Positions 1 through 64,000 of a stretch of 64,000 bases of DNA are shown piece after piece; within the stretch, counting starts at the first letter, position 1; every line of letters starts with the position of its first letter. The notes beneath the pieces were generated by a model. That model made no database searches, was not told where the DNA came from, and worked only from the letters and a program-made list of their open reading frames with translations. The stretch comes from Eledone cirrhosa (taxonomy: Eukaryota): contig OZ024745.1 in assembly GCA_964016885.1 (NCBI GenBank), forward strand, positions 64,108,001 to 64,172,000, read 5' to 3'. The translations under genes were made by a program, and so were the position numbers.

Positions 1-1152
1 GGTGTGGCCACCTCCATATTATATGGTGGGTTAAACCAACAAATGCGACGGGATCTATTTCTTCTAGGTCTATTTTCGTACTCTGTATAAGCTACTTTAT
101 CAACAAATCCACTTCGAGCAAGAGCTTCATTGTAATAAGTGGAATGGTCGTTGAAAATGCGCTCGTTGGTGGAAAGACGGGAAAGCCTCAACGAAACGTT
201 TTTTACCAGGTTCTTGGTTATGCTGGCAGGATGGTTGGAATGCTTACTTATGTAATTAAGCGTATCATTCGGCTTTCTATACGGGTAATACAACCCATTC
301 AATAAATTGAGGGTAACGTCGAGGTAATTAACGACCGAGAGATTGGCCTCAACCTGTATAGAGAGGTTGAAGCCTTTAAAGAAGGCTGTGAGTTCTTTTC
401 TGAACCTGTCACAAGCACGAGGTCCGCACTTAGTCATGGTCAAGAGACCATCGTCACGGTACAAACCACCGCCCGCGTTGGGGAATTCGTCCTTGATAGA
501 GAAAAGAAGGAAAAGGCCAATAAGATCAGTAACCGCCGCAGAGTCACTGGCGCCCATACTCACGTCGAATGGGGTGCTATTGGATTTTTTAATCCAAATA
601 GAGTCGTCGAAATTAATCACCGACTTTCGGGCATTAAGGATGACATCAACTTCGAAATCCTTAACCACTGTGAGTGTTTTAGCGAAATTGATAGCTCTAA
701 GGAGAAGTGGTAAAGTGATGGAGGAGTAGTAATTGTTGATGTCGAATTGGATAAAACGGCAATGTTCCTTGTTACATATGCCGTTGAACCAATCAATCAC
801 CGCGAAGGAATTGTTCCACAGTGCGAGAGGGGCCAAACTTCTAATTTCAGGTATAATTCTATCAAGAATAGTTTTACTAAGTCTACCTAAATCGGACTTC
901 GTAGGGTTAATAAGCCGAATAGAGGGGTTGTTCGGAAAATTGGATTTGTGATCCTTCAGGGTAAAGTGGGGAGAGATAGGGTCCAGAGGTTCGGTCCGGT
1001 CCAGGATGTTGAGATCAGATGTGATTTTAAACCCAGCATCGTTGATTTCATTGATGACACACCGATTAGTTTTACGGTAATCCTTAGTTACAGCATTATG
1101 TAGTAGTTGATGGTAAGTACTGCGCTCCACTTGATATAGGTTGCCAGTTTTT
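1..1152 (-). mobile_element. Penelope-like retroelement A: reverse transcriptase ORF, 5'-truncated, runs off the left edge
   Basis: Manual minus-strand translation is stop-free for about 384 codons: KTGNLYQV..HFTLKDHKSNFPNNPSIRLINPTKSDLGRLSK..FIQFDINNYYSSIT..FDVSMGASDSA..GGLYRDDGL..NYLDVTLNL..YRKPND..SNHP..RRICWFNPPYN. It is absent from the ORF track, probably because it has no stop inside the window. Confidence 0.9.
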
Positions 1153-1292
1153 ATGGAATGGACGTGCACGATTCTTTGCTTAAACTTTAATCTGTTATTT
1201 TAATAAATATTTGCTCTACGGTTTTTATATATTTGATATATATTTTCCTTATCGAGCCCTCTTTGGATTTTAGTCTTCAATTTTATTATTAT

Positions 1293-1295
<3 letters not shown>

Positions 1296-1385
<90 letters not shown>

Positions 1386-1387
1386 TA

Positions 1388-1445
<58 letters not shown>

Positions 1446-1458
1446 ATTATATATATAT
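1296..1458. repeat. (TA)n microsatellite between two PLEs
   Basis: About 160 nt of nearly pure TA repeat. Confidence 0.97.
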
Positions 1459-1546
1459 AATAAAAAATTGAACAGGGACAGAACAGAGAGGCAGTACGAC
1501 AAATGTTTATTAGATTCACGCTCAGGAGAGTGGGGGGTATGTGGAG

Positions 1547-1579
1547 GACGACGTTTCGGGCATAAGCCCTTCTTCAGGT
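1547..1579 (-). ncRNA. Minimal type-I hammerhead ribozyme-like motif in PLE pLTR
   Basis: Minus strand reads ac-CTGAAGA-A-GGGC-TTAT-GCCC-GAAA-CGTC-gtc: CUGAnGA and GAAA core boxes, 4-bp stem II, palindromic ACGT before a GUC site; stem I is only about 2 bp. Confidence 0.75.
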
Positions 1580-2916
1580 AAGAGTTCAAAAGGTGTGTAG
1601 GGGAGTGGTGGAGAGACATATAGCGAAAGGAAACGGTGCGAAAAATTAACAAATAAAGACAAAAATATAATAAATAATAAATAAAAATAAAGCATGATCA
1701 AAATACAAGGAATGAGAACATTTAAAAATAAAGGCATGATCAAAATAAACTGAAATTAAAAGGGGGGTAAACAGGTGGTGGAAGGATGTGGGGTGAGTAG
1801 AGGTGGAGGCGGGTGGAGTGGGGAGAGGGAGACGGGGTGTCCGAGCGAGGAGGGCTGAAGGTGGTGTGTGTGGTTAGGTGTGCGTGTGTGTGTGTGTGTG
1901 TGTAAGTGAAAGTGAGGGTTGGGGGAAGAACGGGGTTGCATGTTCAGGAAGGTGTGTGTGGGGGGTGTTTTTGTGTGTCGGAGGGTCTGTGCGTGTGTGG
2001 ATAGGGGGTGGGGGGAGAGGAATCAGGGGGCTGAGGGTGTAAATATGTGGTGGGAAGCACGTGTGTGTGGTTTAAGCGTGTTGTGGGTGTGGGTGGCATG
2101 TGGATAAAAAAATTTGTTTTGGGATGTGTGTGTGGGTGAGTTATATAGGTGATGGTGTTAGAGGATGGTTGAAAAGTGGTAAGTTACACGGATGTATGGA
2201 GATTTTGGTTGGAAGTCAAAACGCGTGTAGGTAATCCAAGAAGCGGTGGTCGGAAGAGGAGAGATGTGGGGTGCGCGCGCAACAGGAAGTGGTCAGCAGT
2301 GGGAGTGCTGTGGTCAGTGGGTGCTGAGACAGTGGTCGGAAGGTCATAGCAGCAGTCAGCGGAATGGTAGGGAGGCGAGGATGGGTAGGTGTGAGAGTTG
2401 GAGTGAGGAGGGTGTGTGTGTGTGTGTGTGTGTGTGTATTAGTAGGGGTGTTAGTGGGATGAGTGAGTGTGGAGTGGGGAGAGAAGGGTGTGTGTGGTTC
2501 TATGGAGGGAGTGTGGTGTACTGGTGTGTGTGTAGTTTGGTGAGGAGGTGTTAGTGGGTGTTAGTAGACGGGAGGTGGGGAGGGGTGGAATGCAGGTGTG
2601 AGTGGGGGTTAGTGGGGGTAGGGTGTGTAGAGTTGGTGGTGTACGAGGGTGTGTGGGTACGTGTGCGTGGGGTTGGAGGGTGTTAGTGATGTTAGTTGCG
2701 TGTGGGGTGGGTGGTGTAAGTGTGTGCGTGTGATAAGGAGGGGGGAGGAGGAGAAGAGGGGAGGGAAGGGATGTTAGTATGTTAGTTGGGGAAGGGTGGT
2801 TAGATGAGGGGTGGAGTGGGGGGTGTTAGTATTGTTAGTGTGGGGTGGGCGGTGAAAAGGAGGGGTGTGTTAGTGGTGTTAGTGGGGGATAAGTGGGGGA
2901 GGGGGGCGGTCGAAGG

Positions 2917-4769
2917 CTAAAGGAATAAGGGTGGGGAGTTCAGGCCGGGGGGGAGGGTCTGTAAGATGAAGATAGTACGTTGTTCGACCGTGAGGCGATG
3001 GGCGGGTGTTCCGTGGCACTGGAGTAGGCCACAGACTGTGAGATGGTGTGCGGAGTGTCCAGGGCCACCAAAGTGGCGGGCGATGGGGGAACTGCCCCCG
3101 AGACGAATGTCCCGGAGGTGCTCCGTGACTCGGTCCGCCAGGCGGCGTCCCGTCTGTCCGACATAAGTCGCGCTGCACCTCGTGCAACGAAGTCCGTAGA
3201 CTAGGTTGGAGGAGGTGCAGCGGAAGGCATGCCGGACCGAGAGAGGGTGGCCGTTGGGACCCTGGAAGGTGGTGGTGTTGGTGATGTGGGGACAGGTGTT
3301 GCAGCGGGGCCTAGAACATGGAAACGAACCGGGGGGGGAGCGTGGGTTGGGGGGTAGGGAGCTGTGGACGAGGAGGGTGCGGAGATTGCGTGCGCGTATG
3401 AAGGAGGGGAGTGGTGGGGTTGGGAAGATGTGGGAGGTGGAGGGGTCGGACTGGAGGTGTCGGAAGAGGCGGCGGATGGTGCGGTGGAGGGGTAAGGTGG
3501 AGGGGTGGTAGGTGATGGGGAAGGGGAGACGGTGGGTGGGTGTGCGGTGGCGTGGGGTGAGGGTGGTAGAGCGGGGGATAGCACGGGCGCGGGTGAGAGC
3601 GGTGTGGACGAGAGAGGGGGGGGGGGGGTAACCTCTGCGGATGAAATGGCTGATTAGGGAAAGGGCTTGGGACTCGAAGTCAGCATCTCGGCTACAGAGG
3701 CGGCGGATCCTGAGAAGTTGGGAGTAGGGAATGGAGAGTTTAGTGTGGGTGGGGTGGGAAGAGGTGAAGTCGAGGTAAGAGTGGGAGTCGGTGGGTTTGA
3801 AGAAGGCGGAGGTGACGAGGGAGTGGTGGGAGGGGTCGAAGGCGACGGAGATGTCCAAGAAGTGGACGTGGGTGGTGGAGATAGAGGTGGTGAAGTGGAG
3901 GGAGGGGTGGAAGGAGCAGAAGAAGGAGAGAAAGGAGTCGAGCTGTACTCGGGTGAGGGTCGTGGCTCCGATACAGTCGTCAATGTAACGACCGTACAGT
4001 TCGGGCGTGGGGCCGGTGTACTGGGCAAAGATTTGGGCCTCAACATGGCCAACAAAAAGGTTGGCATAGTTCGGGCCCATTCTTGTGCCCATGGCTACCC
4101 CCGTGACCTGTTGGTAAAACTCACCCGAGAAGGAGAAACAATTTAGGGTGAGGACCAGCTCGGCGAGGCGAAGGAGGGTGGGGGTGGAGGGAATGGGGGA
4201 GGGGCGAAGGTCGAGGTAGTGTTTGAGGGCGCGAAGGCCGTCGGCGTGGGGGATGACGGTGTAGAGGGACTTGATGTCTAGGGTGAAGAGGAATGGCTGA
4301 GGGCCGGGTAGGTAGGTGAAGGAGTCGAAAAGGCGCAGGGCGTGGTTGGTGTCAGAGATGTGGGAGGGGAGGGTGGTGACAAGGGGGGCGAGGAGGGAGT
4401 CGAGAAAGGCGGAGATGAGTTCGGTGGGGCAGTTGCAAGCGGAGACGATGGGACGGCCGGGGTTGTCGGGTTTGTGGAGTTTGGGGAGGAAGTAGATGGT
4501 GGGGGTGCGGGGTGTGCGGACGATGAGGTGGGAAGCGGTGGGGGGGGGAGGGAGGAGGCGATGAGGTCTTTGATGGTGGAGGAGACTTGTTGTTGGTAGA
4601 GGGGGGTGGGATCGGAGGGTAGAGGGCGGTAAAAGAGGGGGTTACAGAGCTGCCTGAGGGCTTCGGCCTTGTAGAGGTCCGCGCGCCATACCACCACGGC
4701 GCCTCTCTTGTCCGCCGGTTTGATGACGATGTCATCTCGGCTACGGAGGGAGCGGAGAGCGAGGAGTTC
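2917..4769 (-). CDS. PLE RT / GIY-YIG endonuclease (about 617 aa; one frameshift in the G-run 4540-4548)
   Basis: IVIKPADKRGAVVVW, YFLPKLHKPDNPGRPIVS, TLDIKSLYTVIP, GVAMGTRMGPNYAN, RYIDDC, FLDISV, FFKPTD, SSHP, linker CSRPRCNTC, endonuclease FRCTSSNLVYGLRCTRCSATYVGQTGRRLADRVTEH..GLN. Confidence 0.9.
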
Positions 4770-4920
4770 ATATATATATATACTATTCAGTTTTGTATTT
4801 GTTTCTGAAACTGCTTTCGTAATTTTAATTTTGTTTTAAGTACAAAAATTATCAAATAAAAAAATAAATAAATGAACAAAAACCGTATTGATAAAAAATA
4901 AACGGTACAAAAAATATAAA

Positions 4921-7345
4921 CAAGGACGCCACACACTCCACCCTCAGGTACCCCATATCCTCCACCCTCGAGGCCAGCCCCAAGCATTTGCGTGACCAGG
5001 TAAACACAAAGCTTATCATGGGTGATGTCTCGGCCGCTGTCAGAGTTATTGCCTCATAGGACACTGTCCTCCACCCACGGAGGAGGTCCTGGGTGCTATG
5101 CGATTCAAACACCTGAACCACACACTGATCTCAGACCCATACCCCCACCCGACCCCCACTTGCTTCTTGTGGCTTCTGATGCAGACATCATGTCCGCCAC
5201 CAGGCCCTTCCCAGGACCTAGCAGCTGCGGAGGTGTTGATGGTCTCCGACCAGACTACCTCAAAGAGTTGACATCCCCTCTCTCCGCTGTGGCCGGGCGT
5301 CGCCTTCTGAGTGCAATTGTGGCGCTCACCAATAGGCTCATCCATGGTGCCCTGGACCTTTACGCACGAGGCCTCTTTTTTTCGGCCAACCTCACCGCTT
5401 TCAGGAAGAAAGAGGGTGGCATACGCCCCATCGTTGTTGGCAATGTCTTCCAGAAGGTGGCTGCCAAGGTAATCTGCAAGTCCGTGACACACGAACTGGG
5501 TGAGGAGTTTAGTCCGGTGCAACTGGGTGTCGGCGTGTTCGGTGGCTGTGAGGGCGCCGCTCAGGCAACCAGGCAGTTCTTCAGCAGCTGCCCATTGGTA
5601 CCGGCATCCAGGGACTCCAGCAACCTCATAGTCAAGCTTGACATGAGGAATGCCTTCAACTCTTTACGCCGGGACCATCTGCTCGAGGCCTGCGTCAGCC
5701 GAGCTCCCTCTGCCTACCTGTCATATGGAGCCCCGAGCCTGCTCCTTGCTGCTGATACGGTCATACCCTCGGCTACTGGAGTCCAACATGGTGACCCTTT
5801 GGGACCCCTCCTGTTCGCCCTTGGTATTGACCACATCGACCGGAGTATCACGGCCCCTCTCAACGTTTGGTATCTGGATGATGCTACGTTGGGCGGGCCC
5901 GTACGGACGGTCTGCCATGCCCTTCAATCGGTGGTTCCTGCCCTGGCGGGAATCGGCCTCCAGGTCAACTCGGCCAAGTCGGAGGTGGTGAATGTCAGAC
6001 TTGATGCTGTGAGCTTTGCAGCCTCCAACTTGGACGTGCGGTCCATTCTCCTCCAGATTCAGGTGACCTCCAAAGAGGATGTCCTCATCCTCAGGTCACC
6101 GATCCACCCGCCGGCCATCCGATCCCCCATCAGCTCCAGGCTTCAAGAGCTCCAGACTCTCACGAACCGACTGGGCTTGATTGACGGCCACCCAGCTCTC
6201 TTTCTGCTGAGGAACTGCTTCGCCATGCCGAAGCTCCTCCATACACTCCGCAGCGCTCCGTGCTACACCCAGACATCTCTCCTCGCTGACCTCGATACTT
6301 GTATCCAAACAGCAGCCGAGGAGATATGCAACGTCAAGTTTGACGACATAGCGTGGCAACAGGCCACTTTACCTGTCAGGTATGGAGGCCTTGGCCTCCG
6401 GTCCCTGATCTCACTAGCTTTGCCGGCGTATCTTTCGTCGGTAACTTCGTGCCGCGTCCTCGACAGCAGGGTTCTTCAAAACACAACAGAACCCTCTGTG
6501 TTTAGAGAATGTGAGGCCGCCTGTGAGACGTGGGACCGGCGGGGACTTAGCCCAGTAGACGTCCCTCCTCCTTCTTCCCTTGTTGACGTCAAGTCCCCCC
6601 CCCCATGCACTTGGGATGCCATCCTGTGCAGCCTGGCCTCAGACAGGCTCACGCGCCAGCTCGACCAGCACCGCCTTGCTTGTTTTCGTGCGGCCTCCAA
6701 ACCCCACAGTGGTGCCTGGCTCCATGCCCTACCCTCCTTCTCCACTGGCACGTAGCTAGACAACCATAGCCTGCGCATCGGTGTTTCCCTGAGGCTCGGC
6801 CTCCGGATCTGCCAGCCACACCAATGTCGCTGCGGTTCCACCGTGGACTCTTTCGGCCTCCACCCGCTTTCCTGTCGCTACAGTGTCGGCCGCCTTCCAC
6901 GCTATGTTGCCCTCACCGAGGTCATTAAGCATGGCTTGGACGCTGTAGGCTTCCCTTCCCAGCGCGAGCCGGTGGGACTGGATCGAGGAGACGGCAAAAG
7001 GCCAGATGGCATGACCATCTTCCCGTTCCGCGGTGGCAAACTCCTTGTCTGGGATGCCACTTGCAGCCGTAACCTGGTGCAGTCTGCGACTGACCCAGTT
7101 TCTGCTGCACGTCTGGCTGAGGGGGCCAAACTCCTCAAATACCGGTCGCTCTCCGACGGTTTGCGGTCGTACCCCTGGCAGTGGAGACTTTTGGTGTCCT
7201 CGGCCCCAGGGCTATATCTTTACTCACCACCATAGGAGCTGAGCCCCGCGAGTTGGAGTGGCTTCTCCAGCGCGCCTTCCCCCGAGGAAACGCCTCCATT
7301 CTGTCCGCCGGGGCTGTGGGTGGGCCCCATCGCGTACCGTTGTAG
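4921..7345 (+). mobile_element. CRE-clade non-LTR retrotransposon (RT + CCHC knuckle + restriction-like endonuclease), decayed and 5'-truncated
   Basis: KLIMGDVSAAVR, GGVDGLRPDYLK, KKEGGIRPIVVG, QLGVGVFGGCE, KLDMRNAFNS, GVQHGDPLGPLLF, WYLDD, LPVRYGGLGLRS, SGAWL, CRC..H..SC, REP..RPDG..WDATC; in-frame TAG stops at 5057-5059 and 6753-6755 plus frameshifts near both ends. Confidence 0.88.
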
Positions 7346-7699
7346 TTGTTTTATACAGATGTTCAACAATATTCACAACATCGGTGACATTAATAGTTAC
7401 CTAATGTGATAGAGTTGACAATTAATTACTTCTGATGAATATATCGATCATCTTTTACATATAAACACTTGAAGATGTAAAACATTCTATCAAGTAATAA
7501 AATGTAATTTTATTTGTAATAAATACTATTTTTACATGCTTGCACTTCAATAAGTTCATTTCATATAAATTAGAAATACCAAGTAAAGGAGAGAAAAATC
7601 GAATGATAAAAGAGTTAAAAAATATCTGCTAATCTTTGAAGAATTATTAATCGAGCTCGACAAGTGGAAAGTTGAAATAAAAAAAAAATCTTTTTTGCT

Positions 7700-7730
7700 G
7701 GAATGTGAAGGAGTCACGTGACTGCATTCC
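7700..7730. promoter_or_regulatory. Palindromic E-box GTCACGTGAC (7713-7722) upstream of the putative first exon
   Basis: ggaatg..AGTCACGTGACT..cattcc; 12-bp perfect palindrome about 600 bp upstream of the candidate exon 1. Confidence 0.35.
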
Positions 7731-7839
7731 AAAGAAAGTTGAATCGAAAATTCTTTTGGTCATTTTATAAATTAAATTTAACATCTGAAAACACACATAC
7801 ATACACATATTTATAAAGACATACATTTACTCTCCCTTT

Positions 7840-7977
<138 letters not shown>

Positions 7978-8299
7978 TCGAATCGAAATCAATTTCGTTT
8001 CATATGACACTATTATTTTTATCTTAAATACAAATGAAAAGTATAAACATAATAGTATATATCTAAGTAATCAAGAATAGTCATTCTTGTATAGACTTAT
8101 AAAATAATACCTATATAAATTTGCAGTTTTAAAAATATATTGCTGTTTTGTTTTATTTTAAACAAGAAAAATGTAAATTGGAAGTAAAATGCAATTTCTT
8201 CGTGTATTTCGTTTCGTTTTATTTCATGTTAACGTTTTTTATTTACTAAAAACAGAATGCCGAGTATAATAGCAAGAACTAGTGTAATTAAGTATTATC

Positions 8300-8431
8300 G
8301 CACCTTTCGTTTTTCAGCTACCCACCCACTGCTGTGACGGTGTGTCGTCAACTCTTCATTTGTTTATGAGTTAGACACTTATAACACTTTACCCCTGTCT
8401 TGTCTCTTATTTTCCTGTGTTTAGCTACCAG
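8300..8431 (+). other. CTNNA: Probable non-coding first exon (5' UTR) of alpha-catenin; start position uncertain
   Basis: Consensus donor CCAG|GTAAGT at 8431/8432 in non-repetitive, CpG-containing sequence. The first coding exon has an acceptor only 23 nt before its ATG, so an upstream exon is expected. Confidence 0.5.
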
Positions 8432-9429
8432 GTAAGTAAAATATATTCTTATGTCGCGCGCGCCTGTTTGTTTATATGTCTATATATACATATACTATTA
8501 TGTTAAACAAAAATTTGTTTACTATTTTAAACCATAATATAGTAACCTGTCGAATAATTATATGACATATGTATACATTTAATGTATATTTTAAATATTC
8601 TATCGGCTTTTTCCTTGTATATTTTCTTTATAGTCGTATTTATGTAGAAAGGGTGGTTTGTTTTTAAGCAGTCTATCATTCCCTTCTCGGTGGTTAGTAA
8701 GGGAGTCTTTACAGTTGGTGGACATGTCACCGTATAGAAGCCAAATTCCCATTATTTCCAGCAGACCCTTGAGTTAATTAGGAAAAAAAAGGGAAAAACA
8801 TTTTTTAGCTATAAAGTATAATTGCTTGAAGTGTTAGAAATCAATACTTTTGTAACCAATACTACCGATGAAAGAAGGCACCCTAAAATTGATTAAAAAC
8901 AAATTTAATGTTTTCATATAGCCTATTTATTATTTCATATAGTTCCATGTTAGTTTAGACTGACACGTTTCCCTTACGATTTTATATACTGACAGGGTTG
9001 TATGTGAATTAATTTTTAATCTACACAGTCGTATTACAGTGGTTCTTTTTTAATGGCCTAGAAGAAAAACAAATTTATTGTCAGAAGTGTTAGACAAACT
9101 ACTCAAAGCCACGGTTTTCGATAGTAAACCTCAAACATTTATATACAACTGATAAAGTAATTTAAAGAAACTGTTTCATTCTTTAGATGACCATACTGAA
9201 TGACTCCCTTGGTTGTTTCAATGAAGTGTTTTTACACTACTTATGTAGTTGATTGTTACTTTTGTGTTCAAATCCAGCTGAAGTCAACTTTGCCTTCACC
9301 CTCCTTTGGATCAGGAAAACAAAGTATGAGTCGAATACTGGCGTCGATTTCGGTTTCTATGATATACCCTATATATGAATGGAATTATAATAGTGTAAGA
9401 CTAAATTCATTGCCAAAACGAGTGTGCCA

Positions 9430-9612
9430 CTTGGTCATTTGACTCGTTAGAAATAACAACCCAATCTTCCTTAAATCACACTATACTACTTAAAACAAAA
9501 GAAACATTGGTTAATGTAGGACGCTATATAAAAAAAACCCCAGGATAGTCACGGCTGGAATGCTTTTGATCATAGGTCTACTCGATCATGGTTGACCTGG
9601 GGCTAAATAATA
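9430..9612 (+). mobile_element. Abundant SINE-like interspersed repeat (family C), representative copy
   Basis: agaaatagcagccaaatc..ggtcacggctggaatgcctttgatcataggtc..gttgacctggggctaaa recurs near 12260, 14430, 14840, 15115(-), 15995(-), 17945(-), 18310, 20530(-), 29975(-), 46610 and 57940. Confidence 0.75.
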
Positions 9613-10739
9613 ATGACAGAAGCAACTTCGTTGTTCTTTATGAATTTTTGTTCACCTGTTCATGAGTAACTAATATATTTGTAATCATTACACAAAAAAA
9701 CTCATTCACCTGTATGTATGTTACCAGAAATAGCATATTTTGTTTGGTGCTAAGGTATACAGTTTATATGCAATAAGTACGTTAAGTACTTAGCTCCGTC
9801 AACTGACCTGTTTATGTATTTTCTTGGCACTGCTTATTCTACCTTGTTGACACAACCTATATATATATCATATATATATATATATATATATATTCTTACA
9901 TTATGCTATATTCAAATATTTATTCAGGTTGGGTCTGATAGTAGTAATAGTAATATTAATAATTTCTTTATTAATCACAAAGGGTATACGTTAAGTAAAT
10001 AATAATAATAACTGATGTTGAAATGGCAAATTTTAATCGACCCCAGTGAATAGCTGGTATTCATTTTCACGATAATATACAAATTAAAACAAAACATTTG
10101 TGTGCTCTAAATAACTTTATTCAAGTCATTTTATCTCACTTTCAGTTTATTTATTCCTTCATTTTGTTTGTGTTACCATTAATCACATCTCAAATAATGT
10201 CACATTGGTATGGACGGTAGCCACAGGTTAGTAGTCACTCTTCTTAAATGATAATTTTCAAAATAAGTATTCTAAATTACTTCCGCGATCTCAACCGTTA
10301 CTTTGGTTAGAAGAATGTCGACCTTCACCTTGCACAAACGTTGACAGGTCGTCGTATCGTTTACCTGTCTGAGTCATCATTTATGAATTTTTATGTAGAC
10401 AATACATCGGAAAAACAAATGCGCATATATAGGACTTAGAAACACTCCTTTCTCATTTGTGACATTTTATAGAAACCAGGTATTATTAGTCAGTAAATTA
10501 TCAACATTAAACTCAGGTGATATCATAACTTCACTATATGTCCTGTTTGTCTATATATCGATTGGTGTGTTAATGTCTGTCAGCCTGTCCTTCGGCCGGT
10601 CGGTGTATACCTCTTTGTCAGTCGGTCTATATCGCTCGGTCTGTTTTAGGTCAGTAGCAATCAAACTTTAGGTGATATTACACCGTCTCTATATATCTCT
10701 ATTATTGGTTGGTATATTCATAGTTGGTCTATCTATTGG

Positions 10740-11560
10740 GGAGTTGTAGGCAAAAAGAATGAGCAGTGGCAACGATCTTTTACAGACCCTTCTATGTTGG
10801 TGAGATTGGCATGCTTGATTTTCAGTTTCATTATCTAAGTTTATGCTTACAGAAAAGTATGATGAGAGGAAATGCCAGAGAATGGTCTACCTAAGGAGGA
10901 GGTATTTTGACTTGAGGTTAGTGTTGTGACTAGGACAGGAGTGGCAAAACAGCAGGGGCTATGAGACAGGAGAGATTTGTGGACATGGATTAAATTGGTG
11001 AGCAACTTGTCAGTTCAGTGGTAAAGGTTAGTGTTGTAATAACAGAACAAGAATTAAATAACAGTGCATCTGCAAGCTATACATTGTTGTATATTGATAT
11101 GCGAGTCTGTTAATCAGCCCATGACTTTCTTTTGGAGGCACTTTAGAGTATTTGTGTATATAGCAGTAGTACTATTTCATGTGTAGGAGCAGTAGTTTAT
11201 TGCCATAAGCTTTGTAGAGAATTAGTTGATGGTAATTGCAATGCTAGTTTTAGCTATTTTATTGTTGACTTTGAGACATTTCTGAGTTGTCCAGGACTGG
11301 GAATGGTGAGATGCAAGATTATATAGTAATTGTTATTGTTCTTTTGAGACTACATAGTCATACCCCATTAGAGCAATGATGAACTACGTTCAGGGGAAAT
11401 GTTGGTAGTCTGTGTTTTATGTTATGTTACAATATTTTTATATTTAGTGGTCCATGATGTTCGCCTTGTGTATTTTCTGGGAAATGTAAGGAAAAATGTT
11501 GTCTATCAGTATTTTAGAGGATATCTGTGAGGTTTCTCTTTATGGGGCTTTATGGATTTC
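10740..11560 (-). mobile_element. Highly degenerate LINE-like fragment
   Basis: GC-richer, coding-like texture broken by many stops; family not assignable by eye. Confidence 0.25.
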
Positions 11561-11702
11561 AAATGACATATCTAGCTTGCCTGTTGATGACATCAGTTAT
11601 ATTACATGTCACTCTTGCTACCTATCTAGCATGTCTGTCCATATCTATCTATTGGTTGGTCATGATTTGATAGCAACATCTACATACTTGATAGCTTCTT
11701 AA

Positions 11703-12055
11703 CCCCTAAGTTATCAACCTATTAAATAAAACCAACTGTTTTAAAGGTTTCCAATTTAAATAAAAATCTTCCAACATAATTTTATACAAGAACCTTACAT
11801 TAAGTTACTATCTTAATAATGAAATTGACCATCATCACCATTTAACGTCCATTTTCCACACTAGCATGGGTTAGATGGGTGGACCTATTTAAGGCAAGTT
11901 GAGGTTGAATGACCATGTCTTGCTCACACAGAACTGATTTTGGCTTGGTTTCTATGGCTGGATGCCCTAATAAATAATTTTAGTAAAGACCTTAAAATTC
12001 TTCATTTATTAATTAAAATAGAGAGTATTTCATTGGAAGTGTGATTATGAAAGGG
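11703..12055. mobile_element. piggyBac-like MITE (TTAA|CCC...GGG|TTAA) interrupted by a SINE tail (11828-11970); related partial copy at about 12545-12715
   Basis: ttaa-cccc at 11699 and aaggg-ttaa ending 12059; internal segments are shared with 12545-12718. Confidence 0.6.
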
Positions 12056-13169
12056 TTAAAACTGATGATCAATGAGACAGTTTTTTTTTTTTTATTCTCT
12101 GTTGGTTTCAGTTTGATTGTGACGACATGGGGGCAATACCTTTCAGTCTGGTGTATTTTTTTTCTATCCCAATTTATAGCTAATTTACCTTTTGACATAG
12201 AGCAACACAATTATTTTACATCAGTATGTGATGGAATCTATACAGTAGCTTGACCTACAGGAAATAACAACCAAATCTACAACTAGTCATAACATGCCAT
12301 CTTAAATGGAAGGATATATATGATAGTGTAGTCCGTGATGGACATAGATACAGGCTGGCCAGGCTCAGAATGCTTTTATTCACAGGTCTGCTCGATTTGG
12401 TTGACCTGGGGCTTGACAATAAGACATACATATAAACAAATATCAACTATATATATATATTTTTTTTGCAAACATGGAAGCATTTACCTGTGATATCAAC
12501 TCCCTCATATAATTTCCAACTTGGCCAAAACTGGCTCTAGTTCTCTGAAATAAAACCAGTCATTTTAAATGTTTCCTATTTAAATTAAAATCTTCAAATA
12601 TAATTTTATATAAGAACCTTGAATGATGTTACTTAGTAATGAAATAATTAATAATTTTAGTAAATACCCTGAAATTCTTCATCAATTTATTAAAATAGTA
12701 TTTTTCATGAAAGGGTTAACATCTAATGGTGCCAGTTGCTGTTGCAATGATTACATGACAGCTCCACACTGGTGTCACTGAAATATTTATTATCCAATAA
12801 ATATGATTGTTTTAACATTTATTTCATACATGAATACTGTCACATTTCATTGCTGTCATTATGCGGGTTAGAGACAACTGACATGGAGTGCTCTTATCTG
12901 CTTACACTTGTTTACCAATAAGATGTCACAGCACAACTCTTACAGATAACAACACAGGAATTAGCAACTATGAATATATATGATGCTGAAATCCTCAGTC
13001 AATGACCATCCAAGCCAACTATGGTTTAAATAGCCTTATCAACCCACAATTGGCCAAGTGTGGTGAGTATGGCTACACCTCTAACTGACACCAAATACAG
13101 AAAGCAGCAGATGTCAACCAGTGAGAGGTTCCTTCAACAGGAATGAGAAGGCCCTGGATTGGATTGGAC

Positions 13170-13490
13170 TTTGATGTTGCATGGGAGTGAGACATGGGTA
13201 GTAAACACAATATATACAAAGGATGGAGAGGAATGAAGCAAGCATGCTTTAATGGGTGCGCAATATTAATATACGTGAAAGGGCAAGCATAGATGAGATG
13301 GAGAGGCTGGATATAAGAGGAATTAGACAGTGTGCAGAAGAGATGACTGCTGCTTTGGCCATGTAATGTGTATGGATGACGAGTGTTGGTTGAAGAAAAA
13401 GCAGTGGAAATGAGCTGTGGTAGAGGAAGACGTGGGCAGAGGTTGTCAGAGCTGATCTCAAATTACTGAATCTCGCAGATGATTGGAGAG
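13170..13490 (+). mobile_element. RTE-clade LINE 3' RT fragment (decayed)
   Basis: MLHGSETW..ERNEASML..RLDIRGIR..FGHVMCMDDECWLKK across frameshifts; similar fragment at about 39810-40160. Confidence 0.7.
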
Positions 13491-13847
13491 GGCTGACCTG
13501 GGCCTAAACTATATTAACAATATGTACTTCACAGGATAGCCTCTATATTGTAGCTCAACCTATTAAAGTAATATCTCCAAAATGTCCATCATGGGATGGT
13601 CAAGGCTGGCATGCCTATGGTTTATAGGTTTGCTCAATCGGATACACATCATGCATTCAGGCTGGTACTGAGTTTAACCTTTTTATATCACAAGATGGTT
13701 ATAACGCTTTTTTTTTTTATTCACTAAGACATGAAACCATGTTTTTATTCAGTTCTAGCTGGAACAAATATAATATAAATGGAGCAAATATGGCACCTAA
13801 TGTTCAACACATCAAACTTTTGAAAAGTGTGTAATTAGATGACAATA

Positions 13848-14390
13848 ATAATAATGAAATTGTGTACAGTACTTAGGTGCACTACAACTCATCAAAGGTG
13901 CAAGTATAGAACATAGAATAATTGTTTCTACTTTTGGCACAAGGCCAGCAATTATCTCAGTGTATTACTGGTACTTTATTTTATCGACCCAGTAAGGACG
14001 AAAGGCAAAGTTAACCTTGGCGGGATTTGAATTCAGACCATAAAGGGCCGTAACTCTTTGATGCAAAGCATGGCGTCTGACCCTCTAACGATACTGCCAA
14101 TTCGCCACCCCTATAGAATAATGTACAAATGTCAGGAAAGTAAACATGGTATGTCATGATATACATGTGTGCATGTGTATGGAGGGGGGATATTGGGTGT
14201 AGTGTTGGAGGTTTTAAAGGATGCAGTGTCCTGGCACCTAACAACTGATGCATGTAGTGAAAAAATGTTTCCGAAAGTTGTGGGAGGTGTGCTTTTTACT
14301 AACTTTGTAGACATGTCCACGGGTGTTAGACACATGGAATTCAAAAATATGTTCAGGGTTGTTGTTTAGTTAATACTTCAGTATTAATAG
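13848..14390 (-). mobile_element. CR1-like LINE 3' end interrupted by a SINE insertion
   Basis: Reverse complement matches 21293-21603 (tgcatcagt..gttag..caggacactgcatcctt; gagttgtagtgca.ct.ag.ac). Confidence 0.7.
13923..14112 (-). mobile_element. tRNA-derived SINE (family B) with 10-bp TSD ATAGAATAAT
   Basis: Minus-strand head with A/B-box-like motifs and core aactttgcctttc.tcct..ggtcgataaaataaagtaccag; TSD at 13913-13922 and 14113-14122; very similar copy at 60232-60423. Confidence 0.75.
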
Positions 14391-14483
14391 CTTTTGCTGT
14401 TTTTTTTTTTGAGCTAATGAAGGATCTGTATGCTGTTGCTCGACCTGGTAGAAATAAATAGCAACTAAATCCATCTTCCTTAG

Positions 14484-14695
14484 CCCTTTAGCATTTAAAC
14501 CAGCCATATTGACTGAATTCTTTCACCTCTTTCTGTTCAAACCAGCCCCTCATACTGACATTAAGGTATTGTTCTCAAAATAAATAAATATCAAAATCTC
14601 TTATAGATTCGATATTATGTGAGATAAATTTGTGAGGTAAAGCCTTTAGCACAAAAATACAATTGTAAATATAGAGTAATGTAAATGCTAAAGGG
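14484..14695. mobile_element. piggyBac-like MITE inserted in a family C SINE
   Basis: TIR CCCTTTAGCATTTA / TAAATGCTAAAGGG, flanks ttag / ttaa; second copy at 38006-38213. Confidence 0.8.
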
Positions 14696-16284
14696 TTAAA
14701 TCTTATCACATCATAAAATATTGAAGAACATATTAGATAATGCAATCTCAGATAAGCCTAAAAAGGCAGAATGGTCAGGACTGATTTGGGAAATAAACTA
14801 ACAACTTTTGCAGTTTTAAGTAAATGAGGAACCACTAAGCTATGCTTGACTTGCTAGAATTACTACCAAATATCCTTCAAATCATGCCCTACTGTCTTGT
14901 GATTGGAAGGACACCTCGATATAATATAATTCTAGATACACTCTCTGAAAATAAGGATGCTCAGAGCTGAAAAGGCCCATGATCATGGGCCTGTTTGTTT
15001 AATCATGACTGACATGGAGCTGACCACCAATTTTTGCTTTTTTTTTTTTCTCCAAAGGTTTCTAAAAGTAACATCTGCAGTAAGTTTTTAAGTGAAACAA
15101 ATTGCAGCAAGGATTTGTTGTCATTTAGCCTTAGGTCAGCCCATATTGAGTAGGCCTATCATAATAAAGGCATTCTGTATATGACTCTCCTGTATTTTAT
15201 TCAGGTAGTGTATATCTAAAGCAGATTTTTTAATAATATGCCTTCTCTTTTTGAGGGAGATTTGGCTGCTGTTTCTAATAGATCAAATAAAAGCTGTTTT
15301 TTCTCGACTGTGTTAGTCCCATTAGTTGATGTAGTGTATTTTATAATTTATAAACTTTATTAAGATTTAATTATATAAATATATTCATAAATAACATTAC
15401 AAATTGTTCACAATTCTTTAGAATGAAAATATAAACACACACAACAAATACAACTACTGCTAGGAACCTCACAAATACAGCACACTAATTTTATAATAGT
15501 TAAAACTTTCTACACTAGTTATGTTAACACTGGTGAAATGATAAAACATTGAAGATTAGTGTAAATAATTTCAGAGAAAGAAAACTTTGGGTTAGAGTGT
15601 TCCTAATACAGGTCAAACTATTGATGATTTGATTTTTAGGGAGTGGTAGTGGTAACACATTATTTTTTGTCAGTTAAGAAGCAAACTTTTAGTGTAAATT
15701 CAGGAGAGATTTTCAGGTGTTAGTAAGTGTAGTTAACTCTCCTGGATTTATGAATTTCAATATCATTTTTGTATGATCTATGTATGGAATATTTTAACTA
15801 TGGAACAAAATCAGACATAATCTATTATAGATACATTTATATAATTTGTAAGAAAATTGACCGATAAATACTAACTGATTTACATTATCGTTTTTACATT
15901 AACTTTTCTATGCTGGCATAAGGTGGGGCATTTTGTTTATTCTTTTACTGGGTTCAGTTATGTCTGTGGTCATCTTGGGGCACCACTTTGATTTTGTCAT
16001 TTAGCTTTAGGTCAGCCCATATTGAGCAGGCCTATAATAAAGGTATTCTATATATGACTCCTCTGTAGTGTATATCTAAAACAGATTTTTGTCAATATTG
16101 CACCCAGTACATTTTTTTCAAGTCTGGTACTTATTTTATTAATCTTTTTTTTGTTAAACCACTAAGTTATGGCTCATAATCTCAGACACAAATGTAAACA
16201 CACATACACATATTTGTATTTAAATTCACAGATTAGTGTGGCAGCTACTGTACTTCATTTATTTAAACCGTGGGCTGAAGTTAG

Positions 16285-16560
16285 AGGGATCTTCTTGTTA
16301 AACCTTCTCTGTGAAGTCTATGCTAAGTGCCTGGCAAAAAGGTGCAGGGAGATTGTCGAGTTGAAGCCAACTGATGAACAGTGCGGTTTAACTTTGGATG
16401 CAGCACAGCTGACAAAATATGCACAGTGACAGGTCTTCGAGAAATTGTGGGAGTATTGCCAAAAAGTGTATTCTTGTTTTGTAGACCTTATATGACCGTG
16501 TTCCTCAGGACAGGCTCTGGAAGGTTCTGCAGGAATATGGGATCAATGGTCAGCTTCTAG
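16285..16560 (+). mobile_element. RTE-type LINE RT fragment
   Basis: RGIFLLNLLCEVYAKCL..DEQCG..QVFEKLWEY..YSCFVDL..YDRVPQDRLWKVLQEYGING. Confidence 0.75.
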
Positions 16561-16904
16561 CAGTAGACCCAGAGCAAGATGATTAGATAACCAGACAAAA
16601 AAAAAAGGATATATTTGTATCATGACTTTGAGATCACTATGTATTAAATCTTTTAGAATACTCACAGTATTACTGCTTTTTGTAAGAGGCAGCTAAAATG
16701 ATTTCCATCGTGTTGGGAATCTGGCTATAAAGGCCAATCTAGATAGGTTGCCCTAGTTGCTGGACAACAATGGTGAAATTGAAATCATATATATCTCAAG
16801 TGAACATCTTAACCATACAGCATTGTCTGCACCATATACATTTATGATCAGATATTAACAATGTAATTTTACAGTAGACAAATGCTACTAAAATGTATTC
16901 CACA

Positions 16905-17070
16905 CTATAAATGTGGTTGGTGTTAGGAAGGGCATCCAGCTGTAAAAATCTTAGCCAAAATACAGTTCTGTTTGAGCAAGGTATGGCGTAACCAGGCTTG
17001 TCTCATAACATAAACGACCTGTCTAACCCATGCAAGCATGGAAAAATAGACGTTAAACGGTGATGATGAT
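16905..17070 (+). mobile_element. Interspersed SINE/LINE 3'-tail repeat ending in (GAT)n
   Basis: ggttggtgttaggaagggcatccagctgta..ccatgcaagcatggaaaa..gacgttaaa..gatgatgat; other copies near 21880, 37715, 53595, 61880 (+) and 11830, 19080, 26930, 29620, 35660 (-). Confidence 0.75.
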
Positions 17071-17234
17071 ATGATTTAAGATATTAACCTGCTAGGTTAT
17101 ATTTGATAATAGTTTATCTAATGTCTGATATAATACATTTTTCAATGAATACAAACTTTGGTATGAGTTTATGGAAATGTAAAGATAAACCTCATTGCAA
17201 CACCTCCATGCATACATTAAATATTTATTTTCTA

Positions 17235-17710
17235 GTACAATCTAAACTATAGTAAAGGAAGGTCTGCGGGATTGTGTACGGTTTATTTTTTTGTTATCCC
17301 GTTTGTAAAATAAGTTGGATTACTTTAAAAAAATAATGAATGAATATTACATAATTTATCTACTGAATTTTGTGGCTGTTTTTTTTATTTAAAGATTCAC
17401 TTCTTTAGAATTTCTGAAATGTCAACACTTCTGGTGGCGATTGCTTAAATAAACATACTAATTTTCCGTCACTAATTTTCTCCTAATGCAGTTTATATAT
17501 AATATTGTCTTTTTAATGTATCATGGATTACTTTACTGATTAAATTAGACACTGTAACACAGTCTTCGTTCAATTTCTATGTATTGTATATTGTCAATTA
17601 CGATTTCATTTGATGTATCATATCTACATGTATATATATTTGCGTATAATATCAATATGCACACTACACATGCTAGCAGAAAACCACCCGAAGGTTGGTT
17701 TTTCTGCTAG
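17235..17710 (+). mobile_element. Non-autonomous Helitron-like element; 3' end clear, 5' end uncertain
   Basis: Ends CTAGCAGAAAACCACCCGAAGGTTGGTTTTTCTGCTAG|T; the terminal ~60 nt match the reverse complement of 59317-59380. Confidence 0.5.
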
Positions 17711-20700
17711 TCCTCTTAATCTGTGAGGTTTCTGTTCTTTGGCTCCAGCCAAGTCAACCTGAAAATTAGTAGATCAATGATAAAAAAACTTCCAATCATG
17801 GCAATTGTATCTTTTATTGGGATGATGTTCATGGCTGGAAGGATGTTAATCAAAGGTTTGTTTAATCATGATCAAACTAGAGCTAATATTATTTGTAAAA
17901 GGTTTCAATTGTAATGTTTCACAAACAAACAAATTGAAGATTTGTTGTTGATTAATCCCTGGTCAACTCTGATTGAGTTGACATGACCATCCAATCTTTG
18001 GTTCAGCTAGTATATCCATGACTAGATTACACATTATGCGATACCTTTTTTTAAAAAAAAAAAAAAAGGTAGGTTGAGTGTAATTTTAGAGGGATGCTGC
18101 TGCTCTTTCTAGCTGTGCAATTGTCTGCATAGTTGCTCCCTCATTGGCTTGTTTGTTTTTAAAGGTGCATTTTTTTCTTTTCAATGTTTAAAACTGAGAA
18201 AATGCACATTCTCCACTGTTATTGCGCTACATAAGCATACACTTGTCTAACATATGCTAGCATGGAAAGTGGATGTTAAACGATGTTGTTGATGAGCAGA
18301 TGATGGAGTCTCTAGAAATAAAGCCAGTTCTCATCCAAATTATGCCCTACAGTCTTAAATATAAAAGAACAAACTCGATAATATAGCCTAAAAAAGAAAA
18401 TCAAAAGGCCAGGAATGATCACAACTAGAAGGCATTTGATTATAAATCTGATCATTGGGGGTAGGGGTGAATGCCATTGTGAGTACATACTGTTCATAGG
18501 TTTCTTAATATTTTGCATCTGCAATATTTTCTTGGTGATTGTTTGTGGCAAGAGTATTTGTGTTTTAGTAATTTGATCTCTGTAATATAAACTAATACCA
18601 CAGGTAACTCTGACATATGATGGTAGAGGATTCTTTTTACCTCTTTTGATGGCTAGAAATGTCTCTTAGATAAGTTATTATTGTAATGCTCTAAATAAAT
18701 ACCTAGCTAATTATGACAAAGCAGGTAAGCTAGCTAATTGAGTTATTTATATATTTATTTATTTCTCTACATACCTGTTAATTTCTCTCTTGTACTTTAC
18801 TTCCATAGGTTTGTTATTACTGTTTTTATCAGTTCTTTTGTTGTTGTTTTTAAATTGTTTGAGCTCTATTATTTGTGGTATTAATATTAGGGCAGTAAGT
18901 TGTTGATGTTGATTTACCCTATGTGAGCTCTGTTTGACAGACTTAGAATAAAAAGTATTCAAATATCTCTGTTAGCATCACCATCCTTTTTATGTCAATT
19001 TTCCTTGCTTTCATAGGGAGGAGAGTTCATCACAGTTTAAGTCAGTTTTTTGATAATTGGAGGATCACATGTGAATATTCCATTTTTGGCATGATTTCTA
19101 TGGCTGAATGCTCACCTTAACACCAACCACTTTACAAGGTGTACTGGGTGCATTTTATTGTGAGATCAATATCGTGTTATGAGGCTAAATATATTGTCCT
19201 GGCTAGGACTACAGAGTCCTCTGGACCCAACGATGTTTCCACTTGTTTGCTAATTACATTAGAGAGTATACCGAGTGCATTCTCATAGAGTAGTTTGCCA
19301 TGAATTTACCTGCTCTATGGTCCTACAAATGAATGCCAAGGATACAAGGTATACCTGGAATGAACTAAAAAGCATGTTTCATGACAGTTGGAGAAACATT
19401 GTTAATGGCCTGTCTCAGAGGGGGGCAATGGTTATAGAATATAATATAAGATTGCATTATTCTGGATATACATTTCTCCATTTGTTTTATAGCCATTTCT
19501 AGCAGATCAACTGATTGTGTACAACCCATCACAGGCTGGAGATAAGAATATAACTCTTATTTAGAATATAAATGGGTTTAATTATAGTTTAATAGATATA
19601 TTTATAAGTAGACATATGTAATGAAGTTAAAATGCCATATTGATGTAAAAATATCTAGAGGGGGAGTGGGTGTATGGCATGAAACATTTTTTCCCATTTC
19701 AGCGTAGAATATTAATGGAAAAAAGATAATTGTGTAATTACGGTTAAGCATCTGTTAAAATATGTAACTACAGTACAGCAGAAAAAATAAAAGGAAAGAA
19801 GTGAGAAAAAATAAGCAGAAAAGAAGTGAGAAAACATGCAGCTAGACATCCAGAAAGATCTTAATAATACTTTGAAATTTGTAAGAGAGCAAGAATAGTT
19901 TGGTTATAACAGTAAACATTTTCTAAAAAAAATGAGATACTAGTGTAGATAAAAATACCAGTACGTCAGAAAACCAGTCAAGAGGAGCAGTCATTTACTC
20001 TGTATGATGTTAGACTTGCTACAAGTAATGGTAAACTATGGTGTCTTTGTAAACATTAACCTAACTGCTAGTTTAACTTTGCATATGAGATATGGGAGAT
20101 ATTTTTCAAGCTTTTTTTTTTTTTAGCAAAAAGTATGGGTCTTAAAATCCATCAAATACAAAATGTAGGTATGTTATCTAAATCCTGTTATTTGTAGTGT
20201 GTATCTACTTAGGTTTGATGTAAATACTGAGCTTGGCATTATAGGTGTTGTTGATATCTAATTGACAAATATGTTTGCTCAAATTCTACAGAATTTAGTA
20301 TACATTAGGAAATCATATATATTTCTAATTACATGTCTTTCCCATTGTTTGCTAGTCCTCTTCTCACTCTGTTTTCTGTAAAAGAAGATACCTGCTCTAA
20401 ATACCATAGAGTGAGATTGAACTTGGAACTATGCTTAGAAATTCTTGACCACATGGCAAAGCACCCTCATTAACCACACATATGACATTTGAGTCTTGAT
20501 CGTCCTCTTTTAATTTAGCCTTCTATTGTTTAGATATGGTATAATTTCAAGGAGATTTGGCTGCTATTTCTAACAGGTTGATGTGATGTAGAGGCTCCCC
20601 ACATTCTCTTTATAAATTTGTTAGTTGGTGGTAGGAATAGGCAATGTTGTAGGTAATGGGAGGTCAAATTTATTGATGGTCATTGTTGTTGGTTAGATAG

Positions 20701-21292
20701 GTGGAGCAATGTTGATGAGGTTGTATGAAGATGATGATGATATATAATAATGGTGTCAGAAATTGATGATGTCTAGGAGAGGATGGGAGATGGTGCTGAT
20801 GTGTTGAGATGGTGTCAAATATGGTGATGAGGTTGAGGGTGCACTTAGTGATAATAGTAGGCAAGGGAGGGATGGCTATGGTTTGTGTATCAGAAATTGA
20901 TGAAGTGGTGGGGGAGTTGGCAATTATTGTGGATGTGACAAAGGATGCTGTGAGATGAATTGTCCAGTGATTGAGATGATGATGATGGGTTTCTGATGCT
21001 GCTGATGAGGGTAGGTCATGTGTAGCCAGTTATCTACTGTAATAATGTTTTACCAGAAAGGAAATGTCATACCACTTCCCATTCTGTCCTTCCGCAAAGG
21101 CTGACTGAGCCTTTACAGATCTCATTATAAAGTATTTATTTAGGTCTTCCATTGACCCCACCCCCATCCTGACATGACATACACACACACACACACACAA
21201 TCATGCCCTTAGATACACACAAACATGTACATAGATACACACAAACATGTACATAGATACACACAAATACATACACATACATCCACACAAGT

Positions 21293-21603
21293 ACATTTTT
21301 TCATGTTCAGAGTTGCTGAAGCATGGAACAAACTACCTGCATCAGTCGTTAGCTGTCAGGACACTGCATCCTTCAAAACTTCCATCCTTCCTGGAATTCG
21401 TCACACTACACCTGATATTTCCCTTCCATAAAGACACACACTCATTGTGTGTGTTTGGTCTGTGTTGTATGTATCATGACGCATGTGTTGTTCAATTTCC
21501 TGATTTTTCTACATTATTCTATATACTGTACATGCACCTTTGGCTACCTTTTTATGATGAGTTGTAGTGCAGCTGAGCGCTATACACAATATTTTTCATT
21601 ATT
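21293..21603 (+). mobile_element. CR1-like LINE 3' end
   Basis: HFFMFRVAEAWNKLPASVVSCQDTASFK matches the FF.RV..WN.LP C-terminal motif; third copy at about 55130-55417. Confidence 0.75.
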
Positions 21604-22021
21604 ATGTAGATAGATCCACACCAGTAAATGCACAGAGCTCTACACTAGTACCTGCACATGCATTCTGACACATACATGCACACGCACACATGTAAACATC
21701 TATACATGTACACATGTATATAGATACACGTATACTTTGTAAAATGGTCATGACAAAAAGCACGCAGCCCATATTATTAGGTGGTCATGTAGGTGTCATG
21801 ACAAAAAGCACCCAGCCCACACTGTAAAATGGTAGTGTAGGAGTCATGACAAAAAGCATCCAGCACATGCTGTAAATGTGGTTGGCGTTAGGGAGGGCAT
21901 CCAACCATAGAAACCTATCCAGAAACAGTTCTATATGAACAAGACATGCCTCAAATGGGACAACCCATCTAACCCAGGCTAGAATGGAAAATGGATGTTA
22001 AACGATGATGATGAGGCACTT

Positions 22022-25000
22022 CATGTACATAGACACACATATACTTCCACATGTACTTGTATGTACATAGACACACACATACTTCCACATGTACTTGTAT
22101 GTACATATACACACACATACTTCCACATGTACTTGTATGTACATATACACACACATACTTCCACATGTACTTGTATGTACATAGACACACATATACTTCC
22201 ACATGTACTTGTATGTACATAGACACACATATACTTCCACATGTACTTGTATGTACATAGACACACACATACTTCCACATGTACTTGTATGTACATAGAC
22301 ACACACATACTTCCACATGTACTTGTATGTACATATACACACACATACTTCCACATGTACTTGTATGTACATAGACACACATATACTTCCACATGTACTT
22401 GTATGTACATAGACACACACATACTTCCACATGTACTTGTATGTACATATACACACATATACTTCCACATGTGCTTGTATGTACAGACACACATATACTT
22501 CCACATGTGCTTGTATGTACATAGACATGCATATACTTCCACATGTACTTGTATGTACATAGACACACATGTACTTGTATGTACATAGACACACATGTAC
22601 TTGTATGTACATAAACACACATATACTTCCACATGTACTTGTATGTACATAAACACACATATACTTCCACATGTACTTGTATGTACATAAACACACATAT
22701 ACTTCCACATGTACTTGTATGTACATAGACACACATATACTTCCACATGTACTTGTATGTACATAGACACACATATACTTCCACATGTACTTGTATGTAC
22801 ATAGACACACACATACTTCCACATGTACTTGTATGTACATAGACACACATATACTTCCACATGTACTTGTATGGACATAGATACACATACTTCCACATGT
22901 ACTTGTATGGACATAGACACACATATACTTCCACAAGTACTTGTATGTACATAGACACACACATACTTCCACATGTACTTGTATGTACATAGACACACAC
23001 ATACTTCCACATGTACTTGTATGTACATAGACACACACATACTTCCACATGTACTTGTATGTACATAGACACACATATACTTCCACATGTACTTGTATGT
23101 ACATAGTCACACACATACTTCCACATGTACTTGTATGTACATAGTCACACACATACTTCCACATGTACTTGTATGTACATAGTCACACACATACTTCCAC
23201 ATGTACTTGTATGTACATAGACACACATATACTTCCACATGTACTTGTATGGACATAGACACACATACTTCCACATGTACTTGTATGTACATATACACAC
23301 ACATACTTCCACATGTACTTGTATGTACATAGACACACACATACTTCCACATGTACTTGTATGGACATAGACACACATATACTTCCACATGTACTTGTAT
23401 GTACATAGACACACACATACTTCCACATGTACTTGTATGGACATAGACACACATATACTTCCACATGTACTTGTATGTACATAGACACACACATACTTCC
23501 ACATGTACTTGTATGTACATAGACACACACATACTTCCACATGTACTTGTATGTACATAGACACACACATACTTCCACATGTACTTGTATGTACATAGAC
23601 ACACACATACTTCCACATGTACTTGTATGTACATAGACACACACATACTTCCACATGTACTTGTATGTACATAGACACACACATACTTCCACATGTACTT
23701 GTATGTACATAGACACACATATACTTCCACATGTACTTGTATGTACATAGACACACATATACTTCCACATGTACTTGTATGTACATAGACACACACATAC
23801 TTCCACATGTACTTGTATGTACATAGACACACACATACTTCCACATGTACTTGTATGTACATATACACACACATACTTCCACATGTACTTGTATGTACAT
23901 AGACACACATATACTTCCACATGTACTTGTATGTACATAGACACACACATACTTCCACATGTACTTGTATGTACATATACACACATATACTTCCACATGT
24001 GCTTGTATGTACAGACACACATATACTTCCACATGTGCTTGTATGTACATAGACATGCATATACTTCCACATGTACTTGTATGTACATAGACACACATGT
24101 ACTTGTATGTACATAGACACACATGTACTTGTATGTACATAAACACACATATACTTCCACATGTACTTGTATGTACATAAACACACATATACTTCCACAT
24201 GTACTTGTATGTACATAAACACACATATACTTCCACATGTACTTGTATGTACATAGACACACATATACTTCCACATGTACTTGTATGTACATAGACACAC
24301 ATATACTTCCACATGTACTTGTATGTACATAGACACACACATACTTCCACATGTACTTGTATGTACATAGACACACATATACTTCCACATGTACTTGTAT
24401 GGACATAGACACACACATACTTCCACATGTACTTGTATGTACATAGACACACACATACTTCCACATGTACTTGTATGTACATAGACACACACATACTTCC
24501 ACATGTACTTGTATGTACATAGACACACATATACTTCCACATGTACTTGTATGTACATAGACACACATACTTCCACATGTACTTGTATGGACATAGACAC
24601 ACATATACTTCCACATGTACTTGTATGTACATAGACACACATATACTTCCACATGTACTTGTATGTACATAGACACACACATACTTCCACATGTACTTGT
24701 ATGTACATAGACACACATATACTTCCACATGTACTTGTATGGACATAGACACACACATACTTCCACATGTACTTGTATGTACATAGACACACACATACTT
24801 CCACATGTACTTGTATGTACATAGACACACACATACTTCCACATGTACTTGTATGTACATAGACACACATATACTTCCACATGTACTTGTATGGACATAG
24901 ACACACATACTTCCACATGTACTTGTATGTACATAGACACACACATACTTCCACATGTACTTGTATGTACATAGACACACATATACTTCCACATGTACTT

Positions 25001-25088
25001 GTATGTACATATACACACATATACTTCCACATGTACTTGTATGTACATAGACACACACATACTTCCACATGTACTTGTATGTACATAG
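22022..25088. repeat. 38-bp satellite array (about 80 units) with higher-order duplication
   Basis: Unit ACATAGACACACAYATACTTCCACATGTACTTGTATGT; it produces the long MWKYVCVYVHTSTCGS ORFs. Confidence 0.98.
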
Positions 25089-25210
25089 TCTGTTAAAAAA
25101 GAAAATGATATAAATATAAATATAATTAAATTAAAATTGTCATCATAAAGTGGACATAAAAATGTTGATGATAATACACACATATTAACATACATTCAGT
25201 AAAGGAACAT

Positions 25211-25548
25211 GGCTTAGTGGTTAGAGCATTGGGCTTACAATTGTAAGGTTATGAGATCAATTCCCAGACCTGTTGTATCCTTAAGTAAGACACATTACTC
25301 ATTACATGACACATTTCACATTACTCCAGTTTACTCAGCTATAGAAATGAGTTATGTCATCACTGGTGCCAATCTGCATCAGCCCTTTGCCTTTCTCTTG
25401 GACAAGATTAATGGTGTGAATAGGGAAGACTGGTATGCATGGGTGACTGTCGGTCTTCCACAAAAACACCTTGCCCAGATTTTTTGCCTCGGAGGAGAAC
25501 TTGCTTGGTGCAAAGCCCATAATCATTCATGACTGGAGGGGCCTCTTC
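25211..25548 (+). mobile_element. tRNA-derived CORE-like SINE (family A)
   Basis: A-box tggcttagtggttagagc, B-box-like gagatcaattcc, core gtatccttaagtaagacac..ccagtttactcagct; heads also at 33822(-), 34577 and 37495. Confidence 0.7.
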
Positions 25549-25657
25549 TCTCTCTCTACACACACACACTCACACACATATATACATTGCTCCTGCTGAT
25601 GTCTAATAGAATTTTCTTTTTGTTTTCTTTTCAGTTTATCCCATCCCCCAAATCACC

Positions 25658-25771
25658 ATGACAACCAGTCCAACTGGTATTCCTGGTTCAATTCACCTGA
25701 AATGGAATCCCAGGAATTTAGATATTCGAACAAAGTCAGTGGAAAAGACACTTGAACCTTTAGTTACCCAG
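25658..25771 (+). CDS. CTNNA: alpha-catenin coding exon 1 (exon starts 25635)
   Basis: ttttcag acceptor; MTTSPTGIPGSIHLKWNPRNLDIRTKSVEKTLEPLVTQ; CAG|gtaaaa; phase 0. Confidence 0.96.
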
Positions 25772-26872
25772 GTAAAAAAAAAAAAAACAATAATATTAAT
25801 ATTATTCTTTTTTATGTTTTGTCTTTTCATGTTGACTGTAAAATTCCCTGTTAAAAAAAAAAAAAAAAAAAATTCCACTGTGGATCTTAGCCAGCCAGCC
25901 AGACAGCCTGTCATACAGTTAGATTTCAGTTATCTCAATCTTTCCTCTCTCCCTCTATTTCAGATCTGTTAATTATCTTCACATCAGCCTGCAACACTTG
26001 TTTATCTAATCTTATAAACCATTCTCACATTTCATCACCATTTCTGTTGTATTCTGTAAGCAAATAAGATTTGCTATTTTATTTCTCTTTCATCATCATC
26101 ATAATTTAACTTTGGTTTTTCTATGCTGGCATGGCTTATGTATCTTTATTTATGTATTCTTTGTGGTGGAGATCCCACCCCTACCTGTTTCTTTTTTGCT
26201 TTTTTTAAAAGTATATATATATATATATCATCATAATCATCATATATCCTTTTTCCCTGCTAGCAAGTGTTGGCTAAGTTGTTACAGAACTCATCAGAAC
26301 TTAATCTTAGCTACTGACCTCTCAGTTGTGCAGGGCAGCATCTTATTTCCATACATTCCTGCCCTCTTCAGTGTGTATTGGGTGTATATTATTGTGGCAC
26401 AAGTACTAAGGCAACGAAAAAAATATCAGTCCACTACTTTAAAAAAAGTGACAGTGAGCCTGATTTGTAGGGGGTACAGTAATGGTGAGAATTGTAAGGC
26501 ATAATGTTGAATGGTGGGCATGAATGCGACGGGTTACATTCTCATATTTATAGTGTAGGCGAGTTTTCTGGTACTGCATGCTGCCAGTGGTTATGGCCCT
26601 TCATTATCTCTGTTGTGAGATTTGGTTTCCTAAAGTTGATTTTCATTAGTTCACATGTCTTTCTAGGTCTACCTGCTCTACACGTTCCATTTACTGAGAT
26701 TTTTCTGCATTCTTTGTAAAGCTGTTATCTTCCATAAGTACAGAAAAGGCAAACCTTGTAGCAGATGCACAGGGATAATTAGTAGTAAGAGCATCGGTAG
26801 AATAAACATTTCCCAATGCCAAGAAGGCTCCATAGAAATGGATGATAGCTTCTGCTACCTAGGTGATCACAT

Positions 26873-26911
<39 letters not shown>

Positions 26912-27869
26912 ATGTTCATACAGAATTGTTTTTGGCTTTCTATGGCTGGATGTCCTTCCTAACGGCAACCATATTTACGTGGACTGGCTGTTTTTTATTG
27001 TGGCACCAAAATGACCAACTGAAGGTGCTTTTTGTCCTCTCACCAATACGACCACATTACAAGGTAGACTAGGTGCTTTTTGTCATGTCACCAAATTTTT
27101 GAAAGTGGAATGAACTGAAAAAGGCATAAATGAAAAAAGAAATTATATTAGTGAATTGTATTCTCAAAGTAATTTCTTAATTTACCTCTTATATTTTCTA
27201 ATTGTCTCAAAGTAATATTAATCGTACAATAGGCTTGTACTTTTTTTTGAATTTTGTCCATAAACACTATTGTCAAAGTTTTATGCAGTACGATGATGAT
27301 GAAAGCTATCTTTTTTCTTGTATAAAATATGTCATTTGAAAGTTTATCAATAAACCACACATCACTTTATACAGTACTGCAAGGAATCATACTCCCTCAA
27401 AGACTTATTTATAGCTAACATGAATGGGTCATAGAAAGTTAAGTGTCTTTTTCCGGAACACAAACCTTACTAGCATGACGTATGACTCGTTAACCAACTT
27501 TCAACCAATTGGCCAAGAATTTAAGGTCTGTTTCTCTGACTGAGTGTTTGTGCACATCAACATTAGTGGTGACAAATGAAAGACCAATAGATACCCCATA
27601 CCAACAGGTCTCAAACTTGTGAATAGTAAACCTTTCTAATATGTTCAAAATAAGAACTTTTGTTGTTGTTTTTTTATTTTGTTCAAATGTTTGTGAAGAA
27701 TATTTTGAATTGCTTACTTTCCTTCAGCTTATGTAACATTACTGTTGAATATGTTGTTTAATTAATTTTTAGTCAGTAAACATAGATTTGATCTTTGAAA
27801 TATATTTTCTATTTATTTAAACTCTTAAAATGTAGAATGTTAATGGCTTCTAATTTATTTTTGGTTTAG

Positions 27870-28059
27870 GTCACAACACTGGTGAGTCAGAATGGTCCAG
27901 TCAAAAAGAAGAAAGGACATTCAAAAAAAGCCCACGTTCTTAGTGCTACGGTACAGAAAGCTACAGAAAACTTTATTGAACGTGGTCAAGAGATCGCAGA
28001 AGAAAATCCTGAGATTCGAGAAGACATGTTGCTTGCTGTAGAAGATGTCCGCAAAATTG
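27870..28059 (+). CDS. CTNNA: alpha-catenin coding exon 2
   Basis: tttag|VTTLVSQNGPVKKKKGHSKKAHVLSATVQKATENFIERGQEIAEENPEIREDMLLAVEDVRKI-G|gtatgt; 190 nt, ends phase 1. Confidence 0.96.
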
Positions 28060-28987
28060 GTATGTTGTTTTCAAAAGCTATTATATCAGTTTGGTTCATA
28101 TAATAGCTTAACTATTTCTCTTGCCTTCTTTTTTTTTCTCTCTGAAGGAATTTACATTGATGTGGGTATGAATAAATTTTTCAGATTTGCTGTAAATTCA
28201 TTATCTGTGATGTTATTACCTGTTAATTTCATCACTAGGTAATTATATAGTGAGTCAGTACATCAGTCATTTAATCGTCATGCTAAATGAATTGTCAGTA
28301 AATTTATCAGGTTTCTTTTTATATGCAGAGTAAATCTATCACCAAACATTCAAAATTTTATTCACAGTGTCACATTTTAACAAAGAAAACCCAAATTCAG
28401 ACAAAAATTCTATCCAATGATTTGCAATTTTTAGAAATCTTGAAAAACAAAGAAGTTATAATCAAACAGTACATTTCCAGTGCAGAATTTCTATAATGTA
28501 AAAAACAAATATAGAAATAGTGTAGAGAGAATTTAACTTATCATCAGTGGATATCAATAGTGAAATCATCATCGTTGTTTTTATATACAGTTCCTAAATA
28601 GAAATAGATGTGATGATCATGACTGAAATGCTTCTGATTATAATTCTAGTTGATCTCAGGGATATGAGATGAGTAAGCAAAAACAAAATACAACAGTTAC
28701 ATTTGCAGCCAAATATTCCAAATATACAAGATTTGTATTGATATTAAACATTTTAACTATTTCTTCTGTATCTAATTTGATACTTTTCAGAATTGCCATC
28801 TACTGCAATGTCTGAATTGATATAGTAATTGCAGCATATTTACTTTGTGGGATATTAATTACTCATGTCTTCTATTAGTACTTGAATGACAAGGCAAATT
28901 GCTAGGTTTAAATCATGGTTTTATTTCTTTAGTCCCATGTCTTATTTCCTATTAACAGTGGTTTTACTATTATTATTTCCATTCTAG

Positions 28988-29154
28988 GTGATGAAATGGG
29001 AAGAGCCTCTCAAGAATTTGCAAATGATCCATGTTCTTCTGCCAAAAGAAGTGCTATGGTTTTAGCAGCAAGAGGACTTCTCTCAGCAGTGACTCGTCTT
29101 CTAATCTTAGCAGATATGTCTGATGTGAATCATCTTCTGAAGACTTTACATCAT
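28988..29154 (+). CDS. CTNNA: alpha-catenin coding exon 3
   Basis: ctag|GDEMGRASQEFANDPCSSAKRSAMVLAARGLLSAVTRLLILADMSDVNHLLKTLHH|gtaagt; 167 nt; not in the ORF track. Confidence 0.96.
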
Positions 29155-30642
29155 GTAAGTTTAAATTTCTAACCAAATTATTTCCACAAAGAAGTGGTAA
29201 GGTGTGATCTCAGAATGCTGAAACTTTCAAAGGAAATGATAAAGGACTGTGACAAATGGCAAGAGGTTTTCTTGAAAGAGACCTATCCAACTCATGCTAA
29301 TATAGAAAAGTGAATGTATAATTACGACTATACATAATATTAAAATCTGATAGCTGCCTTTGTCTCTAAGATGTTATTAATTGATAGTCATTTAATTAGG
29401 TTTTAGCATGTTAAGAGAAGAAATTTGTATAGGTATTATAGCTTATTCTTATTCATTAGTCAAATCATGTAGATTTATGAAGTTGAACATTATCCTATTG
29501 TAGATTAAAAACAAATATTCTTCTCTGGAATGGTAATCTATCAAAGATTTTATTCCCAAGAATTTCTATGGTTTTGGCATAAAATATCTAATCAAGATAA
29601 TGCCAATTGTTCCAGACAACATCATCATCATTTTACATCTATTTTCCATGCTTGCAAGGATTGGACAGGTTGTCCTGTTCTGAAGCAAGACTGATCAGAT
29701 GACTGTGTCTCACTTGTATGTTCTGTTTTGGCATAGTTTCTACAGCTGGATGCCTTTACTAATGACACTCACTTCATGGCATGTACTGGGTGTATTTCAT
29801 CATGGTGCAATTATCTTGTTTATCCAGGTTTGTAGAATAGGTTTACCATTTCGTTATATGCCATAAGAGATTACTAAAATGGACGATATCAAAAAGGGTT
29901 TCTAGCTGCAGAACACTGTCTCAAAAAGTCCAACACAACCATGCCAGCATGCATAGGTAGTCATACAAAGATGTTAGCTCCTGGTCAGCCCTGAATTAAC
30001 AGACCTGTGATCAGTGATCTAGCTGTGACCATTCAATTTTTTTCCCTTGGAATATTACAACCATTTCCACAGTATCCAGTGTCATTTTTAGTAGGATGTA
30101 ATTAGAGGGAGATATTGTTATTTTTAGTGGTTTGACTGACCACTGTTCAGTGGCTCACATTTTCTTTTCGTTGTTCATGAAAGAAAGAAGGGTTAAGTTA
30201 ATTGGTCTAAAATTTCAACTGCACTGATGAATAGAAACTGATAGAGGATAAAAATACCTCTTCAGTGCTGTTGCAGATAGCCTCTCTCGTGATGTTTGCA
30301 TTTTAAAATTCACCCAGCCCATGGTGTAAAGTGGTTGGTCATTGAAAAATAATCTAACTATAAAAATAAACATTGTATTTGCCAGATGATGAAAGATTTT
30401 GATGAACAGTGTGATGCTGTGAGACTTGTTCAATCCATACCAACATGTAAAAAATAAAAGATGGATGTTAAAGGATGAAATATTGTTTGCTCTACTTCAT
30501 GGTGGAATAGTATCAATTATTTAGCCAAATCTCACTCAAGTTATCTCCCCTATATGTTTATAGGAATGGTTTCATCAGAAGCTTAAAGCTACGAATATTC
30601 TTTAATATGTGTGCCTTATTGTTTGTCTTATTTTTACTCCAG

Positions 30643-30762
30643 GTTGAAAATGATTTGGATCGTATAAAGAACGCTAGCAGTCAACAAGAACTGTTAGCAA
30701 GCTTTGATGACTTTGGGAAAAGTGTTCAGCAGTTGTCAGATAGAGCAGCTAAAAGACAAGCT
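30643..30762 (+). CDS. CTNNA: alpha-catenin coding exon 4
   Basis: ccag|VENDLDRIKNASSQQELLASFDDFGKSVQQLSDRAAKRQA|gtaagt; 120 nt. Confidence 0.95.
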
Positions 30763-31151
30763 GTAAGTATATCCATCTTATACACCAAAATCTTTGTCTT
30801 TGACCCTCTGATCTGCTTATATCGTATATCCAGCTTGATTTCGCTGTATACCATGGTATATATTTTAAGGTTAAGCAAAGTTAATATTTAGTGAGTTAGC
30901 TAATATATATAATATATATTTGTTATAATATTTTCAATATATTACTGGCTCATACCTATTGAGCCTGGGGAACTAAAAAAGAAAATTTAATCTTTGAAAA
31001 AATTGAACTTTGAATATGCGCTAACCTAAATATTTTCAGTCAATTCCTTAAACAACTAATGAAATTAGTTAACCACAACCCTAGTATTAAGACCCCAACA
31101 TCCTAAAATCATATTCTTTAGCAATAATGTTATTTGTTTATATTCTTTAAG

Positions 31152-31241
31152 GATTTAAAAGACCCACGCCGAAGAGATGACTTGGCTGCGGCACGTGCTG
31201 TGCTGAAGAAGAACAGTATGATGCTTTTGACCACATCAAAG
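31152..31241 (+). CDS. CTNNA: alpha-catenin coding exon 5
   Basis: taag|DLKDPRRRDDLAAARAVLKKNSMMLLTTSK|gtaata; 90 nt. Confidence 0.95.
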
Positions 31242-31389
31242 GTAATAATTTATGAATTTTGTATTATAACATGTGAAGCTTGACTGTACTTACTTAGTTA
31301 GTTAGTCACCATGATGTAAGACTTACTTATGGCTGGTTGGTTGCTTAGTTAGTCACTATGATGCTGGCTGGTTGGTTTTTACCATGATG

Positions 31390-31975
31390 TGAGGCTTCCT
31401 TACGGCTGGATGGTTAGTCTCTGTGGTATGAGGCTTACCTACGGCTGGTTAGTTAGTCTCTGTGGTATGAGGCTTACCAACTGCTGGTTAGTTAGTCTCT
31501 GTGGTATGAGGCTTGCTTACGGCTGGTTGGTTAGTCTCTGTGGTATGAGGCTTACCTACGGCTGGTTAGTTAGTCTCTATGGTACGAGGCTTGCCTGCGG
31601 CTGGTTGGTTAGTCTCTGTGGTACGAGGCTTACCTACGGCTGGTTAGTTAGTCTCTGTGGTACGAGGCTTACCTACGCTGGTTAGTTAGTCTCTGTGGTA
31701 CAAGGCTTACCTACGGCTGGTTGTTTAGTCTCTGTGGTACAAGGCTTACCTACGGCTGGTTGTTTAGTCTCTGTGGTACAAGGCTTACCTACGGCTGGTT
31801 GTTTAGTCTCTGTGGTACAAGGCTTACCTACGGCTGGTTGTTTAGTCTCTGTGGTACAAGGCTTACCTACGGCTGGTTAGTTAGTCTCTGGTACGAGGCT
31901 TACCTACGGCTGGCTGGTTCGTTAGTCTCTGTGGTATGAGGCTTGCCTACGGCTGGTTGGTTAGTATCTGCGGGG
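31390..31975. repeat. 39-bp minisatellite (about 15 units) with decayed flanking units (about 31290-32350)
   Basis: Unit AGTCTCTGTGGTAYRAGGCTTACCTACGGCTGGTT(AG/GT)TT. Confidence 0.95.
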
Positions 31976-33367
31976 CAAGATTTGCCTATGTCTTTTTTGA
32001 TTGGTTAATGTGATGTAAGGGTTTCTGTGCTTTTCTTTTACCTCATTGATGTGTAACTGTGCTGTGCAATGAAGCTTACCTAACAAATGAGTTTGTAGAT
32101 GCACTCTGAGGTTTACCTATAGTTTATTTGAAGCTATGTTGGGAGAATTGCTGTTTGAATTAGTATGTGGCTGTTCTATGACATGTCCAAAGGGTTAGTG
32201 TATAGTTGTGCTGCAATGAGGATTGCCTATCAAATTACTATGTGGCTATGCTAAGAGGTATTAGTATGTAGTTGTGTTGCTATGCTGTGAGGTAATATTG
32301 GTTTTTATTTGTGCTATGAGGTTTTCTTTTAGTTAGTTTGTACTGTACTGTGTTGTAAGGAACTTGGCAGATGGTAATTGCTTGTTGTTGGGATTCCTAT
32401 GTTTAAATATTCCAACATAATGTGCAAATGTCTTAGAATTGCTTTCATCACATCCGATAAGATGATCCTATGTTACAATACTATGAATCCAATTTTGTTG
32501 GGAAAAGGCTTATAGGCCACTGGTGTCGTCATCATCATCTAATGTCCATTTCTTCTTGCTTGCAAGAAGTGTTTTATTAAATTTGTTTTACTTAATGCCT
32601 AAACAATGTAAGTCAAAGTAATTTGCAAAAGAAGTAAATACTTTGTAGCAAATCTGGTCATCTCCTATGCCATCAAAACTGGCTCAACCCAACCTTTCAA
32701 CACATGACAGCATGTGATTTTATTCTTAGGTGATTTAATAGCTCTCATTAAACAGAAAGCTGTTGAATTATAGTTCAATAAAACTCACCCATGCTTTCTC
32801 ACTTACTCATTCACATAAGCAAAGTCTAAGATGAGTATGCTCTAACATAGGGCTGAGGAATCCTTTGCTCCTGGGTGAAATTTTTTCTCTATTTAAATTC
32901 AAAATTACCATTTGATGAGACATTTAAAAACTCAGAAAGTTTTGAGTTTCATCATCATCATTTAACGCACAATTTCCCTGCTAGCAGGCGCTTATCTGGC
33001 AAGTGGGAGATATGGGGTTCAATTCCTCATAGCAGCTGATGGCATCTTCTTTTTCCATCTTTAAGGTTCTTCACCCTATTTTATAGCATCACCATGCATT
33101 TTGAAGACAATTGTGATTTGAGGGAAATTTGACAGCTATTTTTAGCAGATCAGTTGACCATATAAAGAATTGGTTGAGAAGAAGTTAAAACTGAATGTCA
33201 GTAGGGTGAGAAAAAGTATGAATTATCTTTTAAAAAAAATAACTCAAAGACTTTAGTACTGTAGATGTTAGTAGATTTTGTATTGTCAGCTACTGTTGTC
33301 AAAATATGTCAAAATATTACAATAACCCCTCATGTAAATATACATGTCTTTTATCTGTATATTTCAG

Positions 33368-33541
33368 GCGTATGTGCGACATCCGGAACTTTCTGCAGCC
33401 CGGGAGAATCGTGATTTCGCCTGTAAACAAATGTGTGATGCAGTAAATTTAATTTCCGATGTAGCACAGGCAGCTGGTGTTTCTGATGTCCACCCTTATG
33501 AACACCAGGGAGAACTAGCTGCTGCCCTTGATGAATTAGAT
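33368..33541 (+). CDS. CTNNA: alpha-catenin coding exon 6
   Basis: ttcag|AYVRHPELSAARENRDFACKQMCDAVNLISDVAQAAGVSDVHPYEHQGELAAALDELD|gtaagt; 174 nt. Confidence 0.96.
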
Positions 33542-33579
33542 GTAAGTATTCCACAAATCCTCTTTTTTGTGTCTCTCTT

Positions 33580-33824
33580 TATCGATTGAAAAGATCCCAA
33601 ACCTCATTCGCTTACTAAGTGGGGTGGAACTTGTCAAAGTGAACCAAGGAGACACTGTTTCCATTGGTCTTTCTATTGGTGATATTATCTGCCGGTCACA
33701 TCTGGCAGAAACAACGTGAAATAGTGTCTTGCTCAAGGACATAACACATCACCGGGTCTGGGAATCGAACTTGTAACCTCACGATTGTGAATTCATTTCT
33801 CTACCCAGTAAGCCATGCGCCTTC
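33580..33824 (-). mobile_element. tRNA-derived CORE-like SINE (family A head, different tail)
   Basis: Reverse complement: ggcgcatggcttactgggtagag..gttcgattcccagacc..gtccttgagcaagacact. Confidence 0.7.
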
Positions 33825-34042
33825 ACTTTATGTGTTCAGCAATTGTTTAACACAAGTCCACAACTCTACAATGTACATGGAATGGGCGATATCTCTGCAG
33901 GACGGTTTTATCCATCAACAACAATAATCTTTTTGGTCATTCTTTTCTAAATTAGTAATCATTATCTCTGTTTAACGTCCATTTTTTTTCCATGTTGGCA
34001 TAAATTCTTAGTTGTGATCTAATTACATTTTCTACCTTTCAG

Positions 34043-34246
34043 CAAAAACTCATAATGGATCCTCTGGCCTATAATGAAGTTCACAGCCGGCCATCTCTGG
34101 AAGAACGTTTGGAGAGTATTGTTAGTGGTGCAGCCATCTTAGCAGATTCTTCTTGCACCCGGAATGATCGACGTGACAAGATCATACAAGAGTGCAATGC
34201 AGTCCGAGAGGCATTACAAGATTTGCTCACAGAATATATGGAAAAT
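34043..34246 (+). CDS. CTNNA: alpha-catenin coding exon 7 (M1, vinculin-binding region)
   Basis: ttcag|QKLIMDPLAYNEVHSRPSLEERLESIVSGAAILADSSCTRNDRRDKIIQECNAVREALQDLLTEYMEN|gtaaga; 204 nt. Confidence 0.97.
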
Positions 34247-35223
34247 GTAAGAAATTTGATTTTTTTTTTCCCCTACATTTTCATGTTTTTCATTGAAACT
34301 TTGCAAATAAAGAAACTGGATTTTCTGGTACCGAAAGAGTCAGAGATTTGGCTGCTACTAAACATAATGAAGCAGGACGGATCCTCTGTACCCTTGATAT
34401 CAGTGTAATCTTACACATACAAGAATATGGGATGGTGTGGTCTGCTTTATGAGGGTTGACCTGGGATAAACAACTAGGTTTGATACCCGAATTCACAAAT
34501 TAACGGTGGTTAAAGGCAGTTCCCAGGTCAATACTAAAAATGTCCAAATATTATTCTCTCCTCTTTGTGAAAATGTGTGGCCTAATGATTAGGTTGTTAA
34601 ACTCCTGCTCATAAGGTTTTGGGTTGATTTACTCTACCAGGTGGTGTGTTATGTCCTTCAGCATTTCACGTTACTATAAAGTGGTAGTGCTGATGGCACG
34701 ATGATATATGCCCAAATCATGCTGTAAAAGATTATCAGCATTTAATGTCTATTTGCTTGCATAAGTTAAATGGGTTGTCACATTCTGAGATTAGACCATG
34801 GGTATCTGATCTCTCTAACCTTAGAACATGATGATTTATCCAACCAATGCCAGCTTGGACAAGTAGACATAAAATGGTCTTTTACTTTAATCTGATTTGA
34901 AATATTTATGAAGGCATTCTAGTCTTTTATTTTTCTGGTACCTATAAATTAAAGCACCAGTGAAGTACTAGGTTGATTTATAGTCATATAATGCATCCTA
35001 GATGTGAATGAAATTCTTACAGGGAAAAAATATCTATAATAAATAGTTCCATTTTCACCCAAACTTCATGAGTTACAAAAAAAAAAAAAAAAATAAAACC
35101 ATTGTCTGTGATCATTGTTTTTTTTTTTTTTTTGTGTGTTTTTTTATGTTGAATATTATATCATTTTCTCCTTTGCCCCCACCTTTTTTGTGTTGATGTT
35201 TGTCAACTTTTTGTTCTAAACAG

Positions 35224-35259
35224 TGTCGTGGCAAGAACAAACTTCATTCAAAAAATCAG
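35224..35259 (+). CDS. CTNNA: Candidate alternative 36-nt microexon of alpha-catenin (CRGKNKLHSKNQ)
   Basis: About 150-nt AG-free pyrimidine-rich tract, aaacag| acceptor, CAG|gtaatc donor, phase 0-0 like the flanking exons, no stop. Confidence 0.6.
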
Positions 35260-36011
35260 GTAATCTTACTTAGAACACTTCTAAAATGTTTTTAGAAGTT
35301 TCTAGTATATGCTATTGTTTTATAAACATGAAACAACAGCCAAGCTACATTGGTTTCTGGTAGGGTCTAATATATTTAATATAGTGAGTTAAAAATCTTT
35401 GCATAACTGGGGATATCCATGCTATTATTAGACAAAAACTCATTCCAGGGATTTTTAATTTCTAAAAACAAATCTTGAAAAGGAGAAAAATCCAATGAAA
35501 TCAATTGAAATTTTGGAAAGTCTAGAAAATGGATGGAAGTAGATCTGGTTTTCAAAGTCAACTGGTGAATTCAGATGTATTGTTTTATTAGGCCTCATGG
35601 ACTAAGTATACTCTAGTCAGTAGGTCAGACAAAGAGTGACCAATATAAATATATACCTCATCATATGTCCACTTTTCCATGCTGGCACAGGTTTGATGAG
35701 CCTTACAGACCAAAATACCATATCAGAGTTACTGTCTTGCAGAGGTCAGGGCAACATGTCTTGCTTAATATATTCCGCTTTAGCATCATTTTTATGAATG
35801 GATATCCTTCCTAATGCCTACCACTTTATAGAGTTTATTGGGTGCATTTTAGCATGATGTTAGACATATGACAACCTCTCTAGTGCTGTTGCCATGATAA
35901 AATACATCAAATAGACTCTGCAGAAGTGATACAGCAGGGACATGAACTCTTCAATAAAGTGTAGCATTGGTGCCACGATAAAATGTTTTCAGACTCAGTA
36001 AAATGTTTGGT

Positions 36012-36045
<34 letters not shown>

Positions 36046-37494
36046 AAATGTGCGAAAAGTCCACAAGAAAATACAATAAAGGAGAACAATCCAGTACATG
36101 ATATGTATATATAATGTAGTGGTGCTGAATTAGAATTTTAGAATATGATTTGATGAAATCTCATAATATTAAAATATATCTGTTACTTACACCAGTTGAC
36201 TTAGAGAGCACAGATCCACTTCTATACTGCATTTTCTTTATTTTCCAACTTTACAATAAAATTAGATATATTGGAATTGTCTCCCTTGCTCGTTTTAGAT
36301 TTTATATACCCTTAGAATGAAAGATTTCTTTTTGGCTACTAAATTACATGGATAAACTGGGTTAACCAGATGTTCAACTCATTATATTAAATGTGAGAGA
36401 TTTTTACTGTATTTAGTATGCAGAACATTCTCTTGGGGTATTTTCCCTCAGTGATAGTTTGTGTATTCTTTTAACCTACTTGTAGTTTATGCATGAATTA
36501 ACTTGCATTCTCTTCATATTTTTGTACAGTTTTTACTTACGTATTCAGAGTTGTTTTCTAATCTTGTTATTGCCCAGTTTTCAGGAATCTAACAATTTAT
36601 TATTCAATATGATTAATTCTTCTTCGAGGTTTTAACATGCATTATGAAGGCAAAAATAACAAATACTAGTAATAATAAATGAAAACAAATTTCTGATTGT
36701 TATTCCTTATGTGAGTTTTAGCTGAATATTTCTATCTAGTTTATAAGCTAGAGACATTAAAATCAATTTTCCCTATTTTCGCTAGTTGAGGAGGATATTT
36801 TTTTAGCAAATTCACAGAGTTGTCGACTTTACTAAATGAATATTTCCCACCCTTTCTATTAATTCAGTGGTAAAGAATGGAATCGTTTGTATTATGATTG
36901 ATTAGCTGAGGACATACAGAGTTATGTACCTTAGTCAGGGTTTTTATTACAATTGGTGTAGAAATTGTTACAAAGGCTCCCTGCAGTTAAGTGTTTCATA
37001 AGTTATTTTAGCATAATAATATGTAAATTGATCCACTTATGGCATTGTCATCCTCATGATTATAGCAATGCTAAATATTTATGCCAATATTTTGGATGTA
37101 AGTTGAAGCAAACTAATATAACTTAATTAATTTAGTTGGTTTTATTCTTTTAACTGGTTTCAGTCCTTCAACTGCATTGTGGGGCATTGCCATGAAGGGA
37201 TTGTGTTGATTACATAGAAATCAATATTTTGGTATTTTATTTATAGACAGAGGATGACAAAAGGCAGAGTGGATGGCGTATAAAGGGAAGAGTTTACAAT
37301 TGGTGGAAAATAGTAATTGCGTGTAATATCGTAATTTTCTCTATCATATATATATTGCTGGCATTATAACTGGATGGTAATACATGACCATCGATATATC
37401 CCCATGATTGCATATCTATATCTTTGATTGTATGAGCATCTCATGAAGTCACATGCATAACTATGTAACAGAAATATATATATATCATGCACAT

Positions 37495-37833
37495 GGCTTA
37501 GTGGTTAGAGCATTGGCCTTGCAATTGAAAGGTTGCGAGTTCAATTCTCAGACCGGGTGATGTGTTGTTTCCTTGAGCAAGACACTTTATTTCACATTGC
37601 TCCAGTTTACTCAGCTGTAGAAATGAGATGATAGGACTGGGGTCCATATCATTCCACTGCAAAGTAGTCGTGGAGGTGCCACGGCAAAAAAGCACCCAGC
37701 ACTCACTGTAAATGAGGTTGGTGTTAGGAAGGGCATCCAGCTGTAGAAATCAAGCCAGCATCAGTTCCCGTCCCACTCTTGCAAGCAGGGAAAAAGTGGA
37801 CGTAAAATGAAATGATGATGATGATGATGATGA
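37495..37833 (+). mobile_element. Composite SINE: tRNA head + CORE-like block + GGTGC..GCACC hairpin + (GAT)n tail
   Basis: tggcttagtggttagagc..gagttcaattctc..ccttgagcaagacact..ggtgccacggcaaaaaagcacc..ggcatccagctgtagaa..gatgatgat. Confidence 0.75.
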
Positions 37834-38005
37834 AAGCAATTATGGTAAAGTAACTCCATCTTAACCACTCCTAGATAGATAGATACCTTCTGTGTCCTAT
37901 TAGTTCTGCTCTAGATATATTCTCTATACAAATAGAGTGAGAAATTTTGTTGACTGTTCGATGAAAATGTATCTTTCAGAGTGAATAAGCTTTGATGTTC
38001 CTTAA

Positions 38006-38213
38006 CTCTTTAGCATTTAAACTGGCTCTATCCGGCCAGAATTCTCTCACCTCTTTCTGTTCAAACCAGCCGCTCATACTGATGTTAAGGTATTGTTCTC
38101 AAAATAAATATCAAAATCTCATAGATTTGATATTATGCGAGATAATTATGCAAGGTAAAGCCTTTACCATGAAAATATAATAGTAAATATAGAATAATGT
38201 GAATGCTAAAGGG
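38006..38213. mobile_element. piggyBac-like MITE
   Basis: TTAA TSDs at 38002-38005 and 38214-38217; TIR C(T)CTTTAGCATT / AATGCTAAAGGG; homologous to 14484-14695. Confidence 0.8.
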
Positions 38214-39286
38214 TTAATATTAGGTATTTACTGCCTTATAGTATTGTTTCAATACACTGATTTAAAAATCATTGTGAGGATGAATATTCCCTTTGTCTTT
38301 TCTGAAATACCAGTTACATCTTGGGATTGATTTAAATTAACTATAACTATATTGTACCTTGTATGAAATAATTGGCCTGGTGTTGTATAATATCAGCATG
38401 TTTAGCTTTAGTTTACAGCTTTGTTTATGTTTTCAGAATGATATTTGGATGCTACTACTAAGATGTAGATTTTTGCACATATCTACCCAACAAACAATTT
38501 GACAAATTTAACTTCTAGTGTATGGCTTTAACGATTTTACTTTATACCAGAAATTAAATGTCTTGGAGTAATGGAGCTGGACAATTTAAATTTTTAAAAA
38601 TCTATTGCTTGTTTATAAAGTATTTCTTGTCTTTATGCTTAATAATTTATGATAGTACTTCTGAAACAATTGACTTGTCTATTTTGTGGTTTGCTGAGAG
38701 CAAGCTGCTAAATATGTATTTTTATAGAGAATTTTACTATTTTATGTATGTTCCTTATTGTTTTTGTTTCATCTATTTTTTTTACATTTTATATCACTTT
38801 TTAAGTTTGTAACATTTATTTATGTATTTTATGTGTGTGAAAATATTGTTCTTCAGTCTAACCATAGTCAACATTGATAGGACATATTGACTACCACAAA
38901 GGTAGTCAATGAGACTGTTAAAAGCAACCCACAACTCCCACATCTTACATTTCCAATTTGTTTATTTTTGTTGAATTTCACTGTTTCCCAGTTATATGAT
39001 CCAGAAACCAAGTCTACTGTACAGCATTTTGGGGGTTTTCCATCCTAAACTCAAATTGACTCAAGTAATGCGAGTGAAACTAGGTGGAAGGAAACCATGG
39101 AAACCCTGAGAGACAGTAGCTGAAATTTAAAGAAGTAGTCACACAGTGATACACTGATTTTGCAGCCAATCTATAGCTCTCTTCTAGCATTACACCCACT
39201 TATTGATGTCCCATCACATTACCCATATTCATACTGTCAATATTCATACCTTTACTTCTGACACAAAGAGATAGATTTGTACACTA

Positions 39287-39787
39287 TGTAGTGACCTACA
39301 TTCCGCGGGTTCACATACATTCTCTGTGCGTGATTTGGCTCAGCTCAGCCAATCAGCGCCAGTAGAAGAGGATGTATCCCTACACGTTCTGAGGGAGAAA
39401 TAGCCCGCAAAGATTTGAGGACGCCATCACTTCCAGGCTAGAGGACTTCCAGGCTTGACCATGCTAAGTAAACACTGCTTGTTCTTTTGCTCCGCCAGCG
39501 CAAACAATATGTAACGACAAAACATTCCTATGGAGCTGGCTAAACGCCTCCAACCAGTTGACCGTATTTTCTCTTGTAATCTTAATTGAATTATTTTATT
39601 TCTCTTGGCATGCCAGCTCAACCTCTGTTAATAAATAATGTAAAACCAAGCTAAAAGTCGTTGTCAATATTCCTATTATATCTTTCTACCAAACCTGGTT
39701 ACTCGTGGCAACCTTACCAACTTCTAAATACTTCTCTGCTAAATTGGAATAAACATCTTCAACCAAATTGGTGACTTATATTCAACA
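39287..39787 (+). mobile_element. Possible solo LTR (or intronic promoter island)
   Basis: Starts TGTAGTGA and ends TTCAACA, CpG-rich against its background, CCAAT box, two AATAAA; no TSD found. Confidence 0.4.
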
Positions 39788-41005
39788 ATTGTGTTTACTG
39801 TCACCAGTAAAATGAGATGTATGTCATGAGTGCAGAAGGCTTGCAGTGGTTGAAAAGGAATAAGATTTTCATGTTCCAATGGATGTTTAATGTCAGTGTG
39901 CATGAATGACAAAGCACAATTGAACTGAGAGAAAAGCTGTGTATAAGAGGAATGAGATAGTGTGAAAGAGAGAATTGCACTGGTATAGATATGTAATGCT
40001 TAAGGAAAGTGAGTTAAATAATGTGCTGGACACTTGAAATAGATGGAACCTGTCAAAGAGGGTGGCTAAGGAAAACATAGTCAAAAGTTATGAAGAATAA
40101 CATCACAAAATTGTACTTCAATAAGGAAATGATGCCGAATTTAGTTGACTGGTGACTTGTTGTATTACAAATGGCTGCCCATCAAGCAGTATATCACTGC
40201 AATTCTAAAAGTAAATATGATCACCTGGATTGGAGAGATCTATTTTAGCCTGCAGTTGATAAAACGTTTCTAGTATTGGTATCATAGTACCTCCTTTAAA
40301 GTAGTGGATACATACACCAAGGCAATGTCGGGTAGAGAGGACTCTTAAGTACTGTCAACGACATGACCACTTCTCCAGTGATGGTGCCATGATAAAATGC
40401 ATCCATTACTCCCAATTGAATGAGAGGACCCTTTTATTTTACTGAGTGCATGACAACCTTCCTAGATTACCAACCTCTCTAATGTGATTGCATGTGGTTC
40501 AGTACTATAAAACATACTAGATTACTCTCATCTTGTGAATGGTCAGCTTATTTTCTATGACTATCCTTTATATTTTGTTTATTTTTGAGTAGTAGTGCAC
40601 CTGGGACTCCATTATTTAATGTCCTTTTTTTAATTCTAGTGTCGTTTGAAAGATTTTGCTAATGTTACTAATGGTTCAAGTAACCACCATGTAGAAATTT
40701 TCTTCTTGGCCCATTACATTTTAGGTTGAAATTATTTCTGTGGTAATTATTTTGTGGTGCACGTGTACATGTCCTACCTTCTGCAGAAATTAATATTGTC
40801 CAAGCTCAAGATATGCAAATGTATAGAGAGGTGCAGTCTTTCACTGATACTTGCTCATTAAGTCTCTCTCTCTGTCTTCCTTAGTCTCCCTTGCATGCTC
40901 TTTCTTCTCTCTCTTCCCCAATCTCTTGTTCTTTCTGCTTTTCTTGCTCTTTCCACTCTCTCTTGTTCTTTCTCTCTTCTCCCTTGTTCTCTTTCAGTCT
41001 CTTCC

Positions 41006-41191
41006 TCTCTCTCACCCTGTCCCCTCCCTCTCACCCTGTCCCCTCTCTCTCACCCTGTCCCCTCTCTCTCACCCTGTCCCCTCTCTCTCACCCTGTCCCC
41101 TCTCTCTCACCCTGTCCCCTCTCTCTCACCCTGTCCTGTCTCTCTCACCCTGTCCCCTCTCTCTTGCCCTGTCCCCCTCTCTCACCCTGTA
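41006..41191. repeat. 19-bp pyrimidine-rich minisatellite (about 9 units) within a CT-rich tract
   Basis: Unit TCTCTCTCACCCTGTCCCC. Confidence 0.92.
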
Positions 41192-44100
41192 CTCCTTCTC
41201 TGTGTCTTTTTTTTTTTTTTTTTGCAGTATTAAATTAATGAAACTGACATGATTGCAACAAACTATAATTGTTGGTTGGTAAAATAGAAGTAAAATAAAA
41301 TTAAATATATGAATTTAATAACTGGAAAGTAACGGCTTCAAATTTCAATCTATAAAGTTCATTATTTTTATATTTTTTATTTATTTATTAATTTTTGTAT
41401 TTGATTTGTTTCTTTTAATTTCTTCTTTTAATTTGTTTAAATGTTTCTTTTAATTTCTGATTCACAACTTCATTTCTGAATTTAATTTTTCAAAACATCT
41501 CAGCTTTATCAATTAGATTTTTTTTTAGAGAAAAACAAAACAAACAAAAAAAAAAAAAAAAAGGAAAGAAATAACAGTAGAAATTGAATCCAATCAGAAT
41601 TGCTATCTTTTGATTCTGCAGCCATGAATACATTAATACTTGACTTCAGTAAAAAAAAAAAAAAATTCAGAAAAATGTCAACCTAAGCCAACCAGCAAGG
41701 ATTTGTTAACGGGTGAATTGATAGAGTTCGCCTCCAGGCATCATTCTTTCTGCATTAAACATATAACTACTGAAAATTGTGAAACACATTTTGTTTCATT
41801 TTGAGATTGATTCCGAGAATGTGTTTTGGTATCTCCAAATTAGTAATGAAGCTAAGAAATTCGATAAATTTTACATTTTTCTTTTAAACAAAAATTAGTA
41901 AAAATATTTAAAAAAAACATTTTAAAATAAAATTATAAAAATCTTATTTTTAATCAAATTATTTTGATATGTATACAACACAGCTTGAATACCAAATGTC
42001 ATATGCAAATCAAACTATGTTTTGTAACATTAAAAATTTAAGCATGAAAATACAAAATGCTCTAGAAATATACTTCGACACAAAAATATTCAGACACCAA
42101 ACATTTCTTTTAGATGTTGCTAGCAATGGTAGTAGTTTAAAATACATTATAATATTGGCACTATAAAAAATATAAAGAAGGGTTTCTTCTTATCTTCATA
42201 TATTGACTTTTTGTTGAATTATAAGGGCAAATATTTCTCTGGATCATTTAATGATATGGGGTATGGGTTCTTAATAAAGAGAAGCATACAAGTTTATTGT
42301 TGTCATCGTCGCACCAACATGCTTGTATGCACATTTAATAATGTACTTGAAACACTATTTTGTCATACAGATGAGCTCCTAACATTGGGAATGACCATGG
42401 AAGCATGGTTAGTGGTTTAGTAGATTACTTCACTCATAAGGTACCAGGTTTGATTCCACTTGAATTTCAGGCCAGTGTCATTTACCATAGCTTCTGGTTA
42501 GTCTAAGTCTTTTGAATGAAATCGGATAGACAGAAACTGTTTGAAAGACTTTTGGATGGATTGTATGTGTAAATCACGTTGTTTCTGAGAATTACATTAA
42601 GTACATGTCTTTGAAATATTCAGCCAAATGCATATTAATTTAATGACTCAAATGTTCAGTAGATTGAACAATTGTCTGATCATTGTTGAAACTGATAGAA
42701 CTTAATAAATTTAACACTTGAGCAGTAAATAAATGGGTCACATCATTAATTCATTTTCATATATTGACAACAAATTTGTCTGTATGGAGTTCATTTCTTT
42801 CTGACTATACCAGAAAATTGCAGATACAAGGAATAATTTTGAGGAAATAATTGGACTTAACCAAGAGTCAAACCAACATAACATGCTCTTCTTGCTGAGA
42901 GTTTCTTTATTATTCTGATTCAGTCTTTCCATTCTTAATTCATAAAACTTCACAATTCTTCACTTTCTATTTATTTCTAATATTTATATATGGCTGTACT
43001 ATTTTTTCCATGCGTCATCTCTTAGTCATTTTGCTTTGTTGGGCCTGATTTGGTGAATGTTTTTGTTTCCTTTTTAATAAAATGCCCCATGTTCATGTCT
43101 CCCATTTTCTTCTTCTGCTTATCCTAGAAGGAATTTCTTTTCAAAAAGCAAAACCTAACAATCTAATTTCTCAGTTTTTATTTTATTGCCATAAATTTCA
43201 GAGAAAACTTAAAATGTACCTTTATTGCTAATGAACTATTAACAAAAGCATTAAGCCCACAGTTGAAATATTTATATTTAGAATTTTTGTCTTTTACTTG
43301 TCCATGCTAGCTTGTGTTCACTCAAGTATGATTTATTTTCAAATTGATATATTTGTACAATTTATTTGTAGCATCGACTTTGTAGCTTATTAATCCTTTT
43401 TAAACACTCACAAGTCGTTCTTAAAGTGGGTGTAGCATTTATTTTTAGTTCGGTTTAGGATGTTAAAGATCACTTTATTTTTGTTATTTGCTAAAACTGA
43501 ATTTCATGCACCACCACCACCACCACCACCACTTCCATCATTCCTTTCATCCAACATATCCAACCACTACACAGTCAGATGCCACTGTTTTTGTTTGTTT
43601 GTTTCATTGCTCAAGTATTTAAAACTAGAGTAGTTAGAAATTTCAAAATCTTTTTCTGGATTTTTAGCAAGTTATTTAGTTATGTTAATGAACAATATAT
43701 GGTACAGTATGTGTAATGTGAGTTGTTTTATTTTGTTGGGTGGGTGCTCTTTGTTTTTAGTATGTGCCATGCGAATGCTCTAGTGTTAGGCAGTGATTGT
43801 GTAGAGTATGAACTATGTGGGTTGTTATATTGGGTGATGATTGTATAGGGTGTGGGTTATGTTTATAATATTAGGTGGGTATTGTGTAAGTTGTGCTAGA
43901 TATTGGATGTATTTAGGAGCCCCATGAGGTGGAGGTGGCTGTTTTAGTGGGTCCTGCTGGCAATTATCTGCAGAAATGCATTTCCAGCTTTGTCTGGGGG
44001 GGGGGGGTGCAGCCGAAATACCATGGGACGGATGACCAGAGTGAATTGGTCCACTGATAGCATACACTGTAGGCCAGAGAACAAGGAAAGGAGAGGGCAC

Positions 44101-46889
44101 CTAACCTCATTTGTCAGGGTGATTCTAATTTTGTGGTGTTCCTTGACTGATCCTAGGTGATTTACCATTCCAGATGGGACCTTTTTGACATGTTTTTTAT
44201 CTGTTGTTACCTTCTTACTCAATCATATAGCCCTTTTATTGTTCCTAACATCTTGGGCCCTTGTGGCCAATTAAAGTATTAATATTATCATTATCTTTAT
44301 TAGTTGAAATCTCATATGTCCATTGACCATGCTAGTATAGGGTGGACTGAGATGTAATCTACAAAAATTATCATAATTGATAGGTGGTGTGTTGTGTCTT
44401 ATATTTTCACAGTATATGTGAGCTCCATTAAATAAGACAACCCTCTGACTAATTGATTTCTGTTACAACCCTAAGTTTTAACTACTTATATCACTAATAG
44501 TCCAGAAGAAAGACCAGCTATACCTCATATGGTCTTATTTTCCTTCCTGTATATAAGGCTTTTATTTTTTACATTTGTTTTTCTTTACTAAACTAAAAAT
44601 ATCTTTTTCTTTATCAGTAAGATTGCTTTTATAAATTATTTATAATATAAATTTTATAATCTTTATAAATTTGATAATGGAATTTAATAAACAAAACTAC
44701 TCTTTCATCTGTAATTACTGAAACTCACAATATTCTTTTCATTTATATATTTTGCTCCTTTCCTTTATTCTTCTCTTAAAATTTAGCCTCTTTTTTACTT
44801 TCTCTCATTTGGTTATTTCAGTATACTCATTTATCTTTTTAGCAGTAAAGATTGTACAAGAATGGTAAGCTATAGAAAGCATGAACATTTAGTTGCTGTT
44901 ACTTGTTTTAATTTTTAATTTTTATTTTTAAAATCAGTTTTGTTTGGCTTTTCCAAAAATTAACTAGGGCACCTATATTGTAATTAATAATTATGTTCAA
45001 TTTTTCATTATTTCATACTCTTCCTCCTCCTCATGATCATTGTTGAAACACATAACTTACTGTATTTATTCTAGATCTCTATGCTCTGAGTTCAAATCTT
45101 GCCATAGTCCAATTTAGTTTTCTTTCTTCTGTGGTCATTAAAGAACTGGTGTTAATAAAATCTATTATTCCCTCATTCTAAATTTCAAACCTTTGTTTTT
45201 GTTTGAAAAGATTATTATTAATAATGTGATGTAGTGGCAAAAAGGATAGAATGTCGGACCTAAATATTTTTTGCCGCATTTACTTTCATTCTATTATGTT
45301 TTGGTTCAAATCCCGTTAGTCTTGCCATATCACTCCTTACAAATGTGTTGTAAACTAATAATTCATCATATAAGTTCAATCCAGTGTGTCCAGAGCAGGG
45401 ATCTGTGTCAGCATGTAAGATTTCAGGAACAGAAAAAAAGTTTGGATTACAAATTATTTAAGGAAGAAATAAAGGAGAGTTTAACCCTTCATTCAACACA
45501 AACTGGCTTTTATAATAAATGTTATTTTCCTTACCTTTCTTTTTTCTTTGATCCTTTGTTTAATGAAGGACAATTATCCAGAATTTTGAACTCTTCTCTG
45601 TTTCTTCCGTACAGTGTAAAATTAATTTATATTGTACTCTTTGGTTAAAAAAAAAGAAACATGTTTTTTAAATGTTCTTACAAACATGTGGCCTTAGTGC
45701 CCATATGAGAAATCAATATCATTATTAATCTTTTTATCTAATATATTTTCTATTCTATCAAGCTTAACATTTTTCTTTATTCTGAATGTTTGTGTTTTTT
45801 TCTTGTTTAACTGTTTCTAAATATTGCTGACATTTTCCCCTTCCTTCACCATACGTAGGCTAAAGCTAGAACATTTCATCATAAATCAATATTTTCTTTG
45901 CTCAGATAAGCAATAATTATATAGCGATATATGAATACATAGTGAAATATAGCAAATTTTAAAAAAATGTGAATTTAGTGAAAGGCAGGAATTGGTTGGG
46001 AATGTCTTTATGGCTGCTGAGTCTGTTAAAACTTGCAGTCAAATGTCTCAAATGACACCATCTTAAAAATGTAAAGACATTGATGGGTGGTAGTTAATTA
46101 TTTGCTTGTTTGAATATCACCACCTGGTTCTTGGATTCTTTCAATGAAGTTCATGATATATTTTGGCCCAAGTCATACAGGTCTTGATATATGTCCTGGA
46201 CAGTGCCATTCTTTCTGACAAATTGATTAAAAAAATGTCTTGCATAAAAAAAGGTATGGTATTTTATTACAGCTCATCTTGATCAGGACTTACATGGGTT
46301 AATAGCTGGGTTTATTTAAATTCCAACACTTTCTGGAATAGGTTCTCATTGCCTAAAGCTAAATAAATAAATGCTTATTAGATTGAAATTTTGTCCCCAG
46401 CCAATGAGGGACTTATACTTAAAAGGTTGGAACCTCCTTCCCTCTTCTTTTCATACCAGAAACTTATGAGGATGCATTTGTGCTGAAAATATAATTTACT
46501 GGTTTATTTATATGCAGCATATATGAAATCAATGTTTTGAACTAAATGTTTAAACAATTTTGTTTTTCATATGAACATTTGAGCAGTTGTCAATATAAGT
46601 GAAGATATCCTTACACATGCAACTGTTTGTCCTCCTAGAAATAGTTGCCAAAAATTCTTCAAATCATACACTTGAAACAGTTTGGACATATTGGACTATA
46701 TGTTCCTAATTAAAGGGGGAAAAGATAGGGTTAAACATGGTTGGAATGCCTTTGATAATTTGTCTGCTTCATCAGTGCTTGTCTATCTATAAGCAACAAC
46801 TTTTTGTCTTTGAATTGATTGATGATATCTAATTATCAATGATTGAATCTATAGTGGAGAATACCAGATTTGAAAACAACTGGGTTTAA

Positions 46890-47954
46890 ATTCCAACACT
46901 TTCCGTCCTATTTCAAACACTTTCCGTCCTATTTCAAACACTTTCCGTCCTATTTCAAACACTTTCCGTCCTATTTCAAACACTTTCCGTCCTATTTCAA
47001 ACACTTTCTGTCCTATTTCAAACACTTTCCGTCCTATTTCAAACACTTTCTGTCCTATTTCAAACACTTTCTGTCCTATTTCAAACACTTTCTGTCCTAT
47101 TTCAAACACTTTCTGTCCTATTTCAAACACTTTCTGTCCTATTTCAAACACTTTCTGTCCTATTTCAAACACTTTCTGTCCTATTTCAAACACTTTCTGT
47201 CCTATTTCAAACACTTTCCGTCCTATTTCAAACACTTTCTGTCCTATTTCAAACACTTTCTGTCCTATTTCAAACACTTTCTGTCCTATTTCAAACACTT
47301 TCTGTCCTATTTCAAACACTTTCTGTCCTATTTCAAACACTTTCTGTCCTATTTCAAACACTTTCTGTCCTATTTCAAACACTTTCTGTCCTATTTCAAA
47401 CACTTTCTGTCCTATTTCAAACACTTTCTGTCCTATTTCAAACACTTTCTGTCCTATTTCAAACACTTTCTGTCCTATTTCAAACACTTTCTGTCCTATT
47501 TCAAACACTTTCTGTCCTATTTCAAACACTTTCCGTCCTATTTCAAACACTTTCCGTCCTATTTCAAACACTTTCCGTCCTATTTCAAACACTTTCCGTC
47601 CTATTTCAAACACTCTGTCCTATTTCAAACACTCTGTTCTATTTCAAACACTCTGTCCTATTTCAAACACTTTCTGTCCTATTTCAAACACTTTCCGTCC
47701 TATTTCAAACACTTTCCGTCCTATTTCAAACACTTTCTTTCCTATTTCAAACACTTTCTTTCCTATTTCAAACACTTTCTTTCCTATTTCAAACACTTTC
47801 CGTCCTATTTCAAACACTTTCCGTCCTATTTCAAACACTTTCCGTCCTATTTCAAACACTTTCTTTCCTATTTCAAACACTTTCTTTCCTATTTCAAACA
47901 CTTTCTTTCCTATTTCAAACACTTTCTTTCCTATTTCAAACACTTTCTTTCCTA
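46890..47954. repeat. 21-bp minisatellite (about 50 units)
   Basis: Unit TTTCAAACACTTTCYGTCCTA; it produces the spurious KVFEIGQ and FKHFLSY ORFs. Confidence 0.98.
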
Positions 47955-48809
47955 TCAGCACTTAATATAACTATTGGCACATAAAACTATTAATATTTAA
48001 TATTGTTCTTATCAATAGTGTTCTCATCATCCCACCCTGAATAAATATTTGCTAATTCATTGATATAATCCATTAAAAAGAAATATATAATCAGAACAAA
48101 TGTTGTAGTGCTCTTATACTCAACTCCACTCTATCCAAACAGTGAGGCTGATGTTTGGTGACAATGCATAATTTTATCACAAAACCTAATTTCTTATCAT
48201 ATTTCTACACTATGTATGTGTTTAGATTAATTTTAGTCATGAAGAGTTTGATGGGATTTAGTAATATAACTAACCTTTCTCATTAAGTTACTGTTTGGAA
48301 TATATAAGATTAAGATTATAATTTAAAATTTAGATATGTGTACTTCAAAGGTTTTTGTATCCTATACATAGGTGGTCTCAAGGGGGCTCGTATAAAAAAA
48401 GCAAATAAGGGAGGGGCATATTGAATAATATAGTTCTAGACAGGGTGGGGGTGCCTAGAATGCCTTTTATAGTAAGTCTACTCAGTTAGATTTTGACCTG
48501 AGACTAAACATATTTAAGATGTATCTAAATGAGAAGTATATACTTTACAACTACTTCATTTGTTCAAGTCTTATTGCTGTCATTTCTGACAGGTTGAGTG
48601 ACCACATAGACTTCTTTGCTTGCTTGAGGTACCTGTACATGTAGATACAACTGGTCATTATAAGCAACAGTGCTAATGGTGGTATCTACCTCATGCTGGC
48701 TATTTGTAGGTCAATGTAACAGTTGATTGTGTTGGGGATAGATGGATACTGCCTAGCACTGGTGAGGGGATATGAATTATTGATTTCTACAGCTAGTAGT
48801 AGTATGACA

Positions 48810-49480
48810 GCTAACTTGGCTAACTGTGACATTGGCTGATGTGGCTTGCTGTGTTATCAGTCAAGATGGCTAGCTGTGACATTGTTCAACGAAGCTCATT
48901 GTGTTATCAGCCAGTGTGGCTTGTGGTGTTGTCAGTCGATTTAGCTAACTGTGACATTGGTTGATATGACTCAGTGTTATCAGCTAGTATGGCTGTGATC
49001 CTGGTCGACATGACTCAGTGTTATCAGCCAATGTGGCCTGTGGTGTTATCAGTCAACATGGCTAACTGTGATCTTGGCCGACATGACTCACTGTTTTACC
49101 AGCCAATGTGGCATGCTGTTTTACCAGCCACCTTGGCTAGCTGTGACATTGGTCAATATAACTCATTGTGTTATCAGCCAATGTGGCTTGCTGTTTTATC
49201 AGTCAATATGACTTACTGTGTCATCAGCCAATGTGGCTTGCTGTGTTATCAGCCTACTTGGCTAACTGACATCAGTTGATGTGACTTGCTGTGTTATCGG
49301 TCAGCTTGGCTAGCTGTGTTATCGGTTGATCTGGCTTAGTATGTTATTGGTTGACATGGCTTGCTATAAAATCTGTGAATGTGGATCACTGTGAGATTGG
49401 TCAACATGGAACGGTATGGCATTGGTCGATGTGGATTACTGTGTTATCAGTCGACATAGCTTGCTGTAACATTGGTTGGC
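48810..49480. repeat. Degenerate ~26-bp tandem repeat
   Basis: Recurrent ctgtgttatcagccaatgtggcttg / ctgtgacattgg modules. Confidence 0.75.
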
Positions 49481-49914
49481 AAAGCAAAGTTATTGCAAGA
49501 ATCAATTACATATATGGTATACCTGTTATCTTTAATTTGTTTAATATGGTGAAATAAGGGGATTTTGAATGTTTTATGTTGCTTATACATTTAATGTCAC
49601 CAACTTAAGAGAGTAAATGTGCTCCTTTTCATTTTTCTTTATTTCATTTTTTCTTATTGTTTTCTTTTATTTTTTTTCTGCACAAGGGAAATTAAACTGG
49701 ATCCCTCCCCCATAAAATAAAATAGAAAATACTATTTGCTTAATTCATGATGAAAATTTCTGTTATTTCAAAGACCATTTTCCAATAGGAATCAAACTTT
49801 TATTTTCATGATTTTCTTTTGGTCTCATCAGATTAGATCTTGGTAAATATTGTATGAATTAGTAGCACAGTATACTATGTATATATACACACACACACTG
49901 TATGTACATATATA

Positions 49915-50010
49915 CAGGGTGTCCCCAAAAATGTATACACACTTTAACAGCATTCTAATAAATATTGCCTGCACAGATAATCAGTGTATACATTTTTTTG
50001 GGACACCCTG
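49915..50010. mobile_element. Tc1/mariner-type MITE (96 bp, TA TSD)
   Basis: TA|CAGGGTGTCCCCAAAAATGTATACAC ... GTGTATACATTTTTTTGGGACACCCTG|TA. Confidence 0.85.
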
Positions 50011-50036
50011 TATGTGTGTGTGTGTGTGCATATATA

Positions 50037-50150
50037 ATGAACAATTCAGAACCCTGATGGCTGAGCTCCGGCCATTTAAACAGTTAGATCCGAACGCATC
50101 TAGCTGTTGAAAGAGCTGGAGCTCGGCCGTCGGGGTCCTGAATTGTTCAT
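50037..50150. repeat. 114-nt fold-back element (53-bp arms, 8-nt loop)
   Basis: ATGAACAATTCAG..AACAGTTAGAT-ccgaacgc-ATCTAGCTGTT..CTGAATTGTTCAT; 44 of 53 positions Watson-Crick. Confidence 0.85.
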
Positions 50151-50476
50151 ACTACCCACTCTACTAAGCCAAGTATTGAGTACTCTGGTGAGTAATGGTC
50201 TAACAGGTTTTTACCACCTCCATTCTGATATATATATATAACATATAAAATTAATCTTTTAATATATAATTTTTTTAGTTTGTATTATTTTGTTTTTACA
50301 CATAATTGTTGATATTGTATGAATGTTCTTTTGTACAACGAGACAAAGCAGGGAAAGAAATTGGTGTGTGTCTGTATATGGAAATATCAATGATTTGTGA
50401 CAAGCAACTGTTTGCACCATTCCAATGAAAATAACAATCTCAATTATGGTATTGTTTGCTCATTCTTGCAGTCAAC

Positions 50477-50529
<53 letters not shown>

Positions 50530-50798
50530 CATAAACACATATCTGTACACACATTTCACACACATAAATAATATGCAAACATAACATCTCTTGTCAAATA
50601 TAAAAAATCTGAAAAAATAACCAGAATAAAAACAATGAAATAAAATATCTAATGCAAACCTGATTAACAATAATTGGAATATAATTTTTAAATACAACAA
50701 AAATTATACAAGAATTCCTGAGCTATTTCCTCTATTTATATTTTTCAAGTATAAATCAATAGATTTTGTATTGATTTGTTGAATTTGTCATTCTTCAG

Positions 50799-50879
50799 AC
50801 TGGTAAGAAAGAACCAAGTGCCGAGCTAGAAGATGCTATTGACAATTGGCATAAGAAATCAAGAGATTTAAGACGTCAG
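50799..50879 (+). CDS. CTNNA: alpha-catenin coding exon 8
   Basis: ttcag|TGKKEPSAELEDAIDNWHKKSRDLRRQ|gtaacg; 81 nt; not in the ORF track. Confidence 0.95.
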
Positions 50880-51959
50880 GTAACGATGAAACATTTTTGA
50901 CATTTTTGTGATTAAAAAGTTCATTTTTTTTTATTTGTATTGTACCTTTGTTGTTCAAAGCCAGACAAATCAACCCAATGTTTGTTCTTCTTATCACATA
51001 CCTGTGTCTGATATGAGCTCTGAAGTTTTACAACCTGTCAGATGAGATATCTCTGAGCAGTTGGCAAAACCAGAAAGAACTGGACAAAAATATAGATATA
51101 AGGCAGATGGCTGGTGTATTACCTACCAGCAGTTTAATGGCTCAACATTGCATAAAATATATTGGCCACCTGATACGAATGCCAATCAGCCAGCTGGTAT
51201 AACAGCAACTACTCTGGCTTCTGAGCCAGTGGATGACTACACCAGCAGTGGATTAATTGAATTCTAAACATGCTCTGCATTGACAGCATGAAGCTACTGC
51301 AGGCTTCATGCCTTGCTGCAGATAGCCATTTCCACAATGACAACCTCTTGTTAGAAGCATCTGAGGAGAAAAATTGTTGTTCCTGTTGATTTTCATGTGA
51401 GCTAACAGAATAGTACTCAGAGACTAGGAACACGTTTGTGTTTAAGTTAATTCCTTTCATGAAATGTTTTGTGTTCATCCACCAGTACCAATGAAGACCA
51501 TGACTTGGGTTTTGATTGAGTTTTATGTGATCGTAGATAGTTGATGACTGATTCTAGTACAAAAATACCAACCACAAATAGCTTGTGGTTTTATATGTGC
51601 TGGCTGACTAACTTGCATTGGGTGGTGTATAACTTTCCCAGAAAGGACTTAACATTCATAACCATCTGACTATCCTAGTTTTTAATGAATAAAATGTCAA
51701 TCTGGCTTTTTTTTCAGTGATCAGGTGGCTGGCTGGCTGGTTTACTGAAATTGGTATTGCAAATAGTCCATTTCACATTACATAATTCTAGGTGCCTTGC
51801 TCCCTCTTCATATCCTGAGGCACCATGCATTCTATTTTGGTGCTGCCAGATATAACCATTGAAGTTGCCTGCTAGGATTTAAGGGTTTTGTTATTTATAA
51901 GGATTCCACATAGAAACAGACCTTTTGTTTTTTTATTTAGTCCTGATTGCAGTGTATAG

Positions 51960-52270
51960 ATAGGCAATAGAATGACAAGTATATCTATGTTTAATTTGAG
52001 CTTGAAAATTCTGTCACTTCAACTACCTCAATTACCTTATCTATCTCATTCTCAGCTAGCAGAAGGCTGATGCCATGTACTCCATCATCATTATATATTA
52101 AGAAAAGCTTATATCTATGCTGTTTGCCTCTGAGTAGTCTAGTTGAGGTAGCCCTCCATCTCACCTCTTGAACACAGTATACATCCACTTGTGTCCTCTC
52201 AAACATCTCTACAATTTCATTGGATCTACCTTTCCATGTGTTAACAGTAAGAGTTGCAATTCTGGGGTGT
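51960..52270 (-). mobile_element. RTE LINE AP-endonuclease fragment
   Basis: IATLTVNTWKGRSNEIVEMFERTQVDVYCVQEVRWRATSTRLLRGKQHRYKLF..GVHGISLLLAE..VIEV. Confidence 0.8.
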
Positions 52271-52639
52271 GTTATTAACAGCGGTGCTTAGGTCATCTGA
52301 AAGGAAATGTGGATGAGTAATTGCTCAGTGGTGGTTGATGGGTTCTCACATATGGCCAGGTCAACCACCCGACAATTGTGCACATCACTAACATGATTAG
52401 TTTTAGTTATGTATATGCAATTAGTGAACCGCTGGTTTTAGGGGAATAATTATCTATTTCATTGTAGTAAGAATGCATATAAATATAATTTTAATTATTA
52501 GCTTGTATAATAATATATCTATCTAGTCAGCTTTCAAATGACATAACATAACATTTCTTCTGATTATTCAAAGCAGACAGTATTTTTCTTATGAAATAGT
52601 CATTTCTTTCAAATAAAGCAAACATTTATCTCTCTCCCT

Positions 52640-53018
52640 TGTTCTCCCCCTCGTACTCCCCCTCGTACTCGCCCTCGTACTCGCCCTCGTTCTCGCCCTC
52701 TTTCTCCCCCTCTTTCTCCCCCTCGTACTCGCCCTCGTTCTCGCCCTCTTTCTCCCCCTCGTACTCGCCCTCTTTCTCCTACTCTCTTCCTTCTTTCTCC
52801 TACTCTCTTCCTTCCCTCTTTCTCCTCCTACTCTCTTCCCTCTTTCTCCTCCTACTCTCTTCCCTCTTTCTCCTCCTACTTTCTCCTCCTACTCTCTTCC
52901 CTCTTTCTCCTCCTACTCTCTTCCCTCTTTCTCCTACTCTCTTCCCTCTTTCTCCTACTCTCTTCCTTCTTTCTCCTCCTACTCTCTTCCTTCTTTCTCC
53001 TCCTACCCCCCCCCCCCA
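52640..53018. repeat. Polypyrimidine tandem repeats (12-bp TACTCGCCCTCG shifting to 21-24-bp CT-rich units)
   Basis: Read directly. Confidence 0.9.
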
Positions 53019-53424
53019 TGTCTTTACCTGTGAGAATAAATAATAATTAGACATTTCTATATATATATATTATAATTTATTTCCAATAATCAGGACTGAA
53101 TCATACTGCAGTCTATTATAATTTTCTTTTGAAATTTTCATGTCAACTCATAATGACTGGCTTACACTTGTGCCTCTTAGGGAATACGGCAATACTAATT
53201 GAATATCTAATCAATTGTAACTTTGTGTGTGTATGTGTGTGCGCGTGCGTGCACCACACACACACCATCAATAACATCAAAGAAGATGCTGCGTTTATTC
53301 ATTATAATTATTTCTATGGCGAGCTGTATACAATTCAAGATGTAGTGGTTGCATTTGTTGCTGGTATGGGTGCGATACATTTATGTTTAGGCAAAAACTT
53401 GTTCTTTTTGCGTGCCTCACAAGC

Positions 53425-53457
<33 letters not shown>

Positions 53458-54252
53458 TGGCTGTGTAGTTGCCTCATTAGTTGTCTGCTGGGGGTCTAGG
53501 ATATTTCTATGATTTAAAGACAAGATATATATATTTAAGATTTAATATAGAAATGGCTTCTACAGAACTAGAACTGTTTCATTTGAAGGAGACATTTGCA
53601 AGGGCATCCAGCTGGAGAAACCAAAACAAAATACAGAATTGTATGTGGAATATCTGGTCACCTAACCTGATTCCTCTCATAACATGACAATCCATCTAAC
53701 CCTTGTAAGCCTGTAAAAATAGATGTTTAATGGTGATGGTGATGATATATATATATAAAGAGAAAGAGATTTCCTCATTATCACAATTTCATGTCCATTT
53801 CTTGTCACTTTCTAAAGCTAGGCAAGTCAGACAACCATGTCATGCTCAAATCTTCCATTCTGGTATGGTTTCTGCTCCAACCACCCTTAGAGAATATACT
53901 GGGTGCATTTCATCGTGGCATCAGCATGTTCACCTTACAAGGGTACTGTTTGAGGTGATGAGTAATAGTGGTGGTGTTTGGATAATGAAGAAGAAATAAT
54001 AAATTAGAATCAGAATTCAAATGTCTTCATGTATATTAGTGTAATTTTATATTTCTATGTCTACATTTCTAGTCTATTATATCATTTCATTAGTTTTATA
54101 GCTCTAGTGTTGCAGTAAAAAATAAATATCAATTATAGAATTAATAGTATTATTACTATTGTATTGTTTTAAGAAATGGTTTTGCAAACGTTAGAATGAG
54201 TGTTTTAATGATGTTTTTAACTTATATTTATCAAATATTCTTTAATTTTCAG

Positions 54253-54405
54253 CTAAGAAAAGCTGTTGTGGATCATGTATCTGACTCTTTTCTGGAAACC
54301 AATGTTCCTCTCCTTGTGCTCATTGAAGCAGCTAAGGCTGGTAATGAGTCAGCTGTGGAAGAGTTTGCTATCATATATTCTGAACATGCTGATAAGCTTG
54401 TTGAG
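54253..54405 (+). CDS. CTNNA: alpha-catenin coding exon 9 (gene continues beyond the window)
   Basis: ttcag|LRKAVVDHVSDSFLETNVPLLVLIEAAKAGNESAVEEFAIIYSEHADKLVE|gtatgt; 153 nt; the next expected exon (VANLAC-like) was not found before 64000. Confidence 0.97.
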
Positions 54406-54892
54406 GTATGTATTATCATCATCGCAGTTCTCATCATTATCACTATCATCATCATCATCATCATCATTTTATTTTCACTTTCTATGCTTCCTTGGGTTGG
54501 GGCAGTTGTCATAGTTTCTTATGAATACTTATTTCGAGTTACTGTTCTCCTAGACTGGTTAGGAGACCATTTTTGCTCATAATTCCTTTTTTGGCATGGG
54601 TTATATGACCGGGCATCCTTAACATCAACCCCTGTACAGAGAGCACAATCACTAGAGAGGTTGTCATTTCCTCAGAGAAACTTGAGTCCTGTCTAGCCTA
54701 TGCTGTTTGTTTGTTTGCAAAACATTTTAGTGTTATGGGTGCATTTTGTCATAGCACCTGCAATAGAGATGGGGGGGGGGGTGAAAGGATGAGTTTTGCC
54801 TTATCGTCTTCAACACTAAAGAGTTCTCTCCGCTCTATATTGCCTCTTAATCAACATAATCAGAATTTATTAGTGTTTTTTTTTTTTTTGGA

Positions 54893-55029
54893 TTGAAGAA
54901 ACGAGCTAGTTAGAAGAGTACATAATTTGAAGAAACGAGCTAGTTAGAAGAGTACATAATTTGAAGAAATGAGCTAGTTAGAAGAGTACATAATTTGAAG
55001 AAATGAGCTAGTTAGAAGAGTACTTAATT
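54893..55029. repeat. 34-bp tandem repeat, 4 copies
   Basis: TTGAAGAAAYGAGCTAGTTAGAAGAGTACATAAT. Confidence 0.95.
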
Positions 55030-55546
55030 TCTTAACTGATAATATTTTACATTAAAAAATATTTAATTTTGATTCGGCAGGTTTTGGGGAGATCAAATAT
55101 AGAATTAGTAATTATTTTATTTTGCTTAAATGAAGCTACTGAGCCTTGTCATGTTGGAGATGCTTGGCAAAAGACACATTTCTAAATTGGTAGATTTAAA
55201 CTGTTCCCCATTTAATGCTTCTACAATGCTTCCTGAAATTCACTAACACTACACCTTATATTCCCCCTCCATATACACGCATGTGTGTGTCTGTGTGTAT
55301 GTCATGGCTCATACACTGCTCACTTTCTTGACATTTGTACATTATTCTATGTAATATACATGCACCTTTGATGAGATGTAGTGCACCTCAGCACCATACA
55401 CAATAATTTTCATTATATATTATCTAGCTAGTAAGAATATTGAATTTAATGAAGCTGCTGATCTTGCAGTGTATATAGACCAATGCTAAAAGTAGTTTTG
55501 TTAGTGTTGATTGTCCAACATCTCTTAGATTGTAGATTAATATTAA

Positions 55547-56384
55547 CTAGCTGACGTACCCAGCTTCGCCCGGGTAAACAGATAAGAGAAGACATTTACC
55601 TGTATTGGATGTTTGTCTGGTTACAGTATGAGGTGCATCCGTGGTGTCTGTGTGATACAAAAAACAGTAAAAAAAATCTTACAGATATACCAGTTTCTTC
55701 ATTGTACCGTTTGTGCATAGTATATGAACAATTCTAGGTGCTCCCACCTAGAATAGTGACCTCTAGGAGATGGTTCATTTTCTGCCTGACTGTAAAACGT
55801 GTATCATTGCATAGACATGGTTGTTCCACGTTTCTCAAAAGGATGGAAGTTCCAATCTTTTATATTATATGTAGATATAGATATAGATAATTAATATAAA
55901 AGATGATGCTCAGCCAGTTCATCTTCAACCATCGCAGCACGCTGTCGCTGTTTGTCTCCAGTGTTTCGTTGGCATTGTTCAGCCAGCTCCTCTTCATTCA
56001 TGGCGGCACGTCTTCGACTCTGAAGTTCGGCGTTCCAATGACGCTGTTCAGCCCGTTTTTCTTCATTCCTGGCTGCACGCCGTCGCCGCTGTAGTTCAGT
56101 TTGATAAAGTCGAATTGCTTTTACTTTCTGTGGAACGCTGCACGCACGCACACACACATAAACATAGGCGCATGTACATACACACGCACACATGGTAATA
56201 GTTGCAGCGTTCACTTTGCCTCTCTATTTCTTACTCTCCCCTCTCACTCCCTCATTGGCATTATGCATATTAATTTAAGTTTGGCGTCGTTGAGGTGGGT
56301 GGAATCATTTGAAACCTATGAACCAATGATAATCGAGAATTATGACACACGGAATACTGACATTGTTGAAATTAATATATAGAT
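55547..56384 (-). mobile_element. Non-autonomous Helitron (composite) carrying an R/E-rich repeat peptide remnant
   Basis: Minus-strand 3' end ACCCGGGCGAAGCTGGGTAC..CTAG|T; 5'-type ends TCTATAT.. at about 55887 and 56384; ORF remnant ELQRRRRAARNEEKRAEQR.. Confidence 0.7.
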
Positions 56385-56967
56385 AGAAATGGAAAGGTGA
56401 TGGTGAGGAAATGGGTTTGAACCTAAAGCCCTTTGCAATTGAAAACACCCTCTTAGATTAGGGCCCTCTATGACTGGGACATTATTAATATCATTACTTC
56501 TCTCTTTATATATGCTACTTTAGAGTGCTGACTACTACTGCAGTCCTGTTGTTTTTTTTTCAAATTGTCTCCTTCATACTAAGTAAGCTGAGAGTATGGA
56601 AATAAGGTTTTGCTGCTCTTTTGATGATGTCCAGAAGGCCTAAAGATATAAATATTAAGGCATGTTTTGCATCTGTAGTGACATATGGTGCATTATTAGA
56701 GATGTTTGGATTAATATTGATAAACCTTGTATATATACGTTGAAGTTGAAAGCTAGTGGAAATTGTGTCCATTTAATATGAACATTTTAGCCACTTAAAT
56801 TAAAATACATTTATTCTTCATATTTTATATTTACTTTTAGTCTATGCAGGCATTGCCTATCCCCCCCCCCACTCTCTCTTATGCACACGCTTCAGTTTTT
56901 TATTTGTTTTGTAAATGGCATCATGACCCTCCCAAAAATCATTTAGTGTGTGTTAGTGTATGTGTGT

Positions 56968-57009
<42 letters not shown>

Positions 57010-57223
57010 TTAAAATGTAAACAAATAACGAGGCAAACAACATAGTACATGGAAGAAATATATTAGTTTAATGCTTGAAATAGCAGGAAAAGAGTCTCAA
57101 CGTTTCGCACACTAGTCTTTCATAGGAAGATATTTAGAAATAGAAGTTAATATAGAAAGATAAAGTGTGAGGAGGAAACAAAAGGTGGCGAAAAACGTGT
57201 GTATTCAGTCAGCCATTTAGGAG

Positions 57224-57225
<2 letters not shown>
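57010..57225 (-). mobile_element. Solo PLE pLTR-like remnant between (TA)n tracts, with a decayed hammerhead core
   Basis: Minus strand cCTATGAAagactagtgtgcGAAACGTTgagac; same layout as 1459-1640. Confidence 0.55.
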
Positions 57226-57268
<43 letters not shown>

Positions 57269-58727
57269 TGTAATATGACACATTTATACTCCAGTGTAAA
57301 TCTTAGTATCAATGAGATTTTTCATAAAAAGTACTCAACAAATATTCATATAAATTATGAATCGTTTGGAGCTATACATGTAAGAATAAGCAGAAAAGTT
57401 GACTCCTGATACATGATATTTAGGAAATATGCATGTTTTTACCTCACAGTAAATCTTATATACATGCGAACATGAATTTCATGGGCCTCATGTTAGAAGT
57501 TTGCTTTGCAATTATGACATGAGGTTCAGTCTCAAGAGTTTCATATAAGTTTTGTATTTAGTAGATTGAAACATCATGGAAACCCATTAAAGAACTGTAT
57601 CTTTAATTCAAAGTATTAATCCTGTTATACAATGTTATACTGATTCTGCTGAAATATTGAAGGGTACATGTTCCCTGGAACCCTCAGCTAATTACTCTAT
57701 CCTTCAATGAGTGTATAGTTCTGTTGATCAAATAACTGGAATACTTGTCATCAAAACCAACAGAGGATCCATTTACCTTTTTTTTATATTACTCTTTCCC
57801 ATAAAATTTGTGGCTTGCAAGTAGAAAAGAAATCAAAAGCTATTTGTTTGCTGAAAGATGTTACATTTTTAACTCTGGGTTGTTGTTAACCTGATTGTGG
57901 AAGCAAGTTTGATATAGAACATCTACAGGGTTGCCAAATTTGTTAAATACAGCAGTCAAATAACTCTATACTGTCTTCAAATGTAGGCGGACATATTTCA
58001 TATTGTAGTCCTGGTTACATTAAATCTGAAAAAAAAAAAGACATGATGGTCACAGCTGGAATTACTTCTCTATCAGGAGTAACCCGGGGTCAAATAATGA
58101 TGGCAATCATAATGGTCCCTGATTTAGGAATTTTGGCAATAGTAAATTGGGGGTGTCACATTCTGAATATAAAGAAAATCTTGTATAACTTGTATTTGAC
58201 AGTTTGATATTTTAAAAAAACAACTTATTTTTCTCTAATGGTAGAAACAAATTGTACTCCACCCACCCCAAAGTCTTTCATCAATATCATTATGATAATG
58301 TTTTTAAGTGTCCCTCTCACCATCATTCCAACGGATGTTTTCATAGATCTGCCTGGCTATATTAATCAGTTAAATGCTCTTGGGTTAAAGTAGGACTATT
58401 CAGATTGTATAATTGATATGACACTAAATATTTCCTGTCTGCTGAAGTATATATGAATGAGACTGAATTCTTTTTACATCCTTCTCTTTTTAGTAGTCTC
58501 TTAAAAACTGCAATTAGGTTAAGTTTAAAAACACCCACATTTTCCACTTCTTCTCTGCCTCTTCAATTTTTCTCATTCATACCCTGCAATAATTATCAGT
58601 ATCTGTTTATTCTGCTGCTCACTACATTTTTTTCACTATAACATCATGAAGTATGAAACTTATATAACTTTATTAAGCACTTACTGTACTGGATTACATA
58701 ATACACATTATAGTAATATATATTACA

Positions 58728-59316
58728 CTAGCAGTGGTACCCGGCGTTGCATGGGATAAGGTATTTTGCAACGCGGGCTGCCAACAGACCTAATCGTGGA
58801 AAAACTGCATGCCTGGACAATATGTAAAGAAAATAAACCGAATACTCTGATGGCTAGATAATCAAGATTTTCCTTGATGAAGCAGGAAAAATGCAGGTTT
58901 TCACCTAATGTGGGCCCTAGGGGATCAAGAAAATGAATTTTTTTAATGTGCATAATATGCCTTGAAATTTTGGGAAAATCGGCTAGACGTAACGCCTCCA
59001 AAAAGCCCTAAAAAGCTGAAAAAATGAAGTTTTTCACCTAATGCCATAAAAAAGTTGGATTTTCTTTGCTCACGGTATGAAGAAGAGACTGACTAATACA
59101 TAGTTATAATTTCAAGGAAATCGGTCTGACGTAACGCCTCAAAAAAACCCTAAAAAGCTGAAAAAATGCAGTTTTTCAGCTATTGTGGGCCCTAGGGGAC
59201 CAAAAAGTAATACACATGTAAAGTTTGAAAAAAATCGGTTGGGTACTTGAGTTTTAGGGATTCAAACTCAGACACATGCATACACAGACAAACATCCTCA
59301 GTTTTATATATATAGA
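58728..59316 (-). mobile_element. Non-autonomous Helitron
   Basis: Minus-strand 5' TCTATATATATAAAA; 3' CCCATGCAACGCCGGGTACCACTGCTAG|T; internal ~150-bp direct duplication (58970-59040 vs 59117-59180). Confidence 0.75.
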
Positions 59317-59850
59317 CTAGCAGAAAACCACCCGGTGGGCGGTTTTCTGCTAGCAAATCTAGTGTATATACTGATATTGTTGAGATTTGGATGAGAAATG
59401 TTTTCGGCACCACATGTTCACCGTCTCTCGGTGTGTCTTTTATGCATGTATAAATATATATGTTATCTATACGGTGAAATCTTTGAAATAAATATATGTT
59501 AAAAGGAGAAAAAGAGATTAGTGACGGAAATATAAACGTTATGATACATAAACGTTATGATATAACGATGGAAATATATCTTCAAATGGTCCTTGGCATG
59601 GTGTCAAGTCAGAACCGCCTCAAACTGGTTACTTCTGGCTTGTGCAAGGTGTCTCTATAGCAACCAGCAATTCCCTCGGCCTCAGTGACCAAAGTCAGTG
59701 GAGAGGGGAAGGTAATGTTTCTATAGCGACAGTGTTTCTCTTGGTAGTACCAAAGTGGAGAAAAGAAGGGGAAGGTAATATTTCTGTAGCACCTACATTT
59801 GAGTTTTAGGGAAGGACAGACAGACAAACAGAGAAATGCCCATATATTTC
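59317..59850 (-). mobile_element. Helitron-like element abutting the previous one; 5' end uncertain (a 5'-type end lies at about 60697)
   Basis: Terminal palindrome CTAGCAGAAAACC..GGTTTTCTGCTAG (59317-59353); (CTGT)n near 59815 and 60655. Confidence 0.55.
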
Positions 59851-59908
59851 TGTGTGTGTAATATATATATATATATATATTACACACAGAAATGTATATA
59901 TATTTCTC

Positions 59909-59939
<31 letters not shown>

Positions 59940-60112
59940 TACATACACAGAAATGTATATATATTTCTGTGTGTATATATATATATATATTACACACAGA
60001 AATGTATATATATTTCTGTGTCTATATATATATTATACACACAGAAATGTATATATATTTCTGTGTGTGTATATATATATATATTACACACACAGAAATG
60101 TATATATATTTC
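59845..60112. repeat. Array of about 5 self-palindromic units separated by (TA)n
   Basis: ACACAGAAAT-GTATAT-ATATTTCTGTGT repeated. Confidence 0.9.
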
Positions 60113-60231
60113 TTAGAACAAAATTATTATTAATGTTTTGCTGTTCATAACAATTGGAATTGAAAAATTACTTTTGAAATTATTAGTTATTTTACTAATG
60201 CTTAGATATGTAAAAATGAAGCAATGTTTCT

Positions 60232-60423
60232 AATAATTGTTTCTACTTTTGGCACAAGGCCAGCAATTACCCAGTACATTACTGGTACTTTATTTTATTG
60301 ACCCCGTGAGGATGAAAGGCAAAGTTAACCTCGGCGGTATTTGAACTCAGACCGTAAAGGGACGTAACTCCATGCTATGAAGCATGGTGTCCGACTCTAC
60401 AGATTCTGCCAATCCACCGCCCT
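60232..60423 (-). mobile_element. tRNA-derived SINE (family B)
   Basis: Highly similar to 13923-14112; tail fragment also at about 62445-62482. Confidence 0.75.
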
Positions 60424-60905
60424 AATGTCTGTACGTAATGAGGGAGTGAGGGGAGAGAAAGAAAGGCAGAGGTGAAGTGACAAAGTGACTCTCTCCTCCT
60501 CCTCATTCGTCACAGCGATAGAGACGAGGAATGTTAGTGTGTTACAAAGAGAAAGAGTGAGAGTGAGAGAAACAGACAGACTAAAAGAGAGGGATAGCTG
60601 GAGAGAGAGAGAGAGAGAGATAGCAACCACGCGCGCACGTGTTTCCACTGTCGGACAGACAGACAGAGAAATTGCTGGTTATATATTATAAGGAGATAAT
60701 GCATACTACACTTTTAGACATTACATAATTCATATTACACTAATACACATTACATAATGCATGCCACATTAATACGCATTTCACAATAATGCTATACTAA
60801 TACATGTTACATAATATATATTACATAATACATGATACACTAATACATGTTATATAGTACACACTACACTAATATATATATTTATATATATATATATATA
60901 TATAT

Positions 60906-61218
60906 ATAAAGTATTGAAAAAATAATGAATAAAACAATGAAACAGTTCCTTATATTAAACAAAAAAAGTTCATCATTTAACGATCGTTTCTAGGACATAG
61001 AAACGATCGTTAAATGATGAACTTTTTTTGTTTAATAAAGGGAACTGTTTCATTGTTTTATTCATTATTTTTTTAATACTTTATCTTGACTCTGTATTCC
61101 GTTTATCTTTCACCAAAAGTGATTTTTGAATGCATCTCTTCTTTCCATGATATCCTGATTACATTGAGTTCTTCATACGGATTGGACACTACCGTAAACT
61201 CTTGGTAGATTTATCTAC
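60906..61218. mobile_element. 87-bp inverted repeat plus tail between (TA)n tracts; probable inverted PLE pLTR remnant
   Basis: Arms 60906-60992 and 60998-61084, loop GGACA, 3 mismatches; GAAACGATCGTT at the apex. Confidence 0.6.
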
Positions 61219-63486
61219 ATATATATATATATATATATATATTACAAGATACATGCTACAGTAATACATATTTCATAATATACTCTACATTACAGTTTTG
61301 TTATAACTGAATAAATTATTATACTACTTTACATTTTGTTAACATTATATAATACTACTATACTACATTGTATCACCATTTAAATATGACCTACAAATTT
61401 ACACTATATATTAATGTTAACATTACACTGTTTACATTACATATTAAGCAAACATGTAGTGGACACTAGTCTCCACCAATCTTTTCTTTACCCTCCATTC
61501 CTCCATTCACTCTCCCCAGTCTAAATAACCCCCTCACCCTCTAAATACCCCTTGCACCTCATCCATTTCTTACTTGCCACTCTTCCAAAAATCCCTCATG
61601 CCTGATACACCTCTCTTTCCACCCCATGCATACAAGCATGAAAAATGGTCACACTCCACATCTGATATCCCATAGTGCTGTTGCTATGACAAAAACGCAT
61701 GAGTTCACCCAGTATGGTGATCTGGTTCCACAATAACAAAAGCACCTAGTCCATCCTGTAAGGTGGCCATGCTGATGATATGAGAAAAAAGTACCCAGTC
61801 CATGTTGTAAGGTAATTATGCTGGTGACACGTTGAAAAACACCCAGTTTGGTGCTATGATAAAAGCACCCAGTCTACACTAATGTGATTGGCATTTAGAT
61901 TGGCATCAAGCTGTAGAACCGAAGCCAAAATACAGATCTGTATGAGCAAGACAAGGTCACCTGACTTAACATGTCTCATAATGTGACAACCTGTCTAACC
62001 CATGCAAATGTGGGAAATAGGTGTCAAATGATAGTTATGATTATAAGATACGTTTCTTCAGTTTACTATTTTATTAAATATGTGTAAAAAGCAAATCTCC
62101 TTGTTGATATGTGTTAGTTTGGGAGGCTACGGCTACTATCATGATGTATTAGACATAGATATGTAACACATGGGAACTAATGTTTTTCTGGTCATGCCCA
62201 TGGCATGTAAACTAAACCTACCAAATACTCTTTAGTGCTGAACCATACAGCTTTGTAGTACTTAGATATTGCCAGGTTGACTGAAGTTGTTGAAATTTCA
62301 GTGGTTTAGATGTAATATATATATATAGCACAGCATTGATTACAGAATGTCAACTTCTGACTCTTTAGCTGGTTCATTTAATTGTTGATCCATTTCAAAA
62401 TGAATTTTGAATAGTGGAAATGTACTACTGGCTATCCTATATCAAATAATTGTTTCTACTTTTGGCACAAGGCCATCAATTACCCATAATTTTTCAGCTA
62501 TTGATGTGTAATTGAATACAAATGTCTGTTTCACTTTTGATTTCTCTGACTGGTTTCAAACATTGTTGGGAATTTATTTAGAGATGACTCATTTGCCTTT
62601 TTCAGTTCATGGAGAAATGTAGCGTATAGTTCTTTCGTCACAACAAATAAAGATTTCAGTAAATTGGTAAATCCAATTTTCATAAATAGTGCTCTGCTGG
62701 CAGCTAGGTCAATCAATTATTTATTGATGTATTAAGTAAAGGATTTTGTATAGTGGTGAAATTATGGAAAAAAAGAGATTTGTGTATGTGTACCGTGTAT
62801 TCAACTCCACATTGCAACAATAGCGAACATCTTGTACTTTTTGAGAGGGTTCAACTATAATACATTTCCATTACATTTAACTGATTGTTGTTGTTGTTGG
62901 TTAGCTGAAACTGAACTAAAAACGATACACACACTTAATGAAATAAGCCATCTTTCTAGCACAAAAAATTGTAGTCAAATATATTGACCAAAGTCTTATA
63001 AAGGTTGATATTTCATTAAGGCAATTATTTTTGATATTTCATACAGTTTCATTGCAATTTTTCCACATTTACTAAAACATTCTAATTCGTTCATTATTTT
63101 AAGAATATTCTTTTTTTTTTTTTTTTTTTTTTTGTTGCTGTTAAATTTGAACTCCATTGTCCAAGTCACACCGACTCATTCACACAATTCTGATGCTATC
63201 AAACTCACATACACACACACTCTGATACATTCATTTGTAATTCAAGTATTCATTTACTTTCATTCATTCATTTATTTATTCATACCCTGCCACATCATCA
63301 TTCAATTTTGTTTTATGTAACATCAGTTATATTCATTCATTCCTTGTTATTTTGTTTATATTCCTTCTTTCACTTATTTTCCACCATATCGACCACATTT
63401 GCCTCTTCATTCATTTGCTTCATCAATCATATTCATTGATTGAATTATTTTTCACCGTATCAATCATATTTGCTAAATCACTTGTA

Positions 63487-63770
63487 ATGGGGTTCCTTCG
63501 AAGTGTGTTTTGAGTAACATTACTTGATAGAATGTGTAGCTCGGAGATCAGAGAGTCACTCCAGGTAGAACCACTACTTCTCTGAATTGAGAGATCACAG
63601 CTCCGATAGTATGGGCATGTGGTTAGAATGTCTCGGGGGAAAGATCGCTCAGCAGGAGATCCAAGAGTAGACCGCAAGCAAGATGGTTGGTTAATATGCA
63701 TAAGCTTGGCTGGTCTCGCTTGGGGATCCAGCTGGATCAATTGAAGATGGTTGCTTCTGACAGGATCTGC
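63487..63770 (+). mobile_element. RTE LINE C-terminal RT fragment (pseudogenised)
   Basis: MGFLRSVF*VTLLDRMCSSEIRESLQVEPLLL*IERSQLR*YGHVVRM. Confidence 0.8.
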
Positions 63771-64000
63771 TGGAAGGAGTGTTTAAGGACTCTGTTCCTA
63801 TGACCCTCTCAGGAATAAGGGGTGAAGAAGAGGAGAAAAGAGACTTGTATCTTCAGCCAATCATTTTCTCATTTGTTGTTGCTGCTCTTATAACAATTAT
63901 TCATTCACTTATTTCATACATACTCATTCATTGTCATATTTAACACAGTCATCAATTTTATTACTCACTGTCTATTTTTCTCTCTTTAATCCGGGTGGTT

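Follow-up and report, generated by a model that had tools for sequence, protein, structure and literature searches.

An apparently selected array of ACUAAY doublets, likely sites for a host STAR protein, in the 3′ UTR of a Neptune-type PLE

A Neptune-type Penelope-like element (PLE) within the window (the whole 64-kb stretch of DNA analysed) carries, just downstream of its stop codon, an array of ACUAAY doublets apparently under purifying selection in the master lineage, with about a quarter as many inherited substitutions as the remaining UTR. The constraint on the motifs is similar to that on first and second codon positions, and an ACUAAY array is also present in two ancient related families whose UTRs cannot be aligned with it. 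The array is a real and selected cis-element, lineage-restricted and not Neptune-wide. Judged from the sequence, the doublets are likely binding sites for a host STAR protein of the QKI/GLD-1 type, which would help the element RNA.

The element and its ACUAAY array

The element lies on the minus strand and is 5′-truncated; its ORF contains a frameshift near 4640 and its 5′ end abuts a (TA)n tract at about 4750. The ORF matches RVT_1 with E=1.4e-4 and full-length RT-GIY-YIG proteins at 54-56%, and full-length copies of the family can be aligned from residue 1 with a 904-aa relative. The Neptune features found were an RT plus, in the same ORF, a GIY-YIG endonuclease at the C-terminal end, a zinc-finger-like RT-EN linker of the CX2-5CxxC type (here CX4CxxC), and a pseudo-LTR with a hammerhead motif whose core boxes were recognised by pattern. 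The linker is described as common to Neptune and Nematis (PMC8557442), and the minimal hammerhead type of PLEs is described in PMC4209133. Stem II of the hammerhead is predicted to fold, and an Rfam scan of positions 1-12000 gave no hammerhead, only microsatellite-like miRNA matches. The antisense of the hammerhead core (1571-1583, plus strand) reads as a consensus 5′ splice site (CAG/GTAAG), which is probably a coincidence. The features, in window coordinates, are as follows.

2917..4740, minus strand: Neptune-type PLE ORF, 5′-truncated, with RT, CX4CxxC linker and GIY-YIG endonuclease
2917-4641, minus strand: open frame of this ORF, with a TAG stop at 2917-2919
2430..2916, minus strand: stop-proximal 3′ UTR, 54% C and 2.5% G, predicted single-stranded
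2869..2883, minus strand: doublet 1, ACUAAC-3 nt-ACUAAC, starting 34 nt after the stop
2825..2839, minus strand: doublet 2, ACUAAC-3 nt-ACUAAC
2773..2786, minus strand: doublet 3, ACUAAC-2 nt-ACUAAC; spacer 3 nt in older subfamilies
2682..2696, minus strand: doublet 4, ACUAAC-3 nt-ACUAAC; first site of the corresponding pair ACUAAU in older subfamilies
2598..2613, minus strand: doublet 5, ACUAAC-4 nt-ACUCAC; the intact site of the pair is not the same in all subfamilies
2550..2565, minus strand: doublet 6, ACUAAC-4 nt-ACUAAC
2438..2455, minus strand: doublet 7, ACUAAC-6 nt-ACUAAU, the ACTAAT at 2438-2443 pairing with the site at 2450
2273..2291, strand not assigned: CAGGAAGTG box, which we take to be ETS-like, beside a GC dinucleotide run; candidate internal promoter, the box itself at 2283-2291
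1470..2265, minus strand: stretch of the 3′ UTR that recurs as the 5′ pseudo-LTR of the full-length copies L168, L171 and L170 (reaching 2265, 2079 and 2018)
1547..1577, minus strand: candidate minimal hammerhead core boxes (CUGANGA, stem II, GAAAC-GUC), found by pattern, 1340 nt after the stop
1296..1470, strand not assigned: target microsatellite (TA)n adjoining the element's 3′ end, which lies near 1470

A genome search for the UTR/ORF junction gave 2327 first-look candidates, and the 40 of these that were scored showed 97-100% identity; the family is a young, high-copy Neptune-type element. Two further retroelements lie in the window. A second, unrelated PLE (3-1199, minus strand; also at L031) has an RT plus a GIY-YIG-like C-terminal part that continues left of the window, and its U/G-rich 3′ UTR has no ACUAAY cluster. 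Positions 5004-7235 (plus strand) hold the broken RT of a non-LTR retrotransposon, which matches RVT_1 with E=2e-12 and has a Cys/His motif at its C-terminal end; it presumably comes from an RLE-type element.

The twelve minus-strand ACTAAC sites listed by the first-pass annotation are all present (starts 2450, 2550, 2560, 2608, 2682, 2691, 2773, 2781, 2825, 2834, 2869 and 2878), and the array indeed begins about 35 nt after the stop, the first site lying 34 nt beyond the TAG. That annotation had grouped the sites into five pairs 8-10 nt apart, missing a thirteenth ACUAAY (2438-2443) and an ACTCAC (2598-2603). With these, the UTR contains 13 ACUAAY motifs (12 ACUAAC and one ACUAAU), 34-479 nt after the stop, and seven doublets, namely six ACUAAY pairs and one ACUAAC/ACUCAC pair, with start-to-start spacings of 9, 9, 8, 9, 10, 10 and 12 nt. 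All are in the sense orientation (13 sense, 0 antisense). The surroundings are C-rich (54% C) and non-tandem, as had been described, with no tandem repeat called between 2540 and 2900, and the predicted MFE of the 487-nt proximal UTR (-1.6 kcal/mol) equals that of shuffles.

The position of the array within the transcript bears on the earlier suggestion of a role in circularisation, whereby STAR dimers would loop the RNA ends together and aid circle formation after hammerhead cleavage. PLE hammerheads, and circular RNAs of related retrozymes, have been described (10.64898/2026.07.22.740005, PMC4209133). In L168, L170 and L171, though, the 5′ pseudo-LTR copies no more of the UTR than its final 550-800 nt, which lack the cluster, and no ACUAAY occurs between the 5′ hammerhead and the ORF start; the cluster therefore lies inside the hammerhead-to-hammerhead RNA, on one side only. 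Nor is there any ACUAAY in the 860 nt before the 3′ hammerhead, from which the cluster is 860-1300 nt away. With sites on one side only, looping of the ends is extremely improbable, and this part of the earlier proposal is not supported.

The enrichment that the first-pass annotation had expected over composition-matched shuffles was found. Twelve ACTAAC occur in the 1437-nt UTR against 1.20 in dinucleotide shuffles, and twelve in the 487-nt proximal UTR against 3.43 in trinucleotide shuffles, with 0/2000 shuffles reaching 12 in either case. When 4-mers are preserved, 9.6 are expected in the proximal UTR and 40/2000 shuffles reach the observed number, which only shows that nearly every TAA of the proximal UTR lies in the motif. 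The whole window has a small ACTAAC excess (58 against 41.7; 2/100 shuffles), including an unrelated 39-bp minisatellite at 31391-31970 with overlapping ACTAAC on the minus strand, which supplies about 20 of the 58 matches and has no relation to the PLE.

Genome-wide, a two-doublet pattern search gave 3968 matches compared with 83 for the reversed control. ACTAAC-NNN-ACTAAC is common in the genome's triplet minisatellites, and most rows among the matches listed fall there, without PLE homology; since doublets arise easily in such repeats, shuffles are a weak null for origin. Twenty of 24 listed places were fetched, and these comprised six simple repeats and 14 Neptune 3′ UTRs, the latter all with the motifs on the sense strand and four of them from the families X and Y described below.

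Some of the triplet-derived minisatellites extend over multiple kilobases (G000:C1:195595857-195615000, L300-L302; also C1 at about 340.63 Mb, L304, 273.2 Mb, L310, and 1.55 Mb, L270) and carry ACTAAY sites by the hundred on a single strand (one 10-kb stretch has 496). A PLE origin for the large ACTAAC arrays (C1 at about 195.6 Mb and others) was considered and set aside as they have no PLE homology, and they were treated as simple repeats. Transcription of the ACTAAY strand, if it occurs, would make them very large sponges for QKI/SF1, comparable to Gomafu.

The occurrence of the same doublet in large triplet minisatellites raises the possibility of a neutral by-product, in which doublets come from degenerate ACT/AAC/ACC/AAT triplet repeats multiplied by duplication and by slippage in reverse transcription, and their apparent conservation comes from alignment anchoring or slow mutation. 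The commonest spacings, 9 and 12, fit this, as do duplications and deletions between doublets in copies L039, L052, L176 and L317; against it, spacings of 8, 10 and 13 are also fixed, and spacers differ between doublets while the hexamers stay.

Conservation within the family and among Neptune relatives

Near-identical copies keep 12-13 motifs in 30/30 cases, which says little because family copies are 97-99% identical. Older subfamilies (83-90% identity at the ORF end) are more informative: they keep the doublets, with variation in the spacers and flanks and with ACUAAU at some sites. The alignment covered the final 300 nt of the ORF and the proximal UTR in 81 of the 143 loci matching the ORF end, leaving out duplicates of one locus, 3′-truncated loci and loci with an incomplete anchor. 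Inherited substitutions were counted as parsimony changes on internal branches, which reflect replicating masters. Among the 81 copies these amount to 0.108 per column at motif positions 1-5 (65 columns) against 0.454 in the other UTR columns (346 columns, non-CpG and non-run), and to 0.125, 0.095 and 0.422 at codon positions 1, 2 and 3, respectively. Columns with an inherited change number 6/65 in motifs and 112/346 in the UTR (Fisher p=8e-5), and the ratio of internal to terminal changes also differs between motif and UTR (p=0.026).

Changes on terminal branches are also lower in motifs (0.57 against 0.93 per column), in the same ratio as at codon positions 1/2 against 3. Singletons in 34 young copies number six in motifs against about 8.6 expected from the base-specific rates of the UTR, too few to exclude a mutational cold spot. 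Exact 5-mer retention between the window copy and 16 old copies is 142/175 (81%) for ACTAA, compared with 312/1069 (29%) for control 5-mers and 923/1950 (47%) for the ORF; with old copies as reference it is 87-98% for ACTAA against 31-48% for controls, the ORF ranging from 42 to 50% overall, with the caveat that repeated motifs can anchor alignments and inflate retention. An alignment-free count gives 6-15 ACUAAY per old copy (16 copies) where about one is expected. In four other sequencing runs, positions 2440-3700 matched short contig pieces, and in 2/4 runs UTR pieces near the window family were found, too similar or shallow for a test of divergence. No non-autonomous derivative with the cluster but without the ORF was evident among 30 loci found by their hammerhead end.

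Two further families, X and Y, came to light by way of the motif pattern, so that their enrichment is ascertained, and thus biased, at the family level. For each, 19 copies were collected in addition to the query locus; their main matches are 67-78% alike (88% in one short match), with 41-61% aa identity to the C-terminal part of the window PLE. Sense ACUAAY motifs in the 19 copies number 129 in X and 97 in Y (22 expected in Y), with 11 and 1 antisense, respectively; per copy, ACTAA occurs 6.9 and 5.7 times against 1.8 and 1.6. Position 6 is C or U in 129/132 (X) and 97/108 (Y) sites, and spacings are mainly 8, 9 and 13. The UTRs of X and Y are related to each other, and profiles of either gave no significant match to the window family UTR (best E 0.25). 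ACTAA is the top 5-mer, of 1024, common to the three families; their flanking bases differ, and the unit kept is therefore the hexamer. A hammerhead pattern search in X and Y found none.

In a FastTree tree of degraded C-terminal pieces, restricted to genome and metagenome loci with at least 90 aligned residues, the window family, X and Y group together with local support 0.955, and a sister family and the metagenome elements stand apart from this group. Protein searches of the same genome with two distant relatives returned only the window family and that sister family, which (5 copies, 53-57% aa in the C-terminal part) has 0-2 motifs and no cluster. The metagenome relatives with at least 200 nt after the stop (30 of 80 loci) likewise have no cluster in 30/30, with at most two motifs in the first 500 nt, and ACTAA ranks 840 of 1024 in their UTRs. 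The conservation in related elements anticipated by the first-pass annotation is thus partly borne out: the motifs are constrained in the master lineage and recur in the ancient families X and Y, and they are absent from the sister family and the metagenome relatives.

These data weigh on the neutral explanation, since the motifs are conserved to the same degree as codon positions 1 and 2, old copies hold 6-15 of them in an alignment-free count, and the hexamer is kept in the AT-rich context of family X. Already weakened, a neutral by-product is very unlikely.

Several structures at the DNA level were also observed. In family X (e.g. L318, L321, L327 and L334) the 3′ UTR contains a conserved 16-bp AT-rich palindrome with one sense and one antisense ACTAAT, perhaps an RNA hairpin or else a DNA site of homeodomain type, and 12/20 of its loci (L318-L337) have an ETS-like box with a GC dinucleotide run after the cluster. 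GC dinucleotide runs are also the top words in the UTRs of metagenome Neptune elements. Several copies of the window family have their 5′ ends at 2225-2265, just downstream of the ETS-like box, possibly marking transcription start or RT stop.

The motifs might accordingly be DNA sites for a transcription factor, forming an upstream enhancer 150-600 bp before the ETS-like box; when units are arranged in tandem or with a pseudo-LTR, the promoter region of each unit is supplied by the 3′ UTR of the preceding one. The box at 2283-2291 and its counterpart in family X, the 5′ ends just downstream of it, and, in family X, the top words TAATT/CTAAT and the TAAT-rich palindrome with its antisense site, which looks like a DNA site, speak for such an enhancer. 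The strict sense polarity (13/0, 129/11 and 97/1) speaks against it, although the G-poor composition itself disfavours the antisense form, and the cluster is missing from the 5′ pseudo-LTR in the three pLTR-ORF-pLTR copies examined. Moreover, we know of no animal transcription factor with the consensus ACTAAY, and we consider a DNA enhancer unlikely.

Candidate host reader and proposed role

The QKI consensus consists of a NACUAAY core with a UAAY neighbour (PMC2697983, PMC4735526), and tandem ACUAAC 9 nt apart form a high-affinity QKI site in RAI14 (PMC11483029). In the window, 12/13 motifs have a UAAY neighbour within 20 nt, and a UAAY half-site or second core lies within 1-20 nt of 119/152 old-copy sites, 100/129 sites in X and 74/96 in Y. 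The window array thus presents the NACUAAY core, the UAAY half-site and a predicted single-stranded context of a Quaking response element, and the host has a STAR gene: QUA1 and KH exons lie 42 kb apart on the same strand of contig C9, with Quaking and GLD-1 as best structural matches. From these exons, the host genome is predicted to encode a QKI/GLD-1-type STAR gene; a separate Sam68/T-STAR-type KH exon is also present. The doublet spacers of 2-6 nt are mostly under the optimum of GLD-1, which tolerates 0 to 12 nt with an optimum of 6-12 and binds about 2.5- to 5-fold more weakly at 2-4 nt (PMC2905418).

A second class of reader would be SF1, or the motifs could act on splicing, either as decoy branch points holding SF1 or as branch points blocked by QKI, which would prevent cryptic splicing in the element RNA or in host introns where it has inserted. 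ACUAAC is the branch-point core, the SF1 site being UACUAAC, and the first 394 nt after the stop contain no AG. The base directly before the core is U in only 4/13 window sites, though (38/152 in old copies, 53/129 in X and 19/96 in Y), and the array does not therefore have the UACUAAC form of SF1 and Gomafu sites. The first AG lies about 27 nt beyond doublet 6, at 395 nt from the stop; the tract following the motifs is C/A-rich, not U-rich, and none of the 30 genomic loci found by their hammerhead end is spliced or begins at this AG. Gomafu repeats do bind SF1 (PMC3116199) and tandem ACUAAC represses splicing (PMC11483029), whereas the pairing of sites suits a dimeric protein; a splicing role, or SF1 as reader, has little probability.

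CUAAC resembles a telomerase template. Telomere priming via CUAAC was considered and is not supported, the A before the core being fixed; no 3′-truncated copy viewed by eye ran into telomere repeats.

The motifs have been kept about as strictly as protein code while their surroundings changed, and the element therefore likely recruits a host RNA-binding protein. On the basis of the motif and its pairing, it is quite probable that STAR dimers bind the element RNA. The doublets may have had their origin in simple triplet repeats, been multiplied by internal duplication and then been retained. Coating the stop-proximal UTR, host STAR dimers would stabilise or route the element's RNA, whose UTR measures 1.3 kb and whose end would be ribozyme-cut, allowing it to survive and to reach the ribosome and the replication step; the analogy here is with the PTBP1 element just behind the stop in Rous sarcoma virus (PMC4764554). 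As selection has to work on replicating masters, it probably does so in the germ line or early embryo. More tentatively, the effect may be stabilisation and export, or translational timing, of the RNA in the germ line. Published work credits QKI isoforms with control over export, stability, translation and cytoplasmic polyadenylation (PMC9786888), and on the DENV4 3′ UTR the effect of QKI is restrictive rather than helpful (PMC5959249). That STAR proteins might protect against nonsense-mediated decay would be an analogy only, with no instance in the literature consulted.

A bolder and rather doubtful extension is that one lineage of telomerase-related retroelements has domesticated the host germ-line STAR (QKI/GLD-1) circuit. 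The array would then replace the poly(A)-based protection lacking in ribozyme-cut or circular RNA and set the timing of germ-line translation; it would have been rebuilt and kept through complete UTR turnover and have helped this lineage reach thousands of copies.

Comparison with known systems

To our knowledge, almost nothing is known of host factors of PLEs or of the stability, export and translation of their hammerhead-cut RNAs, and the motif, non-coding yet constrained to the degree of a protein, points to one specific candidate host factor. Among the papers listed by searches of the open literature, none was on STAR or ACUAAY sites in UTRs of PLEs or other retrotransposons. If the proposal is true, this would be the first STAR-protein module in a retrotransposon, as far as the literature searched reaches, and the thousands of inserted copies would, in addition, scatter strong QKI sites across the introns and UTRs of the host.

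The element shares with the Neptune clade of EN+ PLEs the RT with C-terminal GIY-YIG, the CX2-5CxxC linker, the pseudo-LTR, the minimal hammerhead and (TA)n insertion (PMC8557442, PMC4209133), and differs in its 1.3-kb C-rich 3′ UTR with a selected array of ACUAAY doublets. Metagenome Neptune relatives mostly have about 85-210 nt from stop to hammerhead and no array, a link between UTR length and cluster that spans three groups only. In the literature consulted, the SECIS of Naiads is the only PLE 3′ UTR cis-element met with.

The Quaking response element, NACUAAY-N(1-20)-UAAY, is known from the MBP 3′ UTR and RAI14 intron 10 (PMC2697983, PMC11483029, PMC10636886). The hexamer, its C/U freedom, the 9 nt tandem spacing of RAI14 and the single-stranded context (predicted here) are the same, whereas here seven doublets of putative sites lie in one UTR, of a selfish element and not a host gene. 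The tandem UACUAAC repeats of the Gomafu/MIAT lncRNA are similar in that a motif array survives while the surrounding RNA diverges between lineages (PMC3116199); Gomafu/MIAT, however, is a non-coding nuclear host RNA binding SF1, and the window PLE is a coding retroelement with mostly no U before the core.

Two viral systems offer further parallels. The RNA stability element that PTBP1 binds in Rous sarcoma virus (PMC4764554) likewise has sites, putative in our case, just after the stop in a reverse-transcribing element with a long 3′ UTR, but with another protein and another motif. The QRE of dengue virus 4 (PMC5959249) resembles the putative sites here as a QKI target within a parasitic RNA's 3′ UTR; it is a single site that lowers viral translation, whereas the window PLE has many sites kept by the element's own selection.

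Follow-up and report, generated by a model that had tools for sequence, protein, structure and literature searches.

We report a 36-nt cassette microexon in the alpha-catenin gene of the octopod Eledone cirrhosa, where it adds a Cys-first insert at the end of the vinculin-binding segment of M1. Most of the transcripts sampled skip the microexon and a minority contain it; we consider it almost certainly a real alternative exon, very probably of a single lophotrochozoan origin. Its range is unusually deep and its position is telling. Our reading as a whole is that of a conserved cassette microexon with minority inclusion, probably in muscle or nerve, whose longer loop likely eases the opening of M1; taken in all its parts, this reading has in our estimation an even chance of being right. 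The analysis covers a window of 64,000 nucleotides from contig OZ024745.1, and all positions below refer to this window.

A microexon at the vinculin-binding segment of alpha-catenin

Alpha-catenin is single-copy, with one match in the genome (Table 1). Both the sequence and the fold of the M region place the gene in the alpha-catenin family (the fold matches 4IGG and 5XFL), and no relatives were found in prokaryote or viral sequence collections. The constitutive exon upstream of the microexon is 97-99% identical to the alpha-catenins of Argonauta and Octopus and aligns to residues ~287/288-354 of human alphaE-catenin (PDB 6upv_M), with PDB sequence matches at E 1e-28. Because this alignment spans residues 288-354, the original prediction was right to map the junction to residue 354/355 of alphaE-catenin. 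The alphaE-catenin fragments found in complex with vinculin, 4e17_B and 4e18_B (4E17, 4E18), end two residues past this junction.

Table 1. Features of the alpha-catenin locus, in window coordinates.
Feature	Position	Strand	Properties and evidence
Host alpha-catenin gene	25658..54408 (approximate ends)	+	tblastn with P0002; coding exons for residues 1 to ~444, remainder beyond the window
Upstream constitutive exon	34043..34246	+	68 aa, phase-0 donor gtaaga, both M1 vinculin-binding helices; matched without mismatch by the X19 spliced contig
AG-free U/UG-rich zone 5' of microexon	35073..35221	+	149 nt
Microexon acceptor AG (cag)	35222..35223	+	read from sequence
Cassette microexon	35224..35259	+	36 nt, phase 0-0, encodes CRGKNKLHSKNQ (net +4); spliced orthologue in a contig of run X24; inserts of orthologues in P0002, P0121, P0127
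Microexon donor gtaatc	35260..35265	+	GTAA/GTAT donors in 7 orthologous loci
Downstream constitutive exon	50799..50879	+	27 aa, phase 0; rest of loop and start of M1 helix 4; skip junction 34246->50799 in X19

The microexon itself reads as claimed, with a cag acceptor, a stop-free phase 0-0 exon and a gtaatc donor. It falls within the ≤51-nt limit for microexons, has canonical AG/GT splice sites and preserves the frame; some authors set a stricter limit of 27 nt, which it exceeds. The zone upstream had been described as about 150 nt of T/C-rich sequence free of AG. The absence of AG stands, and the composition (74 T, 39 A, 20 C and 16 G) is rich in T more than in C. The zone contains an A17 run at 35077, a T16 run at 35118 and 12 TGT, and its best branch-like element is TTGAT at -31. 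As an AG-free gap it ranks tenth longest among 3437 on the + strand, and the AG-free lengths at the eight other coding acceptors of the host gene are 27-76 nt. Since comparable sites arose in 1, 6 and 7 per 200 Markov simulations of the 16.5-kb intron (orders 1, 3 and 5, respectively), the sequence alone is suggestive rather than decisive, and the case for the exon rests on its conservation and on RNA contigs.

Other features of the window were also inspected. Elsewhere in the genome, 56 nt (L002, G000:C14) match the T-rich portion of this zone at 82%, probably by low-complexity chance. A nested LRR gene in the intron at 34247-50798 was rejected, the 14 ORFs of at least 90 aa being by eye repeats, the exon itself or noise; the vertebrate counterpart of this intron nests long single-exon LRRTM genes, and the window intron has no such ORF. 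A second in-frame candidate of 27 nt at 43026-43052 was likewise set aside, having a counterpart in none of the proteins seen. An acceptor-like site at 40996-41227 has a CT-rich AG-free zone of 230 nt, with no matching insert in the proteins seen, and at 46855-47984 lies a ~1.1-kb tandem repeat of a 21-nt unit that is AG-free for 1091 nt, is open in several frames and looks non-coding. Long ORFs at 3-1199 (-), 2920-4641 (-) and 5004-7232 (+) look by eye like remnants of reverse-transcriptase retroelements.

Transcripts include and skip the microexon

Seven of 24 listed runs, which carry no labels of run type or tissue, were compared (X19, X20, X1, X11, X3, X16 and X24); X20 is genomic and the junction in X11 lies outside the count. 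One of the five readable junctions includes the microexon. A spliced contig of X19, identical to the window, joins position 34246 directly to the exon at 50799, and contigs of X1, X3 and X16 also skip. The inclusion form comes from X24, a related octopod, in which the same upstream exon is followed by the orthologous microexon, the contig ending after 36 letters. These contigs bear out the claim of a real microexon that is alternatively used, though at the level of individual junctions the outcome is divided: the skip junction is present in E. cirrhosa itself, and the inclusion junction was found only in the relative. Inclusion was not seen in E. cirrhosa, for which there is one spliced contig, of the skip form; contigs drop minor forms.

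Both forms are present in oyster RNA assemblies, where inclusion accounts for at most 8 of the 133 contigs counted (15 of the 35 members of the main skip cluster being listed), and four oyster proteins from RNA assemblies carry the exon (P0014, P0016, P0017 and P0349). In a Sepia-type cluster none of 93 contigs include it, and all 13 listed proteins skip (15 of 19 members listed). Because so few oyster contigs and no contigs of the Sepia cluster include the exon, inclusion appears to be a minor or tissue-limited form.

The exon is conserved across Lophotrochozoa

An insert at this junction is present in 85 of 270 scored non-vertebrate proteins, and in 44 of these it begins with Cys (24 distinct peptides). 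The Cys-first inserts occur in cephalopods (three Octopus species and Sepia, although the Sepia model probably runs on into the intron), bivalves (oysters, Ruditapes, Mya and Mytilus) and gastropods (Lymnaea, Physella, Aplysia, Biomphalaria, Elysia, Patella, Haliotis and Gigantopelta), as well as in a chiton, the brachiopod Lingula and Lamellibrachia. Most species with the insert also have a skip isoform, and paired isoforms were found in O. bimaculoides, O. sinensis and O. vulgaris among the cephalopods, and in oysters, Mya, Mytilus, Patella, Haliotis, Gigantopelta, Biomphalaria, the chiton and Lingula. Some inserts are present in single gene models only, e.g. P0067 of Lamellibrachia, and those of P0163, P0191 and P0200 were set aside as probable mis-predictions with intron-like sequence.

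The Cys at the first position is the most conserved feature, and the rest of the peptide cannot be aligned between classes. Constraint beyond the Cys is weak, since the X24 microexon is identical to that of the window at 26 of 30 visible letters and all four differences are non-synonymous. The insert had been described as a basic 12-mer, which is accurate for the window copy; across species, basicity is only a tendency. Net charge is positive in 22 of the 24 distinct Cys-first inserts, with 84 basic and 10 acidic among 333 residues, and is 0 in O. bimaculoides and Lamellibrachia. Insert lengths are 6-27 aa overall and 8-27 aa among the Cys-first proteins. In a set of four proteins (P0009, P0143, P0047 and P0161), Saccostrea uses two donors, giving an insert of 10 or 12 aa, and the long inserts of Haliotis and the chiton contain a Val where an older donor may lie; the 5' splice site thus seems to be where inserts grow or shrink.

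To define the exon in genomic DNA, for which 64 metagenome-contig loci served as material, we used a rule set post hoc: an AG, a Cys codon with K/R as the second or third residue, an exon in frame and a GTAA or GTAT donor. The count excludes cDNA-like loci, loci whose introns are very short and loci in which the exon is split. The rule matches exactly once per intron in all eight lophotrochozoan-type introns (the window, L004-L008, L010 and L012; 27 kb), of which L004/L008 and L007/L010 are related pairs. Searched with the same rule, 13 other introns (35 kb) and the remaining introns of the window gave no match, and 62 kb of reverse strand gave one. Two of the loci, L007 and L010, resemble clams; three (L004, L005 and L008) have their closest matches among annelid proteins, and L006 and L012 stay unassigned. 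Seven of the eight loci write the Cys codon as TGT and one as TGC, with TGG never seen. L004 and L008 encode an identical 10 residues with two synonymous changes, and the 60 nt upstream match at only 23 positions, which argues for selection on the coding exon. Conservation is found in other molluscs and reaches beyond them to a brachiopod and to annelid-like loci.

Inserts at the same junction in insects and vertebrates

Insects also carry an insert at this junction, of 9-12 aa, basic and without Cys, which we found in termites, crickets, ants, wasps, bugs, thrips, beetles and hoverflies. It is a discrete exon in L018, L021, L025 and L026, is present in an RNA assembly (P0243) and ends in GGKR-like residues. 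The insect microexon measures 27-36 nt (L018:9141-9170, L025:11137-11163), with a gtaaat donor and, in two loci, AG-free zones of 65-78 nt. The listed proteins of amphioxus, myriapods, springtails and barnacles have no insert.

Among vertebrates, ctnna2/alphaN-catenin of Xenopus tropicalis (NP_001090774, A4IGI7, cDNA AAI35121; P0334) has a Cys-first insert of 12 aa, and two X. laevis models (P0270, P0347) have a Cys-first 12-mer as well; it is absent from the listed isoforms of four other frog genera and of amphioxus. The Xenopus insert resembles the octopod exon in its junction, its length and its first Cys. It differs in being aromatic and of net charge 0, and cannot be aligned beyond the first residues. 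The lophotrochozoan, insect and Xenopus peptides do not align with one another, and the use of one intron by these three lineages makes it a test of whether such microexons recur or descend from a common ancestor.

A further 60 or so vertebrate CTNNA2 inserts in RefSeq and Ensembl (P0198-P0312) are, judging from their sequences, probably annotation artefacts. The 60 non-Xenopus models of 12 aa yield 59 different peptides, 21 of which start with Val, and there are often two per species. They resemble the Xenopus peptide more (6.6 of 12) than they resemble one another (4.3 of 12), and we infer that they arose when the Xenopus protein was aligned to a very long intron. Dozens of database isoforms of vertebrate CTNNA2 are therefore probably false, and we rejected them as evidence of deep conservation. 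A 13-aa insert in ostrich CTNNA3 (P0185) may be the same kind of artefact.

Splicing signals around the microexon

The original prediction counted long AG-exclusion zones as typical of regulated microexons. As a general feature of this exon the long zone finds no support: it is 16-48 nt in seven orthologous loci versus 149 nt in the window, to whose copy its length is peculiar. A different element recurs downstream. GCATG occurs within 150 nt downstream of the exon in six of the eight loci, with 1.2 expected from the same loci (P about 1e-4, for a motif chosen post hoc and with two related locus pairs included), and ACTAAY, a QKI-type motif, in three of the eight (0.5 expected). Neither follows the donor of the upstream constitutive exon in 10 loci. 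The window copy has neither nearby, its nearest sense GCATG being 593 nt downstream, and it may have been rewired to U/UG-binding factors.

Downstream TGCATG marks micro-exons enhanced by RBFOX in brain, muscle and heart (PMC4317164). By analogy, enrichment of inclusion in muscle or neural tissue is somewhat favoured. The assignment to muscle or nerve stays unproven, because the RBFOX-type motif is present in six of eight loci and yet missing from the window.

Predicted effect on the M1 vinculin gate

The M1 bundle is unstable, and once it has unfurled vinculin can engage its two central helices (PMC6814714); what keeps it closed is ascribed to salt bridges between M1, M2 and M3 (E277-R451, R326-D536 and D503-R551; PMC6814714, PMC8091058). 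None of these named bridges lies in the loop that receives the insert, and the binding helices themselves are untouched. An AlphaFold model of the exon-containing isoform of O. bimaculoides (built from 35 sequences, with mean pLDDT 68.9 and pTM 0.36) is weak in M1 (pLDDT 40-70) and matches 5XFL over the M region with a TM of 0.83-0.86. In it, the helix at 326-354 ends at the inserted Cys354, followed by low-confidence coil at 355-372 and a helix at 373-420. The inserted Cys is thus predicted to end the second vinculin-binding helix, with the other insert residues in a disordered loop, so that the loop between helices 3 and 4 would grow from ~6-7 to ~18-19 residues. This helix end and the alphaE-catenin alignment agree in placing the insert directly after the vinculin-binding helix, as had been claimed.

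We propose that inclusion of the exon, which is probably confined to particular tissue, for instance muscle or nerve, would lengthen the loop after the M1 vinculin-binding helix. The longer loop would cost ~1 kcal/mol of closure entropy, letting the force-gated bundle open somewhat more easily, and vinculin access would then shift several-fold rather than switch. The invariant Cys would likely add a modifiable thiol at the helix end. Textbook loop entropy puts the closure cost of the insert at 0.8-1.4 kcal/mol, which is small against the reported 475-fold autoinhibition of full-length alpha-catenin (PMC6814714), suggesting that the insert is a dial and not a switch. In Drosophila embryos, M1 is reported to be dispensable for adhesion (PMC9757846). 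A measurable effect of the insert on M1 opening or vinculin binding falls a little short of an even chance. A stronger version, in which a splice switch at least as old as Lophotrochozoa, or possibly Bilateria, places a modifiable Cys and a basic loop at the hinge of the vinculin gate and so sets the tension threshold of muscle or nerve junctions through splicing and thiol chemistry, with insects and Xenopus having retained or re-invented the exon, seems unlikely.

Other roles for the insert have to be weighed against this gate-tuning proposal. It is conceivable, though rather doubtful, that the Cys and the basic residues form a membrane or redox tag, S-acylated or oxidised, with little direct effect on M1 mechanics. 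The Cys is kept in all 24 distinct lophotrochozoan Cys-first inserts despite their varying length and sequence, nearly all of them net positive, and an exposed Cys beside basic residues is predicted in a disordered loop; an invariant Cys with nearby K/R in such a loop resembles lipid-anchor motifs. Against this, the model puts the Cys where a helix ends within a folded region rather than at a terminus, some lophotrochozoan inserts (O. bimaculoides, Lamellibrachia) have no net charge, the insect exon has no Cys, and a literature search on alpha-catenin palmitoylation gave nothing for the insert site.

It is more improbable still that the insert acts independently of vinculin by making or removing a site for a different partner, or by forming, with the Lys/Arg that follow it, a signal for nuclear import, an idea compatible with that of a membrane or redox tag. 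Some inserts are strongly basic (CRRRKK.. in the chiton, CKKPAIKKK in Patella, net +6 in clams), the insect inserts arrive independently at their basic ends, and rewiring of interactions is a frequent effect of alternative microexons that lie in disordered regions (PMC4317164). However, the shared motif is only C-x-K/R and the octopus inserts are weakly basic.

The exon could also be tolerated filler in a permissive loop, kept by its splicing signals (TG after the acceptor), which we think improbable. Its fast non-synonymous change in octopods, its variable length and its minor share of the assemblies would suit this account, as would the unrelated inserts that the same loop accepts in insects and Xenopus. 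Frame, position and Cys are nonetheless maintained across molluscs, the brachiopod and annelid-like loci, with TGT or TGC the only codons, and both the purely synonymous change between L004 and L008 and the conserved downstream GCATG speak against it. Finally, that the Cys-first inserts are artefacts of aligning the Swiss-Prot alphaN-catenin of Xenopus to other genomes, as the vertebrate 12-aa models seem to be, is refuted for octopods, oysters and seven genomic loci, and is almost certainly wrong in general, since the invertebrate exon is present in RNA assemblies (X24, oysters) and in unannotated DNA and is stable within clades.

Significance and comparison with known systems

Among the tension sensors of adherens junctions, the M1 region of alpha-catenin has been studied best, and differences between paralogues and in salt bridges have so far been held to account for its tuning. 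The natural, long-conserved insert at the end of its vinculin-binding helix provides a ready isoform pair on which to use force spectroscopy, and illustrates how an animal that has a single alpha-catenin gene could adjust the sensor from tissue to tissue. The insert isoform is already present in automated RefSeq and ENA models. A full-text literature search, in which subscription papers were thinly covered, found no paper describing it, and ctnna was not found in 12 supplementary files of PMC12626424.

Exons of the eMIC type, the neural microexons dependent on SRRM3/4, are marked by long stretches free of AG, by UGC close to the acceptor, by UCUC tracts and by a strong CUAAY branch point (PMC8797185; bioRxiv 2024.09.17.613571). 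The window copy resembles them in its long AG-exclusion zone, which the seven orthologous loci lack, and in its extended pyrimidine tract, and differs in the other elements: its 150 nt upstream contain a single TGC, at -50, one TCTC/CTCT and no CTAAY, and thus neither UGC near the acceptor nor UCUC enrichment. Because UGC is missing from about a quarter of true eMIC targets (bioRxiv 2024.09.17.613571), its absence lowers the probability of an eMIC exon without excluding one. In the fly table of PMC8797185 (one file), the only alpha-Cat exon is of 61 nt.

The RBFOX-enhanced micro-exons of ≤51 nt described by Li et al. 2015 (PMC4317164) are likewise short, frame-keeping cassettes that encode disordered peptide near interaction sites. 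The (T)GCATG downstream of the exon in six of eight lophotrochozoan loci is a further likeness, from which the window copy departs in having no such motif nearby; no alpha-catenin case was found among the RBFOX-enhanced micro-exons.

The inserts at this junction also fit the pattern of 'type I convergence', in which exons recur at one protein position (bioRxiv 10.64898/2026.09.05.749416). The main text of that preprint does not mention catenin; because its data include octopus and several insects, the exon may be listed in its supplements.

The closest functional comparison is with tuning of the M1 gate in alphaT- versus alphaE-catenin (PMC8091058) and HMP-1 (PMC11406289), which concerns the same force-gated vinculin site. 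Thresholds differ between members of the alpha-catenin family, at about 5 versus 15 pN (PMC8091058, PMC11406289). Unlike this tuning by paralogues and salt bridges, the microexon would allow a single-copy gene to vary the gate by splicing, through a loop that lies outside the known salt-bridge network.
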